64,000 nucleotides of DNA from Chlamydiota bacterium (lineage in GTDB: Bacteria; Chlamydiota; Chlamydiia; Chlamydiales; RGXB01), in NCBI GenBank assembly GCA_947494155.1, contig CANLTW010000004.1, forward strand, positions 18,273 to 82,272, written 5' to 3'. The position numbers and the translations under genes were made by a program. Under the pieces are notes generated by a model, which saw only the letters and a program-made list of their open reading frames with translations, made no database searches and was not told where the DNA came from. This document shows positions 1 through 64,000 of the stretch, in pieces (within the stretch, counting starts at the first letter, position 1; the number at the start of each line of letters is the position of its first letter).

Positions 1-1152
1 CCTCACGTAAATATCGGTACCATCGGACACGTTGACCATGGTAAAACAACTTTGACAGCTGCTATTACAAAAAACCAAGCAGACAAGAAGCTTGCGCAAT
101 TTAAAGCTTACGATCAAATCGATAAAGCTCCTGAGGAAAAAGCGCGTGGTATCACAATCAACGCAACACACGTTGAGTATGAAACTGTAACACGTCACTA
201 CGCTCACGTTGACTGCCCTGGTCACGCTGACTACGTAAAAAACATGATCACAGGTGCGGCTCAAATGGACGGAGCAATCCTCGTTGTTGCTGCAACAGAT
301 GGTCCAATGCCACAAACACGTGAGCACATTCTTTTGGCTCGCCAAGTAGGCGTTCCTTCTATCGTTGTCTTCTTGAATAAAGTTGACATGATGGTAGGTG
401 ATGAAGAGTTGATCGACCTCGTTGAGTACGAGATCACCGAGCTTCTCGAAAAATATGGCTACAAAGACTGTCCTATCATTCGCGGTTCCGGTCTTAGAGC
501 TCTCGAAGGGGATGCTAAATATGTAGCTGCTATCGACCAGTTAATGGAAGCTGTTGATACACACATCAAGACTCCTGCTCGTGAAATCGATAAACCCTTC
601 TGTCTTCCAATCGAAGATGTATTCTCCATCTCCGGTCGCGGTACTGTTGTAACAGGCCGTTGCGAGCGTGGACAAGTACGCGTTGGTGAAGAGATGGAAA
701 TCATTGGATACGGTATCACCAAAAAGACTACCGTAACTGGTGTCGAAATGTTCCAAAAGACTCTTGACTACGCAGAATCCGGCGAGAACGTTGGACTCCT
801 CTTGCGTGGTATTGAGAAGAAAGACGTGCAACGTGGTCAAGTTGTAGCAAAACCTGGTACAATCAAGCCACACACAAAATTCACAGCTCAACTTTACGTT
901 CTTACGAAAGAAGAGGGTGGAAGACATAAGCCTTTCTTCGAAGGGTACAGACCACAAGTTTACATCCGCACAGCTGACATCACTGCTACAGTCCACCTAA
1001 TGGACGGTAAAGAGATGGTTATGCCAGGCGACAACTGCAACCTAACCGTTGAACTCCTTGCAAGCATGCCGCTTGAGAAAGGGATGAGATTCGCTCTCCG
1101 TGAAGGCGGAAGAACGATCGGTGCAGGAACAGTTGTAGATATTCTTGTATAA
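1..1152 (+). CDS. tuf: Elongation factor Tu (5'-truncated by window edge)
   Basis: Frame is open from base 1 ([20 protein letters not shown]), with [21 protein letters not shown] and NKVD motifs. The true start lies upstream of the window. Confidence 0.99.
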
Positions 1153-1157
1153 TGCTA

Positions 1158-1188
1158 TTTTGGGGAGGCCGTTGTGGTCTCCCTAAAA
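1158..1188 (+). terminator. Hairpin between tuf and tRNA-Trp (terminator or processing stem)
   Basis: ttttggggaggcc-gttgt-ggtctccctaaaa imperfect inverted repeat. Confidence 0.45.
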
Positions 1189-1194
1189 ATTATT

Positions 1195-1267
1195 GGGTGC
1201 TTAGCTCAGCTGGTAGAGCGTCGGTCTCCAAAACCGCAGGTCGGGGGTTCGATCCCCTCAGCACTCG
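1195..1267 (+). tRNA. tRNA-Trp (CCA); 3' CCA not encoded
   Basis: Acceptor stem GGGTGCT/AGCACTC, D-arm GCTC-AGCTGGTA-GAGC, anticodon loop CT-CCA-AA, T-loop TTCGATC; usual position before secE. Confidence 0.97.
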
Positions 1268-1291
1268 TTTATCTTCAAAAGAAGGTTTAAC

Positions 1292-1534
1292 ATGACATCT
1301 AAAACTGTCCAATTTCCTACAGCAAGTAACGTGAATAAGAGTAGTTCTATGCTCGGTGATTTTAAATCAGAAATGCGTAAACTTTCTTGGCCTGCAAAAG
1401 CCGAGGTTGTACGTGGAACAAAAGCAGTTTTAGCATCACTTTTCGTATTTGGGATAGGGATCTATGTGGTGGATCTTGCGATCCGCGGGGCACTAAACCT
1501 TGTCCAGACGGCTGTGAATGTCTTATTTCGCTAA
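1292..1534 (+). CDS. secE: Preprotein translocase subunit SecE
   Basis: EMRKLSWP motif followed by a single TM helix; located between tRNA-Trp and nusG. Confidence 0.95.
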   Translation: MTSKTVQFPTASNVNKSSSMLGDFKSEMRKLSWPAKAEVVRGTKAVLASLFVFGIGIYVVDLAIRGALNLVQTAVNVLFR

Positions 1535-1546
1535 TTAGGTACGTTC

Positions 1547-2089
1547 ATGCATCATTGGTACGTTGTACAGGTTATTTCTGGTCTGGAGAAAAAAGTAAAG
1601 AAATCCATTGAAGAAGGGCGAGCTCAGGCCGGTATGGAAACTGCTGTCGCTCAAGTGGTTTTGCCAACAGAGAACGTTTCTGAGGTAAAAAAAGGGCAGC
1701 AAAGGGTCGTTGAACGTAAAGTTTGGCCCGGCTACGTAATAATTCAGATGGAAATAAACGACGAGTCTTGGCAATATATTAAAAGCTTTGACGGAGTCAT
1801 AGGATTTTTAGGGGGCGAAAAGCCGGTCCCCCTCTCAGACGCAGAGGTGCATACAATCCTCTCCGAGCTTGAGAATAAGCAAGGTGGTCTTGTGCACCGA
1901 CACGATATTCGTGCAGGCGACAAGGTTAAAATTGTGGATGGGGTTTTTGAAACTTTTACCGGTACTGTTGTCGATTCTGACGCCAATAAAGGTAAACTCA
2001 ATGTCCTCGTCTCTATTTTCGGTCGCGAGACCAAGGTCGAGCTCGAATTCTGGCAGGTCGAAAAGATCTACGGAGAGCAAGACCAATAA
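1547..2089 (+). CDS. nusG: Transcription termination/antitermination factor NusG
   Basis: WYVVQVISGLEKKV N-terminus, PGYV motif, KOW domain ending VSIFGRETKVEL. Confidence 0.98.
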   Translation: MHHWYVVQVISGLEKKVKKSIEEGRAQAGMETAVAQVVLPTENVSEVKKGQQRVVERKVWPGYVIIQMEINDESWQYIKSFDGVIGFLGGEKPVPLSDAEVHTILSELENKQGGLVHRHDIRAGDKVKIVDGVFETFTGTVVDSDANKGKLNVLVSIFGRETKVELEFWQVEKIYGEQDQ

Positions 2090-2169
2090 ACAAGTTTTAT
2101 GCAACGCAAGCTTAAATTTTAAGTTTTCATTGCATAAATCAAACGTCTTAAAGACGACAAAGGAAAAAA

Positions 2170-2595
2170 ATGGCTAAAAAGGTTACTGGGACAATTAAAT
2201 TGCAGCTCCCAGCAGGGAAAGCAAATCCCGCCCCACCTGTTGGTCCCGCGCTCGGTTCAAAGGGTGTCAATATCATGGCATTCTGTAAAGAGTTCAACGC
2301 GGCGACTCAGGCAAAGGCCGGGTCGATCATCCCTGTTGTGATCACAGTTTATGCTGATAAATCGTTTACGTTTATCACAAAAAATCCCCCCGTTTCAAAC
2401 CTGTTGTTGAAAGCTGTCGGTGCTGAAAAAGGATCGAAAACTCCCAACAGTGCGAAAGTGGGTAAAATCAAGCGGAGTGAAGTCCGCAAAATCGCTGAGC
2501 TTAAGCTTTCCGAAATGAACGCAGCTTCCCTTGAAGCGGCCGAACTGGTCGTTGCAGGGACAGCACGCTCCATGGGCATTGATGTAATTGACTAA
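2170..2595 (+). CDS. rplK: 50S ribosomal protein L11
   Basis: [15 protein letters not shown] and GTARSMG motifs. Confidence 0.99.
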
Positions 2596-2608
2596 TGGAG
2601 GAGTGACT

Positions 2609-3298
2609 GTGGCAAAATTAAGCAAAAGAATGCGAGAGATCAAAAAATTTCTCGAAAATCGCTCCTTGACTGTTCAAGAGGCGGTTGACCATATTAAAAA
2701 AGAACCGAAAGTAAAGTTCGACGCTAGCGTGGATCTCAATATTTCCTTGAATGTTGATACCAAAAAAGCTGACCAGCAAGTTCGAACAAGCGTTGTTCTT
2801 CCACATGGTACCGGTAAAGCGGTGCGCGTTGTTGTTGTGACAAAAGACTTGGAGAAAGCGGCTCAAGCTAAGGCTAACGGTGCTATCGAAGCGGGCTCTC
2901 TAGAGCTTCTCGATCGCATGCAAGGCGGATGGGTAGATTACGATCTTGTTATCGCATCTCCCGATGTTATGCGCGATTTTGCTAAGGTTGCAAAGGTTCT
3001 CGGTCCACGAGGGCTCATGCCAAACCCAAAATCGGGAACTGTAACCCAAGACGTGGTTGCAGCGACGGTTGAGGCTTGCAAAGGTAAAGTCGAGTTGAAG
3101 CCCGACAAAATGGGACAAGTGCATTTAAGAATCGGACGCTTATCGTTTGAGAAGGACAAGCTTGTAGAGAACGCAGAGGCGATTATCGCTGAGCTGATCA
3201 AAGCCAAGCCAAGAGCTCTCAAAGGTGCATTTATTAAAAGTGTATACATGGCCTCTACCATGGGTGGAAGTCATCAATTAGCAGTTTCGGCGGAGTAA
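2609..3298 (+). CDS. rplA: 50S ribosomal protein L1
   Basis: LPHGTGK and LGPRGLMPNPKSGTV motifs. GTG start at 2609 chosen because GGAGGA precedes it. Confidence 0.97.
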   Translation: MAKLSKRMREIKKFLENRSLTVQEAVDHIKKEPKVKFDASVDLNISLNVDTKKADQQVRTSVVLPHGTGKAVRVVVVTKDLEKAAQAKANGAIEAGSLELLDRMQGGWVDYDLVIASPDVMRDFAKVAKVLGPRGLMPNPKSGTVTQDVVAATVEACKGKVELKPDKMGQVHLRIGRLSFEKDKLVENAEAIIAELIKAKPRALKGAFIKSVYMASTMGGSHQLAVSAE

Positions 3299-3303
3299 GA
3301 ACC

Positions 3304-3822
3304 ATGAGGAAAGAGAAAGAGTATCTTCTAGAAGAGATCGCAGGTTCGATTCCTCAAGGATCTAATCTTGTTCTTGTCAATTACGGCAAAATGGAGCCCA
3401 ATAAGACTCACGATTTCCGTCGTAGGATTTCTAAAGTCGGTGGACGCTACCTAGTCGTAAAAAAACGTATTTTCCGCAAAGCTGCGGAAACAAAAGGGAT
3501 GAAAATAGACATTTCCCACCTTAAAGGAAATGTCGGTTTTGTTGTTGCTAATGATAATTTTCTTGAGGCGACCAAAGAACTTTATAGTTTCAGAACTGAT
3601 AATAAGGATCTGATCGAAGTTCTTGGTGGCCATTTTGAAGGGAGCTTCTGCTCACCAGCTCAAGTGGAATTAATATCTAAGCTACCAAGCCTACCAGAAA
3701 TGCGCGCACAATTCCTCGGAACGCTCGAGGCGCCGCTTTCACACACATTAGGTGCTATTGAGGCTGTATTGACCTCAGTCATCTACTGCTTGGACAACAA
3801 AGCTAAAGATCAACAATCATGA
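3304..3822 (+). CDS. rplJ: 50S ribosomal protein L10
   Basis: Between rplA and rplL; VVKKRIF and SKLPSLPEMRAQFLG are L10-like. Confidence 0.95.
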   Translation: MRKEKEYLLEEIAGSIPQGSNLVLVNYGKMEPNKTHDFRRRISKVGGRYLVVKKRIFRKAAETKGMKIDISHLKGNVGFVVANDNFLEATKELYSFRTDNKDLIEVLGGHFEGSFCSPAQVELISKLPSLPEMRAQFLGTLEAPLSHTLGAIEAVLTSVIYCLDNKAKDQQS

Positions 3823-3837
3823 TTTTGGAGAAGTAAC

Positions 3838-4236
3838 GTGAGTAAACATACTTTAGATCAACTCGTAGACGAGCTAAGCGCTCTTACTGTTCTTGAAATG
3901 GCTGAACTCAAAACCAAACTTGAAGATAAGTGGGGAGTCAAAGCATCAGCAGGTGTTGCTATGATGGCAGGACCAGCAGCAGGCGGAGCAGCAGCTCCAG
4001 CAGCTGAAGCTGAAGCACAAGAGTTCATCGTAACACTTGAGCCAGTTGATGCTGACAAGAAAGTAGCCGCGATTAAAGTTGTGCGTGAAATCACAGGTCT
4101 TGGCCTTAAAGAGGCTAAAGAGCTTGTAGAAGCAGCGCCAAAAGCGGTGAAAGAGCAGCTCAACAAGGCTGATGCACAAGCCCTCGCTAAAAAGTTTGAG
4201 GACGTGCAAATTAAAGTTACAGTTAAAGCAATGTAG
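3838..4236 (+). CDS. rplL: 50S ribosomal protein L7/L12
   Basis: LTVLEMAEL...WGV, Ala-rich hinge, [19 protein letters not shown] start after a GGAG SD. Confidence 0.99.
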
Positions 4237-4260
4237 TTTTTGTTTTAGTTAGTAGTTATA

Positions 4261-4300
4261 GGCAAAGCAAAAGAACACTGTTTTTTTGCTTTGCCTTATT
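4261..4300 (+). terminator. Hairpin (attenuator/terminator) between rplL and rpoB
   Basis: ggcaaagcaaaagaac-act-gtttttttgctttgcc long inverted repeat. Confidence 0.55.
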
Positions 4301-4338
4301 CAATTTTCTTTGGGAATCACTCAGATTCGGGGTTTTAA

Positions 4339-7300
4339 ATGGCTATTAGACCACCTCAGAGGGTCAGTTTACAGAAACGGCAAGAGATTATCGATTTGCC
4401 GAATTTGATTGAAGTACAAATCAAATCCTACCAACAGTTCCTACAAAACGATCGTCTTGCAGACGAGAGAGATAGTATAGGGCTCGAAGAGGTTTTCAGA
4501 GAGGTATTTCCGATCAAATCGTACGACGAAAAGATCATCCTCGAATACCTATCGTACAACTTAGGGGTACCTAAATACACACCGGAAGAGTGTATTAAAA
4601 GAGGTATTACATACAATTCCGCATTAAAAGCTAAATTCAGACTTACCGATGAGACCGGTATCAAGGAGGAGGAGGTCTATTTAGGGACTTTGCCTCTCAT
4701 GACGCAAAGGGGAACCTTTGTAGTCAATGGTGCCGAGCGCGTCATCGTCTCCCAATTGCATCGTTCGCCGGGCATTTGCTTTGAGCAGGACAAGCATCCA
4801 AAAGGGAACATTCTTTACTCTTTCCGTATTATTCCTTATAGAGGAAGCTGGTTAGAGGCTTCTTTTGACATCAACGACCACGTTTATATCTACGCTGATA
4901 AAAAGAAAAGACGTCGCAAAATTTTGGCGACTTCATTCATCCGTACACTCGGTTTCTCTACAAACGCAGACATTATTGAAGAGTTCTTCGAGACAAGAAA
5001 AGTCAAAATCCGCTCAGAAAAAGAGTTTGCCAAAATTGTAGGAAAAATCTTGGCAGAGGACGTAGTGGACGAAGCTACGAATACTGTTTTCGGAAAAGCA
5101 TCTGAAAAGCTTACAACCGCAATGTTGAAGCGTATCTTTGATGCTAATATCACTACTCTCAAAATTGCAGAGGATGCAGACGAAACGTCACCTATTATCA
5201 AAATGTTAGCAAAAGATCCTACGGACTCTTACGAATCCGCTCTAAAGGATTTTTATCGCAAGTTGAGACCAGGCGAACCGGCTACCCTCTCCAATGCTCG
5301 CTCAGTGATGATGCGTCTTTTCTTCGATCCGAAAAGATACAATCTCGGTCGTGTTGGTCGCTACAAGATGAACAAAAAGCTCTCAGTTGAGACTAACGAC
5401 GAAGCCCTTAATGTTGTCACTTTGAAAAAAGAGGACATCATTTTGGCGTTGAAGTATCTTATCCGCTTAAAGAACGGAGATCCACAAGCGCAAATCGACG
5501 ATATCGATCACCTTGCTAATCGCCGCGTGCGCTCAGTAGGGGAGTTGGTGCAGAACCAGTGCCGTATCGGTTTTGTTCGTATGGAAAAGATCATTCGTGA
5601 GAGAATGAACCTTTTTGATTTCTCATCAGACACCCTAACTCCAGGCAAAGCGATTTCTGCCAGAGGTCTCCAAGGGGCAATCAAGGATTTCTTTGGTCGC
5701 TCGCAACTTTCCCAGTTCATGGATCAGACCAACCCGATCGCTGAATTGACACATAAACGTCGTCTTTCCAGTTTAGGTCCTGGTGGATTGAACAGAGATC
5801 GTGCTGGATTCGAGGTTCGCGACGTCCACCCGAGCCATTATGGTCGTGTTTGTCCGATTGAGACTCCAGAGGGACCGAACATCGGTTTGATCACTTCGTT
5901 GTCTTCGTTTGCGAAAATCAACGAATTTGGTTTTGTTGAGACACCCTATCGGATAGTGCGAGAGGGGATTGTTACCGATGAGATCGAGTACATGACTGCA
6001 GACATGGAAGAAAAATGTGTGATTGCTCAGGCTTCAGCCCATCTCGATGAACACAACATGTTTACTGAGGATTTTTGCTGGGCGCGCTTTAAAGGGGAGT
6101 CTTTGAAGATCGAATCCTCTAAAGTAACGCACATGGACGTTTCACCACGTCAGCTTGTTTCAGTTGTTACAGGTTTAATCCCTTTCCTAGAGCATGACGA
6201 CGCTAACCGTGCCTTGATGGGATCTAACATGCAACGCCAAGCCGTACCCCTATTGATTACTGATGCTCCAGTTGTTGGAACAGGGATCGAGAAACGCGCT
6301 GCAACAGATTCCTGCGCTGTGATTATTGCGCAAGAAGCTGGAGAGGTGGAGTACGTAGACGGTTACAAAATTGTGATCGCTCCGGAGAGAAGCCCGTTAA
6401 GCAAGAAGGTCTACCCACTTGTCAAATTCATGCGTTCCAACTCAGGCACTTGTATTAACCAAACTCCTCTCGTTTCGGTAGGAGACAAGGTAGTAGCAGG
6501 TGACGTTTTAGCAGATGGTCCGGCAACCGACAAAGGAGAAGTAGCTCTTGGTAAAAACGTGCTAGTTGCCTTCATGCCTTGGTGCGGATACAACTACGAA
6601 GATGCGATCATTATCTCAGAGGAGTTGATTCGTAAGGATTACTACACCTCTATTTACCTCGAAGAGTTCGAGCTTACAGCCCGTGATACGAAGCTAGGTA
6701 AAGAAGAGATCACTCGCGATATTCCGAATGTCTCGGAAGAGGCTTTGGCGAATCTTGGCGATGACGGTATTATCCGTATTGGAGCCGAGGTGAAACCCGG
6801 GGATATCCTTGTAGGAAAAATCACTCCAAAATCGGAAACTGAACTTTCCCCAGAAGAGCGTCTTTTAAGAGCGATTTTCGGCGAAAAGGCGGCGGATGTG
6901 AAGGATGCATCACTGACAGTTCCTGTCGGGACTGAGGGTGTTGTAATGGATGTGCGCGTTTTTTCACGTGTAGATCGTCTATCCAAAACGGACGATGAGC
7001 GTGTTGAAGAGCGTAGTCAAATTCAAGATATACACAAGTCCTACAAAGAAAAAGAGATCGAAATCACAGTCGAAATGCACGAAAAGCTGGGAGCGCTTCT
7101 TATCGATGAGAAAGCACCTGAGCCCATCATGCACAAAAAGACAGGCGAAGTGATCATCCGATCTGGCCAGGTATTTACTCAAGATCTTCTAGAGTCTATC
7201 GAGTCAGTCCCACTAGCTGATCTTATCGTCCCCTATTCCGATCTCTATGAGACTATGAAATCGATTCTTAGAGAATTCCATGGAAAAATGGAAGAACTTG

Positions 7301-8115
7301 ATTCGAAGTACAAATCGGAAGTGGAGCATCTCAAAAAAGGGGATACCGAGCTTGAGGCAGGGGTAATCCGTCAGGTTAAAGTCTATATTGCGACAAAGCG
7401 CAAGCTGCAAGTCGGAGATAAGATGGCTGGACGTCACGGTAACAAAGGGGTGGTCTCCAAGATCGTTCCAGAGTGTGATATGCCATACCTTGAGGATGGA
7501 ACTCCAATCCAAATTATTTTGAACCCACTCGGGGTACCATCCCGTATGAACTTGGGGCAGATGTTGGAGACTCACTTGGGATTCGTAGCCAAGAAGAAGG
7601 GGATTTACGTAAAGAGCCCTGTCTTCGAAGGTTTCCCGGAAAAAGAGATTTGGAAAATGTTCGAGGATCTCGACATGGAACCCGATGGTAAGTCCTATCT
7701 TTATGATGGACGCACAGGGGAGCGCTTCGACAACAAGGCTGTAGTCGGATACATTTATATGTTGAAACTCTCACACCTTGTTGCGGATAAGATCCACGCT
7801 CGTGCGATCGGACCCTATTCTCTCGTTACGCAACAGCCTCTTGGAGGTAAAGCGCAACGGGGAGGTCAGCGTTTCGGTGAGATGGAGGTATGGGCGCTTG
7901 AAGCATACGGCGCTGCCAACCTTCTCCAAGAGATGCTCACGGTGAAGTCGGATGACGTTGACGGAAGAACACGCATCTACGCTTCGATCGTTAAAGGAGA
8001 TAATATTCTTCAGGCCGGTACACCTGAATCTTTCAACGTTCTTGTAAAAGAGATGCAAGGATTGGGATTGGATATACGCGGATTTGTTGAAACGCCAGTA
8101 GAGGCTCTAGCTTAA
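4339..8115 (+). CDS. rpoB: RNA polymerase beta subunit
   Basis: [23 protein letters not shown] and GGQRFGEME motifs. Confidence 0.99.
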
Positions 8116-8124
8116 AGGTAGAAA

Positions 8125-11100
8125 ATGCATCAAAAAGAAGAACAACTACACGAACAGCACTTTGATCACCTCTCCATTCGTATCGCCTCTGATGAGGTGA
8201 TACGTGGTAGCTGGTCACGTGGTGAGATTAAGAAATCTGAAACGATCAACTACCGTACAAGCAAGCCTGAGAAAGGGGGTCTTTTCTGTGAAAAGATCTT
8301 CGGACCTACGAGGGATTGGGAGTGTGCCTGCGGTAAGTACAAAAAAATCAAGCATAAAGGGATTGTTTGCGATCGTTGCGGCGTTGAGGTTACCCTATCT
8401 AAGGTACGTCGTGAGCGGATGGCACATATTGACCTTGCTGTGCCTGTTGTGCACATCTGGTTTTTTAAGAGCCAACCATCACGCATCGGCAATCTCCTTG
8501 GGATGTCCTCCGGGGATCTTGAGCGTATCATCTATTATGAGGAGTATGTTGTTGTAGATCCAGGTCGCACAACTCTTGAGAAAAAGCAACTTCTCACCGA
8601 CATTGAGTATAGAGAAGCGCAAGAAAAGTGGGGAGCTGAGTCTTTTAAAGCGATGATGGGTGGCGATGCTATCCGTCAACTCTTGAACACAGAGGATTTG
8701 CAAGCGACTGTTGTGGAGCTCAAAGAGAAGCTTAAAAAGACCAAATCAACGCAAGCGCGTATGAAGATTGCGAAGCGACTCAAAATTGTTGAGGGATTCA
8801 CCAACTCTGACAATAAATCGGAGTGGATGGTCATGGCGGCAGTTCCGGTGATTCCACCAGATCTACGCCCTTTAGTTCCGCTTGATGGGGGCAGATTCGC
8901 CACTTCAGACCTCAACGACCTTTACCGTCGCGTCATCAACAGAAACAACCGTTTGAAGTCCATCTTAAAACTCAAGACTCCTGACGTGATTATCCGTAAC
9001 GAAAAGCGTATGTTGCAAGAGGCAGTAGACGCCCTTTTCGATAACGGTCGTCATGGCCACCCCGTTATGGGAGCCGGGAATCGCCCATTGAAATCCCTAA
9101 GCGAAATGCTTAAAGGGAAACAGGGGCGTTTCCGTCAAAACCTTTTGGGTAAACGTGTCGACTACTCAGGCCGTTCGGTAATTGTGGTGGGTCCTGAGCT
9201 TAAGCTCAACCAGTGCGGTTTGCCAAAACAGATGGCTTTGGAACTCTTTGAGCCTTTTATCGTGAAAAAACTCAAAGATGACGGACATGTCTACACTATC
9301 CGATCTGCTAAAAAAATGATCCATAGAGAAGAGCCTGTAGTATGGGACGCTTTGGAAGAGGTGATCAAAGGTCACCCTGTTCTTCTGAACCGTGCTCCTA
9401 CATTGCACCGTCTCGGGGTTCAGGCATTTGAGCCGGTTTTGATCGAAGGTAAGGCCTTGCGCATCCATCCTCTCGTTTGTACCGCTTTCAACGCCGACTT
9501 CGACGGAGACCAGATGGCTGTCCACGTACCGTTGTCTATCGAAGCTCAGATTGAAGCGAAAGTTTTGATGATGGCTCCTGACAACATCTTCTTGCCCTCA
9601 AGTGGTAAGCCGGTCGCGATCCCTTCACAGGACATGATCCTAGGTCTTTACTATATGATGCACGATCCTGTGATCAAGCGTGAGGAAATGGGGGGGAAAA
9701 CAAAGGTATTTGCCAACACTGACGAGGTGCTGTTAGCCCTCAACAGCGCAGGCAGCTACTCGATGTTTGAAGAGCGCCAGGAGGGTCAGCGTATTGATGA
9801 TCTTGGACGAGGAATTCATATCCACGAGTCTATCAAGGTAAAACTTGAGGATGGTTTTGTTGAAACGACACCCGGAAGAGTGCTTTTCAATACTATTGTA
9901 CCTAAAGAGCTCGGTTTCCAAAACTACTCTTTACGTAAGAAAAAGCTCGGCGAACTGGTAAATCAGGTCTACAAAACTGTGGGTCTTGAAAGGACTGTCC
10001 GTTTTCTAGATGATTTGAAAAACCTCGGGTTTAGCCAGGCAACTAAATCTTCTATCTCTATGGGTGTTGTAGATGTGCACATTCCGCAGATCAAAGAGAA
10101 GCTTCTTAAAGAGGCAGAGAAGAAGGTTGCTGTAGTGATCAAGCAGTACGAGGATGGAGTCATCACAGAAGGGGAGCGAAAGTCCAAAATCATCAGTATC
10201 TGGACGGACGTAACCGAGGAGATTTCCGAAGAGCTCTTCAAGCGTATCACTACGCCAAAAGGCTCTAAGTTGAATCCTCTTTATATGATGATGGATTCCG
10301 GAGCTCGTGGTAACAAGTCTCAGGTGCGACAGCTTGGTTCTCTTAGAGGTTTGATGGCGAAACCATCAGGCGAGATCATCGAATCTCCGATCACCTCTAA
10401 CTTCCGTGAAGGGTTGAGCGTTTTGGAATACTTCATTTCTGCTCACGGTGCCCGCAAAGGTCTTGCCGATACGGCATTGAAAACTGCCGACTCCGGTTAC
10501 CTAACACGCCGTCTTGTAGACGTAGCGCAGGATGTCCTTGTAAATGAGGAGGACTGTGGCACGTTGAACGGGATTGAGGTTGCTGCGATTAAGCAGGGGA
10601 CAGAGGATCTGTTGCCACTCAGAGACCGCCTGTATGGTCGCTGCGTGACAGACGATGTCTTCATGCCTGGAGACAGCAAGGTGATTCTCGCAAAAGCCGG
10701 GGACATCCTCTCTATCCATCAAGCAGAAGCGATCGAGAATGCCGGTATTGAGAGCCTTAAGGTGCGCTCAACGCTCACTTGTGAATCCAAGCGTGGTATC
10801 TGTGCGAAGTGCTATGGTATCAATCTTGCCAACGGGCGTAAGGTAAACCATGGTGAGGCTGTAGGTATTATCGCCGCGCAATCGATCGGTGAACCCGGTA
10901 CTCAGTTGACGATGCGTACGTTCCACTTAGGAGGTATTGCGTCCGCTAGCCAGAATCCCGAGTTGATTACCGATAAAGAGGGTATCTTGGTCTACCACGA
11001 TATCCGATCAGTACGTGACGAAGAGGATGCTGAGCTTGTATTGAACAAGCATGGGCGTGCTTACATCGTGCGTGATGAGGGGAGACCTCTTGAGGAATTG

Positions 11101-12318
11101 AAGAAGCTCCTTGCGACTAAGTCGATTGAGCCTCTCTCTACCTACCCTATCGAGCTTGGTACACAGCTTTTAGTTCGTGACGGAAGTGCCGTGAAAGCGG
11201 GATTGAAGTTTGCGCTCTGTGAGCAGCATAACATTCCGATTATCTGTGAAAAAGAGGGATTTGTCCGTTTTGATGACCTCGTTGAGGGGATCTCGACGCA
11301 AAAAACTGTCAATAAAGAGACGGGGCAAACCGAGATCTATGTGAAGCAGCACCGTGGAGAATTGCACCCGCAAATTTCCATCTACTCGGATGCTACCTTC
11401 AAAGATCTGATCGGTAGCTATGCTATACCTTCAGGTGCGTATCTTTCTGTTGAGGAGGCGGCTTTTGTGAAAGCAGGTCAAAAACTTGCGCGTCTTCCAA
11501 AGGGTGCCGTTACAACTAAAGACATCACCGGTGGTCTGTTCCGTGTTGCAAAGCTTTTTGAGGCTAGCAAACCTGCAGATGCCGCTGAAATTGCAAAGAT
11601 TGACGGTATTGTTCAGCTGAAAGGCGTACAAAAGAACAAACGTATTGTCGTCGTTGTCGATGAAGTTACCGGAGCCGAAGAAGAGCATCACATTCCGTTG
11701 ACCAAACACCTGATCGTCCAAAAAGGGGATCGTGTAGAAAAAGGGCAACAGATCACTGAGGGTGCAGTTCGTCTACAAGAGATTCTTGAGGTTTGCGGTG
11801 TCCGTGAGCTGCAGAAGTTCCTTGTAAACCAGGTACAAGAGGTATATCGTCTTCAAGGGGTAGACATCAACGATAAACACATTGAGATTATCGTACGTCA
11901 AATGCTCCAAAAAATACGCATTACCGATCCGGGTGATACGACATTCTTATACGGTGAGGATATTGATAAACGCACATTCCATGCGCAAAACAAGCAAGTG
12001 ATTGCCGAAGGTGGAAAACCTGCAGAAGCAGCTCCAGTCCTTTTAGGTATTACAAAAGCTTCTTTGGGCACGGAGTCCTTCTTCTCTGCAGCATCGTTCC
12101 AGGAGACTACAAAAGTCCTTACCGATGCCGCTTGCGAAGGAAAGAGCGATTATCTCCTCGACTTCAAGTCTAACATTATCGTAGGGCAACAGGTTCCTTC
12201 CGGAACAGGTCACCAGATTTATATTGATCGACTGAAAAAGAATTTGGGCGGAGACGATATCGAGACCCTCGATTTCGACTTTGATCGGGTTCCCGAGTTA
12301 GTTGCAACAGCCGGCTAA
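8125..12318 (+). CDS. rpoC: RNA polymerase beta' subunit
   Basis: [12 protein letters not shown] catalytic motif, N-terminal Zn finger, QLTMRTFH trigger helix. Confidence 0.99.
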
Positions 12319-12322
12319 AACT

Positions 12323-12350
12323 AAAGGCCTCTCTCTTGAGAGGCCTTTTT
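12323..12350 (+). terminator. Rho-independent terminator after rpoC
   Basis: aaaggcctctc-tctt-gagaggcc followed by a T-tract. Confidence 0.85.
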
Positions 12351-12435
12351 CATTCCAATCGATCTAGGGGTAACCCTAGACGCTTCAGACTAAAAAAAAT
12401 TCTAATAATTTTCCAGGTAAATCCCTCCCGTTTGG

Positions 12436-12464
12436 TTGCCAATAATTTAATATTTTACTATAAT
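12436..12464 (+). promoter_or_regulatory. Sigma66/70-type promoter for the 480-aa gene
   Basis: TTGCCA-17 nt-TATAAT, 31 nt upstream of ATG 12496. Confidence 0.65.
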
Positions 12465-12495
12465 TTCTATGATTTTGACTGAATTTGAGTAAAAT

Positions 12496-13938
12496 ATGAT
12501 CCTATCCGGCGCAGTGAGTGCATGTGGAGCTATAAATCTTTCCCCCGAGATAGATCTTTTGGGGGATTTAACTGCGCACAAGGCTGAATGTGCTAGTAAA
12601 TTGCCGACCACCGCCTATAGCCCTGAGTACTTTAGCCCGGTGGTGAAAGAGGGGATGTTCGGTAACCTCGGACAAAAGCCCTATTTAGAGGCTGCGGGTT
12701 CGGCGATAGATCTTGTTGCACAAAAGATCCTTAAAAAAGGGATAAAAACCGATTTTCATGGTCTTCTTGCCGATTTGAGTAAAATCCGCAAAGAAATAGC
12801 TCTAAGGACAAATACCCCTATGGCTGAGCGGTTTGGGGTGCGACGCAATGAAATGCATGCCCCCTTCAGTTATCCTTTTTTGATTCTAAGCGGCCAATAC
12901 ATACTTGCAGGGCTTAAGATATGCGAAAATGTATTTCCGCTCTTAGCTCAAGCTGCTTTGAAAGAGACCTCTGAGGAGGACATTTTTACAAAGCCTTTCC
13001 AGATGACCTGTCAAGATTCCCCCTTTTCTAGTTTTACTCTGGAGCTTTTGAGTCAGGAGGCTATCAAAGCTAGAGGACTCAATACAGTCCGTTGGGGTCG
13101 TGGCCTTAAAGGATATGCTGCCGATGCAATTGTAAATCCCTACGTCTATTCAGGTTTCTGTGAAGGTGGGGAGGAGAGCTATCAGCTCTTTTTGCGTAAT
13201 ACAAGACACCATTTGTCTGGTGAGGCCATGTTACTGTCTTTAACAAAAAAGATTTCTTTAAAAGATAGTTGGAATGCGATTGTTGAAAGAGAAAAAGAGA
13301 AGGATCGTGAGTTACTTGCGGCCAAATTTAAAGATTTTAAGCAACAGAAGCATTTGGTTGAGGGGGATGGATACCACGGAATCAAGCTAGCAAAAGCGTT
13401 TCACAATCTAGAGGAAGAGTTTAGTCAGCCGATTAATGAAGGGGAGGAACTCCCCCCTAAAACTCACTATCTTCTATTTTCGATGCGCCATGAGGTTTTG
13501 GGGAAATTGTACGCCACATCTAAGTTTGTCACCTGGCTAAATCGCACCCCGGGCGAGGATTTGGATGATACTTTAGACAGAGCATATGAAAATTCCCGTT
13601 GGCTTGTGATGCATCAGGACATATTCCTTTTGGAAGATACCCTTAAAGAATGCGAGAGACTATTCAGGGATGTTTTGAGTTGGGATCACTCCAAAGGGAC
13701 TTTAGAACTCATAGAGAAGATGGCTCCGTTAATCTATCTGCTGACCCATAGTCATAGAGATTCTAGAGGCACTGCGGCTATGAATGAATGGCTTGAGCGG
13801 GGGATCTACAAATCTTTTGGTTTTGATATGTTAGCCCTAAGCACGCGCATGATAGATCTGGATGCTTTTTGCAACACTTATCCCGTATATTTTGAAATTT
13901 ACAAAAAGTCTTTCAGCCTGGTGCCTATAGGAAGCTAA
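12496..13938 (+). CDS. AvrB/AvrC-like (Fido-fold) putative effector
   Basis: C-terminal YLLTHSHRDSRGTAAMNEW...IDLDAF resembles the AvrB-family RG(S/T)AAxxE...DLxAF signature (recognised from memory); long ORF with its own promoter. Confidence 0.55.
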   Translation: MILSGAVSACGAINLSPEIDLLGDLTAHKAECASKLPTTAYSPEYFSPVVKEGMFGNLGQKPYLEAAGSAIDLVAQKILKKGIKTDFHGLLADLSKIRKEIALRTNTPMAERFGVRRNEMHAPFSYPFLILSGQYILAGLKICENVFPLLAQAALKETSEEDIFTKPFQMTCQDSPFSSFTLELLSQEAIKARGLNTVRWGRGLKGYAADAIVNPYVYSGFCEGGEESYQLFLRNTRHHLSGEAMLLSLTKKISLKDSWNAIVEREKEKDRELLAAKFKDFKQQKHLVEGDGYHGIKLAKAFHNLEEEFSQPINEGEELPPKTHYLLFSMRHEVLGKLYATSKFVTWLNRTPGEDLDDTLDRAYENSRWLVMHQDIFLLEDTLKECERLFRDVLSWDHSKGTLELIEKMAPLIYLLTHSHRDSRGTAAMNEWLERGIYKSFGFDMLALSTRMIDLDAFCNTYPVYFEIYKKSFSLVPIGS

Positions 13939-13961
13939 TCGAGTATTTGCTAAATCTTTAC

Positions 13962-16586
13962 TTAAAAATAGGCATAGTCTTTGGGGATAAATTCATAGAA
14001 GCCCCCTTTAGTATATGATTTCAATTTGAAGTATTTTGTATTAAAAGAAATTCTGTGCCCATAAATAATCTCGATTTGGCTTTTTGCTTTTTCAGAAAAT
14101 TCAATAATCCCCTTTTCAGAGATATTAGGACAGTGGCGTATTTTAACATGTGTTAGGGATAGATCAAGAAGGCTGATGAGATCGCCGTCTGTGAAATCTT
14201 CCGCCTCAAGAGAAAAAAATACAAGCGGAAGTTTTTGAAGAAAATAAACATAAGAGACATCCCATTTTTTTAGCCCGATGAGTTCAAGTTCACTTAAGGG
14301 TTTATTTTGAAGGAATAAAAGACCACAAAGGTCGATCTTGCTGGCATTTCTCAAAGAAAGCGATTGGAGATGTCTGTTATTGTCTAATAGCGCAAGATGT
14401 GCATTTTCAACTGGTAAATCTATACAAAGGCTTCTGAGCTCTTTTTTTTGTAACACAGAGAACAAACGACTAGGGTCTACATGAATAGTCGTGAAATTAA
14501 GCTCGTTTAAGGGGTTTTTTTTAATCAAATCTAATAGGGTTTTTTCCTCAATATCGATCCCGCACAGATGGAGAATTTCTAGTGAGTCGAGATTTTGTAG
14601 TTGCTGGAAGCAGGAATCAATCCCATAGACATTCTCCAAAACAAGCTTTTTTAGTCGATTATTTTTGATCAAAGCAAGAAATACATCGGGATCTAAAAGG
14701 GAATCTTTAATTTTCAAGCTTACAAGGCTCGATAGTTTTTTTAGTAAAAAGGCAGGGGGAAAAAAGTTAGCTAGATTTCCCATCCATTCCAGATCTTTAG
14801 GTTGAGGGTGTTTTTTAAGAGTTTCAAGCAATTCCGATTCCCTTTGATGAGCAAAAAGAGAAAGCTTTTCCCCTTTGCAAGGCGCCCATAGTTTCAAAGA
14901 GTTCATTCTATCTATTATCAGAAATCCTTGCTTTAATTTTTCTTTCAGGGGTTGAAAAGCACTTGGTGTCACTAACTCCAATGGGTTTTGCTCCAACGGA
15001 TCGTCTTCTATGTGAAACACCTCATCAGGGGTGATTTTATAGGGCCCTTCTCTAAGAGCAATATCTGTGGAAAATCCCAAGTTTCCCAAGATTTGAAACC
15101 GTTGTTCCTTTTTTCTTGAAAGCGGATAGCCTAAACTGTGATGCACTACCGGTTTTTTTAAAAGATCAATAACCGTTGGGAAAATATCGATTTGAGAGGT
15201 GATAAACGAGTGCTTTTGCGGTTCAAGATCCCCTATTTTCAGAAAAACGCAGGGGACATGCACGTTTTCTTGGTAAACTTTCATCCGAATTTGGAGATTT
15301 TCGTGCTCTCCCATAGGTTGCCCATGATCTCCTAAGAGAATAAAAAGGGTATCTTTATACCAGGGCCTCTCTTGTGCTTTAAGAAAAAACTCCTCTAATC
15401 GCTTGTCTCCGACACGCAAAGCCTGCCTTAGTTTTTTTAAACCCTCTTTCTCCCCTTGTTCCTCCTCTTTGGGGACCTCCCAGGGGTGGTGACCGAATCC
15501 ACTGGATAAAAAACCAAAGAATGGCGATTCTGCGGTAGCTTTTTGATCCATCTGCTCAATGAGGTCTTGATAAGCTAATTGATCATCCACCATATAGGAA
15601 GAAAAAAACTTCCCCTTAGCTTGTTCAATATAATCTACTCGATTAGTGTAGCGATCAAAGACCTCCCCATCGCCTAGGTATTCTTTTTTGGCCTCTCCGT
15701 ATGTAGAGGTAAAATGGGCAGTATAGTAACCCAATTTTTTTAACATCTGGGGCATACCCGTAAGAGGTAGATCATTCAAGCTGTGATAGTGGAAATTTTC
15801 TTGAAAAGGGGGAATACCAAAAAGTGTGGATACCGCAGCAGGGCAAGAGATGGGGAAATTTGCGTAGAATTGATCGAAAAAAACCCCCTTATTGCTGATT
15901 TTTTTAAAAAAAGGGGCGCTATCAAGATCACGCATCCCCAGCGATTCCAAGAGAAGCACCACGATGTGAGGTTTTTCTTTTTTTAGTGAAAAAAGAGAGG
16001 GGGAAGAATAACCGGTGGTCTTCCTTAAAAAAGGATAGAACGGATCGATAAAAACCGATTTTTCCGATTCAAAAAGGAAAAAAGAGGGGAAAGAACTTGT
16101 GGTAGGGGGGGATTTCTTGTGTATCTTTTTAGGAAAAAATCTAAAAAAAAGATGCGTATGAAACCATAAAGAACCAGCTGAAGCTAAAAGAAGAAGGGGA
16201 TGAAACAATTTAAGCGCAAAAAAAGGGGTAGATCCCCATAGAATTAGTAGGGTGAAAAGTTGACTAAGCCCACGAAATCCTATCTCATAGAACACCGAAT
16301 CTTTTAAAGACCACAAACTTTTTTCAAACCATTGAAAATCGCTCCAAATTAGACCCCTTTTATAAATTCTACTGATCTGCAGATCTAAAAACATAAGGGT
16401 AAAATAGGCGAGTGACAGAATGCTGAAAAAAAATTTTTCGTAACCGACGGGTGCTAGAAAAGATAAACCTAAGATAAGTTGAATAAAGAAATAATCCTGT
16501 AAACCGCTGCTTAAATTTCCTAAAAAGGATCCCTTTTTTTGACTGCGTACCAAAAGAAGAGATAAGAAAAAAAATGCAGTAAACAT
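13962..16586 (-). CDS. LTA-synthase/sulfatase-family membrane protein with C-terminal leucine-rich repeats
   Basis: N-terminal TM segments; HIVVLLLES, GDHG and SQIDIFPT alkaline-phosphatase-superfamily motifs; the last ~290 aa show LxxLxL periodicity ending IRHCPNISEKGI. Confidence 0.75.
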   Translation of the reverse strand: MFTAFFFLSLLLVRSQKKGSFLGNLSSGLQDYFFIQLILGLSFLAPVGYEKFFFSILSLAYFTLMFLDLQISRIYKRGLIWSDFQWFEKSLWSLKDSVFYEIGFRGLSQLFTLLILWGSTPFFALKLFHPLLLLASAGSLWFHTHLFFRFFPKKIHKKSPPTTSSFPSFFLFESEKSVFIDPFYPFLRKTTGYSSPSLFSLKKEKPHIVVLLLESLGMRDLDSAPFFKKISNKGVFFDQFYANFPISCPAAVSTLFGIPPFQENFHYHSLNDLPLTGMPQMLKKLGYYTAHFTSTYGEAKKEYLGDGEVFDRYTNRVDYIEQAKGKFFSSYMVDDQLAYQDLIEQMDQKATAESPFFGFLSSGFGHHPWEVPKEEEQGEKEGLKKLRQALRVGDKRLEEFFLKAQERPWYKDTLFILLGDHGQPMGEHENLQIRMKVYQENVHVPCVFLKIGDLEPQKHSFITSQIDIFPTVIDLLKKPVVHHSLGYPLSRKKEQRFQILGNLGFSTDIALREGPYKITPDEVFHIEDDPLEQNPLELVTPSAFQPLKEKLKQGFLIIDRMNSLKLWAPCKGEKLSLFAHQRESELLETLKKHPQPKDLEWMGNLANFFPPAFLLKKLSSLVSLKIKDSLLDPDVFLALIKNNRLKKLVLENVYGIDSCFQQLQNLDSLEILHLCGIDIEEKTLLDLIKKNPLNELNFTTIHVDPSRLFSVLQKKELRSLCIDLPVENAHLALLDNNRHLQSLSLRNASKIDLCGLLFLQNKPLSELELIGLKKWDVSYVYFLQKLPLVFFSLEAEDFTDGDLISLLDLSLTHVKIRHCPNISEKGIIEFSEKAKSQIEIIYGHRISFNTKYFKLKSYTKGGFYEFIPKDYAYF

Positions 16587-16640
16587 TATTTAAATAGGTA
16601 CCAAAAGAGGGCTTATAAATCAAACTGAATTAAGGGAAAT

Positions 16641-16666
16641 AAAAACCTCGACGATAGCGAGGTTTT
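16641..16666 (-). terminator. Terminator downstream of tal and the 34-aa ORF
   Basis: aaaacctcg-acgatag-cgaggtttt perfect stem with A/T tails. Confidence 0.7.
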
Positions 16667-16724
16667 GTCTGATAATAAAAATTTCTCCAGAGCTTTGAGG
16701 AAAATTGAGACGGGGGAGCGGTAG

Positions 16725-16829
16725 TTAGGGAAGGGGTATTGTGTAGTAGTGCACGACCAATTTCAAAATAAATATAGCAAGAATAATGAAAAAGCCTACG
16801 CCTAAAAAGATATTCCAACGCGATCCCAT
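16725..16829 (-). CDS. Small single-TM protein (34 aa), not in the ORF track
   Basis: MGSRWNIFLGVGFFIILAIFILKLVVHYYTIPLP; ATG 1 nt after the tal stop, GAGG SD within the tal end, upstream of the terminator. Confidence 0.45.
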   Translation of the reverse strand: MGSRWNIFLGVGFFIILAIFILKLVVHYYTIPLP

Positions 16830-16830
16830 C

Positions 16831-17769
16831 TTAAACCTCTTTCGCTACAATCCCTAAAAGGGTGTCGAGATCTTTAGCAAAACGGCGGATACCGTCTGAT
16901 AATAAAAATGCTGCTCCATGATCTTCATTATGTTGATGAGAAAATTTTGCGTAATCGACCTCTATTTTTGTCACATCGCTTTTTTTAGCCGTCTCTAAGT
17001 CGAGTTTTCTAGTAACCTCTTGACTGCCATTTTGCATCTCTTCTAAAAATTTGGGTGCTATGGTCAATAGGTCACTTCCTGCAAGAGCAAGGATCTGTTT
17101 GGATGAGCGAAATGAAGCTCCCATGACTTGGGTTTTATACCCAAACTTTTTGAGATAGCTGTAAATTTTTCTGACCGATAGGACCCCCGGATCCTCATCA
17201 GGAGCAAAATCGGTTACCCCTTTCTCTTTTTTGTAAAAATCGGTAATGCGTCCTACAAAAGGGGAGATAAGAGTCACCCCTGCATCGGCGCAAATTGCAG
17301 CTTGAGCCATCGAAAATAACAGGGTCATATTGCAGTGGATCCCCATTTTTTCTAAAATGTTGGCGGCCTGAGCCCCCTCCCAAGTCGAGGCAAGTTTAAT
17401 AAGAATTCTTTCTGGACCAATCCCTTTCTTTCCAAATCGTTCAATAATTTTATGGGCAAATATAATACTGGCGTCTTTATCCCAGGAGAGTTTGGGATCG
17501 ACTTCAATAGAAACTCTGCCGTTTGAGGGGAGGAATTTTAAAATCTCCACACCAAAAGCGATGAATAGATCCATATAGGCATCGTAAACATCCTTTTTGC
17601 CTTTTACGGTCTGTTGTAAAAGGGGAAGGTAGGCCGGATCTTTGATCGCCTCTAATATAAGAGATGGATTGGTGGTCGCATCCTGTGGACTATATTTTTT
17701 CAACTCGTGAAATTGTCCGGTGTCCGCGACAACTATAGTAAATTTTTTTAGATCTTCTAACGTGCTCAT
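16831..17769 (-). CDS. tal: Transaldolase
   Basis: VVADTG, DATTNPSLI, ILIKLASTWEG, ISPFVGRI and MGASFR motifs. Confidence 0.98.
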   Translation of the reverse strand: MSTLEDLKKFTIVVADTGQFHELKKYSPQDATTNPSLILEAIKDPAYLPLLQQTVKGKKDVYDAYMDLFIAFGVEILKFLPSNGRVSIEVDPKLSWDKDASIIFAHKIIERFGKKGIGPERILIKLASTWEGAQAANILEKMGIHCNMTLLFSMAQAAICADAGVTLISPFVGRITDFYKKEKGVTDFAPDEDPGVLSVRKIYSYLKKFGYKTQVMGASFRSSKQILALAGSDLLTIAPKFLEEMQNGSQEVTRKLDLETAKKSDVTKIEVDYAKFSHQHNEDHGAAFLLSDGIRRFAKDLDTLLGIVAKEV

Positions 17770-17966
17770 AAACTTAATAAGCCAGAGGTAGGAATAAACT
17801 ACAACTGCCTCAAGAAAAAAACAGATCGATCTTTTAAAAATTTGCCTTTTGCATGGGACGAAATAGGGGGGAGCGACAGAATCGGCTCTACTTCATTTCA
17901 AAGAATGGGGCGAAAAAAGCGACACGAGGGGTAAAATCTTTCTCGATACTAGGCAAGATAGAGGAT

Positions 17967-18215
17967 TTATTTCAAGTCGGGGGTTTTGGTGGGTGTAGGG
18001 CCATTGCTGAGTCCCGCCGCTAAAGCTATTCCAACAAAGAGGGCGACCCCCCAGGCGATCATGCTGACGTTGAGCTCTTCTGTGCTTTTATCGTCAAAAT
18101 CCCAATAGTTTGTTTTTTCGGCGCTACTTTTTTTCGTTTGCGTAGGGGTCTTTCCCTCTAACGGGGTACTTAGAGCTAATCCAAAGGATAGAAAAGTTAA
18201 TAAAATCTTACGCAT
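17967..18215 (-). CDS. Small exported membrane protein, hypothetical
   Basis: Signal-peptide-like N-terminus MRKILLTFLSFGLALS plus a C-terminal TM helix. Confidence 0.7.
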   Translation of the reverse strand: MRKILLTFLSFGLALSTPLEGKTPTQTKKSSAEKTNYWDFDDKSTEELNVSMIAWGVALFVGIALAAGLSNGPTPTKTPDLK

Positions 18216-18338
18216 ATCTTTGCCATATGCGATAGATCTTATAAAATCAAGGACTATAGAGGTTTTTTCAAAGGAGTTAAAGGTTGTCGTTTAATCATCA
18301 GAGGGTTACAATACCCTAAAATCTTGGGTGAAGAGCTG

Positions 18339-18968
18339 ATGAAATACGCGAATAACACAAGTGAGACGATCCAAAGGATCCTTCAAGCAATCAAGGAAGA
18401 GGCTTTGGAGCCCTCAAAAACAGAGGCCGAAGAGACAATAGCTTCCGCAAATGCCGAAAGCGAGCAGATCCTCTATGAGGCTAACGCAAGGGCTGAGTCT
18501 ATAGTAGCAGAGGCTACAAAAAAGGCTTCCGATCAGATAAAGGCTGCAAAAGTCGAGATAGATCTGGCACTCAAACAAGCTAAGCTGCAATTGAAAAACG
18601 ATCTTACGCAAAATCTTTTCAAAAAAGAGCTCAAAGAGAGCCTCTCCAAAGAGATGCATAAGACCCAGATTGTTGCAAGAGCTGTGAATATTGTTCTCGA
18701 ATCTTTAGAAAAAGATGGTCTTTACTCCAAATTCTCCTTAGTTGTCCCTGATGGGGTCTTTGAAAAAGAGCTGACCCAGCACTTGGCTCAAAATGTGATA
18801 GAGAAGATCGAGAAATTTGGAGAGCTAAAATTTGACTCTGTCTTTGGCGGGGTAATTTTAAAAATTCAAGAGAAAAATATGGTGGTCGAACTTACAGAAA
18901 ATCAGGTAGAACAGGTGCTTGATCGTTTTGTATCCGACTCTTTGAAGGCATTTGTTTATAGCGATTAG
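18339..18968 (+). CDS. atpE: V/A-type ATP synthase subunit E
   Basis: N-terminal coiled coil (IKEEALEP...AE), GGVIL motif, first gene of the operon; alternative TTG start at 18324. Confidence 0.85.
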   Translation: MKYANNTSETIQRILQAIKEEALEPSKTEAEETIASANAESEQILYEANARAESIVAEATKKASDQIKAAKVEIDLALKQAKLQLKNDLTQNLFKKELKESLSKEMHKTQIVARAVNIVLESLEKDGLYSKFSLVVPDGVFEKELTQHLAQNVIEKIEKFGELKFDSVFGGVILKIQEKNMVVELTENQVEQVLDRFVSDSLKAFVYSD

Positions 18969-18973
18969 GTAGA

Positions 18974-19759
18974 ATGTATACGTTTCTTGAGTGTTACTTA
19001 CCCCCCACCACTTTTGATACAAAACCTGAGATGGATCTCAAGGAGTTAAATGAGCTCTTTGAGCTAAATCTATCCCAAGAGGATAAAAATAGGTTGGCAA
19101 AGATACGCACCCTCATTGATGTGCTCAACTTAAGATCCTATTTTACTGCTGATCGAATTTCGCCCGGAGGCTCTGTAGAGCCTGAGGAAATTGGCTATTG
19201 CCTCGAGCAGCAGATAAGTTATCCTCTATTCGTTTTTGACTATATAGAAAAATATAAAGATATTAACGAGCGCATCCACCATTTTCGCGAGCTCCTTTTA
19301 ACAGCATACGACTGGCTAGTAGAAACAACCCAGGGCTTTTTGCACGATTTTTTCGACTACGATCGAAAAGTATGGATCACGTCGATGGCCTACTTGTCTA
19401 AAAAGAGGGAAAGAGAGCTTAAAGAGGATTTCGATTTTCTAGACCCTAACGATTCTCTGACTATCCTGATCCAGGCGCAACACGAATCGGAGCATTTCGA
19501 ATTTCCTGAAGGGCTTGAGGGGATAGACCTAGAATTAGATGTAGCGTTTAGGGATCCCCTTAAAGAGATACAGATGATTTCTCGGCTCCGATACAATTTT
19601 TGCCAAACCTATTTACAAACTGACCCTTTCACATTAGACTCGCTTTTTGCCTACTATACACAGGTTTGGGTGCTATCCGACTTTTATGAGAGCCAAGACC
19701 AAAATTTAACAAAAAAAGGGGGGGACCTCCTCCTCAAACGGATTCAGGAGATCAAATGA
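18974..19759 (+). CDS. V-type ATPase subunit C-like protein (DUF2764-type)
   Basis: Sits between subunits E and A as in chlamydial operons; YTFLECYLP N-terminus and FTLDSLFAY C-terminus. Confidence 0.7.
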   Translation: MYTFLECYLPPTTFDTKPEMDLKELNELFELNLSQEDKNRLAKIRTLIDVLNLRSYFTADRISPGGSVEPEEIGYCLEQQISYPLFVFDYIEKYKDINERIHHFRELLLTAYDWLVETTQGFLHDFFDYDRKVWITSMAYLSKKRERELKEDFDFLDPNDSLTILIQAQHESEHFEFPEGLEGIDLELDVAFRDPLKEIQMISRLRYNFCQTYLQTDPFTLDSLFAYYTQVWVLSDFYESQDQNLTKKGGDLLLKRIQEIK

Positions 19760-21540
19760 TGACACAATCGCCCGTTTGGCAACTTGCTACCGGTACAGTT
19801 GAGGCTGTAAATGGCAACCTTGTGAGTGTTCTTTTTGAAGGCCCGGCAATTAACGGGGAAAAAATCTATGTTGAAGTCGACGGGATTGAGATCAAAGGGG
19901 AGATTATTGAGATCGCCTCCAATATTGCCAAAGCCCAAATGTTCGAAGATACAAAAGGGATCCGTCTTGGGGCTAAAGTCACCTTTTCGGGTGAGCTGAT
20001 TGAAGCAGAATTAGGGCCCGGTTTGTTGAATCTGGTAGTAGACGGGATCGGTTCTCCACTTGCCGATGTCGCTGAAAAGGCGGGGTATTTCATGGAGCGC
20101 GGGATTGAGATCCCTACCCTTGATCGGAAAAGGCATTGGGAATTCACCCCTACTGCCAAAATTGGCGATACGGTGTGTCGTGGTGTAGAGCTCGGATTTG
20201 TGATCGAAGGGCGCATCAGACACAAAATAATGGTCCCGTTTAAGCTTCAAGGTACCTATACCATCACCTGGCTTGCCAAAACCGGACATTATACTATTGA
20301 GATGCCGGTTGCCAAGATCCAAGATCAGAATGGTCACGAGATCTCTATCAACATGTTGCAGAAATGGCCGATCAAAAATAGACTAATAGCGGGTCAACCC
20401 CGTGTAAAAGATCGACTTTTGGAAACCGGAATGCGTGCAATTGATACGATGTTTCCTATCGTTATGGGGAGCACCACCTGTTCACCCGGCCCATTCGGTG
20501 CGGGGAAAACAGTGATTCAGCACCTTATTTCCAAGTATGCGAATGTGGATATCGTCATTATTGTTGCCTGCGGTGAGCGCGCCGGCGAGGTTGTTGAGGT
20601 AATCACCGAATTTCCCCATCTTTTGGATCCAAGATACCACGAACCTTTGATGCAACGCACCACGATCATATGCAACACCTCATCTATGCCTGTTGCAGCT
20701 AGAGAGTCCTCCATCTATATGGGTATCACGATTGGGGAGTATTATCGGCAGATGGGGCTAAACGTCCTATTACTGGCAGACTCCACCTCCCGATGGGCGC
20801 AAGCGATGCGCGAAGTTTCGGCAAGACTTGAGGAGATTCCCGGAGAAGAGGCCTTCCCTGCGTATCTGACCTCCAGGATTCACTCTTTCTATGAGCGGGC
20901 TGGAGTGATCGAAACCCCTAACCAAAAACTCGGCTCTATCTCTATCATCGGGGCTGTTTCCCCGGCTGGTGGAAACTTTGATGAGCCTGTGACCCAGGCT
21001 ACTTTGATGGTAGTAGACACGTTTCTTTGCTTATCACGGGGCCTTTCTGACCAGAGAAGATACCCGGCTATTTCACGTGATTTGTCCTGGTCTTCAAATA
21101 TCGATATAGCTGCCGATTTTTTAAGAAAGCAGGCCCCCGATTGGAAATACTCGGTGGATACAGCTAGAAAAATTCTTATGGAGGGTTTGGAGATTGAAAA
21201 GAGGATGGATGTCGTTGGAGAAGATGCCATCCAGATGAGCGATTACGTGACGTACTTGAAAAAAGAGTTATTTGATTTCTCCTACTTACAGCAAAACGCT
21301 TTTGACCAAGAGGATGTTTATTGCCCTTTAGAGCGCCAAATTGAGTTGATGAAGCTCTATGACGAGATCTTTGCTTCCCCTTATCTTTTCAAAAACCATG
21401 ATTCGGCAAGAAAGTCATTTATTGGTTTGCAAAATGACCTGAAGAACTTGAATTACACCGCCTTTCGATCCGATTCTTATCTAGAGGGCAAGGCCAGAAT
21501 TGAAAAAAGAATAGAAGAGATGTTGGACGTATGCAAGTAA
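19756..21540 (+). CDS. atpA: V/A-type ATP synthase subunit A
   Basis: Walker A GPFGAGKT, CGERAGE, ADSTSRWAQAMRE, PGEEAFPAYL. Confidence 0.97.
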   Translation: MMTQSPVWQLATGTVEAVNGNLVSVLFEGPAINGEKIYVEVDGIEIKGEIIEIASNIAKAQMFEDTKGIRLGAKVTFSGELIEAELGPGLLNLVVDGIGSPLADVAEKAGYFMERGIEIPTLDRKRHWEFTPTAKIGDTVCRGVELGFVIEGRIRHKIMVPFKLQGTYTITWLAKTGHYTIEMPVAKIQDQNGHEISINMLQKWPIKNRLIAGQPRVKDRLLETGMRAIDTMFPIVMGSTTCSPGPFGAGKTVIQHLISKYANVDIVIIVACGERAGEVVEVITEFPHLLDPRYHEPLMQRTTIICNTSSMPVAARESSIYMGITIGEYYRQMGLNVLLLADSTSRWAQAMREVSARLEEIPGEEAFPAYLTSRIHSFYERAGVIETPNQKLGSISIIGAVSPAGGNFDEPVTQATLMVVDTFLCLSRGLSDQRRYPAISRDLSWSSNIDIAADFLRKQAPDWKYSVDTARKILMEGLEIEKRMDVVGEDAIQMSDYVTYLKKELFDFSYLQQNAFDQEDVYCPLERQIELMKLYDEIFASPYLFKNHDSARKSFIGLQNDLKNLNYTAFRSDSYLEGKARIEKRIEEMLDVCK

Positions 21541-22829
21541 AAAAGACTCGAATTCAAAACATCCGCGGAAATCTTATCACCTTGCAAGCTGTGGGCCCCG
21601 CCATGGGAGAGCTCGCTGAAGTAATAAGACGCGATACGAGCCGCTCGCTAGCCTCGGTTATCCGTATCGATTCAGATAAAGTTACTTTGCAGGTTTTCGA
21701 TTCCACTAGAGGCATTAGCGTCAATGACGAGGTAGTTTTTTTAAGGGACTATTTTCGCCTTGGAATCAGTGATGATTGTTTAGGATCGGTATTTAGCGGC
21801 AGCGGAAAGCTCAAGATGGGGGTTGATGCAGGTCATGAGCGTATTGAGGTGGGGCGTCCGAGTTTTAACCCGATGAAACGCCGAATGCCGAGCTTAATGA
21901 TCCGCACAAACTTGCCAATGATCGACATGTTCAACACCTTTGTGCGCGGTCAAAAAATCCCCCTTTTCTGTAGTCCCGGCTCAAAACCTGTGGAGGTTCT
22001 GTGCCGTATTGCGAATCAAACCGATGCCGATGTCGTAATTATTGGTGGAATGGGTTTGACGCAGACCCAGTACGAAAAATTTATCCAAAACGCCCGTACT
22101 AGCGGGTCATTAAATCGGACCCTTTTTTACGCACACTTAGCTACCGACCCGGTCAATGAGGCGGTGATGGTTCCCGATCTGGCTCTTGCAGCTGCTGAGT
22201 ATTTCGCTTTGAAAGGGAAAAATGTTTTGGTGCTTTTAACCGACATGGTTGCATTTGCCGACGCCCTGAAAGAGATCGCTATCTCCTTGGATTTCGTCCC
22301 TGCCAACCGCGGATACTCCTCCGACCTATACACTCAGCTTGCCATGCGCTACGAGAAGGCGGTGGAAATCGAGGGGAATGGAGCGCTGACTATTCTCGCT
22401 TCGACAACCCTACCGGCTAATGACGTTACCCACCCCATTCCGGACCTTACCGGTTACATCACTGAGGGGCAATTCTATCTTAACATCGATTGTATCGAGC
22501 CTTTTGGATCTCTATCACGTCTTAAGCAGCTTGTGATTGGAAAAACTACACGCACCGATCATGGGCACCTAGCTAATGCAATGATTCGTCTTTATGCAGA
22601 CGCTTTGAAAGCCAAAGAGCGTGATCGGATGGGGTTCAAACTTTCAAGTTGGGACAATAAACTTCTAAAGTATCAACAGCAATTTCGGGCGAAATTTATG
22701 AGCCTAGAGGTGAATATACCACTCGAAGAGGCATTGGATCAGGGGTGGAAAATGCTTTCCGACTGCTTTGAAAAAGAGGAAGTGGGAATTAAAAAAGAAG
22801 TCGTGGATATCCATTGGGCTTGCGTCTGA
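21531..22829 (+). CDS. atpB: V/A-type ATP synthase subunit B
   Basis: GQKIPLF, VLLTDM, THPIPDLTGYITEGQ, SLSRLK. Confidence 0.95.
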   Translation: MQVKKTRIQNIRGNLITLQAVGPAMGELAEVIRRDTSRSLASVIRIDSDKVTLQVFDSTRGISVNDEVVFLRDYFRLGISDDCLGSVFSGSGKLKMGVDAGHERIEVGRPSFNPMKRRMPSLMIRTNLPMIDMFNTFVRGQKIPLFCSPGSKPVEVLCRIANQTDADVVIIGGMGLTQTQYEKFIQNARTSGSLNRTLFYAHLATDPVNEAVMVPDLALAAAEYFALKGKNVLVLLTDMVAFADALKEIAISLDFVPANRGYSSDLYTQLAMRYEKAVEIEGNGALTILASTTLPANDVTHPIPDLTGYITEGQFYLNIDCIEPFGSLSRLKQLVIGKTTRTDHGHLANAMIRLYADALKAKERDRMGFKLSSWDNKLLKYQQQFRAKFMSLEVNIPLEEALDQGWKMLSDCFEKEEVGIKKEVVDIHWACV

Positions 22830-22838
22830 GGTAGAATT

Positions 22839-23447
22839 TTGTCTGAAATCCGTTTATCCAAAATAGAACTTAAAAACCAGCAAAACAGCCTTGAGCAGTT
22901 TAAAAGGTATCTTCCTGTTTTAGAGCTAAAAAAAATTCTTTTGCAATCTGTTTTATCCCATCTGGATGTGGAGCTGTTCCAATCCGAATCCAAAAAAATG
23001 GAACAGCAAAGACGATTGATGTCTGTAAGCGCACTTTTTGCGAAACCCGGAATGAAAGAGTTTACCGATTCGATGCGCGTTATTACCATTCAACGGAGTG
23101 AGGAGAACATCGCCGGTATAGAACTCCCCGTATTCATGGGTGTAGAATTCGCCCCTGTAGAGAGTCTTGTAGGATCGGTCCCTTTGAATGCGTTTAGTTT
23201 GCGGGGAATTTTTGAGGAGGTGATGGAGGTAATCTGCCGGCACCAGGTTCTTTTGGAACGTCGAAAAATTTTGGAAAAAGAATTGAGAGATGTGACGGTC
23301 AAAGTCAATTTATTTGACAAGATCCTGATTCCTCGAGCTGAAGCGAACATTAAAAAAATTAAAATTGCTTTAGATGATCAACAACTTGCTCAGATCGCTA
23401 ATGCAAAAAAAGCTAAAGAGCTGATTTTGAAAAAGGGGGCGAGATGA
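22839..23447 (+). CDS. atpD: V/A-type ATP synthase subunit D
   Basis: YLPVLELKK, ENIAGIELP, KVNLFDKILIP. Confidence 0.93.
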   Translation: MSEIRLSKIELKNQQNSLEQFKRYLPVLELKKILLQSVLSHLDVELFQSESKKMEQQRRLMSVSALFAKPGMKEFTDSMRVITIQRSEENIAGIELPVFMGVEFAPVESLVGSVPLNAFSLRGIFEEVMEVICRHQVLLERRKILEKELRDVTVKVNLFDKILIPRAEANIKKIKIALDDQQLAQIANAKKAKELILKKGAR

Positions 23448-25360
23448 TCATACCCTGTGAAAAAGTTCTCTTCATCGGTACTACGGAGGATTTGGTTCAG
23501 TTTTTAGAAAACGCTCAAAAGATTGGACAGCTGCAATTCCAATCGATTGAGGGGAAAAAAATGCGCACGATCTCCAACGCTGCGGAAGATGTCCTCCATG
23601 CCTTAAGGATTCTTCGTCGCCAAGTTCCGGTCGATCAACTCAAAAATGACGTAGTCCCACGCTACGAACTGGTCGAAAAAATCATCTATTTGCAAGACAG
23701 GTGCGATCGTATAGTTGAGGCTCAAAAGATTCTACAGCATGAGATCCAGAGAATTAAACCTTTTGGAAATATCGACCTTGAAACAGTGAACGCAATAAGC
23801 GAAAAATCGCTACACAAAGTCCAATTTTTTTTCAAAAAAGGGAAAAAGGAGTTGCCTGAGGAGCTTTTTAAGAGACTTGTGTATATTGACACCGACGGCA
23901 CTACCGACTATTTCATGCATATAGGGCCCGATCCTTTGAAAGCGGACGGTCTTACGGAGACGGTGATGGAGTACTCGCTCAATTCTTTGAAGGAGCGCTA
24001 CCAAAATCTGCAGAAAGAAGAGGTCAGGATTCAAACCGAGCTCAAAGAGATGGCTCATTACAAGGAGATTTTAGAAGAGTACCTTGAAGAGCTTCTCGAC
24101 CACGACGATCTCCGCTATACACGTTCTCAGGCCGAAAATATTTTAGGCTCCACCCTTTTTGCTATTGAGGCCTGGACACCGGCCGGAAAAGAGGATTGGA
24201 AAGAGGCCCTTAAAGGGGTCAATGTTCATATGGAGCATGTCCGTATTCGCCCCGATGAGACGGTCCCTACTTTCATGGAGAATGCCGGCTATCGTAAAGT
24301 GGGTGAGGATCTTGTCAAAGTCTACGACGTCCCCTCGATCGAGGATAAAGATCCCTCTTTATGGGTGCTGATCTTTTTTACCCTTTTTTTTGCTATGATT
24401 GTAGCAGACGCAGGTTATGGTTTACTGTTTTTGATCGCGTCGTTGATTGCTAATACTGTGTTTCGTAAAGCCGAAGGGTTGACGAAAAGATTACTCAAAT
24501 TAGCGCTGATTCTATCCTCAGCCTGTGTAGTTTGGGGAGTTTTGACCGCATCCTATTTCGGTATGCAGCTGAGCCCCGAGAACCCCCTTTCTAAAAGCTC
24601 TTTAATTTATCATGTCTCCAAGAAAAAGATCCTCTACCAGATAGAAAAAAAGGGATCTGTCTACAATGACTGGATCAAAGAGTATCCGCAACTTGCACAG
24701 GAGACCTCGCCAGAAGCCTTTTTACAAAGGGGTGCAAAAATCAAAGATGGCAAAGTACAATACGAGTTAGCCGAGGATCTTTTTTTAGCAAATCTTTTGG
24801 AATTTTCCCTATTGATAGGAACTTTGCATATCATTTTATCTCTTTTTCGAGGCTCAAGAAAAAATCTTGGTAGTCTCGGATGGGTTCTCTTTGCAGTAGG
24901 GGCTTTTTTATATTTCCCCACCTACATGGGGGTACCAACATTGTTGAATGAACTGGGGATAATCTCAGAGGAAAATGCTGCAATTTATGGTCTGCAATTC
25001 ATAGCTATTGGAATCGCTTTTGCGACCATGGTAGCCCTATTTAAAAGGAGACTATCGGGTATTTTTGAGCTTACTCACGCTGTACAGATTTTTGCCGATG
25101 TGATTTCTTACGTGCGTTTGTATGCGCTTGGACTTACAGGGGTCATCTTGGCAAGCACCTCCAATAAATTTGCTGAGGATCTAGGTTATGCTGTGGGCCT
25201 TTTTATTCTATTATTTGGCCACGGCTTGAATATCATGGTCGCTCTGATGAGCGGAACAATCCATGGTTTACGTTTGAATTTTTTAGAGTGGTATCGCCAC
25301 TGTTTTGAGGGGGGAGGGAAACTCTTTACCCCGTTATTAAAAAGGAGAATTACTTTATGA
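23444..25360 (+). CDS. atpI: V/A-type ATP synthase subunit I (a)
   Basis: FFAMIVADAGYG, DVISYVRLYALG, HGLRLNFLEW. Confidence 0.95.
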   Translation: MIIPCEKVLFIGTTEDLVQFLENAQKIGQLQFQSIEGKKMRTISNAAEDVLHALRILRRQVPVDQLKNDVVPRYELVEKIIYLQDRCDRIVEAQKILQHEIQRIKPFGNIDLETVNAISEKSLHKVQFFFKKGKKELPEELFKRLVYIDTDGTTDYFMHIGPDPLKADGLTETVMEYSLNSLKERYQNLQKEEVRIQTELKEMAHYKEILEEYLEELLDHDDLRYTRSQAENILGSTLFAIEAWTPAGKEDWKEALKGVNVHMEHVRIRPDETVPTFMENAGYRKVGEDLVKVYDVPSIEDKDPSLWVLIFFTLFFAMIVADAGYGLLFLIASLIANTVFRKAEGLTKRLLKLALILSSACVVWGVLTASYFGMQLSPENPLSKSSLIYHVSKKKILYQIEKKGSVYNDWIKEYPQLAQETSPEAFLQRGAKIKDGKVQYELAEDLFLANLLEFSLLIGTLHIILSLFRGSRKNLGSLGWVLFAVGAFLYFPTYMGVPTLLNELGIISEENAAIYGLQFIAIGIAFATMVALFKRRLSGIFELTHAVQIFADVISYVRLYALGLTGVILASTSNKFAEDLGYAVGLFILLFGHGLNIMVALMSGTIHGLRLNFLEWYRHCFEGGGKLFTPLLKRRITL

Positions 25361-25791
25361 CACCAACTTTATATGCTATGGCGGGACCCGCTCTGGTTTT
25401 AGGAATCTCCCTTTTTGGCAGCTCGCTTGGATGCGCCATAGGCTTTTCAGCGGCACAAGGGGTAATGGCTCGCACAGATGAGGGGCACGCAAAATACATC
25501 TCCCTTGCGGTCCTTCCCTCCTCTCAAGGGTTATTTGGTTCGATTTTGATGGTTTTAATGCGCGCAGCTATTGTTGCAGGTACATTGTCTCCGCTTTCAG
25601 CGATCTTTATCGGCCTGTCTACAGGACTTGCCCTTTTGGGTTCTTCTGTGTTCCAGGGAAAAGTTGTCGCTGCGGCCATCCAATCGATTGCAAAACAACC
25701 CGGTCTTTTCGGCAAATCTTTTGTCGGAATCGTTGTGATTGAATCCTTCTCCCTTTTTGCGTTTGCCTTTTCATTGATGCTTTTAAAGTAG
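25357..25791 (+). CDS. atpK: V/A-type ATP synthase subunit K (c), 4-TM proteolipid
   Basis: Highly hydrophobic; LPSSQG, FQG and VIES (ion-binding Glu). Confidence 0.93.
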   Translation: MTPTLYAMAGPALVLGISLFGSSLGCAIGFSAAQGVMARTDEGHAKYISLAVLPSSQGLFGSILMVLMRAAIVAGTLSPLSAIFIGLSTGLALLGSSVFQGKVVAAAIQSIAKQPGLFGKSFVGIVVIESFSLFAFAFSLMLLK

Positions 25792-25826
25792 CCTCTCTTT
25801 TTAAAAGAGCATAAAGGATAAATATG

Positions 25827-25858
25827 AAGACTCGCATGCAAAGCGAGTCTTTTATTTT
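25827..25858 (+). terminator. Terminator after the ATPase operon
   Basis: aagactcgc-atgcaaa-gcgagtctt followed by a T-rich tail. Confidence 0.75.
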
Positions 25859-26107
25859 CCTATTATTTCCAACTAAAATCTATACAAATCTTTAAAAATA
25901 GGCAAAAAAAACCTTTATTTTTAAAAACCAAAATTTTATTATCCCTTAAAAACCTTCTTCTAAAGAAAAACTTTAATGAGATTAGGTAGCCTTTATTTGT
26001 TTGTGGGGACTTTTGCATACCTTGCCTTTTTTCCCTCGCAAGAAAACTTTTTAGGCGGTAAATAAAGTTATTTCCAAAGGTTTTTAATAAAAAAAATAGG
26101 TATTGGA

Positions 26108-26650
26108 ATGTCTACAGAATTAACAACGCATACTAACTGGGGTGGGCCACTCATCAATTTGAATGGGCAAGACACCTTCTTCATTCACAGAGATCTTTCA
26201 TCCACTATTTGTCTTATTGAAAAAGAGACAGAAAAAGGGAGATGGGTTTTAGAGACGGATCCGGCTGAGGAACAAATACCCCACCTGAAAGTCTATGCAG
26301 CAAAATTTTTTAGCAAAAAACTTCCGATGCCTGTTGAAGAGGCTGTCAAAGAACTCAATTTAGATGAAAGAACCGAGAGGGTTTTTTTAGATTGGACTAG
26401 AGAGAATGAGTGGATAGAGATTGTCCCTTTTAAATACCCCGCCTTGAGAATCATGCGTAATGTAACGGGCCTTTGCCTTTTGTTGATTGTGGGGATTTCA
26501 GATCGTCTTCTCCAGACGATTTTTTCTGAGGAGAGCCTACAAAATAGCAGGACATTCTCTTTTTTATTTGGTGGAGCCTATATTTTTGCTGACTATCTCT
26601 TAAAAAAAAGAGAGACTTTAAGCAGGTCAATCTGTCTAATTCGTCCTTAA
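26108..26650 (+). CDS. Hypothetical protein with two C-terminal hydrophobic segments
   Basis: 180-aa ORF after an AT-rich intergenic region; hydrophobic VTGLCLLLIVGI and FSFLFGGAYIF. Confidence 0.65.
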   Translation: MSTELTTHTNWGGPLINLNGQDTFFIHRDLSSTICLIEKETEKGRWVLETDPAEEQIPHLKVYAAKFFSKKLPMPVEEAVKELNLDERTERVFLDWTRENEWIEIVPFKYPALRIMRNVTGLCLLLIVGISDRLLQTIFSEESLQNSRTFSFLFGGAYIFADYLLKKRETLSRSICLIRP

Positions 26651-26713
26651 AAAAGGGATAACGGGTCCATTTTTTTGTAATAGACCCGTTTTTGTAAAAG
26701 CGATAAAAGTTTT

Positions 26714-27784
26714 TTAGCCGTTAAAAACACCCTCCATGATGTTTAATCTATCATTGGAGACTAAGCGGAAAGTAAAGGGTCGGTCAAAGCGAATTGTGTG
26801 CGAGGGTAAAGGTTTAACGCTTGTAGTGCGGAAAAGACCAGCCGTTACAAAAGCGGCCTTAACGCCCCCCTCTTCTAAGACAAAGAAGGTTTTTTGCACT
26901 ACGCTCGCAAGTTTACCTGCCTCTGTCTCCTTATTTAAGGGGATCCCCGTTTCCAAAAGTTTTTCAAGAAGCTCTTGGGTGTTGGAAAGGGAAAATTTAG
27001 GAAGTGTGATGTCGACATAGCAGGTTTTCCCTCTATGGCTCCCCTCGTAAAAAGCATCTTGTTCTAAAAGCTTTTCTATCGGGATACCCCCTTTTGGGAT
27101 GGAGAGTTGCAAGCGATAGGAGGAGCCTTCCAGCTCAAGCTCAATGAACTGCAAAAATCCATTTTCATAGTAGCGGACTCTTTTCATCCCCCACATCATA
27201 TCGATCTCTTTTTTTTCCTTTGTTGAGGTCTGGAATACCTTTTTTTTAGTGTGGCTAGGATCAAAAGGGTCATCGAATTTCCCGATAAACGAACCCGCAT
27301 TGACTGCTACAAGCCCCTCTTTAGGGAGGTCTCTTCTCTGTTCAAAGATTTTGGGTATCATCCCATCGGTCTTTTCCTTCACAAAATCATTCAGCCTCTC
27401 GACGATGTAAGGATCATCTAGATTTAGACCTAAACAGTGTAACAGCTCTAAATGCTCGTTTAGTAAACTAAGGTCGATAGTCGATGCACAGCAGTTTCCT
27501 AGTTTAAGCTGAGGATGGTTCTCAAACATGGATAAAAGATAACGTGTAACACTCTCTTTATTTTTTGTTCCAAAGACCTCTTGAAGAATGATCTCTTGTT
27601 CTTCGGGCCTAAAAAGGGGATAGATGATTCCTACGAACTGATCTATACTTAAGGGGGCAATTAAAGAGCTTTTTTGCTCATGTTGGTAAAGCTTTTTTAA
27701 TATGGAGGTCTCTTTTGAGGCGACGGGAAGAACAGTTAGAATGTTTTCGTCCTCAATCTGCATTTGTGGATTGTCCACGATCAT
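26714..27784 (-). CDS. Serpin-family protein
   Basis: NDFVKEKTDGMI, VNAGSFIGKF..PFDPSHT, LPKFSL, hinge EEGGVKAA, FDRPFTF. Confidence 0.88.
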   Translation of the reverse strand: MIVDNPQMQIEDENILTVLPVASKETSILKKLYQHEQKSSLIAPLSIDQFVGIIYPLFRPEEQEIILQEVFGTKNKESVTRYLLSMFENHPQLKLGNCCASTIDLSLLNEHLELLHCLGLNLDDPYIVERLNDFVKEKTDGMIPKIFEQRRDLPKEGLVAVNAGSFIGKFDDPFDPSHTKKKVFQTSTKEKKEIDMMWGMKRVRYYENGFLQFIELELEGSSYRLQLSIPKGGIPIEKLLEQDAFYEGSHRGKTCYVDITLPKFSLSNTQELLEKLLETGIPLNKETEAGKLASVVQKTFFVLEEGGVKAAFVTAGLFRTTSVKPLPSHTIRFDRPFTFRLVSNDRLNIMEGVFNG

Positions 27785-27892
27785 AGTATCTCCTTTCGCT
27801 CAAAGAGCATGAAGTTTTTAGATTCTATGATAGTTAACGTTTATAATAAAAAAAAGTAATTTATCTTAAGCTAGGTGAGGTAAAGGCAAAAT

Positions 27893-28549
27893 TTATTCCT
27901 TAATCAATTCATCGATATCGTCATACCGCACATGCTGAATATCGCTGTAGCCACCGCGCTGAAAGACTAGGTTTTTTGTGTAAAAAGCGAGGTCATTTTG
28001 TAAAAGGGTATCCCAGGCAATATCAATGATGGTCTCATCTGGGGCATTTTTTGCAAAAGGGATGGAAAGAAGCTTTTGGTAGCAACTTTCAAAACAGGCT
28101 AAAAGTTTTGGGATGTAATGGGAATTTACCAAGTAGGCATGAGCCCGTCTAGAGCTTTTAACGCGTGATATTCCTGCAAAAGAGGAGGGTTCACTTTTTT
28201 TTATCTGCCCGCCAAGAAAAAAAATGTCGTACGTTTTGATTCTGTCGTAAAAGTACCCCAGGTGGGTCTCAATTTCATCATTATTGGCAAGAAAAAAGGC
28301 ATCATCTTCTAAAATTAGAACCTCTTTGAGACCCCTTTCTTGGGCAAGTTTTAGAGCTTTAATATGGCTTAAAGCACAGCCTCTATGCCCGTTAAGCACA
28401 TCATGCTCTCCCTCGATTCTCTCGATTTTTTCCTCTTTTACGCCCAGCTTTTTAAGCTGAGAAAGAATCAAAGCATTCCGATCGGCTCGATGACTTAGGT
28501 TGATGTAGAAGATTTTTTCTAACCTGTTGAGTCCTTTGCAAGTGCTCAT
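27893..28549 (-). CDS. Glycosyltransferase family 25 (paralog 1)
   Basis: FYINLSHRADR, GCALSH, VLILEDDA, AHAYLV, Q.GGYSDI. Confidence 0.85.
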   Translation of the reverse strand: MSTCKGLNRLEKIFYINLSHRADRNALILSQLKKLGVKEEKIERIEGEHDVLNGHRGCALSHIKALKLAQERGLKEVLILEDDAFFLANNDEIETHLGYFYDRIKTYDIFFLGGQIKKSEPSSFAGISRVKSSRRAHAYLVNSHYIPKLLACFESCYQKLLSIPFAKNAPDETIIDIAWDTLLQNDLAFYTKNLVFQRGGYSDIQHVRYDDIDELIKE

Positions 28550-28569
28550 TGTTCTGCTATCTCCTGTTT

Positions 28570-29214
28570 TTAAGACAAATATGTGGTATAGTCATCATGG
28601 GTGAAGTGCTGAATATCACTGTATCCACCCCTCTGGTAGGCGAAAATTTTGGTAAATAGCACAAGATGCGTTTCGAAAAGATGATCCCATGCTCTGTCTA
28701 TAGCCAAATCGTGGACCTGATTGAATGTAGGGATTGTTTGTAATCTCAAATAGGCCTTCTCAAAGACCTCTAAAATTGTAGGAATAAAGTGGTCTTTCAC
28801 AGCATAGGCGTGTGCTAATCTGGCCTTTCTTGCCCGAAAGATCCCCTCAATTTGACTTTTTTGATATTGCTCCACTCTGGCCCCTAGAAGAAGCATATCG
28901 TAGGTTTGTGCATGTTGAAAGAGTAGATGCAGGTGGCTTTCAATCTCGTTATTGTCGCAGGAAAAGAAGGCATCATCTTCCAGAATAAGAACCTCCTTAA
29001 GTCCCAGTTTTTTTGCAAGCTTAAGGGCATCGATATGGCTCAGAGCACAACCTCTATGACCATTTAAAACATCTAAATTTCCTTCAATCCGTACGATTTT
29101 ATTAGGATCAACGCCTAATTTGTCTAATTCTTGCAAAAGCAAACTTTTGCGATCGGTACGGTGGTCTAAGTTTATATAAAATATTTTTTCAAACCGATTT
29201 AAGCCCTTAGACAT
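28570..29214 (-). CDS. Glycosyltransferase family 25 (paralog 2)
   Basis: FYINLDHRTDR, GCALSH, VLILEDDA, AHAYAV, Q.GGYSDI; clearly paralogous to its neighbour. Confidence 0.85.
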   Translation of the reverse strand: MSKGLNRFEKIFYINLDHRTDRKSLLLQELDKLGVDPNKIVRIEGNLDVLNGHRGCALSHIDALKLAKKLGLKEVLILEDDAFFSCDNNEIESHLHLLFQHAQTYDMLLLGARVEQYQKSQIEGIFRARKARLAHAYAVKDHFIPTILEVFEKAYLRLQTIPTFNQVHDLAIDRAWDHLFETHLVLFTKIFAYQRGGYSDIQHFTHDDYTTYLS

Positions 29215-29359
29215 GGTTGCTTCGCATTCTTCATTCGAGCTGAAATTATATTTTCCCTTTTATTTAGTCAATAAAGCGCCAAAAAGTAGGCCCATTTGAT
29301 AATTGCTTGCATCCAACACAGATGTCTCCTAATATGAAAAAAATTTTTGAGTTTTTCAG

Positions 29360-30766
29360 ATGGAATATCGTATTGAAAAAGATAGCTTGGGAGAGGTGAA
29401 AGTCCCCAAAGATCGTTTATATGGGGCTCAAACACAGCGCTCATTGGAAAATTTCAATGTGGGTACAAGCCACTTTCCGCTCGAGGTGATCAGCCAGCTA
29501 ATTTTAATCAAGAAAGCAGCAGCAATAGTGAACCACAAGCTAGGGGTTTTAGACCAAACAAAGCATGAACTTATTGTTGATGCTGCCGATGCGCTTTTAA
29601 GGGGGGGGTTTGAAAAAGAGTTTCCTCTACATCTGTATCAGACAGGATCGGGTACTCAGAGTAATATGAATGTGAATGAGGTGATTAGTAACCTTGCGAT
29701 TAGAAAGCTTGGGGGAGTTTTAGGTTCCAAAGATCCGATCCACCCAAATGATCATGTAAACAAAAGCCAGTCCTCTAATGATACGATCCCGACAGCAATC
29801 CACATGGCTGTGGTTCATGAATGTAAAGTACGCCTTCTACCCAGCCTAAGGCTTTTTAGAGATGCTTTGGAGGAAAAAGCAAAAAGTTTTCATGATGTGA
29901 TTAAGGTCGGAAGAACCCATTTGATGGACGCTACCCCTTTAAGCCTGGGAGATGAATTCAAAGGCTACTGTGTCCAAATCGATCTAGGGATCCGTTCTGT
30001 AGAGGAGGCGTTGAAAGAGGTTGAGGCCCTTGCTATAGGCGGGACCGCTGTGGGTACAGGGATCAATACCCCAAAAGGGTTTCAAAAGCTGATGATTGAG
30101 GAGCTAAGCCGCCTTTGTGGGCACCATTTTAAATCTAGTGAGTCATTATTTGAAGCGCTCTCGTGTGAAGATAGCCTTGTTCAAATTGGTGGAGCTTTGA
30201 ACCGACTAGCCTGCGCCGCGTTGAAGATCGGAAATGATATTCGACTCTATGCTTCAGGGCCAAGAGCGGGGATAGGGGAGCTCATTTTGCCTGCGAATGA
30301 GCCGGGGTCTTCGATCATGCCGGGGAAGGTTAATCCTACCCAATGTGAATCGATTACAATGATCGCCGCAAGGGTGATGGGGAATTACACAACTATCACT
30401 ATAGCAGCTTCACAAGGCCATTTTCAGCTGAATGTCTATCGTCCCGTGATCGCGCATGCCCTTTTGCAGTCGATAAGACTTTTAGCTGATGGAGTCAAGA
30501 ATTTTACCGAGAAATGCCTTAAAGGGATTCGGGTGAATCACAAAAAAATAGATACCCATTTGGAACAGTCGTTGATGTTGGTGACCGCACTTGTCCCTAA
30601 AATCGGCTATGATAACGCAGCTAAAATCGCTTTGTACGCGCATGAGCATAATCTGAGTTTAAAAATGGCTGCAGTCAAGCTGCATATTATGACAGAACAG
30701 GAGTATGACCAGTCGTTGAACATAAAAAAAATGGCATTTCCCCATGGAGATCACGCCAACGCTTAA
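29360..30766 (+). CDS. fumC: Fumarate hydratase class II
   Basis: QTGSGTQSNMN, HPNDHVNKSQSSND, GSSIMPGKVNP. Confidence 0.97.
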   Translation: MEYRIEKDSLGEVKVPKDRLYGAQTQRSLENFNVGTSHFPLEVISQLILIKKAAAIVNHKLGVLDQTKHELIVDAADALLRGGFEKEFPLHLYQTGSGTQSNMNVNEVISNLAIRKLGGVLGSKDPIHPNDHVNKSQSSNDTIPTAIHMAVVHECKVRLLPSLRLFRDALEEKAKSFHDVIKVGRTHLMDATPLSLGDEFKGYCVQIDLGIRSVEEALKEVEALAIGGTAVGTGINTPKGFQKLMIEELSRLCGHHFKSSESLFEALSCEDSLVQIGGALNRLACAALKIGNDIRLYASGPRAGIGELILPANEPGSSIMPGKVNPTQCESITMIAARVMGNYTTITIAASQGHFQLNVYRPVIAHALLQSIRLLADGVKNFTEKCLKGIRVNHKKIDTHLEQSLMLVTALVPKIGYDNAAKIALYAHEHNLSLKMAAVKLHIMTEQEYDQSLNIKKMAFPHGDHANA

Positions 30767-30881
30767 GTCAAATAGTAAAATAAATGTTATAGCTCTAGCC
30801 TGTTAAAAGGGGGGTAAACGAAAAAAGAGCTAGCATTTAGGCGTTTTATGAGGGGGCTAGCGCCCCCTTTGGAAAATTAAC

Positions 30882-31823
30882 CTATTGGGTTTTTTGTTGT
30901 TTGATTTTTTCAAAAACTTCAATCAGAGCCGCATGAATCTCTTTTAATTCAGGAAACTTGCCTTGAAGCTTTGTCACATCAAGCTCATTATTGGAACGCT
31001 TGGCTTTAAGGATCTGGTTTTGCTCCTCTATAGAGAAGTTTTCCCAGGTGAAATCGGGATCGACGTACTCTTTATAAAGCGACAGGATCTCGTTGTGGGA
31101 AATAACGCCGGGATTGGTGAAATTGTAATTTCCCGTCTCGTTTTGTCGAGCAAGTTCTATTGCCAGCGGAATCATCTCATCGAGGACAGTCATACTGTTG
31201 GCCACATTGATCACCTTGGAGTATTTAGTGATTTTTGTGATAAAATTTCTCGGGGATAGATCGCTGGAGATAGGCATTCTTAAACGGAGGTTGAGGACAT
31301 TGGGGTAATAGGTAAGAAGTTTATCTAGCACCACCTTTGTTGAAGAGTAAAAAGAGCCAAAGAAATTAGGAGCATCCTCCTCAGTAAATCCAATCGATGA
31401 GCCAAGCGGGTGTGTCTCGTCGTATTCATAAATACAGCCGGTACCAAAATTGGTCATATGAAGACCCTTCAGATAAGCGATATCGGCTAGGTTCAAAGCC
31501 CCGATGATGTTGGATCGTAGGGTTTGCTCTTTATTTGATTCGCACCAGTCGACATTCGGCACCCCAGTAACACCAGCAGCGTTGATGATATGGGTCGGCT
31601 GAGTCTTTTCGATTTCATTCAAGATCTCCTCCCGATTTTCCAAACGGGATTCGGCAGGGATGCAGACAAAGCCCCCCTTTTGAAGCTCTTCAAGGATCAT
31701 ATTACCGATCCAACCGGTTTTGCCCCCAAAAACAAGAAAGCGTGTCTCCTCTTTTGACATGGGTGAGAGCGTCGCCGATAAAAATCGGCAACAAACCAAA
31801 AAAGATAAAGCAAAGTATTTCAT
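30882..31823 (-). CDS. Plant NRS/ER (UER1)-type NDP-4-keto-6-deoxyglucose 3,5-epimerase/4-reductase with signal-peptide-like N-terminus
   Basis: GKTGWIG, NAAGVTGVPNVDWCE, TGCIYEYD, GSFYSSTK, LRLRMPISSDL..RNFITKI, NFTNPGVISHNEIL and RSNNELD closely match plant NRS/ER. Confidence 0.88.
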   Translation of the reverse strand: MKYFALSFLVCCRFLSATLSPMSKEETRFLVFGGKTGWIGNMILEELQKGGFVCIPAESRLENREEILNEIEKTQPTHIINAAGVTGVPNVDWCESNKEQTLRSNIIGALNLADIAYLKGLHMTNFGTGCIYEYDETHPLGSSIGFTEEDAPNFFGSFYSSTKVVLDKLLTYYPNVLNLRLRMPISSDLSPRNFITKITKYSKVINVANSMTVLDEMIPLAIELARQNETGNYNFTNPGVISHNEILSLYKEYVDPDFTWENFSIEEQNQILKAKRSNNELDVTKLQGKFPELKEIHAALIEVFEKIKQQKTQ

Positions 31824-31839
31824 AGTGAAAACTCCAGAT

Positions 31840-32964
31840 TTATTGATAGCTAATTTCTTTATCAGATACGTAGACAGGGTGGGAGGAATTTTCGTAGAGG
31901 TTTATACAGAAATCGGGGTTTCTAAGATACCACTTCAGAGTTTCGCTTAGCCCCTCTTCCAAGCTGATGATTGGCGACCAGCCCAAAAGTTTTTGAGCCT
32001 TAGTATTTCCGCCAATATGGCAATCTACTTGACCGGGGCGGTCCGAAATTTTCAAAACGGGGTAGTGGGGCTTCTGTAAAATCTCTAAAATCGAATGTAC
32101 GATGGCATTTACAGAGACAGCTTTATTTGTTCCGATATTGATTTCTTGCCCTTTTATTTGTGAAAAATCGGGTTTGTGCAGAGCCATATCGATCGCTCGT
32201 GCTGTATCCAGAGTGTGTACCCAGTCCCTAGATTGCTCCCCGCTTCCGTGGATTTTTATGGGTTTATTGAGAATGATGGAGGCGATAATACGAGGAATCA
32301 ATTTTTCTACATGCTGGTTTGGACCATAGTTATTAAAGGGTCGAAGGATGACTACCGGCAAATCGTAGGTGCAGTAGTAGGAGTATACAAGGCGATCTGC
32401 TCCGGCTTTGGCAGCGGCATACGGGCTTCGTGGATTTAAGGGATGATCCTCATTCATCGGTTGCGTTTCAGCCGTTCCATAAACTTCAGAGGTGGAAATA
32501 TGGATAAACCGCTCCACCTTCTCCCGATTTTTATTAAGGGCTACAAGTAAAGAGCGTGTCCCTAAAATGTCGGTTTCCAGAAATTTAGCGTCTGATACGA
32601 TGCTCCTTGTGACATGAGATTCTGCAGCAAAATGGACCACATAATCGCTTTGCCCCATAAGAGAATTAACGATATCAAAGTCGTTAATATTAGCATGCAC
32701 GAATGTAAAGCGGTCTGCGCTGCGGATTTCTTGGGAGATATTCTCTAACGATCCTGCATAGGTTAAGGCATCTAATACAATAAATCGGTATTCGGGATAC
32801 TTATCGTACATGTATTGTAAAAAGTTGCTGCCGATAAATCCTGCCGCTCCAGTAATAAGAACAGTTTTATTATTCTCATTAGAGGATTCATCAGCTGAAA
32901 AAAGTGGGTTTATGGAAAAAAACCCTATTAGGGTGATTCTTAGGATAAATTTTGAGAAGTTCAA
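31840..32964 (-). CDS. NDP-glucose 4,6-dehydratase (RmlB-like) with signal-peptide-like N-terminus
   Basis: ITGAAGFIGSN, DALTYAGS, HFAAESHV, NPRSPYAAAK, NNYGP. The TTG start has a GAGG SD. Confidence 0.88.
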   Translation of the reverse strand: MNFSKFILRITLIGFFSINPLFSADESSNENNKTVLITGAAGFIGSNFLQYMYDKYPEYRFIVLDALTYAGSLENISQEIRSADRFTFVHANINDFDIVNSLMGQSDYVVHFAAESHVTRSIVSDAKFLETDILGTRSLLVALNKNREKVERFIHISTSEVYGTAETQPMNEDHPLNPRSPYAAAKAGADRLVYSYYCTYDLPVVILRPFNNYGPNQHVEKLIPRIIASIILNKPIKIHGSGEQSRDWVHTLDTARAIDMALHKPDFSQIKGQEINIGTNKAVSVNAIVHSILEILQKPHYPVLKISDRPGQVDCHIGGNTKAQKLLGWSPIISLEEGLSETLKWYLRNPDFCINLYENSSHPVYVSDKEISYQ

Positions 32965-33059
32965 TTTGGTGCCTCTAATTGTTATAATGTTTCAGAACCT
33001 AGGGAAAAGAAAAACTTAAAATAACTATTTCGGTCTTTCTAATTCAATTTTTTTATTTC

Positions 33060-35138
33060 TCAAACTAGCTGTGGATATCTTTTTTCTAAAATCGCCATAA
33101 CCAGATTTAGTTCCTGGTCGATATTTTCCATGAAAGCGGCAAAAACTCCCTTAAAAGATATGTCCCAATCCAGTATCAGAGGGTGGCTCATAAACTCCTG
33201 GATTTCGCGAAGGAATCGATCGACCTTTTCGAGCGTTTTTTTCCGTTCGACAGCAGGCAAGTTTTCAAAATAGTCGTTTTTTGGATTTGTAAAGTCATAT
33301 TTAGATAAAAGAGCCCTCTCTTTTGCAGCAATTTTTGCAAAAAATAGCCTATGCTTCCCCTCAAGAAGCTCTATTTTACAATCGCTACGCACATGAGTAA
33401 GAAGATGAATCCATTCAGCGGATGTATCTCCGATCTCTATCGCTTCCAGTTCTTTGATCTCAAGAAAAGGGAGTAGAGCCGCTTTTTGGATTGGTTCCAA
33501 AAAGGGATATAAACCTAAAAGCGACTTCCTCGTTTCCAGGGAATTCCAATAATAAAAGAGACCTAATGCATACTCTTCTCTCTCTTCAGTCAGATAACTG
33601 ACAGCTTCTCGAACATCAAAAAGGTAATACGCTGTTGATTTGGAAATTTTTAAAGGTTTCCCCGATTTGGGGTTTTTGATAACCCCCCGGTCGGTGGTAA
33701 CCTCCACGTCTGAAAAATCGGAAATAGAGGATCCAATAGACCTTTTTTCCTCCTCAGGTGGTTCTAAAAAAGCCTGTGTTGTAGAGATTTTACTCGCCTG
33801 GGAAAAGATACTTTTTAGAAGAAACTGCACTTTTTCATCAAAAGCCCTTTTTTCCAATGGGTTAATTTGCCCCCCACAGAAGCGTATTAGGAGGTGTTTG
33901 TTATCAGGAGATAAAAAAGAGTAGCTGCTTAAAAAAAAGGGGGCAAGTTCAAAAAGGTGTTCTCTTCTAAAGAGGCGATTGGTAAAAGCAAACAGATCGA
34001 GTGCCGATTCTTTTAAAAGAAGTTTTGAAAGCTCTTTTGAGGTGCTTAACTCATACAGAAATGCCTCGGGCTCCTTTAGGCGTAGGCAGTTTTCGAGCGC
34101 TCTTTGAATGGAGGGGGAATCTCGATGGAAAATCCCCTCAATCAGATCGACAAAAAGTTTATGCATCGTTCCGATTAGGCGAATATCTACGCCATACGTA
34201 TTTACCCCTTTTCGCTCGTCTTTATCTTGAATCAACAGGAATCGGATGATGTTACACATAGAGGTATCTCTATAGAGGAGACTTAACGCACGAGAATTAA
34301 GATCAGAAAACGAAAACCCTTCGATCTCGCTCAAGGCATCTAAAATCATGCAAAAAGGGTCTGACAGAAAATGGTAATAGAGGGAAATTTTACCGCTTTT
34401 TAGCGGTTTCAAAGCGATAAGGGGATTGTCTTGAAGCTTTTGGTGAACGTATTCTTTGGCTTGCCTGTTCTGCTGAAAAAGATCGGCTATAAAATGGGGC
34501 TGACGGATGAAAAAATCGATAAAGGAGTCTTCGATCATAAAGGCCTCCAAAAAGCGGCTTGTATACTGGTTGCAGAAGCGCAGGATATAGTTAAAGCTCT
34601 CGATGATTTCCTGGTCGGTGATAAGGGATGGGTCTGGATCGTTTAAAAGCTGTAAAAGGGGCGCCATTATGGAGCAAATTTTAGGAGGGATATCAAAAAA
34701 TCGGTTGAGAATAGGATCATTCCAGTAGAAAATAGAGTCCAGATCCTGGATGCTGAAGGAGGTTAGGGGATTGAACCCCAGCCTTTTTAAATCCGGATTT
34801 TCAAAAAGGGTGGGATTTGAGCCATAAAGAGTTAAAATAAAGGGTAGGGAAGAGGATTTTTCTTTATCTTTAAGCAAGATGCGCTGCCCCATGAGTTGCG
34901 TAAAAAAAGATCTCGTGTCCATCTGATTTTCAGGAATTTTTGTGATTTTTTTGTGAATAACCAGATCCTCCAAAGGCTCGTATGCTCTTTGCTGTTGTGC
35001 TAAGGGTTTGAATATCTCTAAAAGACTTTCCAAATTGTGTTGAGAAACCGCTTCGCAATCTATTGGGTGAATGGGTTGTGATGTCGGAATGGATGGTGTG
35101 CTCATTAAGAAACCTTTGTTTTTTAGCGGCAAACACAT
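33060..35138 (-). CDS. Large helical hypothetical protein, possible secreted effector
   Basis: 692-aa ORF; likely start at MSTPSIPTSQP (Ser/Thr/Pro-rich); Leu/Phe-rich amphipathic sequence with no recognised domain. Confidence 0.75.
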   Translation of the reverse strand: MCLPLKNKGFLMSTPSIPTSQPIHPIDCEAVSQHNLESLLEIFKPLAQQQRAYEPLEDLVIHKKITKIPENQMDTRSFFTQLMGQRILLKDKEKSSSLPFILTLYGSNPTLFENPDLKRLGFNPLTSFSIQDLDSIFYWNDPILNRFFDIPPKICSIMAPLLQLLNDPDPSLITDQEIIESFNYILRFCNQYTSRFLEAFMIEDSFIDFFIRQPHFIADLFQQNRQAKEYVHQKLQDNPLIALKPLKSGKISLYYHFLSDPFCMILDALSEIEGFSFSDLNSRALSLLYRDTSMCNIIRFLLIQDKDERKGVNTYGVDIRLIGTMHKLFVDLIEGIFHRDSPSIQRALENCLRLKEPEAFLYELSTSKELSKLLLKESALDLFAFTNRLFRREHLFELAPFFLSSYSFLSPDNKHLLIRFCGGQINPLEKRAFDEKVQFLLKSIFSQASKISTTQAFLEPPEEEKRSIGSSISDFSDVEVTTDRGVIKNPKSGKPLKISKSTAYYLFDVREAVSYLTEEREEYALGLFYYWNSLETRKSLLGLYPFLEPIQKAALLPFLEIKELEAIEIGDTSAEWIHLLTHVRSDCKIELLEGKHRLFFAKIAAKERALLSKYDFTNPKNDYFENLPAVERKKTLEKVDRFLREIQEFMSHPLILDWDISFKGVFAAFMENIDQELNLVMAILEKRYPQLV

Positions 35139-35301
35139 TAAGAAATACTAGAAACGAAATCAAGGAGTTTTAAAATAATTCTATTTATAAAATCTGATGG
35201 GGAGGTGTAAGGTATATGACGAACTGCAGTTTCTACTTGGCTTAGTTGATTCATAAGTGCTTTTTTAGGTACCCTTCTAGTTACCAAATGGGTGTCTTAG
35301 A

Positions 35302-35739
35302 TTGAAGAAAGTGATTTTAGCAATAGTTCTCCTTTTGAGCAGTTGTCAAAAGCAGCAAATAGAGGTGGAGCATTTTGCAGTGAGTAAAAAAAATCTCCCC
35401 TCAACATTCACCCTTTCACCCGATCCTCAACAGGAAGAGGGGTATTTTGGGGAAATTTTTTTGATCCATTACACTCTTACTGACGAGCAACTGGGGTCAA
35501 AAACTCCTGTCATTGCCCAATTTTTGCTTGAAGATCTTCAGGAATTTCAAACCGAATTCATCCCAACCCAAAAAAGGGGCTTCGAGCGGTTAGAGTGGAT
35601 CAATGAGTCGTTTCAAAAGCATGGAGCTGTGATTGGCTATCAGGTCTGTTACCAGGACTTTTGTTTGAAAAGCCCCCTTTTCAGAAAAATGATCGAAGTT
35701 GATCATAAAAGGCTCGCCAAAGAAAAAAATGGGAAATAA
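35302..35739 (+). CDS. Lipoprotein, likely homolog of the chlamydial gene between atpK and valS
   Basis: Lipobox LLSSC; LPSTF..SPDP motif; syntenic position. Confidence 0.7.
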   Translation: MKKVILAIVLLLSSCQKQQIEVEHFAVSKKNLPSTFTLSPDPQQEEGYFGEIFLIHYTLTDEQLGSKTPVIAQFLLEDLQEFQTEFIPTQKRGFERLEWINESFQKHGAVIGYQVCYQDFCLKSPLFRKMIEVDHKRLAKEKNGK

Positions 35740-35776
35740 AGGACAAAAGAGGGGAGTGGAGACTAACTGAGAGGTT

Positions 35777-36799
35777 TCAGCGACGAATAAAACACTCTAA
35801 AAAGTTAGAAAGTCCTATGCACGGATCGGTTATAGAAAGGCCCCCTTTTGCGTCCTTGCTAAAGGGTTGGTTTCCCTCTTCTAAATGACACTCGGCCATA
35901 AGACCATGGATAGGGGCTGTTTCGTCGAAAAGGTACGTCTGAAAAAGTTTTTTTTGTCGCTCAGGGTCTTTAAAAGAGTTTTGGTGCGCACAGTCGATAA
36001 AGATCTTAGAATTCAACCCCCTTTTTTGGATCGCCAAAAATCCATGAGAAAGAAGATCCAGGTTCGGACCTTTAAAACCTCCCCTTAGCATCATGTGTGT
36101 TTCCAAGTTTTGTCCAAAAACTAATTGGGGTCCGTAAGGGCCCATCTTGGGGGACCAAAGCCCTTTTTGAGCCATATATAAAGCATCGATTGCCCCCTCC
36201 AGGCTGCCATCGATGCCGTTCTTAAAAACTACAGGGAGTTTAAGGGATGCGGCTAGCTGGCGATGGGTTTGAGAATAGACCGTTCTTGCACCGATCATTC
36301 CGACAGTCACAAGATCTTCCACGTAGGGGGCTAAAAAGGGGTCGATGAACTCATAGCTCAAATTTAGACCCATATCCACCAGCTCAACCATGAATCTTCG
36401 ACCATATTCGATCCCTTTTTCAATAGCGCACTCCCCATTCAGATCCGGATCCATTAAGAAGCCGCGCCAGAAATGGTTTGAGCGGGGTTTTTCCAGATGA
36501 CAACGGTATAAAAAAAAGAATTCAGGAAATTCTTGTTGCAGATCGTTTATTTTTTTTCCAAGGAGAAGATCGGATGGCAAATGATGGATGGAACAGGGTC
36601 CTACAAAAAGGGCTTTTTTATAACTGTCAAACTGTTGGAACTTTCTCCTGGAATCCAGAACTTTTTTTCTAGTCTCCAAAGAGAGGGGGTAAAGCTTTTG
36701 TACCTGAGCTGGGGTAGGAAGGTCTCTTGGATGGAACATGAGCGAGTTTTCCAGATTAATTTTTATTTCACTTTTCGAACATTTTTCTAAAAAATTCAA
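35777..36799 (-). CDS. 3-deoxy-7-phosphoheptulonate (DAHP) synthase, class I-alpha-like
   Basis: VGPCSIH, EKPRS, IGART, FKNG, DCAHQNS, SITDPCIG. The start may be ~20 codons later at MFHP. Confidence 0.88.
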   Translation of the reverse strand: MNFLEKCSKSEIKINLENSLMFHPRDLPTPAQVQKLYPLSLETRKKVLDSRRKFQQFDSYKKALFVGPCSIHHLPSDLLLGKKINDLQQEFPEFFFLYRCHLEKPRSNHFWRGFLMDPDLNGECAIEKGIEYGRRFMVELVDMGLNLSYEFIDPFLAPYVEDLVTVGMIGARTVYSQTHRQLAASLKLPVVFKNGIDGSLEGAIDALYMAQKGLWSPKMGPYGPQLVFGQNLETHMMLRGGFKGPNLDLLSHGFLAIQKRGLNSKIFIDCAHQNSFKDPERQKKLFQTYLFDETAPIHGLMAECHLEEGNQPFSKDAKGGLSITDPCIGLSNFLECFIRR

Positions 36800-36840
36800 T
36801 AGATTGGAGGAGCTTTTTTTTTAAAACTCCTCCAATTTCA

Positions 36841-39603
36841 TCAGTTAGAGGTTAAGTGCAGCAATTTTTCGTGCTGGATTTTGAGTTGCATTCTCTGTTC
36901 AAAAAGGGTTTTAAACTGTTTTTGGGTTGACTCTAGGAGAGGTTGAGGGGCCTTTGCAACAAATTCCTGATTCTCTAGCCGCTCTTTCAGCCCTTTCATA
37001 TTTTTTTCAACTAATTCGAGTTGCTTTTCAATCCTGATGCACTCTTTAAAAAGCATCTCCTTTGGCAGAGGGATGAATAGTGTGGCACAAGGAAAGCTCA
37101 TTTTTGTCCCGAAATCCCCCTCATCGATCTTTTCGACGAATTGAAACATGCTTTTTGTTAAGGTCTCCATCACCTCTATAGCATTGAGGGGAGTTTTTCC
37201 CCTCTCGTGGTGATTCAAGACATGAACATGCATAACAGACCCAAGAGGGATCTGCATTTCGGCACGCACATTCCGTATTTTTTGCACCCAATCGAGCGCC
37301 TCTTCAAAATGGCTCACCTCGTGGATATTTGGATCAAAAGCTCTCTGTTTAAGCGCTAAAAGGGGGCTTAACTCTTTAATTTGGCTACGAATGTGCTGGT
37401 AAATTTCTTCTGTAATAAACGGGATAAAAGGGTGCAAGATCTCCAATGAGCGCAGTAGCACATGGAGTAAAACCCCGCGCGTTGTCTCAAAATCTTGTGC
37501 ATTCCCCCTTTTTTTAAATAAAATAGGTTTTACAGCTTCTAAATAGACTGCGCAAAAGTCATCCCAAAAAAAGCGATAGACGCGCTGCGCTGCTTCATTG
37601 ATGAAGTAGCGGTCGATGAACTGATCTATCTCTACAGAGGTTTGTCTTAACCGCTCCAAAATCCACTTGTCCGCTTCGCTTAGTAGATCATGGACAAGAT
37701 TCGGGATCGAATCGAGGTTATCAAGATGGGGTAGGGTAAAGCGGAAAGCATTCCAAATTTTGTTTATAAAATTACGCCCCTCCTCAAAACGTCGTAAATC
37801 AAGATCAATTTGCCGCGAATGGGAGACTAAAGAGAGGAGGGTAAAGCGGACTGCATCCACCCCATACGTATCGATCATCTCGATGGGATCAATAACATTC
37901 CCCTTCGATTTTGACATCTTTTCCCATTTAAATTGAACCCCTTTGGGGAGTTTTTCCGCCAATTCCAGCTGCTTTCTCTCCTCCTGCGATACATACTCAA
38001 TATGTCCAGAGTCCTTTTCTCTCCAAAAGGATTTTGCATAAATCAGCCCGTGGAGGAAAACCTTTTTAAACGGTGGCGTTTGGACCGCTACCTCGGACAT
38101 AAGAATCATCCTGGCAACCCAGAAAAAGAGAATGTCATGACCGGTAACCAACACAGAGGTGGGGAAAAATGTTTTAAAGTCCTGGCTATTTTCCACCCAG
38201 TTTGTGCAACTTAAAGGCCATAAAGCGCTTGAGAACCAGGTATCCAATACATCGGGGTCTTTTTGGTACCTTTCGGGATTCGCTTCCACCTCAGGGGGGA
38301 GGCCGTTTTCAGCAAAACAAATGACACGCTCCTCATCCTCTTTGTCATACCAGATAGGGATTGGGTGCCCCCACCAAAGCTGTCTGGAGATGCACCAGTC
38401 CTGGAGATTGTCTATCCAATGGTGGTAAGTCCGCTCCCACTCTTGAGGTATAATTTCAACCTCTTTGTTGTCGACGATCGCATTCAACTTCTCTTTGAAA
38501 ATGCGCATGTTAACAAACCATTGCTTAGATAGAAAAGGCTCAATTACCGCTTTTGAACGGTAGGAGATGCCGACGCGGTGGGTATGCTTTTCCATTTTTA
38601 CCAGGCACCCCTCTTTCTGCATCGCTTCGACGATTTTTTGGCGTGCCTCGAGCATCTTGAGGCCGCTAAAAGGGGCATGGCCCTCAATCACACAGCCCCC
38701 AGAGGTCATCATGTTGATCGCTTCAAGCCCCAAACGTTTGGCGCAGGCGTAATCGTTTGGATCATGCCCGGGGGTAATCTTCACCGCCCCAGTGCCGAAT
38801 TCGGGGTCGACAAAATGGTCTAAAACGATCGGCAAATCGATTTTTCGTAAAGGGTGGAAGAAAGTTTTGTTGTGGTAAGAGGTGTATTTCTCATCTTTTG
38901 GGTGCACAGCAATCGCAACATCAGCAAGCATCGTCTCGGGGCGAGTCGTTGCCACCTGGATAAAACCCGATTGATCGCTTAAGCGAAACTGGAATGTGTA
39001 GAGGCTACCCTCTTTTTCTTCAAACTCCACCTCATCATCTGCAAGGGCGGTTTCGCTAACCGGATCCCAGTTGACCAGGTAAAGTCCGCGGTAAATCAGC
39101 CCTTGATCAAAAAGTTTTTTGAACATTGTGTTAACGGTTTTCGAGCAGACTTCATCAAGCGTGAACCGCTGCCTGGACCAATCGCAAGAGGAGCCTAAAC
39201 GTTTGAATTGGGATAGAATTTTTTTCTCGTAATCCTCTTTCCAGGCAAAAGCGTAATGAAGAAACTCCTCTTTTGTCATATCGGTACGCCGCTTATTTTC
39301 TTTTGCAAGAAGCATCCGTTCCACGACGGTTTGCGTTGCAATTCCTGCATGATCGGTCCCAGGGTACCAGACAGCATTGTATCCATGCATCCTGTGATAG
39401 CGCACCAAAAGGTCCTGGACACTGGCATCCAGAGCGTGCCCCATGTGTAATTGCCCAGTGACATTGGGTGGGGGAATCACAATCGAAAAGGGGGGTTTTT
39501 TGCTATTTTGGTCTGCGATAAACGCACCACTCCAAAGAGGTGCAATTAGAGTTTCGTTCGCTTTAGGGTCAAATGTTTTAGGCAGTTCTTCCATAGGGTT
39601 CAT
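36841..39603 (-). CDS. valS: Valine--tRNA ligase
   Basis: PPPNVTGQLHMGHAL (HIGH), DWCISRQLWWGH, KMSKS, C-terminal coiled coil. Confidence 0.99.
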   Translation of the reverse strand: MNPMEELPKTFDPKANETLIAPLWSGAFIADQNSKKPPFSIVIPPPNVTGQLHMGHALDASVQDLLVRYHRMHGYNAVWYPGTDHAGIATQTVVERMLLAKENKRRTDMTKEEFLHYAFAWKEDYEKKILSQFKRLGSSCDWSRQRFTLDEVCSKTVNTMFKKLFDQGLIYRGLYLVNWDPVSETALADDEVEFEEKEGSLYTFQFRLSDQSGFIQVATTRPETMLADVAIAVHPKDEKYTSYHNKTFFHPLRKIDLPIVLDHFVDPEFGTGAVKITPGHDPNDYACAKRLGLEAINMMTSGGCVIEGHAPFSGLKMLEARQKIVEAMQKEGCLVKMEKHTHRVGISYRSKAVIEPFLSKQWFVNMRIFKEKLNAIVDNKEVEIIPQEWERTYHHWIDNLQDWCISRQLWWGHPIPIWYDKEDEERVICFAENGLPPEVEANPERYQKDPDVLDTWFSSALWPLSCTNWVENSQDFKTFFPTSVLVTGHDILFFWVARMILMSEVAVQTPPFKKVFLHGLIYAKSFWREKDSGHIEYVSQEERKQLELAEKLPKGVQFKWEKMSKSKGNVIDPIEMIDTYGVDAVRFTLLSLVSHSRQIDLDLRRFEEGRNFINKIWNAFRFTLPHLDNLDSIPNLVHDLLSEADKWILERLRQTSVEIDQFIDRYFINEAAQRVYRFFWDDFCAVYLEAVKPILFKKRGNAQDFETTRGVLLHVLLRSLEILHPFIPFITEEIYQHIRSQIKELSPLLALKQRAFDPNIHEVSHFEEALDWVQKIRNVRAEMQIPLGSVMHVHVLNHHERGKTPLNAIEVMETLTKSMFQFVEKIDEGDFGTKMSFPCATLFIPLPKEMLFKECIRIEKQLELVEKNMKGLKERLENQEFVAKAPQPLLESTQKQFKTLFEQRMQLKIQHEKLLHLTSN

Positions 39604-39745
39604 AGGGTAGCATAGATCAGATTTTGTTTAAAACCCTCTTGATGTTTGAAACGAATATCTTGGGGCATTTAAGAAAAAAGGGGAAAAACTCATCGAAGGA
39701 GAAAAAAAAGGTGATTTCATAAAACTGATTACATAAACTATTTGG

Positions 39746-41827
39746 ATGCATACAGTATCAAATTTTTTGGCACCAGTCGAGGATCCAACCCACCACCCCT
39801 CTTACATACACTATAGAAACCGCGTTCTCGATGGGGAAACGGATCAGTTAAGAAAACTTTTTGAAATTATTGCTTACACCGGAACGAGTATCCCGTCTGT
39901 ACTAGAGAAAGATCGTGTTCTTTACGAAGAGATCCAAAATAGGATGGGATCAAGATGGGTCTGTTTGGCTACGGAATCCTCTATCGCCTCCCAGATGACA
40001 AAGGATTTTTCTGTCCCCGTCTGGAAAAATAGGAAGTTTGAATTGCTTAAAATGGATTTGGAGGACGATCAATGGGAATTCTTTAGCTCACTGGAGGCCT
40101 ATTTGGAGGACGAAGGGATCGAGGGGCTAAAAAAAGTTTTTCAAGATCCGCAACTCAAAAGTTTTCTTGCAAATCATCCTCAGGAGTGGATTCTTTCTGT
40201 TTATAAGATGTTTCCTGAGGCCAAAGAGACGATTGAAGAAAACTTTCACATCTCTTTAAACGTTGAGGCTAGAAAAAGCCATGAATGGAAACAGGCATTA
40301 GAGGCATTATATGACAATCTTCTACAAAATCCAGAGAATACGGCCTCATTACTTAGGAGTTTTTTGAGGCAAACAGGCGAGGGGGGATTAGAGAATCTTT
40401 TTTTAGAAAAGCCCATACAAGATCTGCTTTTCCAAAATGAGGAGGTTTTTTGGATTCCAGAGGTTCTTAAAGAGTTTCCTCAGGCATGGGAGAAAATTGA
40501 GGCTCAAATCTCCAAACTCTGGCTGACCAACCCAGATCTGTTACAGTTTCTTGAAAGAGATAGCGACTGGTTCAAAGCCCTCAAAAAGGGGGCGTTTACC
40601 ACTACACCGCTGCTTTTTCTTTCCGATTACGCAAAAAAGGGAAAAATATCCTATCAAAAACTTGATCCGGGAGTATTGCATAAGATTTTTTTGCAAGAGG
40701 CTTATCATCCTATTTTGCATAGTGACAAAAACTATCCATGGATCCCTTTTTACTTATCCCATCTCCCGGAAAATGTGCAGCTGGTAGAGGCTTTTATCGC
40801 AAAAAAATGGAAAGACGATCCTGCATTCTTCGAGGTAGTGCGAGAATCCAACCTGTGGTTAGAGGCTTTAGTGAAGACGCTCCGTCAGTCTCGAGAACCC
40901 TCTGCGTTTTTGTTTTTTGTCGATTTAATTAGACTATCTTGTGATTTGAAAGGGTTGAGTCCGGAAAAAACCAGACATTTTCTTTTGTACCTTCCCGATT
41001 GGATGTTAGCTAAATTTGGGAAAGCGCCCTTTTATAAAGATAAAAACGACTCATTTCGCGAGGTTATCAAAGACCTTTGTGAAAAGACAACGCAAAGGAC
41101 TTTAGAGGAAAAAGCGTTGTCCATCGAGTGGTGCAGGCTGGTCAAAAATCTCCATCCGATAGCCCTCATTGAGCTTTCTAAAATGGTGCCCGCGCACCAG
41201 CTTGCCTCAAGATGGATCCCTTCGATGGAGCTTCATCAGCTATTATTACTCATCCCTTTACTGGAGCTGGCCCCTTTCAAAACTGTTTTTAATGAGCTTT
41301 TTTTAGAGGAGCATCCAAGAGCCTTGATGTTTGCGACCGAGATGCAAAAGGAGTTTTACGCTAATGTATTCGCCTACGCTTTTGATCAGGACTTTCAGAA
41401 CACTTTTCCACTACAAGAGCAAACGATAGAGGCGCTTAACGGCTTTCTTTTGAGAAAAAGGACCGCTCTTAAGTCTATTCAAGCCCTTTATAGGAAAAAA
41501 CCTCAAAATATTGCCCAGTGCCTCTCTTTGCTTGAGGGGAAACTGGAGCAGATTGAGAGGGGAGTATCACCCCTTTTCTTGCAGGAGATCCGTTTAGAGG
41601 AATTGGTGCAAGAGTGGAAAAATACTTCTCTATCCGAATCCCAAAAAGTCTCGTTCGAGGTCCCTTTGAAACCGGTAGATAGCACACGCCCCTTGGAGTT
41701 AGAAAATGTCTCTTCAACGGAAAGCGAGCATCCTGAGGGGCATTTTTTCTCCTCCAAGGAGACTGTGATTCTCCCGAAAGTCTCCATCCCGCGACTCCCT
41801 TTGGAGCGGTTAGAACGGGACTCTTAG
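39746..41827 (+). CDS. Helical-repeat hypothetical protein
   Basis: 693-aa ORF with three degenerate ~90-95 aa internal repeats. Confidence 0.75.
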   Translation: MHTVSNFLAPVEDPTHHPSYIHYRNRVLDGETDQLRKLFEIIAYTGTSIPSVLEKDRVLYEEIQNRMGSRWVCLATESSIASQMTKDFSVPVWKNRKFELLKMDLEDDQWEFFSSLEAYLEDEGIEGLKKVFQDPQLKSFLANHPQEWILSVYKMFPEAKETIEENFHISLNVEARKSHEWKQALEALYDNLLQNPENTASLLRSFLRQTGEGGLENLFLEKPIQDLLFQNEEVFWIPEVLKEFPQAWEKIEAQISKLWLTNPDLLQFLERDSDWFKALKKGAFTTTPLLFLSDYAKKGKISYQKLDPGVLHKIFLQEAYHPILHSDKNYPWIPFYLSHLPENVQLVEAFIAKKWKDDPAFFEVVRESNLWLEALVKTLRQSREPSAFLFFVDLIRLSCDLKGLSPEKTRHFLLYLPDWMLAKFGKAPFYKDKNDSFREVIKDLCEKTTQRTLEEKALSIEWCRLVKNLHPIALIELSKMVPAHQLASRWIPSMELHQLLLLIPLLELAPFKTVFNELFLEEHPRALMFATEMQKEFYANVFAYAFDQDFQNTFPLQEQTIEALNGFLLRKRTALKSIQALYRKKPQNIAQCLSLLEGKLEQIERGVSPLFLQEIRLEELVQEWKNTSLSESQKVSFEVPLKPVDSTRPLELENVSSTESEHPEGHFFSSKETVILPKVSIPRLPLERLERDS

Positions 41828-41886
41828 TTTTTCAAGAGGGGATGTAGGGCAAGCTTTTTTTGCCCATAAAAACCAGGGGAGGAAAA

Positions 41887-44112
41887 TTACAGGTTTTTTA
41901 GGAGAGCAAGCTCTAAAGGGAGAAATTGCTGTAGGGGGATCGTGCGCCCTTTTTTAGAGTGTTTATCGATCAGCTCTCTTAAAGTGGGAAAATGGGAAAA
42001 TGGGGCAGTTGATGCCCCAAATGCATGCTGAGGTGTTGTGGTCAATGAGGGTTTAGCAAGCCAATCGTAAAACTGAATAACAAGGGGGTGGTTAGGGTTA
42101 TGAAGGTTTTCAATCAACTCCAGAGCCTCTTTTTGCCCCAGCGTCTCCAAAGTTTTTGTTTTCATCAAATAAAAGGCGATAAGGCTCTCCCCGTCTTTCA
42201 AGTCGATGCAGGGGGGTACTTCAAGAGTTTGAAGAAGCTCATGAATTGCCGGGGTGTTTTTAGGGAGCAGATGATACTTCAATACAATCAGCGCAAAAAG
42301 ATAAGGACCTAGGCGCCCCTCTTCTTTGGATTGTTCTAGGCGAAAAAGGATCTCCTCCTCAATAAGGATCAGTTGCGCATCGTTTCTAAATAAATTTAAA
42401 GCAATCTCGTAACATTTAGCCTCCTCACCCACCTCATGTAATTTGCGGTAGCTTAACCCCTTTCCAAGCCATTCCAGGATCCCTTTTTGCGTTTTGTGCA
42501 GTTTTTCGAAAGCCTCAAAAGCCTCATCGGTTCGATTGAGCTCTAAAAGGGTGAGACCGCTTCTGAACGTAGCAATAAGACCCTCGGACCTCCGTTCAAA
42601 AGAGTGGCTGATTTTTTTGTACTCTTCCAAGGCTTTTTCATATAGCCCGTTAGCAAAAAAAGTGTCTGGGATGGTCAAGCATCCGATTCTTGCATTGTAA
42701 GATCCACAAGAGACGGAAAAGCTTTTCATTTTAAACTGCAGATCTTTGTAGACTAGACCCACATGTGCTCCCGTTACAGGCAAAAAGATGGGGACAACAA
42801 AAAGGGTTTTACCCCCGATTTTCAGTTGGATCGATTCGTAAAGTTTTTCTATTTCTATCTCTAGACTTACCCCCTCCTGGACTTGGGGAGCGCAGAGGGT
42901 TTTTAGAACGATTCCGGCACGCAACAGCCGCACCTGGTTTGGGGCAATCCAGACAGTCAAGCCGGAGTCTAGACCTTTTTGCTCCATTCTATGGGCAACA
43001 CCAAGTAAAAATCCTACCCCCTCGTTCCCTTTTTCTAAAGTAATATGCGCTTCAAGCTTCACGTTTCCCGGAAAAAGCGTTGAGGAAAGCATGTAGATAG
43101 CCCAATCTTTGGTCTGTTTTAAAACCACGGTTTCTTGCAATTCCCAGTCCGATGGGTTTTTGGGATCCAATCGGGCAGCAAAAACCCAATCGGCTTTCCC
43201 TTCGAAATACTGCTCTAAATCAGAAATCATCTCCTTGAGGTTTTGGTAGCGGTGCTCTTTCTTGAAAGAGAGGCAACGCATAGCGATTTTTGCAAGAAGG
43301 GGGGGGATTTCACGCATCGGTGCGACATCTATGGGATCTAAAATCTTTTCCTCTTGGGCCTGTTGTTTAAACATCTTCACCGACTGCCTTTTAAAAGGGT
43401 GTTTCAAAGTGAGGATTTGGTATAGTATGACACCCAAGGAGTAGATATCGCTTTGCACGCTGTCGAGTTTCTCCAAGATCCTCTCGGGTGCCATATAGGT
43501 GATGGTTCCCACAATTTTACCCACGCGTGTTAAGTCGGGATGGGATTTTAAGACCGGCATGTCATCGAAAGATTCCTCATTCATATCGGCATACTCGGCA
43601 AGTCCGAAATCGTAGATAAGCACCTCGTTGAATGGGCCGATCAGAATATTTTCGGGTTTCAGATCCCGATGCAAAACCCCCTTTGAGTGTGCATACTGAA
43701 CGGCATGGCAGATTGTCAGAAAATCCCTTACTAGATGGATTGTCGAGGCTTTAGACTGTCGGTAGCTAGCCAAAAGAGTTTTAAGAGTTTTGCCCTGAAT
43801 GAAGGGCATTATATAGAAAAGATCTTGAAAATTTTCCTCGATGGAATAGACACCTAAAATGGCAGGGTGAGTAAGCTGAGCCGCTATTTTTGCCTCTTTC
43901 AGGAAGCGTTGGCGAATCAGAGGGATCCCATGCATTTCGGGGCGGATCCTTTTGAGGGCAACATCCCTTTCGGTTTTAGGGTCATAACAAAGATACACCT
44001 CCCCCATGCCACCCTTGCCGATAAGCTCTTTGACCTCATAGTGGCCAATCGTCTTAGGGGGTTTTGTCAAAGGGTGCAGGGATTCCTTAGAGCTTTCGAC
44101 TTCTCTGTCCAT
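41887..44112 (-). CDS. pknD: Ser/Thr protein kinase, chlamydial PknD-like
   Basis: IGKGGMGEVY, VALK, HRDLKPEN, DFG, GTITYMAPE; C-terminal TPR-like region; next to valS as in Chlamydia. Confidence 0.85.
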   Translation of the reverse strand: MDREVESSKESLHPLTKPPKTIGHYEVKELIGKGGMGEVYLCYDPKTERDVALKRIRPEMHGIPLIRQRFLKEAKIAAQLTHPAILGVYSIEENFQDLFYIMPFIQGKTLKTLLASYRQSKASTIHLVRDFLTICHAVQYAHSKGVLHRDLKPENILIGPFNEVLIYDFGLAEYADMNEESFDDMPVLKSHPDLTRVGKIVGTITYMAPERILEKLDSVQSDIYSLGVILYQILTLKHPFKRQSVKMFKQQAQEEKILDPIDVAPMREIPPLLAKIAMRCLSFKKEHRYQNLKEMISDLEQYFEGKADWVFAARLDPKNPSDWELQETVVLKQTKDWAIYMLSSTLFPGNVKLEAHITLEKGNEGVGFLLGVAHRMEQKGLDSGLTVWIAPNQVRLLRAGIVLKTLCAPQVQEGVSLEIEIEKLYESIQLKIGGKTLFVVPIFLPVTGAHVGLVYKDLQFKMKSFSVSCGSYNARIGCLTIPDTFFANGLYEKALEEYKKISHSFERRSEGLIATFRSGLTLLELNRTDEAFEAFEKLHKTQKGILEWLGKGLSYRKLHEVGEEAKCYEIALNLFRNDAQLILIEEEILFRLEQSKEEGRLGPYLFALIVLKYHLLPKNTPAIHELLQTLEVPPCIDLKDGESLIAFYLMKTKTLETLGQKEALELIENLHNPNHPLVIQFYDWLAKPSLTTTPQHAFGASTAPFSHFPTLRELIDKHSKKGRTIPLQQFLPLELALLKNL

Positions 44113-44640
44113 AAAAAAACTATCGCACGAACAGGATCAACTTGGCAAGAAACACCTGAGTTTTCTTTCTCCTATTGGATAGCAATCTTTGAGTGTGATA
44201 CCGACAACCCCCTTTTTTTTGAAAAAAGAGTTTAAAAATGGGGTGATGACCCTATCACGCGCGCATTGAGAGATTTAAAAAAAGGGGGAGGGGATTCAGA
44301 TGTGACCGTAACAAAAACAACAAAAGGCGATGTTGTGATTGATATTGAATAATAAAAGTTTGTCGGCCAAACCTTTTTTAACACTCCTCTTTAACACCTT
44401 TCGAAGATCGCCAGCTCAGGGGGCAGTCGCACATACTAAATGCTTAAACAGCGGTTTTTGAAACTAACAAATTGACAAAGAGCGGATTATAAAAAATGTA
44501 AAATACCCCTTTTAAATAAATATAAAATATTTTATTTATTAAATTATAGTAAGTGCGTTGAAGCCGCAGGGGTTTCCATCGCGCGCGAAGTAAAAAAAAA
44601 CTATTTTTTAACGAGTGTTAAATTTTAAAAAGGGATTTAT

Positions 44641-44865
44641 ATGCCAAGAAAACAAGCAAAAGCTCCTAATGTTAACCCCAAACAGCCGCAAGAACCAACT
44701 AAGCGTGGTGGTGTTGGAGATATTGTTGAAAACCAATATAATTTTTTTATTGGGGGGGGAAGCACTGGTAGTGTAAACCAACCAGGTAATTTAATAGGTG
44801 ACGATGGGACAGACCCCAATGAGCGAAGTGGAACTGCTCCAGGTGCACCTAAGGGGTCGTTCTAA
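44641..44865 (+). CDS. Small Gly/Pro-rich peptide (74 aa), cassette 1
   Basis: AAGGGA SD-like sequence upstream, terminator immediately downstream; paralogous position to the 53-aa ORF. Confidence 0.65.
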   Translation: MPRKQAKAPNVNPKQPQEPTKRGGVGDIVENQYNFFIGGGSTGSVNQPGNLIGDDGTDPNERSGTAPGAPKGSF

Positions 44866-44878
44866 ACGATTTATAACG

Positions 44879-44933
44879 TTTATTGCACCAAAAAAATCTC
44901 TAGAGGCTCTGCTTCTAGAGATTTTTTTTTCCC
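44879..44933 (+). terminator. Bidirectional terminator hairpin, repeat copy 1
   Basis: aaaaaaatctctagaggc-tct-gcttctagagattttttttt. Confidence 0.85.
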
Positions 44934-45382
44934 TCTCCCGAAAATGGAAAAAACCTTTTCGGGAGAATCTTCTAGATTGGAGGTTCTTTAAAAAAGCGCT
45001 CAGCGAGTGTTTAATTAGCTTACAATCCCATTTTTTTAACCTGTTGCAGGAAATAGCCAAAAATAGCGATTTGGAAATGGGAATTTTTAGTGGCGCTCGC
45101 ACTTAAAGACATCTCCATTTTTGCCCAAGGTTCAGCTCTAACTTGGCTTAATAGGAGTTCGCCTCTTAGGGGAGTTTAGCTAGGAAGAATCCGGAGTAGT
45201 GGTTTTGAACGCAAGGAATTCAACTAAAGCATATTATAAAAAAAATTAAAAATTTATAGAAAATAAATGTAAAATATTTTATGTAATAAATAACAGGGAA
45301 TGTGATGGGTGCGTTGACGATCCTATCGCAATAAAACATTCAATAAATTGTTAAATTTTATTAAAAGGAATTCGTGGATTTT

Positions 45383-45544
45383 ATGGGAAAAAAACAACAA
45401 AAAGGAGCTCTATCAGCTCAAAGACTACGTGGTGGCAAGAAAGAAGTGACACAAGATCTCGCGGGGGAGGAAACAACAAAAAAACCCGGGAAAGCTCCAG
45501 TTTCAGATCAACCTTCTTGTGGCCCAAGCACAGAGAGTTACTAA
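45383..45544 (+). CDS. Small peptide (53 aa), cassette 2; not in the ORF track
   Basis: MGKKQQKGALSAQRLRGGKKEVTQDLAGEETTKKPGKAPVSDQPSCGPSTESY; same position relative to the conserved leader and terminator as the 74-aa ORF. Confidence 0.65.
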   Translation: MGKKQQKGALSAQRLRGGKKEVTQDLAGEETTKKPGKAPVSDQPSCGPSTESY

Positions 45545-45558
45545 TATACCATTGTGAA

Positions 45559-45613
45559 TTTATTGCACCAAAAAAAATCTCTGGAGCACTGCTTCTAGAG
45601 ATTTTTTTTGCCC
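45559..45613 (+). terminator. Bidirectional terminator hairpin, repeat copy 2
   Basis: tttattgcaccaaaaaaaatctctggagc-act-gcttctagagatttttttt, near-identical to 44879-44933. Confidence 0.85.
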
Positions 45614-45761
45614 AATTACCAAGAAGGGAAATAATCTTTTTAGAGGAGCATCCTAAATAGGAAGTTTAAAAAAGCTCTAAACCGGTGTTAATTTTAGCTC
45701 TAAGCCCCTTTTTTTCAAAAAGTTGTCGCAGGAAATAGGGAGAAATAGTCAGAATAAGGGG

Positions 45762-46784
45762 ATGAAAAAGAGAATTCTTACTGGAGATCGCCCTACAGGA
45801 CAGCTCCATCTTGGCCATTATGTGGGTTCGCTTAAGAATCGGATCGAAATGCAGCATAGCCACGAACAGTTTGTGATGATTGCAGATGCGCAAGCTTTGA
45901 CAGATAATTATGATCATCCTGAAAAAATCCGTTCGAATATCTTTGAGGTGATGCTCGATTACCTTGCAGTTGGTATTGACCCTAGTAAATCGACAATTTT
46001 TATTCAGTCCCAAATTCCACAGTTGTTTGAGTTGACCTTCTATTTTCTGAATATGGTGACTTATAATCGACTCAAGCACAACCCTACCGTCAAGATGGAG
46101 ATGCAACAAAAAGGGATGGAAGAGACAGTTACGGCTGGATTTATGATCTATCCAGTGTCTCAAGCTGCGGATATCGCCCTTTTCGGCGGGGAAGTCATCC
46201 CTGTGGGGGCGGATCAAATGCCCATTATTGAGCAAACCAATGAGATTGTTCGCCGTTTCAATTCTGTTTACCATACCGATGTGCTTAAAGAGGCGCAACC
46301 TTTGCTCTCGTTATGCCCGAGGCTACCGGGTGCTGACGGTAAAGCTAAAATGTCCAAATCGCTGGGCAACGCACTTACATTAAGCGCCTCTTTCAAAGAG
46401 ATTGAAGAGGTTGTTAAAAAAATGTACACCGACCCGGCCCATTTACGAGTTGAAGATCCCGGGAAAGTGGAGGGGAACGTAGTATTTACCTACTTAGATG
46501 CTTTTGACCCCGACCTTAACCGTGTCAAAGAGTTAAAAGACCACTATCAAAGGGGGGGGCTTGGGGATATGACCCTCAAACGCCACCTGATGCAAGTGCT
46601 GGAAAATTGCGTAGCCCCTTTTCGGGAAAATAGGGAACGACTTAAACAAAATCCCCAAATGGTGCTCGATCTTCTCCAGGAGGGTACTAGTCGTGCAAAA
46701 AAAGAGGGGCAGAGAAAACTTGAAGAGATTAAAGATGCGATGAGAATTAATTACCGTCTCGATCACTTCAGTACAATGCGCTAG
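45762..46784 (+). CDS. trpS: Tryptophan--tRNA ligase
   Basis: ILTGDRPTGQLHLGHY, YPVSQAADI, KMSKS; ATG at 45762 preferred over TTG at 45723. Confidence 0.98.
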   Translation: MKKRILTGDRPTGQLHLGHYVGSLKNRIEMQHSHEQFVMIADAQALTDNYDHPEKIRSNIFEVMLDYLAVGIDPSKSTIFIQSQIPQLFELTFYFLNMVTYNRLKHNPTVKMEMQQKGMEETVTAGFMIYPVSQAADIALFGGEVIPVGADQMPIIEQTNEIVRRFNSVYHTDVLKEAQPLLSLCPRLPGADGKAKMSKSLGNALTLSASFKEIEEVVKKMYTDPAHLRVEDPGKVEGNVVFTYLDAFDPDLNRVKELKDHYQRGGLGDMTLKRHLMQVLENCVAPFRENRERLKQNPQMVLDLLQEGTSRAKKEGQRKLEEIKDAMRINYRLDHFSTMR

Positions 46785-46979
46785 TCTCTCTCTGAATTAA
46801 AGGGTTTTAAAGGGTCATTTAAAACCCTAATTAGGGAAGAACCCCCCCCCCATTTTAAAAATGTATTTTGATAAAAATATCCTTTTGATTTTATGCTCTC
46901 TCAAAGACCCTTTGTACAAAAACAAAAAAACTTTTGATAAAAGGGGTCGTGTTACGAAAAACTTAAACGAGAGATCGAC

Positions 46980-48308
46980 ATGAAATATTGGGGTTTGAGC
47001 GCTATTTTATTTGCCAAAGCTACATGGGGCTTGGCTGACGAGGGAAACGTCGTTGCTGCATACTATGAAAATTGGTCTCAGTATAGGCCACCCTCCGGAG
47101 GTCGAGCTGTCTTTTTTCCAAAAAATATCGATCCCACTATTATAACCGATATCCATTTTGCTTTTGCTATTTTCGGTTTTGTAGACGCATCCTTAGACCC
47201 CAATAATCCCCACCTTACAGGCGACTTCTCGATTCAACCAGTCGAGTGGAATGATCAGTCTGTTCTTTATCAACAAATACAAGGTTTAAAACAAATTAAC
47301 CCTAAACTCAGATCGATTCTTACTATCGGCGGTTGGGGATTCAATGATCCTAACGACCCGAATGGGATAGGAAAAACTACCTACAAGCTGTTTAGCCAAA
47401 TGGTTTCCACAGAGGCCTCTAGGACTCAATTTATCCAATCCGCCATAGCTTACGTAAAGCAGTATGGGTTTGACGGCATCGAAATCGATTGGGAGTATCC
47501 GGGCGACTTGACCCGGGGCGGAAGCAATGCAGATTTTGGAAATTTCCTGACTCTTTTAAGCGAGATGCAAACTGCTTGCAAGGCACAGTCCCCTCCACTC
47601 GTTTTATGTTATGCTTCCCCCGCTCTTATCCCCTCCGGAGTACCGGCCCAATACAGAGACAATCCACAAACCTACTACCAATGGCTCAAAGAGTGTTCCG
47701 ATTACGTGGATCGCATGCATGTCATGACGTACGATTACCACGGCGCATTTGACAATCCGAAGGTAACAGGGGTAAATGCACCTTTGATGGCCGATACGGA
47801 CCCCTCCAGTACAAATTTCATCAAAGCTACCATGGAAAACTACATCAATAATGGGGTGGATCCCCAAAAGATCGTTTTGGGGTTAGCAGGCTATGGGCAT
47901 AGCTATTCAGGGGTGGAAAACCTTACAGAGACCAGCAATGGGCCTGGACATGTTTTTAGTGCTGCAGGGGACGCGGGTCCAAGCACAAAAAGCCCCGGTT
48001 TTCTAGCTTACTATGAGATAGCAGATGCTACGGCGACCAATCAGCTGACTTTTGGCACCGATTCTACTACACAGACAGCCTATGGATATAACACCTCTAC
48101 CCAGCAGTGGGTCAGCTTTGATACCCCAGATACTATTGCGCTTAAAGCTCAATACGCAAAGTCTTTAGGGCTCAAAGGGGTCATGTTTTGGGCGATAGAT
48201 GATGATGAGTATGCTTGGGGAAATCGATTTCCTAATCTTAGAAGCGCTTATCAAGTGATGGCCCCACAAACAGCTGATTTTATAAAATTTGTAAAAATTC
48301 CGATGTAA
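46980..48308 (+). CDS. Secreted GH18 chitinase
   Basis: Signal peptide; YYENWSQYR, IGGW, FDGIEIDWEYP, MTYDYHG, GVMFWAID. Confidence 0.92.
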   Translation: MKYWGLSAILFAKATWGLADEGNVVAAYYENWSQYRPPSGGRAVFFPKNIDPTIITDIHFAFAIFGFVDASLDPNNPHLTGDFSIQPVEWNDQSVLYQQIQGLKQINPKLRSILTIGGWGFNDPNDPNGIGKTTYKLFSQMVSTEASRTQFIQSAIAYVKQYGFDGIEIDWEYPGDLTRGGSNADFGNFLTLLSEMQTACKAQSPPLVLCYASPALIPSGVPAQYRDNPQTYYQWLKECSDYVDRMHVMTYDYHGAFDNPKVTGVNAPLMADTDPSSTNFIKATMENYINNGVDPQKIVLGLAGYGHSYSGVENLTETSNGPGHVFSAAGDAGPSTKSPGFLAYYEIADATATNQLTFGTDSTTQTAYGYNTSTQQWVSFDTPDTIALKAQYAKSLGLKGVMFWAIDDDEYAWGNRFPNLRSAYQVMAPQTADFIKFVKIPM

Positions 48309-48354
48309 AAACAAAAAAGAAAGCTCTCCCCTTTTTCATCAAAACAGGGGAGGC

Positions 48355-49665
48355 TTACACCTGTGAAAAAGATTTAGATAGGCTTTCAAGTTGTTCTAAA
48401 TGGTGCTGAAAAAGGCGATCCTCGTCGAGGCTTAAAATTTCACATACCGAACGGTGAAACCCAAAATCCTCACAAAAGATGGCCCTAAGTTCAGGATGAT
48501 ACTTCATCACAAATAAAAACTCCCCAAAAGGGATTTCCATTAGCGCGCTTTTGAGATCTGGTGAACCCGCTATTTTTTGCAGCCCTTTTTGCGATAAAAA
48601 CCATTCATGTTTTAGCTCTTCAATATCGGTTTTTTTATAAGATCTGTGAGCCTCTTTTATCCAAAAAACGAGGTGGCGTTTCAGAGTTTCGATCGTATCT
48701 AGTTGGATGAGCTTAAGTGGTTGTCTAGCACTGATCAGAAGGTTATGTTGCAAGATATGGTGGGGAATTAGATAGTGTGGCACCTGGCTTAAATCTTGAA
48801 AATTGGGGTGCGGTGCAGCAGGGGATAGGGCCATTTCCCCTTTTTGGAACAGAATATCATGAACAATTTTTTGTTGGATTTCCTCAGAGGAAAAGGGGAA
48901 TGCAAACAGCGCTTTCTCAGTTTCACTTGCAAAAATCTCGGGGGGAAAAAAGTCTAAAACAGTGGTATCCCTATTTTTACAAAGGCGTAAAAAAGGTCTC
49001 ACCAAAAGATCTATGGAAAAAAAGCTTTTTTGCGCTCGAGGGTGGACAAGGGGAAAATAGTCCCTTAATGCCTTGACGAGATCTGATTTCGTGGAAAACC
49101 CCTCGTCATATTTCTGGAACAAAAGAATCAACGGAGTAAGGCTCTCTTTTGCAAAAAGGTACCAAAACCCCTTGCAATTAGTGTAAAAATAGAGTTTTTC
49201 CAAATCGCTTTTTTGGGAGATGAATTGGGCGATAGCCAACCTGTCGAGGTAGTGGCGGAACCTAAAGGGGTTTTCCAGAAAACTCCGATGAAAACACCCA
49301 TCAAAATTGCATACTGAATTTTCACAATTCCAATTGGGAAACAGATCGAGGAATACAAAAACGGTCCAGGGTTTGTTCCAGAAAAGACTCTCAATACCCA
49401 GCACCATCTGTTCGTGGTCAAAGCAAATTTCCAAACCTTGGGATTTTACGTAGAAAAAAAACGGTTTGTAATGGAGGCTTAAAAATTCTTGCACCTCTTG
49501 AGTGCTTAGGTGCGGGAGTTTTTCGATAAAATTTTCGTGGGTAAGAATCTTTTTATCGATCACAGACGGGGAATGGGGGCTTGCGGTCGACGTAGTTGAG
49601 CTATCATCATCAAAAGTTTCTAGGTAAAGAGGGGAATCACAGGAAATAGGTTGAAGCGCATGCAT
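48355..49665 (-). CDS. Hypothetical protein, possible secreted effector
   Basis: 436-aa ORF with a Ser/Thr/Pro-rich N-terminus (DDDSSTTSTASPHSPS) and a helical Phe/Leu-rich body. Confidence 0.7.
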   Translation of the reverse strand: MHALQPISCDSPLYLETFDDDSSTTSTASPHSPSVIDKKILTHENFIEKLPHLSTQEVQEFLSLHYKPFFFYVKSQGLEICFDHEQMVLGIESLFWNKPWTVFVFLDLFPNWNCENSVCNFDGCFHRSFLENPFRFRHYLDRLAIAQFISQKSDLEKLYFYTNCKGFWYLFAKESLTPLILLFQKYDEGFSTKSDLVKALRDYFPLVHPRAQKSFFSIDLLVRPFLRLCKNRDTTVLDFFPPEIFASETEKALFAFPFSSEEIQQKIVHDILFQKGEMALSPAAPHPNFQDLSQVPHYLIPHHILQHNLLISARQPLKLIQLDTIETLKRHLVFWIKEAHRSYKKTDIEELKHEWFLSQKGLQKIAGSPDLKSALMEIPFGEFLFVMKYHPELRAIFCEDFGFHRSVCEILSLDEDRLFQHHLEQLESLSKSFSQV

Positions 49666-49868
49666 AGTATACCGTCCAAAAAATTCAACGTAAAAAAACT
49701 TTTCAAGGGTTTAATAACATCTTGGCTCCCTTGTAGAGAGTTTTTTTAAGATTTTTTCTTGGCTTAAGATCTTCTGCAAAAGTGGTTTAAAAAGCAATAA
49801 AAACACTTTAAACAATCTTAAAAAAGGGGGAGAGTGAAAAAGCCCCGCTTTTAAACGGGGCCATTTTT

Positions 49869-51071
49869 TTAATCGTTAAAAGCGCTAATCTTTTTAGCGT
49901 ACCAAAGCGTTGGTTCCTCTTCCACAAATCGGGCTACCAGATCCGGGACGGTATTGCGCACCTCGACAGAAGTTTGGGGGAAATGGCTTTTTAAAATCTC
50001 CTCCATCGAAGCCCCCTCGGCGTCAAGACGTGTGGCGTTATAGAGACAAAGACCGACTCCAAGCCCTTTACCCCAACCCTGCACTTTGAGAGAGTGGGGG
50101 GTAACATCTATTTTGAAATGGTTGCTTGGCAAAAGAGTCTTCAAGTCGGTGATCGGAACATCAACATGTTTTGTCCTATCAAAGAAACGGACTGCGTAGA
50201 CTTTTTCCGAATCGCTATCGATGAAAAGGTCGACTTTTTTTATCGATGAGAGGCCAAAGCGCTCTGTGATCTCCTCGATGGGGATCTCTTTTGTCCATCT
50301 AGTCTCCTCTTTATTTTGCAGCGCAAGGGGTGCGTAAGCGCCACATGGCCCCTCGAAATTTTGTCGGAATATCGATTTATAGCTTGCTGTCTGCCCAGCC
50401 GAATGTTCTGTCCAGGAGGTGGGGAAAGGTCTATTGTGAAACAAAAGAATTTTGTGTTTAGTGGCGTCGACAGCTCGATCGATCATAGGATAAAGCCCTC
50501 TTAAGGAGGCCCCCTGATACCCCGCTTTTTTCCCATCCAGATGGAAGAAACCCTGCCGATTGCGCATAAGTGTATGGTAGATGTCAGTGCGCACTACGAC
50601 ACAAACCGCCTCCAAAACGGCCCTGTTAAGCGGTTTATCACAAAAATGGTGGGTCATGTAAGAGCGGACATAGTCCTCCACTTCCACTTCGTTGATGATG
50701 TGCAGAAGATTGTCTGCTGAAATCACCTCCACGTTGCCAAAATACTCCACCCCATCAATCAATACGGGATCATTTTGTGTGGGTATCACTTTGATTTGGT
50801 GCACTCCCCAAAAAGATTCGATCCATTTGATCCCATCTTTAATTTGTAAGGTCCCTTTTTTGGGGAAATAGGATTTGATTTGACGACGCCCATTTTTTAG
50901 ATCCACAACCTCGAATTCCCCTTTTACATCAAGAAAAAAGGCCGGAACACGCCCCTTGACCAGGACTTTAACTTGTACTCTGGGATCATTTTGGGGAAGG
51001 GTTTTCTCCTCTTTGGGTGTTTCGGACCCAAAAAAGCTCCCCAACCACAAAAATAGACTCATCGTCAACAT
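49869..51071 (-). CDS. SpoIID/LytB-domain protein
   Basis: YFGNVEV...IINEVEVEDYV, LEAVCVVVRT, AVDATK, GWGKGLGVGLC...EILKSHFP; translationally coupled to ruvB as in Chlamydia. Confidence 0.8.
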   Translation of the reverse strand: MLTMSLFLWLGSFFGSETPKEEKTLPQNDPRVQVKVLVKGRVPAFFLDVKGEFEVVDLKNGRRQIKSYFPKKGTLQIKDGIKWIESFWGVHQIKVIPTQNDPVLIDGVEYFGNVEVISADNLLHIINEVEVEDYVRSYMTHHFCDKPLNRAVLEAVCVVVRTDIYHTLMRNRQGFFHLDGKKAGYQGASLRGLYPMIDRAVDATKHKILLFHNRPFPTSWTEHSAGQTASYKSIFRQNFEGPCGAYAPLALQNKEETRWTKEIPIEEITERFGLSSIKKVDLFIDSDSEKVYAVRFFDRTKHVDVPITDLKTLLPSNHFKIDVTPHSLKVQGWGKGLGVGLCLYNATRLDAEGASMEEILKSHFPQTSVEVRNTVPDLVARFVEEEPTLWYAKKISAFND

Positions 51072-52075
51072 ATTTTTGATTCCTCATTTTTGCAAATTTT
51101 AATGTACTCGAGTCCCTTAGGGGTGAGCTCACGCCCTTTCGAGGTCCGCTTTAAAAGCCCTAAAGTGATCAGGTGTGGCTCTAAAACCTCTTCTATTGTT
51201 GTGATATCTTCCCCTAGGGAGGCGGCCAGGTTGGAAATCCCCACAGGCCCCCCCTTATGTTGGGTGTAAATAATCTCTAAAAGCCGGCGATCAAAGGGGT
51301 CAAGGCCCAGCGCATCCAACCCCAGTTTTTTCATCCCCTCTTTGACCCCCTGTTCGTTCCAAATACCCTTATTTCGCACTGTGATGTAATCTCTCAACCA
51401 GCGTAAAATATTTCCGGCTAGTCTCGGAGTTCCCCTTGAACGCTCTGCAATCAGTTTCGCAAGTTTTACCTCAAGCTCAATACCTATTTTCCGCGCTGTA
51501 AAACAGATCACTTGAGACAAATCTTCTAGGTTGTAGAGCTCTAGCCTGGTGATAAGCTGGAAACGGGAGCGTAAAGGACCGGTTAGATCTCCAAAACGTG
51601 TCGTGGCTCCAACAAGTGTGAATTTGGGTAGCTGAAGCCGCACACTCCTTGCGGAAGGGCCTGTGTCAATCATTAAATCTAAAGAGAAATCCTCAATAGC
51701 TGGATAAAGATATTCCTCCACCGGTTTGGAGAGTCGATGGATTTCATCGATGAATAGAATGTCTTTTTCTTTCAAATTGGTGAGAAGTCCCGCCAAATCT
51801 TTAGCTTTTTCTAGAAGAGGGCCAGATGTAATCAGTATGTCTACCCCCATCTCTTCCTTGATGATATGCGCTAATGATGTTTTTCCTACCCCGGGTGGAC
51901 CGTAAAAAAGAACATGACCCAACGGATCTTGTCGCTGTTTAGCTGCCGAAATGAAAATCTTTAGTCGCTCGACGACCTCTTTATTTCCGACAAACTCATC
52001 TAAACTCTGAGGTCTTAGTGCGTGGTCTATTTTTTGGATTTCATTTTTTGGCTCAAATGTAGGGGTGCTGTCCAT
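51065..52075 (-). CDS. ruvB: Holliday junction branch migration helicase RuvB
   Basis: LRPQSLDEFVG, GPPGVGKT, FIDEIHRL, GATTR, RGTPR. Confidence 0.98.
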   Translation of the reverse strand: MDSTPTFEPKNEIQKIDHALRPQSLDEFVGNKEVVERLKIFISAAKQRQDPLGHVLFYGPPGVGKTSLAHIIKEEMGVDILITSGPLLEKAKDLAGLLTNLKEKDILFIDEIHRLSKPVEEYLYPAIEDFSLDLMIDTGPSARSVRLQLPKFTLVGATTRFGDLTGPLRSRFQLITRLELYNLEDLSQVICFTARKIGIELEVKLAKLIAERSRGTPRLAGNILRWLRDYITVRNKGIWNEQGVKEGMKKLGLDALGLDPFDRRLLEIIYTQHKGGPVGISNLAASLGEDITTIEEVLEPHLITLGLLKRTSKGRELTPKGLEYIKICKNEESKIC

Positions 52076-52156
52076 AAATTAAAGCTGTATAACACACTTT
52101 TCAATTTGTAATCTATCGGGATTTTATCAAACGTGCCCCCTGTTGAGACTTGTATG

Positions 52157-52339
52157 TTATTGGAACTGATCTACAACTCGTACCCTATCAGCATCAATTT
52201 GTCTGCATTGCTTTTGCATCCAATAGAGAAAATAGATCAAACACCCCCCTGCCACCAAAGCGATCTTTGTAAAATTTTCGTCACTGATCATGAAAGAAAA
52301 ATCTGTCTTATTAGGGGATTCTTTTGGGGATAAAATCAT
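52157..52339 (-). CDS. Possible small single-TM protein
   Basis: 60-aa ORF with hydrophobic IALVAGGCLIYFLYW; weak support. Confidence 0.3.
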   Translation of the reverse strand: MILSPKESPNKTDFSFMISDENFTKIALVAGGCLIYFLYWMQKQCRQIDADRVRVVDQFQ

Positions 52340-52509
52340 AGATAAAAAAACTCTGCAGATTGTCCGAAAAAAAGGGTTTTTACGGAGTGATTGTGATAAA
52401 ATTGGCTTATAAAGAGATTAAAAAGCAAATCTATTTTAAGATCATTTCCACAAATGACAGGATCTCAAGATAGACGAAAATTTGCTTAAGCCTGTAGAGT
52501 AGGCTTATT

Positions 52510-53082
52510 ATGGGAATACTTTCAGACAAAGAGATCATAGAACGGGTAGAGTCCCAGGATATGATAGAGCCTTTCTATCCGCATCTGGTGCGCCATGATG
52601 CAAGCGGAAACAAGATTATCAGTTATGGACTTTCAAGCTACGGATATGACCTTAGAGTCGATCGGAAATTCAAGGTGTTTACCAATGTCTTTTGTTCGCA
52701 TGTCGACCCAAAAGGGTTCAAAGAAAAAGAGTTTGTAGATATCGAAGAGGATGTTTGTATCATTCCACCTAACTCTTTTGCTCTGGCTGTATCGGTAGAA
52801 TATTTTCGTATTCCACGGGATATATTAACCCTTTGTATAGGCAAATCGACCTATGCGAGATGCGGTATCATTGTAAATGTGACCCCTTTTGAACCCGAAT
52901 GGGAGGGTCACGTCACTTTGGAAATTTCCAACACCACCCCTTTACCGGCCAAGATCTATGCCGGGGAGGGTTTAGCGCAGGTACTGTTTCTCAAAGCAGA
53001 TACCCCATGCATGACCTCGTATGCTGATCGGGGGGGGAAGTATATGGGCCAACAGCGCCAAATCGTGTTGCCGCGCTTGTAA
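52510..53082 (+). CDS. dcd: dCTP deaminase
   Basis: [29 protein letters not shown]. Confidence 0.97.
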
Positions 53083-53117
53083 ATCTTTTTAAAAAATGTG
53101 TGTGCCTAGACACCTCT

Positions 53118-53145
53118 AAGCCGGTGATTAAGCACACCGGTTTTT
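53118..53145 (+). terminator. Terminator after dcd
   Basis: ccggtg / caccgg stem followed by a T-tract. Confidence 0.65.
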
Positions 53146-53246
53146 TCCTCTCACAACTCTGTCGTTTACTTTTTTTCCCACTTTTTTTTAAACTCTAGAC
53201 CCTCAAAAGAAAAATCCCCTTTAAGTTGTATACCCACTTGTAGCCT

Positions 53247-55562
53247 ATGTCTCCCATTGATAGATTTTCCGAAATTCCCTCAACTTCGGTACATGATTCA
53301 AAAAAAGAGGTATCCCGAACTCCTACAACTGCCGAAAGCGCAACGTCCTCTATTGCCAGTTGCATTTTAGAGCAAAGACCCCCTTTAGGGGTGTGCCCCT
53401 CTCTAAGAAGTTGGTTTGTTGGAGATACTAGGGGATCCACAATCAAACCCGAACCGAATAAGAAAGAATTTCTAGAGACCCTTTTATTCGGGGATTTACT
53501 TTCTTTGGAAAAGCTCCTTATTACAAAACAAATTTCCCCGCAGCTGATCCAAATCGGCCTCAAAATGGCTTTTAAAGATCGAAAAGTAGGGCAGTTTTAT
53601 CTACTTGAGCAGTATTTCGAGGGGGATGTTGCCCTCTTTGAAGAGCTGTTCTATCTTGAGCTGTCGAGGGGGGGGACAGAATTTCTTTCCGCATTGGTGG
53701 CTAAATTTCCTTTAACCCAGGAGGTGCTGCACCGGGGTTTTGACATTGCAGTTCTTCATAGGAGCAGCTCCTCTATACAGTTTTTAAGCGAATGTGAAAT
53801 TGATAGACAAAAGATTCTGGAGCATCTTCTCCGAGCGGTAGACGCCAACGACTTTTTTTTGGGGGTTTTGCTTTATAGTTTGGATATAGATGAGTCGATT
53901 TCCAGGGAGGCGTTCTTAAGAGCTTGCCGGCAAGAAAATGTGGAGTTTGTAAAACAATTCTATTCTCAAGGGGTGAATTCGGTTTTTATGGGTGAGGCCT
54001 TTTTGGAAATGCTATCCGATAAAAAACTCACCCTTATGTTTCTTTTATTACGGCTGGGAGTGGAAACCTCCTATCTCGATTTAGGATTGGAGCTTTTGGC
54101 CGTGGATGCCGATGAGGCCCTATTTTTCTCTTTGATGGAGTATAACCCCTCCAGAGCTGGCCTTGTGGAGGCTTTCTTTTGTATTGTCTCGATGGGTGAA
54201 GAGGAGTTTGCTTTCAGATTGATGGAGCGGATGCAGTTTACCCAGCTCGAGCTAGTTCATGCGATGAGGCTTGCGCATTCTCATGGGCATATGGATTTGA
54301 GCGCCTCTTTGCAAGGAGCTATAGAATCATTGGGCGAGTTGGGTTTAAATGGAGAGCCGGGGATCAGTGTTCTTTGGACGGTGGATATATCCGAAGTTAA
54401 AACAGATCCTGAACGGTTTTTGGTAACATGGGTAGCCGCAAATTTCAAACCGGTCTTTTTTAGATTTTTAGGTGAGGACGGAATAGGGGAGGGTCTTACA
54501 AAGCAGTTTTATGCACAGCTTTGCGAGGCGCTTTTTAATAAGTTGTTCGATGGGGAGGGTTTGCCCCAAAAAGGGGAGTTAGCAACTGAGATATTTCGCT
54601 ATTTTGCCCTACTATTGTCGTGGATGTGGGAAAATAATTTAAAAATGGGTCTTGAGCTAAGCTTTAAATGGGTCAAAGTATTGCAGCTGATCCAGTCCAG
54701 CAATAGATTTATCTGCGCCTGTTTTCCGCAAATTTACCGAAATCTTTTCGATACCTCGAGACTTGAGCGTAATCTCCTCTATCAATTTACCCAAAATCCC
54801 ACCCCTCGCAATAGGGATCTCCTTTTAGAGACCTTTCAAAAGGAGAATTCTTTTTTAGATTTTGAGAGCAAGGGGCTAATTGAACAAAAAAAACTCGTAG
54901 AGGAGTTTTTAGTGGAAAAATTTGGGAATCGTATTTTAATCGATTTTCTCGAACAGTCTCAAGAAGGGAGGGAAAAAACAGAGGATCTAAAAAGGCTCGC
55001 TCAAGAGACTATCTCAAGATTTTATGGGGAGTCCTACGATGAAACAGAGGAAATTTTAGAGTTTTGCCAAGAGATCCGAAAAGAATTTTGGGAAAGATCC
55101 TTGCGGATTTTCAAGTTGTCTAAAAGGTTTTTAAGCGGATGTTCACCCGCTCTTTTACAGGGTATTCGCACCTCCAATCTACAAAGGCTCACGGGAGAAC
55201 CCTTAGGGGAGTTGGATAAACTCACCTTCTCGTATCACGGATCTGACGAGGGGATCCTGGCCAAAATCGCTTTTTTAAAAGAGCATATCAAACACAAGTG
55301 TGACACTCAAGATCACGCTTGGCTTAGAAATTTCCTTTTTTTTGTGGGGGGATCGGGGAGTTATACGTTTGATAAAGCGTGTGGTGTTGTAGCGCTCAAA
55401 GAGGAGTGTTATCCCCAGGCTCAAACCTGCTTTTTTCTCCTTAAGCTGGCATCAGGGTATGATGAACACCCCGCGCATTTACCGAGTTGGAAAGAGAGAT
55501 TTATATACAAATTAGAAGAGGCCATGAAAATTCAAGGTTACCAACTCGAGGAGCTGACCTAA
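53247..55562 (+). CDS. Ankyrin-like repeat + eukaryotic-type HECT E3 ubiquitin ligase, putative effector
   Basis: Ser/Thr-rich N-terminus, ~29-30 aa helical repeats, FRFLGEDGIGEGLTKQFY (HECT N-lobe start), FLFFVGGS, YPQAQTCF with Cys728, KLEEAMKIQGY. Confidence 0.75.
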   Translation: MSPIDRFSEIPSTSVHDSKKEVSRTPTTAESATSSIASCILEQRPPLGVCPSLRSWFVGDTRGSTIKPEPNKKEFLETLLFGDLLSLEKLLITKQISPQLIQIGLKMAFKDRKVGQFYLLEQYFEGDVALFEELFYLELSRGGTEFLSALVAKFPLTQEVLHRGFDIAVLHRSSSSIQFLSECEIDRQKILEHLLRAVDANDFFLGVLLYSLDIDESISREAFLRACRQENVEFVKQFYSQGVNSVFMGEAFLEMLSDKKLTLMFLLLRLGVETSYLDLGLELLAVDADEALFFSLMEYNPSRAGLVEAFFCIVSMGEEEFAFRLMERMQFTQLELVHAMRLAHSHGHMDLSASLQGAIESLGELGLNGEPGISVLWTVDISEVKTDPERFLVTWVAANFKPVFFRFLGEDGIGEGLTKQFYAQLCEALFNKLFDGEGLPQKGELATEIFRYFALLLSWMWENNLKMGLELSFKWVKVLQLIQSSNRFICACFPQIYRNLFDTSRLERNLLYQFTQNPTPRNRDLLLETFQKENSFLDFESKGLIEQKKLVEEFLVEKFGNRILIDFLEQSQEGREKTEDLKRLAQETISRFYGESYDETEEILEFCQEIRKEFWERSLRIFKLSKRFLSGCSPALLQGIRTSNLQRLTGEPLGELDKLTFSYHGSDEGILAKIAFLKEHIKHKCDTQDHAWLRNFLFFVGGSGSYTFDKACGVVALKEECYPQAQTCFFLLKLASGYDEHPAHLPSWKERFIYKLEEAMKIQGYQLEELT

Positions 55563-55648
55563 AGAAAAGCCGGTTTAGATCTCCCCCTCCCTAGACCTGC
55601 CATTCTAAAAGGAGTTCTTAAACAAAAAAAGGGGCTTACTAGGATGCG

Positions 55649-55966
55649 CTATCCCTTTTTTTGCATATCTTGAAGCATTTGCATTGTAGTGGGCATTCCG
55701 CTTTGATTCGGTTTAGGGTTGGAAATAACCCTATTGTCGGTTTTTAAGGGTGTAACGAGTTCAAATACGGCCGCGATTCCAGCACAGCCTGATAAAACGA
55801 CCATAGGGGGAATAGAGAGTACAATCTCACAAACCCCTCGGGTTTTTTCTAGGGTTGTTTTATTAGAAGAGACCTTTTTGGCCGATTCTTGGGTAAAACT
55901 TCTCCAAAGGTCTTTCATTATATCCCAGCTTGATGGATCCTCGTTGGTGTTCAGGTTAGGTGTCAT
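55649..55966 (-). CDS. Small Inc-like membrane protein
   Basis: Central ~28-aa hydrophobic stretch (VCEIVLSIPPMVVLSGCAGIAAVFELV) with hydrophilic ends. Confidence 0.55.
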   Translation of the reverse strand: MTPNLNTNEDPSSWDIMKDLWRSFTQESAKKVSSNKTTLEKTRGVCEIVLSIPPMVVLSGCAGIAAVFELVTPLKTDNRVISNPKPNQSGMPTTMQMLQDMQKKG

Positions 55967-56117
55967 ACGTTAGACCTTAGTTTGAATTATAAAGGTATTA
56001 TACCAAATTTTTATATAAAAAAAAATATAAAAAAAACGGTCCAAAAAAGGGGTGAGTTGAATAAGATTGGGGATAACCCAGTCAAATGGAGTAAGTTAAA
56101 ATATTTTAAAGTAAAAA

Positions 56118-56146
56118 TTGTTATTTTAAACGTTTTTGGGTATAAT
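56118..56146 (+). promoter_or_regulatory. Sigma66/70-type promoter for the kinase gene
   Basis: TTGTTA-17 nt-TATAAT, then a GAGG SD before ATG 56175. Confidence 0.6.
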
Positions 56147-56174
56147 TTTCCTAAAAAATAGATAAAGAGGTACT

Positions 56175-57608
56175 ATGTTTGGATCGTTCACTGGCTTTTT
56201 TTCACCCACCAGTAGGGTTAATCACGATGATTCAAGCTCTTTAACGCCGCTACCTCCAAGCCCTTGCGAATCTAGAGAGACCCCTTTATCCTCTGCGGAT
56301 ACTCCGGGTCCAAGAAGTGCAACTCCCGCTTCTCCTGGTGTTTTAAGTACTCCAAGAAGCTTTTTTACTTTTTTCAGGCGAGAGGACTCAACGCTTGTCT
56401 GCCCCAAACCCCAGAAAATGCCAAGGATTGAAGATGTTGCAGGGATTATTGCCGATATCTTTCGTAAAGCGGGGAACATGCCTGAAGAGGGGATTGATCA
56501 AAATAGCCTAAAAAGAAAATCTAGACTGATAGTTAAAGAGGATGGATCTACTGAGCAAAGAGATTTTTACGTATATAAAAAGTCTCCTTTGGCACCCTCC
56601 TCCGAGGTATTTGCTTTTGTCGCAGTGGAGTTGAAGCCCGATGGATCGACTGAAAATTTTGTGTACTCAAAGCTAAAGGCTGCTACAAAACAGTGCAAAC
56701 CCGGTGCAAATGCAGAGGATTGCAAAATAAGATATGAAGCAGCTTTACCATTTTATCTGCGAGCATCAATTGCCGGCATAGGTCCTAAAACTCTGAAAAT
56801 TCAAAAAAACGAAGGTCAACCAAAACCCCACCAAACATTAGCGAAGTTAGCAAATCGGGGTGACTTCATCACTCTAGGCAACCTCAGGGCAAATCAAGAA
56901 ATTGATATTACTGACGAGAATGTCTTCAATTTCTGCAGTCAGCTATTGGAAAAGCTCATTCGTCTGCACGCCATGCGTATTTGTCATGGTGATCTAAAGC
57001 CAGATAACGTCCTCTTTCATCAAGAAAAAGATACATGGGAGGTCTTTATTTGCGATTACGGTTTTGCAAGAGATTTTAGCCATGCACCCTCCTCTATTGG
57101 GTCGATAGGCTATCAAGGAACTCCGGAGTATTTACCCCCCGAAATCAATTTTACCCAACTCGCCCCAGGAGTCGAAATTCAGATAAAAGACTATAGCCTT
57201 AATCGACAGGATGACGTCTTTAAAGCCGATTGTTACTCTCTAGGTATAACTCTTTTTGTAATGCTTTCTAACAACCTTTTCAAACAGAATTTCGATGCTT
57301 TTATAGTAAGGAGAATGAGAAAGCTTTGCGGTGAATGTTTATCAAAAGAACAACTCCAGCAGTTAGCTAGTATTCTAGAACTGCCTGCTTACGGTTTAAT
57401 CAAAGCTCCTTTTGCGAAAATTTTTTCTCTTGAACTTTCTCTTGATCAAGCGATCGCACTGCGCACCTTGTTTGTAGAGGCTTTTGTAGATCACAATCTG
57501 AAAAAAGATTTTCCCACGAAGGCAGAGGTGATCAAAGGGCTTATAAAACAGAATCCCCAAGAGCGCTGGAGCTTAGAGCAAGCTTTAGTGGAGTGGAATA
57601 AAGAATAA
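56175..57608 (+). CDS. Eukaryotic-like Ser/Thr kinase, putative effector
   Basis: HGDLKPDN, DYG, GTPEYLPPE, DCYSLG, subdomain XI Arg (PQERWS); Ser/Pro-rich N-terminus. Confidence 0.85.
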   Translation: MFGSFTGFFSPTSRVNHDDSSSLTPLPPSPCESRETPLSSADTPGPRSATPASPGVLSTPRSFFTFFRREDSTLVCPKPQKMPRIEDVAGIIADIFRKAGNMPEEGIDQNSLKRKSRLIVKEDGSTEQRDFYVYKKSPLAPSSEVFAFVAVELKPDGSTENFVYSKLKAATKQCKPGANAEDCKIRYEAALPFYLRASIAGIGPKTLKIQKNEGQPKPHQTLAKLANRGDFITLGNLRANQEIDITDENVFNFCSQLLEKLIRLHAMRICHGDLKPDNVLFHQEKDTWEVFICDYGFARDFSHAPSSIGSIGYQGTPEYLPPEINFTQLAPGVEIQIKDYSLNRQDDVFKADCYSLGITLFVMLSNNLFKQNFDAFIVRRMRKLCGECLSKEQLQQLASILELPAYGLIKAPFAKIFSLELSLDQAIALRTLFVEAFVDHNLKKDFPTKAEVIKGLIKQNPQERWSLEQALVEWNKE

Positions 57609-57703
57609 GGATTTTTTAGTAAAAAACTCCAAAATCCGATCTAGGAGATAGCAAGGGCAGTTTACATCGATTCCGTTGTTGCAATCTTTTTCCTAACTCA
57701 TTA

Positions 57704-59194
57704 ATGGAGTTGGAGATGGGGATGAAAAAGACAACAACGCTCTTTATAAAGCGCTCTTTGGGGCTATTAACCGCAAATCTTGCTTTTTTTTTGCTTCAGG
57801 ATTGCGCCTGGAATCAGAAAGCAAACCCCCAGCTACAAGTCTATCATGAGGCACCCATTGTTTCCCCAATACCCACACAAACAGAGGCTACAACCCCTTT
57901 TTCCGTTGGTTTTTGGCCCACTGCCAGCTGGTGGGAAATGTTTCAAGATCCGTGCCTTGATCGGTGTATCCGAGAAGCACTAGAAAAAAATCCTGACCTT
58001 CTGGAGGCAAAAAGCCGGGTTGAGGAGGCCTTTCAACTTGCAAAACGGGCCGGTGGCCCGCGCTGGTTTCAGGCGGAGGTCGACGGCGACCTCAATTTTG
58101 CCCATTTGGCAAAAAATGGGCTCTACCGTACCCTTAATCCCGATATCCCCCCGAACGCTATCCAGATCGATCTTAACGGTGTCCTCTCGTACGAGGTTGA
58201 TATCTGGGGAAAAAATTATGAAACCTGGATGGCTGCTGTGAATCGGCTACAAGCGGTCGATGCCAAAAAGGGTTTTGTTGAGGTGGATATCAGCACAAGA
58301 GTAGCCGAGGTTTATTTCATCCTACAATCCCTTCAAGCGGAAATAGAAGAACTCTCCAAGTGGATTACATCCCAAAAAGAGATTATTATTTTAAGCGAGT
58401 ACCTTGTTGAGCATAAAATCCTCGACCAAATCCAGATGGAGACCGAGTATCAGGCCCTTGAAGCGCTAAATAAGGACATGGAATCTTTAACAACCGCTAA
58501 ACAGCTTCAGAGCCATTTAATAGGCATTTTAATGGGTAATGGTCCCGATACCCCTTTTTCGCTCTCAAGCAATTTTCAAGAACCATTGGAGAAGCTCTCT
58601 ATTCCTACAAATCTCTCCTTGGGGCTTTTGAAAAGAAGACCCGATCTCTCGAGCGATATCTTTTCTTTGACGGCTTTACAAAGGGAGATCAAAATTGCAC
58701 GCACGCTTTTTTATCCAGATATCAATATTTTAGGATCTTTGGGGATACAAAATATAAAGGGTGTTGTCCTTTCCCCCTCAAGTATCCAGGCCTCCCTTTT
58801 ACCTTCGTTTAGCCTGCCGATTTTTACAGGGTTTCGTTTGGAGGGGAACCTTGGGGCCGCAATCAAAACCTACGAGGCAGGTATCCATCAGTATAACGCC
58901 AATGTTTTAAGAGCCTCTCAGCAGGTGAAAGACGCGGTCAGCAATATTGAGGGTGTTGTTTTGCGCATAGGGTATCAAAAGAACCTTCTTCAAGAGGAGC
59001 TGATCAAGCTAGACCTTACAAAAAATCTATTTAAAAACCGGATTACTAGTAAAATTGGGTTAAATCGGGAGCAAAACAAAGTCTATGAAAAATGGATTAC
59101 TTTGTTGAATTTTTACCGGCAAAGATACCAGTACCACATCCAATTGATCCGTTTTCTTGGGGGCGGATATACCCAAGAGGGGGCAAATGGATAG
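57704..59194 (+). CDS. Outer membrane efflux factor (NodT/OprM family)
   Basis: WWEMFQDPCL, ALEKNPDL, SYEVDIWG, LLKRRPD, LGGGY; start may be 57722. Confidence 0.9.
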   Translation: MELEMGMKKTTTLFIKRSLGLLTANLAFFLLQDCAWNQKANPQLQVYHEAPIVSPIPTQTEATTPFSVGFWPTASWWEMFQDPCLDRCIREALEKNPDLLEAKSRVEEAFQLAKRAGGPRWFQAEVDGDLNFAHLAKNGLYRTLNPDIPPNAIQIDLNGVLSYEVDIWGKNYETWMAAVNRLQAVDAKKGFVEVDISTRVAEVYFILQSLQAEIEELSKWITSQKEIIILSEYLVEHKILDQIQMETEYQALEALNKDMESLTTAKQLQSHLIGILMGNGPDTPFSLSSNFQEPLEKLSIPTNLSLGLLKRRPDLSSDIFSLTALQREIKIARTLFYPDINILGSLGIQNIKGVVLSPSSIQASLLPSFSLPIFTGFRLEGNLGAAIKTYEAGIHQYNANVLRASQQVKDAVSNIEGVVLRIGYQKNLLQEELIKLDLTKNLFKNRITSKIGLNREQNKVYEKWITLLNFYRQRYQYHIQLIRFLGGGYTQEGANG

Positions 59195-60359
59195 AAAATA
59201 TAAGGCGCTTTTCGCGGTACTGATCACGTTTACTTCCCTACTTTGTATGGCATTTGTCTCGTGGTGGGTGTTTTTTCGCTTCTACAAGTCCACTAGAGAC
59301 AGTTACGTCCACGGGAACCCTATACTTATTACACCCCAGATTAGCTCCTATGTCACATCAATTCATAGTGATGATACTTTTTTAATTGAAGAGGGGCAAA
59401 TTTTGGTTAAACTGGAGACGATTGATTTTGAAACCGTTTACGAGAGGACCCGAGCTGAATTAGCAAATGCAACGAGGCAAACCGTATTGAAATTTGAGGC
59501 GGTGAAGGAGGCGTACGCAGAGCTTAAAGCGGAAAAATCGATCCTGATCAAAGCTCAAGTAGACTATGAAGACCGAAAAGCGGTGGTAGATAGTGGCGCC
59601 GTATCTCAAGAGGATTTTATCGCAGCCGAATCTTTCTATCTAGCTACCCTTTCTAGAATAGAAATGCTGAAATCCAAACTAAAAATGGCTATAGCTTATG
59701 TGCGAGGGACAACGGTTGAGACACATCCGGTGGTAGAGGCTGCAAAAGAAGCTTTTATTGAGGCAAGTGTCAACTTGGAACGGTGCGTGATTCGTTCTCC
59801 TGCTACAGGTATAGTAACCTTGCGTTCAGTACAGGTTGGGGAGGCTGTGAATCCCAAAGATTCTTTGATGACAGTTGTTCCGATTGAGCAAATGTGGGTC
59901 AATGCAAACTTCAAAGAGACTCAATTAAGTAAAATTCGGATAGGCCAAAAAGTCGATATGACAGCCGATATGTACGGATACAGTGTTGTCTACCATGGTG
60001 TTGTCGAGGGGATTTCAGGGGGAACAGGGGCTGTTTTTTCCCTTTTACCTCCACAGGAGGCAACCGGAAACTGGATCAAAATTGTCCAGCGCCTCCCTGT
60101 GAGGATCACGTTAGATCCAAAAGAGCTTAGAGAGCACCCCTTAAGGCTTGGGCTCACGATGGAAACCCATGTCCACGTTAATGATCTCGATCTACCTCAA
60201 AACCCCCAGCCAAGAAATGAAAAACCGATCTATTTGACAGAGGTGTATTCTATCCAAGGGGAACAGGGGAAAAAAGATGCAAAGGAGATCATTCGTCAAA
60301 ATAATACTCTTGAAGAACTGACTGAAGAGGAGCTTAACTTGATGTACCGTGATTTATGA
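59187..60359 (+). CDS. emrA: EmrA-family membrane fusion protein
   Basis: N-terminal TM, WVNANFKETQL, GTGAVFSLLPPQEATGNWIKIVQRLPV; ATG 59187 overlaps the upstream stop. Confidence 0.9.
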   Translation: MDRKYKALFAVLITFTSLLCMAFVSWWVFFRFYKSTRDSYVHGNPILITPQISSYVTSIHSDDTFLIEEGQILVKLETIDFETVYERTRAELANATRQTVLKFEAVKEAYAELKAEKSILIKAQVDYEDRKAVVDSGAVSQEDFIAAESFYLATLSRIEMLKSKLKMAIAYVRGTTVETHPVVEAAKEAFIEASVNLERCVIRSPATGIVTLRSVQVGEAVNPKDSLMTVVPIEQMWVNANFKETQLSKIRIGQKVDMTADMYGYSVVYHGVVEGISGGTGAVFSLLPPQEATGNWIKIVQRLPVRITLDPKELREHPLRLGLTMETHVHVNDLDLPQNPQPRNEKPIYLTEVYSIQGEQGKKDAKEIIRQNNTLEELTEEELNLMYRDL

Positions 60360-61924
60360 GCGAGCCCAAAGACACGTTAACCACGTTTCAGCTTTTGGTT
60401 GTGACATTCGCTATTTTGATGGCCTCTCTGTTATTTGTTTTAGATTATTCCATTTCCAGCGTTATCTTACCCTATGTGGTGGGAGATCTTGGGGCAAGAG
60501 TTGAGCAGGGAACCTACATTGTAACCACCTTCTCTGTCGGAAACGCTTTTGCCATCCCGCTAATGTTTTTTTTACTCAATTATTTTGGGAAAAAAAGGCT
60601 TTTTGTTATCTCTTTGCTGATCTTCCCATTCACCTCTGTTGTTTGCGGGTTAACGGACTCTTTTGAGGTTCTCCTTTTCTTTAGGTTCCTACTGGGGGTC
60701 ATTTCCGGGCCTATTCTTCCCCTTGCTTTATTTATTCTCATGGACCTTTATCCCAAAAAATATCACCAAAAAGTTTTTGGTATCTGGGCCTCAACGATGA
60801 TTAGCGCTCCCATGCTAGGTCCCATCATCGGGGGGTTTTTTGCCACTGTATTCACCTGGAGAATCGCTTTTCTGATCATGATCCCCATCGGGCTTCTTTG
60901 TGGTTTGATTCTATGGATTGTTCTCTCTATGGAAAAGGAGAGGAAGATTGTCCCTTTTGATACATTCGGTTTTATTCTTTTGGGTACAATGTCAATTTGC
61001 ATCCAATTTATAATGGACAAAGGGCAACAATGGGATTGGTACCGCTCTCCTTTAGTACTTTTTTTGACAGCAATATTCCTTTTAGCTTTAGCCCTTTTTA
61101 TCGTATGGAGCCGATACAGTGAGGCGCCGATTTTGAATTTCTCGCTTCTAAAAAGAAAAACATTCTCCCTGTCGATTATCCTTGTACTTTTGACTTATAG
61201 CAGTTTTTTCGCGACAGTTGTGATCATTCCTATCTGGCTGGAGACATATATGGGTTACGATGCCTTCAAATCGGGGCTTGCAAACGCCCCAGTGGGTGTT
61301 CTCCCTTTTTTGATAGCCCCATTTTTAGGCTATTTTTTTAGCTGGTTCAGCTCAAAGAAATTATTATTTTTCTCCATGGTCGTTTTCGCGGCCATTTCCT
61401 ATTGGACAACAAACTTTTATATTGATATCGATCTCTACCATATACAGCTGTCAAGGCTGATTTTAGGGTTAGGATTTGCGTTTTATTTGGCTCCCCTCAT
61501 GACCTTAAGCCTTGAGGAGATCAACGAGAGTGAAAGATCTTCGGCACTGATTTTTTTTCATTTTTGTCGCGTGACGGCGGGAGCTTTAGGGACCTCATGC
61601 TTTACTACAATATGGACAAGAAGGGGCTATTTTCATCGGCAGTTTCTTACTGAATTCGTGACACCCCTAAATCCCTATACGGGACAATTTCTTGAGGCTG
61701 CAAAAAAGGTCCCTTTTGGCGTAACAAGCCCCCCAGCCGAGTTGAACTCTTCTCTTCAAAACCAGGCGGTAATTTTGGCCCTTCTCGACGTGTTTTGGGC
61801 TATTATGTGGTGCTATATCATTGCAGCTTCGTCGATTCTTTTATGGTGGTTATGGGACAGGATAGAGAGGTGGTCCAAGGGGGGTCAAGATCCCATAAAC
61901 CTAGCCCCTTCAAAACCGTTCTAA
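60356..61924 (+). CDS. emrB: EmrB/QacA (DHA2) MFS efflux transporter
   Basis: ~14 TM segments, APMLGPIIGG, DKGQQWDW; in an operon with emrA. Confidence 0.88.
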   Translation: MSEPKDTLTTFQLLVVTFAILMASLLFVLDYSISSVILPYVVGDLGARVEQGTYIVTTFSVGNAFAIPLMFFLLNYFGKKRLFVISLLIFPFTSVVCGLTDSFEVLLFFRFLLGVISGPILPLALFILMDLYPKKYHQKVFGIWASTMISAPMLGPIIGGFFATVFTWRIAFLIMIPIGLLCGLILWIVLSMEKERKIVPFDTFGFILLGTMSICIQFIMDKGQQWDWYRSPLVLFLTAIFLLALALFIVWSRYSEAPILNFSLLKRKTFSLSIILVLLTYSSFFATVVIIPIWLETYMGYDAFKSGLANAPVGVLPFLIAPFLGYFFSWFSSKKLLFFSMVVFAAISYWTTNFYIDIDLYHIQLSRLILGLGFAFYLAPLMTLSLEEINESERSSALIFFHFCRVTAGALGTSCFTTIWTRRGYFHRQFLTEFVTPLNPYTGQFLEAAKKVPFGVTSPPAELNSSLQNQAVILALLDVFWAIMWCYIIAASSILLWWLWDRIERWSKGGQDPINLAPSKPF

Positions 61925-61967
61925 AAGCTATAAGCCTCTTTTTTCTTAAAAAGCTATCTTGAAAGGC

Positions 61968-62840
61968 TTAAAAAGAAAAGTCGAAATGGCGAAGCTCTTC
62001 AGGGGGAGTCCTGGAGTTTTCAAACATTCTTTGTGCTGCAAAACAGGTTTTTTGTAGATGGGAAGAAATCCTTTTTCCATTAGACGTAAGAGTTTGAAAT
62101 GTGTTTAAAACGGACGAACTTTTTAAAATTTTCATCGCATTCTGTGCTATGCTCAACAGGGATTTTCCGGCTGGCATCTGGGTTGAGGGATTTGCAAGTG
62201 GCAGATTTGGTACACTTGGGGTAAAATCAAAGGGGTATTTGGTCTGAAGTTCCAAAACATAACACGTAGGATTGCTGGCATGATCAAAGACCTCGTGAAA
62301 GGTTTTTTCAGAAATAGAAGCAGTGAAACTAAAGTCTGAAATTTTGGGGTCCAGACCTTTAATTACCGGTGAACTTGATCGTTCAATTCTTTCTTTTAAA
62401 AGAGCAAATGCCCTCCGTTTCTCTTCAAAAATCCTCTCCACATTCCCTTCAAGGGGTGCATAGTGGATCTGTTTGACATAATCCTCTAGGCACTGGTGCT
62501 CCATTTTTTCCAGTCTTTTAAGTACAGACCTTTGATTGATAAGAACTTTGTTTTTTTCGGGACTAGCGACTCGTCCAAAAAACGCACGGGTTTTATCATT
62601 TCTTAAGCAATCGGAGGTCCATTGTAAAACTCTGGAGAATTTTCCATTGGAGTTTTTAAACGCCTTGAGTTGTATAGATTCTAAAGGCTTTTTGAAACCG
62701 GGTTGGACAATTTGTTGTACTTTTTGAGAGTACATGTAAAGAACCTTGTTACTTGGGTCCAGTGCTCCATTTTTCTTGCTTTGATCGAGAAAGAAATGCT
62801 CAAGAGCACATACTGAATCGTAACTACTTTTTATTGTCAT
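61968..62840 (-). CDS. Hypothetical protein
   Basis: Long ORF; ATG at 62840 preceded by AAGGA; no recognised domain. Confidence 0.65.
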   Translation of the reverse strand: MTIKSSYDSVCALEHFFLDQSKKNGALDPSNKVLYMYSQKVQQIVQPGFKKPLESIQLKAFKNSNGKFSRVLQWTSDCLRNDKTRAFFGRVASPEKNKVLINQRSVLKRLEKMEHQCLEDYVKQIHYAPLEGNVERIFEEKRRAFALLKERIERSSSPVIKGLDPKISDFSFTASISEKTFHEVFDHASNPTCYVLELQTKYPFDFTPSVPNLPLANPSTQMPAGKSLLSIAQNAMKILKSSSVLNTFQTLTSNGKRISSHLQKTCFAAQRMFENSRTPPEELRHFDFSF

Positions 62841-62939
62841 AAGGTATCCTTTTTTTTTGTCAACCGCTTGAAAAAATGAGTGGTTCGCTTTTTTGACTAA
62901 TATCAAACTTGCCCCCTCAAAAGGGGGTAATGTTGATTG

Positions 62940-63884
62940 TTATTTAATTCCCACCCACCTTCTAAAATTCGCAAACATTTCTTGTTGTTTAGACTCTCTT
63001 TCCTTGATCTTTGTCAATAAGAGGGTTAATGCAGCTTGATCAGACTCGAATTCTTGACCTTCAGGAATTACTATTGGGTAGCGTTCTATTCCAAACCTTA
63101 CGAGTTCCAATTTTTCCAATGTGGTTTGGGGAGTAATTTCACTCTGTGAAGGAGTACTGATCTCCGTCAATGAGGATGAGTTTGAACGCTGAAGTGGCAT
63201 TTGTTTGCTTGCAGTCTGAGCATGTGGTGGCACCAAAAATGCAGATCCTCCAGATGCATGTTGTGTCGGAAAATTTGCGTACTCTCTAGTGTAATCGTCT
63301 AATTCAGCATATGTACGTACCTCAAATGCATTTCCCTTTTCTCGATTATACCTCCTCATCTCTTCTGCGGAGAAACTCCACTTCCCATTTTGATTTTTTT
63401 TGGGTCTTGGAAGTTCAATATCCTCCTCTTTGGGTGTAGTTATTAAGATGCTGCGTTTTCTCAGGGGGTCTAGACTTTTTGTAAGTTCAGGAGGTGCCTG
63501 ATTTTTTTTCGCTCCGAATAAAGGCTTTAAGGTTGAAACACCTAAATAGCCGACGCTCGGGATTAGACAAAGAAGCCCACTATTTTTTAATGCATTTTTT
63601 TCCAGTATACTTGCCAATGCTAGAAGACCTACACCCGCTCCAGCTCCCAAAAGAGCACCTTTTGTCGCAGTTATTTTTTTGGGAGTAGGTGCCACCGTAC
63701 TGGGTTGTGGCCGAGTTAAATAGGAACGAATTTTTAAACATCCGTAAAGACAAGCTGCGGCTGATGCGCCCACCTTTAAAGAGGCGGAAAACGGTGCTTC
63801 TCCTGTGGTAAACCAGGCACCCGTAACGGCAGCTCCCAAGCCCATGGAGGCGACCTCTTGTCCGTATTTTCCTAAAATTGCCAT
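62940..63884 (-). CDS. Inc-like protein: two hydrophobic hairpins, hydrophilic C-terminal half with coiled-coil end
   Basis: Two bilobed Gly/Ala/Leu-rich segments (aa ~10-50 and ~75-120), each followed by a Pro/Lys linker; AAGGA SD. Confidence 0.65.
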   Translation of the reverse strand: MAILGKYGQEVASMGLGAAVTGAWFTTGEAPFSASLKVGASAAACLYGCLKIRSYLTRPQPSTVAPTPKKITATKGALLGAGAGVGLLALASILEKNALKNSGLLCLIPSVGYLGVSTLKPLFGAKKNQAPPELTKSLDPLRKRSILITTPKEEDIELPRPKKNQNGKWSFSAEEMRRYNREKGNAFEVRTYAELDDYTREYANFPTQHASGGSAFLVPPHAQTASKQMPLQRSNSSSLTEISTPSQSEITPQTTLEKLELVRFGIERYPIVIPEGQEFESDQAALTLLLTKIKERESKQQEMFANFRRWVGIK

Positions 63885-63918
63885 TTTCTAAATGTCCTTT
63901 TTCACTTGTGAAGAGTAA

Positions 63919-63927
63919 ATTATAACA
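63919..63927 (-). promoter_or_regulatory. Extended -10 promoter (TGtTATAAT) for the 314-aa gene
   Basis: Minus-strand TGTTATAAT about 35 nt upstream of ATG 63884. Confidence 0.45.
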
Positions 63928-64000
63928 TTTAATACATTTATTTTAACGCAATCATGCATAATGTAATAATTTGGATAATTATCTTCTTTATTAAAATATT

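Follow-up and report, generated by a model that had tools for sequence, protein, structure and literature searches.

Gene pair for a putative two-enzyme NDP-rhamnose route with signal-peptide-like leaders in a Chlamydiota bacterium

Organization of the locus

The window analysed here, a stretch of 64,000 nucleotides from a Chlamydiota contig, carries two genes on its minus strand whose predicted products are a 4,6-dehydratase and an epimerase-reductase (Table 1). A previous annotation made from the DNA letters, hereafter the sequence-only reading, had placed the two ORFs 16 nt apart, and this was confirmed: the spacer separates the dehydratase stop codon TAA (31842-31840) from the epimerase ATG (31823-31821). 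It had also described a hydrophobic leader at the start of each protein, a Shine-Dalgarno sequence before each start codon, and the lack of any other in-frame ATG, GTG or TTG between the dehydratase TTG and its GAAGFIGS Rossmann motif. All of these were found as described, the two leaders letter for letter. An in-frame TGA lies 10 codons before the TTG.

Table 1. Features of the gene pair and its flanks
Feature	Position	Strand	Remark
RmlB-like NDP-glucose 4,6-dehydratase	31840..32964	-	374 aa, TTG start
NRS/ER-type NDP-4-keto-6-deoxyglucose 3,5-epimerase/4-reductase	30882..31823	-	313 aa, ATG start
Dehydratase leader, residues 1-24, MNFSKFILRITLIGFFSINPLFSA	32893..32964	-	followed by acidic DESSNENNK
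Epimerase-reductase leader, residues 1-17, MKYFALSFLVCCRFLSA	31773..31823	-	passes the stricter home-made signal-peptide rule
Shine-Dalgarno-like AGAGG	32972..32976	-	7 nt 5' of the dehydratase TTG; read from the sequence
Shine-Dalgarno-like GGAG	31832..31835	-	8 nt 5' of the epimerase ATG; within the 16-nt spacer
G+C-rich hairpin, possible terminator	30851..30868	-	directly past the epimerase stop; possibly shared with the convergent fumarase gene

The two genes are proposed to form one operon. Among 52 related loci a dehydratase gene was present in 32, and in 27 of these it adjoins the NRS/ER gene on the same strand. The hairpin downstream of the pair (-19.8 kcal/mol, z -2.6) is missing from a consensus terminator scan because no U-tract follows it; the scan for consensus promoters and terminators returned sites no more numerous than in shuffled sequence.

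Contigs from four lake-water RNA libraries cover both genes at 95-100% identity, with the restriction that such contigs may contain DNA and that transcript ends and strand are not readable from them. Three pass through the dehydratase leader and end 20-34 nt upstream of the TTG, and one (31713-31947) spans the junction between the two genes. The two leader variants in these contigs (R9K and F15V) are conservative in charge and hydrophobicity. Uncovered parts and depth are uninformative on expression level.

Families and active sites of the two enzymes

Based on its sequence, the second enzyme is clearly of the NRS/ER type known from plants and giant viruses, and it is the only plant-like member of the pair. 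Its residues 23-309 aligned with residues 9-296 of the solved Arabidopsis NRS/ER (UER1, PDB 4QQR; 3.2e-111, ~62% identity over 287 residues), and it matched the mimivirus UDP-L-rhamnose synthase L780 (7JID) at 1.5e-72. The Rossmann G-x-x-G-x-x-G (G33-G40) and residues T128, C130, Y159, K163 and K197 are invariant in the alignment of homologues, the latter five corresponding to T113, C115, Y144, K148 and K183 of 4QQR. From the literature on 4QQR we take the S/T-Y-K triad to serve the reductase and the Cys/Lys pair the epimerisation. The activity is presumably that of a bifunctional 3,5-epimerase/4-reductase, as in Arabidopsis NRS/ER. The likeness to the Arabidopsis enzyme and to the C-terminal domain of plant RHM extends over the full length, with the Rossmann motif, Y-x-x-x-K and Cys/Lys pair in common. 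The Arabidopsis protein is cytosolic and leaderless, whereas in the window protein and the rest of its clade a signal-peptide-like leader is present and the genes belong to bacterial operons. A 2011 survey gives only four bacterial NRS/ER homologues (PMC3220709).

The dehydratase matched PF16363 at 1.8e-74 and TIGR01181, the model of the bacterial RmlB of the RmlABCD pathway, with 311.7 bits, which is under the curated cut-off of 365.1. Among solved structures it comes closest to bacterial and archaeal RmlBs, first of all the bacterial RmlB 6BI4 (1.5e-67), and the alignment to solved RmlBs runs end to end. The fold and most motifs are common to both, including Y-x-x-x-K (Y182/K186), and the RmlB-type motifs NNYGPxQ and EKLIP are retained. 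Unlike RmlB, the window dehydratase has a leader of ~30 residues, a C-terminal tail, and T-S-E (within S157-T158-S159-E160) in place of T-D-E; no RmlA, RmlC or RmlD partners were found for it. Ser159, at the position of the catalytic Asp, is part of a T-S-E found in 121/121 members of the dehydratase clade, and T-D-E was found in 36/36 sequences outside it. Because of this invariant Ser for Asp and the sub-cut-off TIGR01181 score, the activity and substrate of the dehydratase are less certain than its name.

The sequence-only reading had called the pair a plant- or eukaryote-type two-gene pathway. This stood for the two-enzyme route and for the NRS/ER-type epimerase; it did not stand for the dehydratase, which is about equally close (35-40% identity) to RHM N-domains, archaeal enzymes and canonical chlamydial RmlB and belongs to a separate clade of its own, so that a plant origin was ruled out.

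The mimivirus enzymes R141 (UGD, 6VLO) and L780 (UGER) follow the same two-step route with separate proteins, and R141 matched the window dehydratase at 8.7e-51. Both take UDP- as well as dTDP-sugars, L780 requires NADPH, and R141 keeps the typical residues of the dehydration reaction, Asp125 among them (PMC9614988), where the window dehydratase clade has Ser. The mimivirus proteins are leaderless, work in the cytoplasm of the host or in the virus factory, and are encoded by genes that lie apart; in contrast, the genes of the window pair are adjacent and both products bear leaders.

Character and conservation of the leaders

The dehydratase leader carries K5 and R9 followed by ITLIGFFSINPLF, and the epimerase leader K2 followed by YFALSFLVCC; both fit a positive n-region, an h-region of ~8-15 residues and a polar c-region. 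Position -1 is Ala in each, and position -3 is Phe in the dehydratase (F-S-A, with a putative site between S-A and D) and Leu in the epimerase (L-S-A). These two leaders are weaker than those of most homologues. Under a stricter home-made signal-peptide rule, which 128 of the 1127 ORFs of the genome pass (11.4%), the epimerase passed and the dehydratase just failed (hydrophobic core 2.06 against a threshold of 2.2). A lenient rule, passed by 396/1127 ORFs (35%), is too permissive as a proteome-wide control, and the leader argument was built on controls internal to the families.

Counted as a hydrophobic segment of at least 14 aa upstream of the first beta strand, a leader was present in 110 of the 120 closest epimerase homologues and in 115 of the 120 closest dehydratase homologues. 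A further count gave leaders in 112 and 115, with a net-positive n-region in 103 and 110, respectively. The median length of the uncharged stretch is 16 residues in both sets, c-region included, with ranges of 8-26 (epimerase) and 9-26 (dehydratase). Among the epimerase homologues the last residue before the first charge is Ala in 44/112, and this first charge is Asp or Glu in 71/108. Lipobox-like leaders are few (six epimerase and five dehydratase homologues). Across Chlamydiota and Dependentiae the leaders differ in sequence and are alike in signal-peptide character.

Leaders are rare or lacking in the related enzymes used as controls. Only 7 of 124 more distant cluster representatives (50% clusters) have one, archaeal dehydratases begin MKILVTG, and canonical chlamydial RmlC, RmlD and RmlB (10 loci) begin directly at the Rossmann strand. 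On another contig of the same genome lies a second RmlB and NRS/ER-like pair whose members start with MKKILVTGGAGFIG and MITLIGHGYIG, both leaderless; this pair has its own small nucleotidyltransferase, and its RmlB scores 393.2 against TIGR01181 (cut-off 365.1). The organism is therefore not limited to an exported route. In the trees one branch separates the leader-bearing NRS/ER sequences. FastTree gave a 54-row leader-bearing clade with a support of 93, and an IQ-TREE quick search supported the split at 97 and also took in seven long-branch fused rows, the label "eukaryote-like" for fused RHM-type rows being derived from architecture alone.

A start of the epimerase at Met22, which the sequence-only reading had named as a finding that would count against its leader, was ruled out, as no Shine-Dalgarno sequence precedes this codon and the close relatives P0003 and P0004 have Thr there. 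As judged from these comparisons, both leaders are real features and not start-codon artefacts, in agreement with that reading. They resemble Sec-type signal peptides, and export of the two proteins is putative.

Genome content and the proposed extracytoplasmic route

Neither RmlA nor RmlC (PF00908) was found in the window, as had been noted from the sequence, nor elsewhere in the 97.6%-complete genome, which likewise yielded no GalU and no real UGPase; its sole PF00483 nucleotidyltransferase is GlgC. Canonical RmlC is also present in 11/11 NRS/ER-positive genomes outside the bacterium's own genus, and the canonical and NRS/ER routes are therefore not redundant. The genome encodes signal peptidase I, three secretins and 3-4 NTT nucleotide transporters. 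Other leader-bearing enzymes encoded in it, all with UDP-glucose or NDP-sugars as substrates, are a UDP-glucose 6-dehydrogenase (leader-bearing also at four related loci), a GT4, an RXYLT1/GT47-like protein and three fucosyltransferase-fold proteins. At Dependentiae and Chlamydiota loci, leaders were seen on neighbours with FkbM, CmcI, TylF, GT6, GT61 and GT32 domains and on none of the housekeeping neighbours, counts that are only indicative because the lenient rule flags 35% of ORFs.

The fucosyltransferase fold was assigned by fold search only, on a medium-confidence model (pLDDT 69.7), and a profile search of the family against PDB sequences gave nothing meaningful. The family occurs in 8/15 NRS/ER-positive and 80/385 NRS/ER-negative Chlamydiota genomes, which are not independent, and one of the eight co-occurrences is a fragment with stop codons. 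The enrichment is only weak, and a tie of this family to the pathway by co-occurrence was dropped and is not claimed.

On balance, we favour the reading that the pair is a Sec-exported two-enzyme module which converts host UDP-glucose to NDP-L-rhamnose for extracytoplasmic glycosylation. The RmlB-like dehydratase, with bound NAD+, would oxidise, dehydrate and re-reduce NDP-glucose to NDP-4-keto-6-deoxyglucose. Its substrate is most likely host UDP-glucose, since no gene for UDP- or dTDP-glucose synthesis was found in the genome. The NRS/ER-type enzyme would then epimerise C3 and C5 and reduce C4 with NAD(P)H, yielding NDP-beta-L-rhamnose. This product would be the donor for leader-bearing glycosyltransferases of the Leloir type, whose genes lie at other sites of the genome, and would be used for transfer to a presumed acceptor. 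Because both proteins carry N-terminal Sec-type leaders, presumably cleaved on export, it is proposed that they act outside the cytoplasm, the site being the periplasm or else, if they are secreted further, the lumen of the vacuole. Host nucleotides, nucleotide sugars and NAD(P)(H) on their way into an intracellular energy parasite would have to cross this periplasmic or vacuolar space. Rhamnose chemistry that is normally cytoplasmic probably runs here outside the bacterial cytoplasm on host-supplied substrates. A precedent is Chlamydia trachomatis, whose secreted enzymes draw on host UDP-glucose within the vacuole (PMC4829429).

Rossmann-fold, dinucleotide-dependent sugar enzymes in a non-cytosolic compartment, as proposed for the window pair, have precedents. 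Golgi-lumenal UXS and GAE are eukaryotic type II signal-anchor enzymes of nucleotide-sugar interconversion with this fold and cofactor dependence, and the glucose-fructose oxidoreductase of Zymomonas is exported by Tat in the folded state, carrying NADP. Unlike the latter, the window pair has leaders without twin arginines, and no TatC match was found in the 97.6%-complete genome. Tat export with a pre-bound cofactor was thus ruled out, and any cofactor would have to be bound once Sec has exported the proteins. The dehydratase would have to bind NAD+ once exported and the NRS/ER enzyme would need stoichiometric NAD(P)H, free reduced dinucleotide in the periplasm being an assumption of the proposal.

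In the textbook view, bacteria make nucleotide sugars and carry out Leloir glycosyltransfer in the cytoplasm; beyond the cell there are no activated sugars and no NAD(P)H, which is why lipid carriers normally serve for glycan assembly. No description of an export-tagged rhamnose pair was found in the literature searched, although papers beyond the searched library are possible. If the proposal is true, protist parasites of two phyla would use their periplasm or vacuole as though it continued the host cytosol, with direct glycosylation at that site. This bears on the exploitation of host metabolite pools by energy parasites, on the surface coat of environmental chlamydiae and Dependentiae, and on the origin of the eukaryotic NRS/ER enzyme.

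A broader and more speculative idea, offered tentatively, is that environmental Chlamydiota and Dependentiae possess a Golgi-like extracytoplasmic Leloir system of Sec-exported interconversion enzymes, eukaryote-type transferases and O-methyltransferases. The tool-kit would comprise the 4,6-dehydratase, NRS/ER and UDP-glucose dehydrogenase, the fucosyltransferase-fold, GT6, GT61 and GT47-like transferases, and sugar O-methyltransferases, and would draw UDP-glucose, NAD(P)(H) and SAM from the host while working in the periplasm or vacuole. UDP-glucose dehydrogenase, as an exported producer of NADH, could pair with NRS/ER, a consumer of NAD(P)H, in a redox couple at that site, and the invariant Asp-to-Ser exchange of the dehydratase would be an adaptation to an extracytoplasmic compartment.

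It seems rather unlikely that the hydrophobic N-termini are uncleaved signal-anchors which tether both enzymes to the inner membrane with their catalytic domains facing the periplasm, like the type II nucleotide-sugar enzymes of the Golgi. Such an anchor is conceivable because of the Phe or Leu at -3, which makes the -3/-1 positions of both window leaders non-canonical, and the uncharged stretch reaches 26 residues in some homologues. However, the median stretch is short even with the c-region counted, Ala is enriched right before the first acidic residue, and lipoboxes, typical of cleaved leaders, occur in some homologues.

A low probability is given to the two proteins being secreted effectors that, once exported by Sec, leave the cell through type 2 secretion or within vesicles, with the lumen of the vacuole or the host cytosol as their site of action, either to supply UDP-rhamnose to secreted transferases or to drain host UDP-glucose. 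The three secretins and a host cytosol rich in NADPH and UDP-glucose agree with this. The C. trachomatis precedent also counts here: according to Gehre et al. 2016 (PMC4829429), its glycogen enzymes reach the inclusion by secretion and receive UDP-glucose from the host; common to both cases would be an intracellular chlamydia with nucleotide-sugar enzymes placed outside its own cytoplasm on a host sugar donor. However, the C. trachomatis enzymes are marked by type 3 secretion signals instead of a signal peptide, and they produce glycogen, for which no NAD(P)H is required. The present findings are compatible with the periplasm and with the space beyond, and the lipobox-bearing homologues argue for retention at a membrane in at least some lineages.

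That both are ordinary cytoplasmic enzymes, with leaders that are untranslated, non-functional or an N-out membrane helix with the enzyme facing the cytoplasm, appears improbable. To our knowledge, every bacterium characterised so far carries out NAD(P)H-dependent nucleotide-sugar chemistry in the cytoplasm, which speaks for this explanation together with the internal Met22 of the epimerase and the weak dehydratase leader of the window. Against it, the dehydratase has no alternative start, Met22 is not conserved, the same genome has leaderless paralogues, leader character is kept over two phyla despite unrelated leader sequences, and positive n-regions with acidic mature N-termini fit an N-in/C-out topology.

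Very improbable is a first enzyme other than a 4,6-dehydratase, which might use the product of the leader-bearing UDP-glucose dehydrogenase so that the pair would yield a different sugar: the invariant Ser gives T-S-E, the motif of UDP-glucuronate decarboxylases, the TIGR01181 score is under the cut-off and the dehydrogenase occurs here and at the related loci, but T-S-E is also used by GDP-mannose 4,6-dehydratases, the match to RmlB (1.5e-67) far exceeds those to ArnA/UXS models (~1e-17), the RmlB-type motifs are retained, and the conserved operon partner belongs to the NRS/ER type, for which the product of the dehydratase is the known substrate.

Gene structure and N-terminal leaders

The adjacent dehydratase and epimerase genes noted from sequence alone, the 16-nt spacer between the dehydratase TAA stop and the epimerase ORF, and both leaders were confirmed. 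No in-frame ATG, GTG or TTG was found from the dehydratase TTG to the Rossmann motif, as had been claimed, and an in-frame TGA is located 10 codons 5' of this TTG. The sequence AGAGG is present 7 nt before the dehydratase start and GGAG 8 nt before that of the epimerase. An epimerase start at Met22 was not supported: no purine run was found ahead of this codon, and the residue is Thr in homologs P0003 and P0004. A G+C-rich hairpin was identified 3' of the epimerase stop.

In four lake-water RNA libraries, contigs matching parts of both genes at 95-100% identity were found. Three of these cross the dehydratase leader and end at 32984-32998, 20-34 nt 5' of the TTG; one (31713-31947) bridges the 16-nt junction. 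Two leader variants, R9K and F15V, were observed. Since such libraries may contain DNA, and the contigs reveal neither the strand nor the ends of transcripts, transcription of the dehydratase leader is hinted at only weakly.

Based on at least 14 residues before the first beta strand plus a hydrophobic core, leaders were identified in 110 of the 120 closest epimerase relatives (58-99% identity), or 112 by a slightly different rule, and 115/120 of the closest dehydratase relatives carry one. The leader sequences are mutually unrelated while the architecture is constant, with a net-positive n-region in 103 epimerase and 110 dehydratase leaders and an uncharged stretch of median 16 residues (ranges 8-26 and 9-26, respectively). 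In the epimerase leaders, Ala is the last residue ahead of the first charge in 44/112, and the first charged residue is acidic (Asp or Glu) in 71/108. Lipobox-like leaders numbered six (epimerase) and five (dehydratase). Against the leaders, the window dehydratase narrowly fails a stricter home-made rule, which the epimerase passes, and the -3 residues of the two window leaders are Phe and Leu. A rival explanation to be weighed here is that the leaders form an uncleaved anchor. The genome encodes signal peptidase I.

Features of the window and of other loci in its own genome (G000; contigs C1 and C10)
Feature	Location	Positions	Strand
Dehydratase ORF, 374 aa, TTG start	window	31840-32964	minus
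Epimerase ORF, 313 aa, ATG start	window	30882-31823	minus
Leaderless tandem paralogues of the GT25 glycosyltransferase family (218 aa, 214 aa)	window	27893-28549, 28570-29214	minus
Serpin, 356 aa, without leader (PF00079, 1.6e-32)	window	26714-27784	minus
692-aa protein directly upstream of operon, without Pfam match	window	33060-35138	minus
145-aa protein, clear lipoprotein-type leader (MKKVILAIVLLLSSC)	window	35302-35739	plus
Leaderless three-gene set	L104 (G000:C10:3000-12000)	3449-5650	minus
UDP-glucose-dehydrogenase cluster	L082 (G000:C1:194000-212000)	7237-15989
Eight-gene run, every gene with hydrophobic leader	L081 (G000:C10:27000-43000)	4645-12192	minus

Proposed export and substrate supply

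The genome (1.41 Mb) is 97.6% complete, and RmlC was not found in it. Neither was RmlA/GalU, the sole PF00483 protein being GlgC, nor a real UDP-glucose pyrophosphorylase, for which a GlmU-like partial match of 26 bits was obtained; no known cytoplasmic route to UDP- or dTDP-glucose was therefore found. GMD was not detected above the cut-off. Three to four NTT nucleotide transporters are encoded.

The operon most likely encodes a Sec-exported module which converts host-derived NDP-glucose to NDP-L-rhamnose outside the cytoplasm. Both enzymes would be exported via Sec and act there on a host-derived substrate, most likely UDP-glucose, the product being passed to exported Leloir-type transferases. 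Since TatC was not found in the genome, Sec would be the only possible export path, and the dehydratase would thus need to bind NAD+, acquiring it only after export. Such a module is plausible because the host nucleotides and cofactors of an energy parasite must cross the periplasm, and because C. trachomatis runs UDP-glucose-dependent synthesis in its vacuole. The chlamydial work assigns this synthesis to secreted enzymes, which carry type 3 signals instead (PMC4829429). Secretion of the window enzymes further, into the host, is a rival to be set beside that precedent; three secretins are encoded in the genome.

The weakest link of the exported-module mechanism is the reductant. According to a giant-virus review, L780 requires NADPH (PMC9614988). 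Local regeneration of NADH by an exported UDP-glucose dehydrogenase is speculation.

Leaderless and leader-bearing sugar enzymes

Location of the window enzymes in the cytoplasm is a further rival. As controls for the leaders, direct starts were found in the canonical chlamydial RmlC, RmlD and RmlB (ten loci), archaeal neighbour dehydratases begin MKILVTG, and only 7/124 distant 50%-identity cluster representatives have a leader, the others starting 1-5 residues ahead of the strand or being fused to other domains. The own genome also holds a leaderless set (L104), so that both families are produced with and without leaders in one organism. It comprises a 314-aa RmlB beginning MKKILVTGGAGFIG (TIGR01181, 393 bits, above cut-off; S-D-E motif), a 159-aa HxGH-type nucleotidyltransferase (RfaE-domain-II/cytidylyltransferase-like, below cut-off) and a 265-aa NRS/ER-like protein beginning MITLIGHGYIG, 32% identical to the window epimerase. 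This set may form a route to 6-deoxyhexose in the cytoplasm, its activating enzyme being unusual.

Leaders are present on further sugar enzymes of the genome. The L082 cluster encodes a TuaD-like UDP-glucose 6-dehydrogenase (464 aa, 520 bits), a GT4, two GH130/BMT (beta-mannosyltransferase)-like proteins and a Galactosyl_T-like protein, all with leaders, and an EamA-family transporter adjoins them. The L081 run holds one RXYLT1_C/GT47-like and one DUF6492 protein, along with three paralogous members of an unannotated family, the AlphaFold model of which (pLDDT 69.7) gave only fucosyltransferases as top fold matches (Arabidopsis FUT1, FUT8, POFUT1, NodZ; E 5e-6 to 6e-4, TM-scores 0.35-0.53). 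Protein kinase and dual-specificity phosphatase genes come after this run.

By a lenient rule, neighbour families in related loci were nearly always leader-bearing (FkbM, CmcI/rhamnosyl-O-methyltransferase, TylF, GT6 (3e-49), GT61, GT32-like and UDP-glucose dehydrogenase; for example 22/24, 13/14 and 10/11), and the housekeeping neighbours fumarase, ValRS, MutL and DAHP synthase, with serpin and GT25, scored 0; the rule flags 35% of all ORFs, and it is the contrast that counts, not the absolute numbers. A leader-bearing GT61 is located directly 3' of NRS/ER in a Simkania and a Rhabdochlamydiaceae genome (L021, 9728-10891; L027, 8896-10116), and some 1 kb 5' of the dehydratase gene in the close relative L003 (4709-5884). 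A BLAST search of the window's genome gave no GT61 homologue. The rhamnose genes of Dependentiae loci are clustered with genes for GT6 and for sugar O-methyltransferases of the TylF and CmcI types; one GT6 (blood-group-type, leader-bearing; L041, 9894-10676) matches PF03414 at 3.3e-49.

Relationships and distribution

The epimerase matches the solved Arabidopsis NRS/ER (4QQR; residues 23-309, 3.2e-111) and mimivirus UDP-L-rhamnose synthase L780 (7JID, 1.5e-72). The dehydratase matches PF16363 (GDP_Man_Dehyd/Epimerase, 1.8e-74) and scores 311.7 bits against the dTDP-glucose 4,6-dehydratase model TIGR01181, under the cut-off of 365.1. Among solved structures it is closest to RmlBs of bacteria and archaea (6BI4, 1.5e-67); mimivirus R141 (6VLO) gave 8.7e-51. 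The plant/eukaryote type given to the pathway in the sequence-only reading was not borne out for this enzyme, which belongs to a separate clade with similar identity to all comparison enzymes (38.7% to the RHM-type N-domain P0241, 35% to canonical chlamydial RmlB at L097, 40% to an enzyme from Woesearchaeota).

In a 67-row tree, 31 leader-clade dehydratases were split from 36 others by one branch (support 100), with which an Asp-to-Ser change coincides: catalytic S/T-S-E is present in 121/121 clade dehydratases and T-D-E in the 36 others. T-S-E is used by GDP-mannose 4,6-dehydratases and UDP-glucuronate decarboxylases. A different activity of this enzyme is another rival. The giant-virus review lists Asp among the dehydration residues (PMC9614988). 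The name 4,6-dehydratase is kept because the remaining RmlB motifs (NNYGPxQ, EKLIP, PYxxxK) are conserved in the clade and the gene occurs in 32/52 related loci, in 27 as the adjacent same-strand neighbour of NRS/ER. Judged from these motifs and this gene pairing, the enzyme is most likely a 4,6-dehydratase, the Ser notwithstanding.

A scan of species-representative genomes gave 472 stretches encoding relatives. The best 79 of these loci form two groups: L002-L053 (51-89% identity) are from Chlamydiota (Parachlamydiaceae, Simkania and Rhabdochlamydiaceae among them), Dependentiae/Babeliales/Vermiphilus, a few unclassified or 'Pseudomonadota'-labelled MAGs and two archaeal records (L042, L043); L054-L080 (39-48%) are from Peribacteria, Gracilibacteria and DPANN archaea. 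With FastTree (185 rows), the leader-bearing Chlamydiota and Dependentiae formed one 54-row clade (support 93) of 52 'SP' rows, one SP with C-terminal fusion and one weak leader (L049); for locus rows outside it, upstream residues come from stop-to-stop frames and the label 'ext' carries no meaning. In an IQ-TREE quick search (88 rows), all 37 sampled leader rows lay on one side of a branch (support 97), grouped with seven long-branch rows with RmlC-like-looking N-termini; RHM-type fusions were the nearest remaining rows. In the cluster representatives P0287, P0314, P0311, P0383 and P0371, which nest inside or beside the leader clade (IQ-TREE), long-branch NRS/ER domains follow an extension of ~170-250 residues, its beginning being RmlC-like in P0287.

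Across an evenly drawn sample of the phylum, NRS/ER was present in 15/400 genomes (12/212 genera) and canonical RmlC in 279/400. The four own-genus genomes all have NRS/ER and none has canonical RmlC. All 11 NRS/ER-positive genomes beyond the genus also hold RmlC, which speaks against redundancy of the two routes.

In the paper library searched, nothing relevant was found on exported rhamnose enzymes; a 2011 survey reports only four bacterial RHM C-domain homologues, all in Verrucomicrobia (PMC3220709). The enzymes are of known kinds, and what would be new is the compartment. The present analysis adds a clade of partner dehydratases in which Asp is invariably changed to Ser, the same-genome leaderless paralogues, the presence of canonical RmlC alongside in further genomes, the lack of UDP-glucose synthesis genes in the searches and the wider set of leader-bearing enzymes in this genome.

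Among the window neighbours, the GT25 tandem adjoins the operon also in the closest relatives (L002-L004), and the serpin is kept in L002-L005, the 692-aa protein in L002 (78% identity) and the 145-aa protein in L003-L006. A separate orphan comparable in length to the 692-aa protein, 693 aa, is located at about 39746-41827 of the window.
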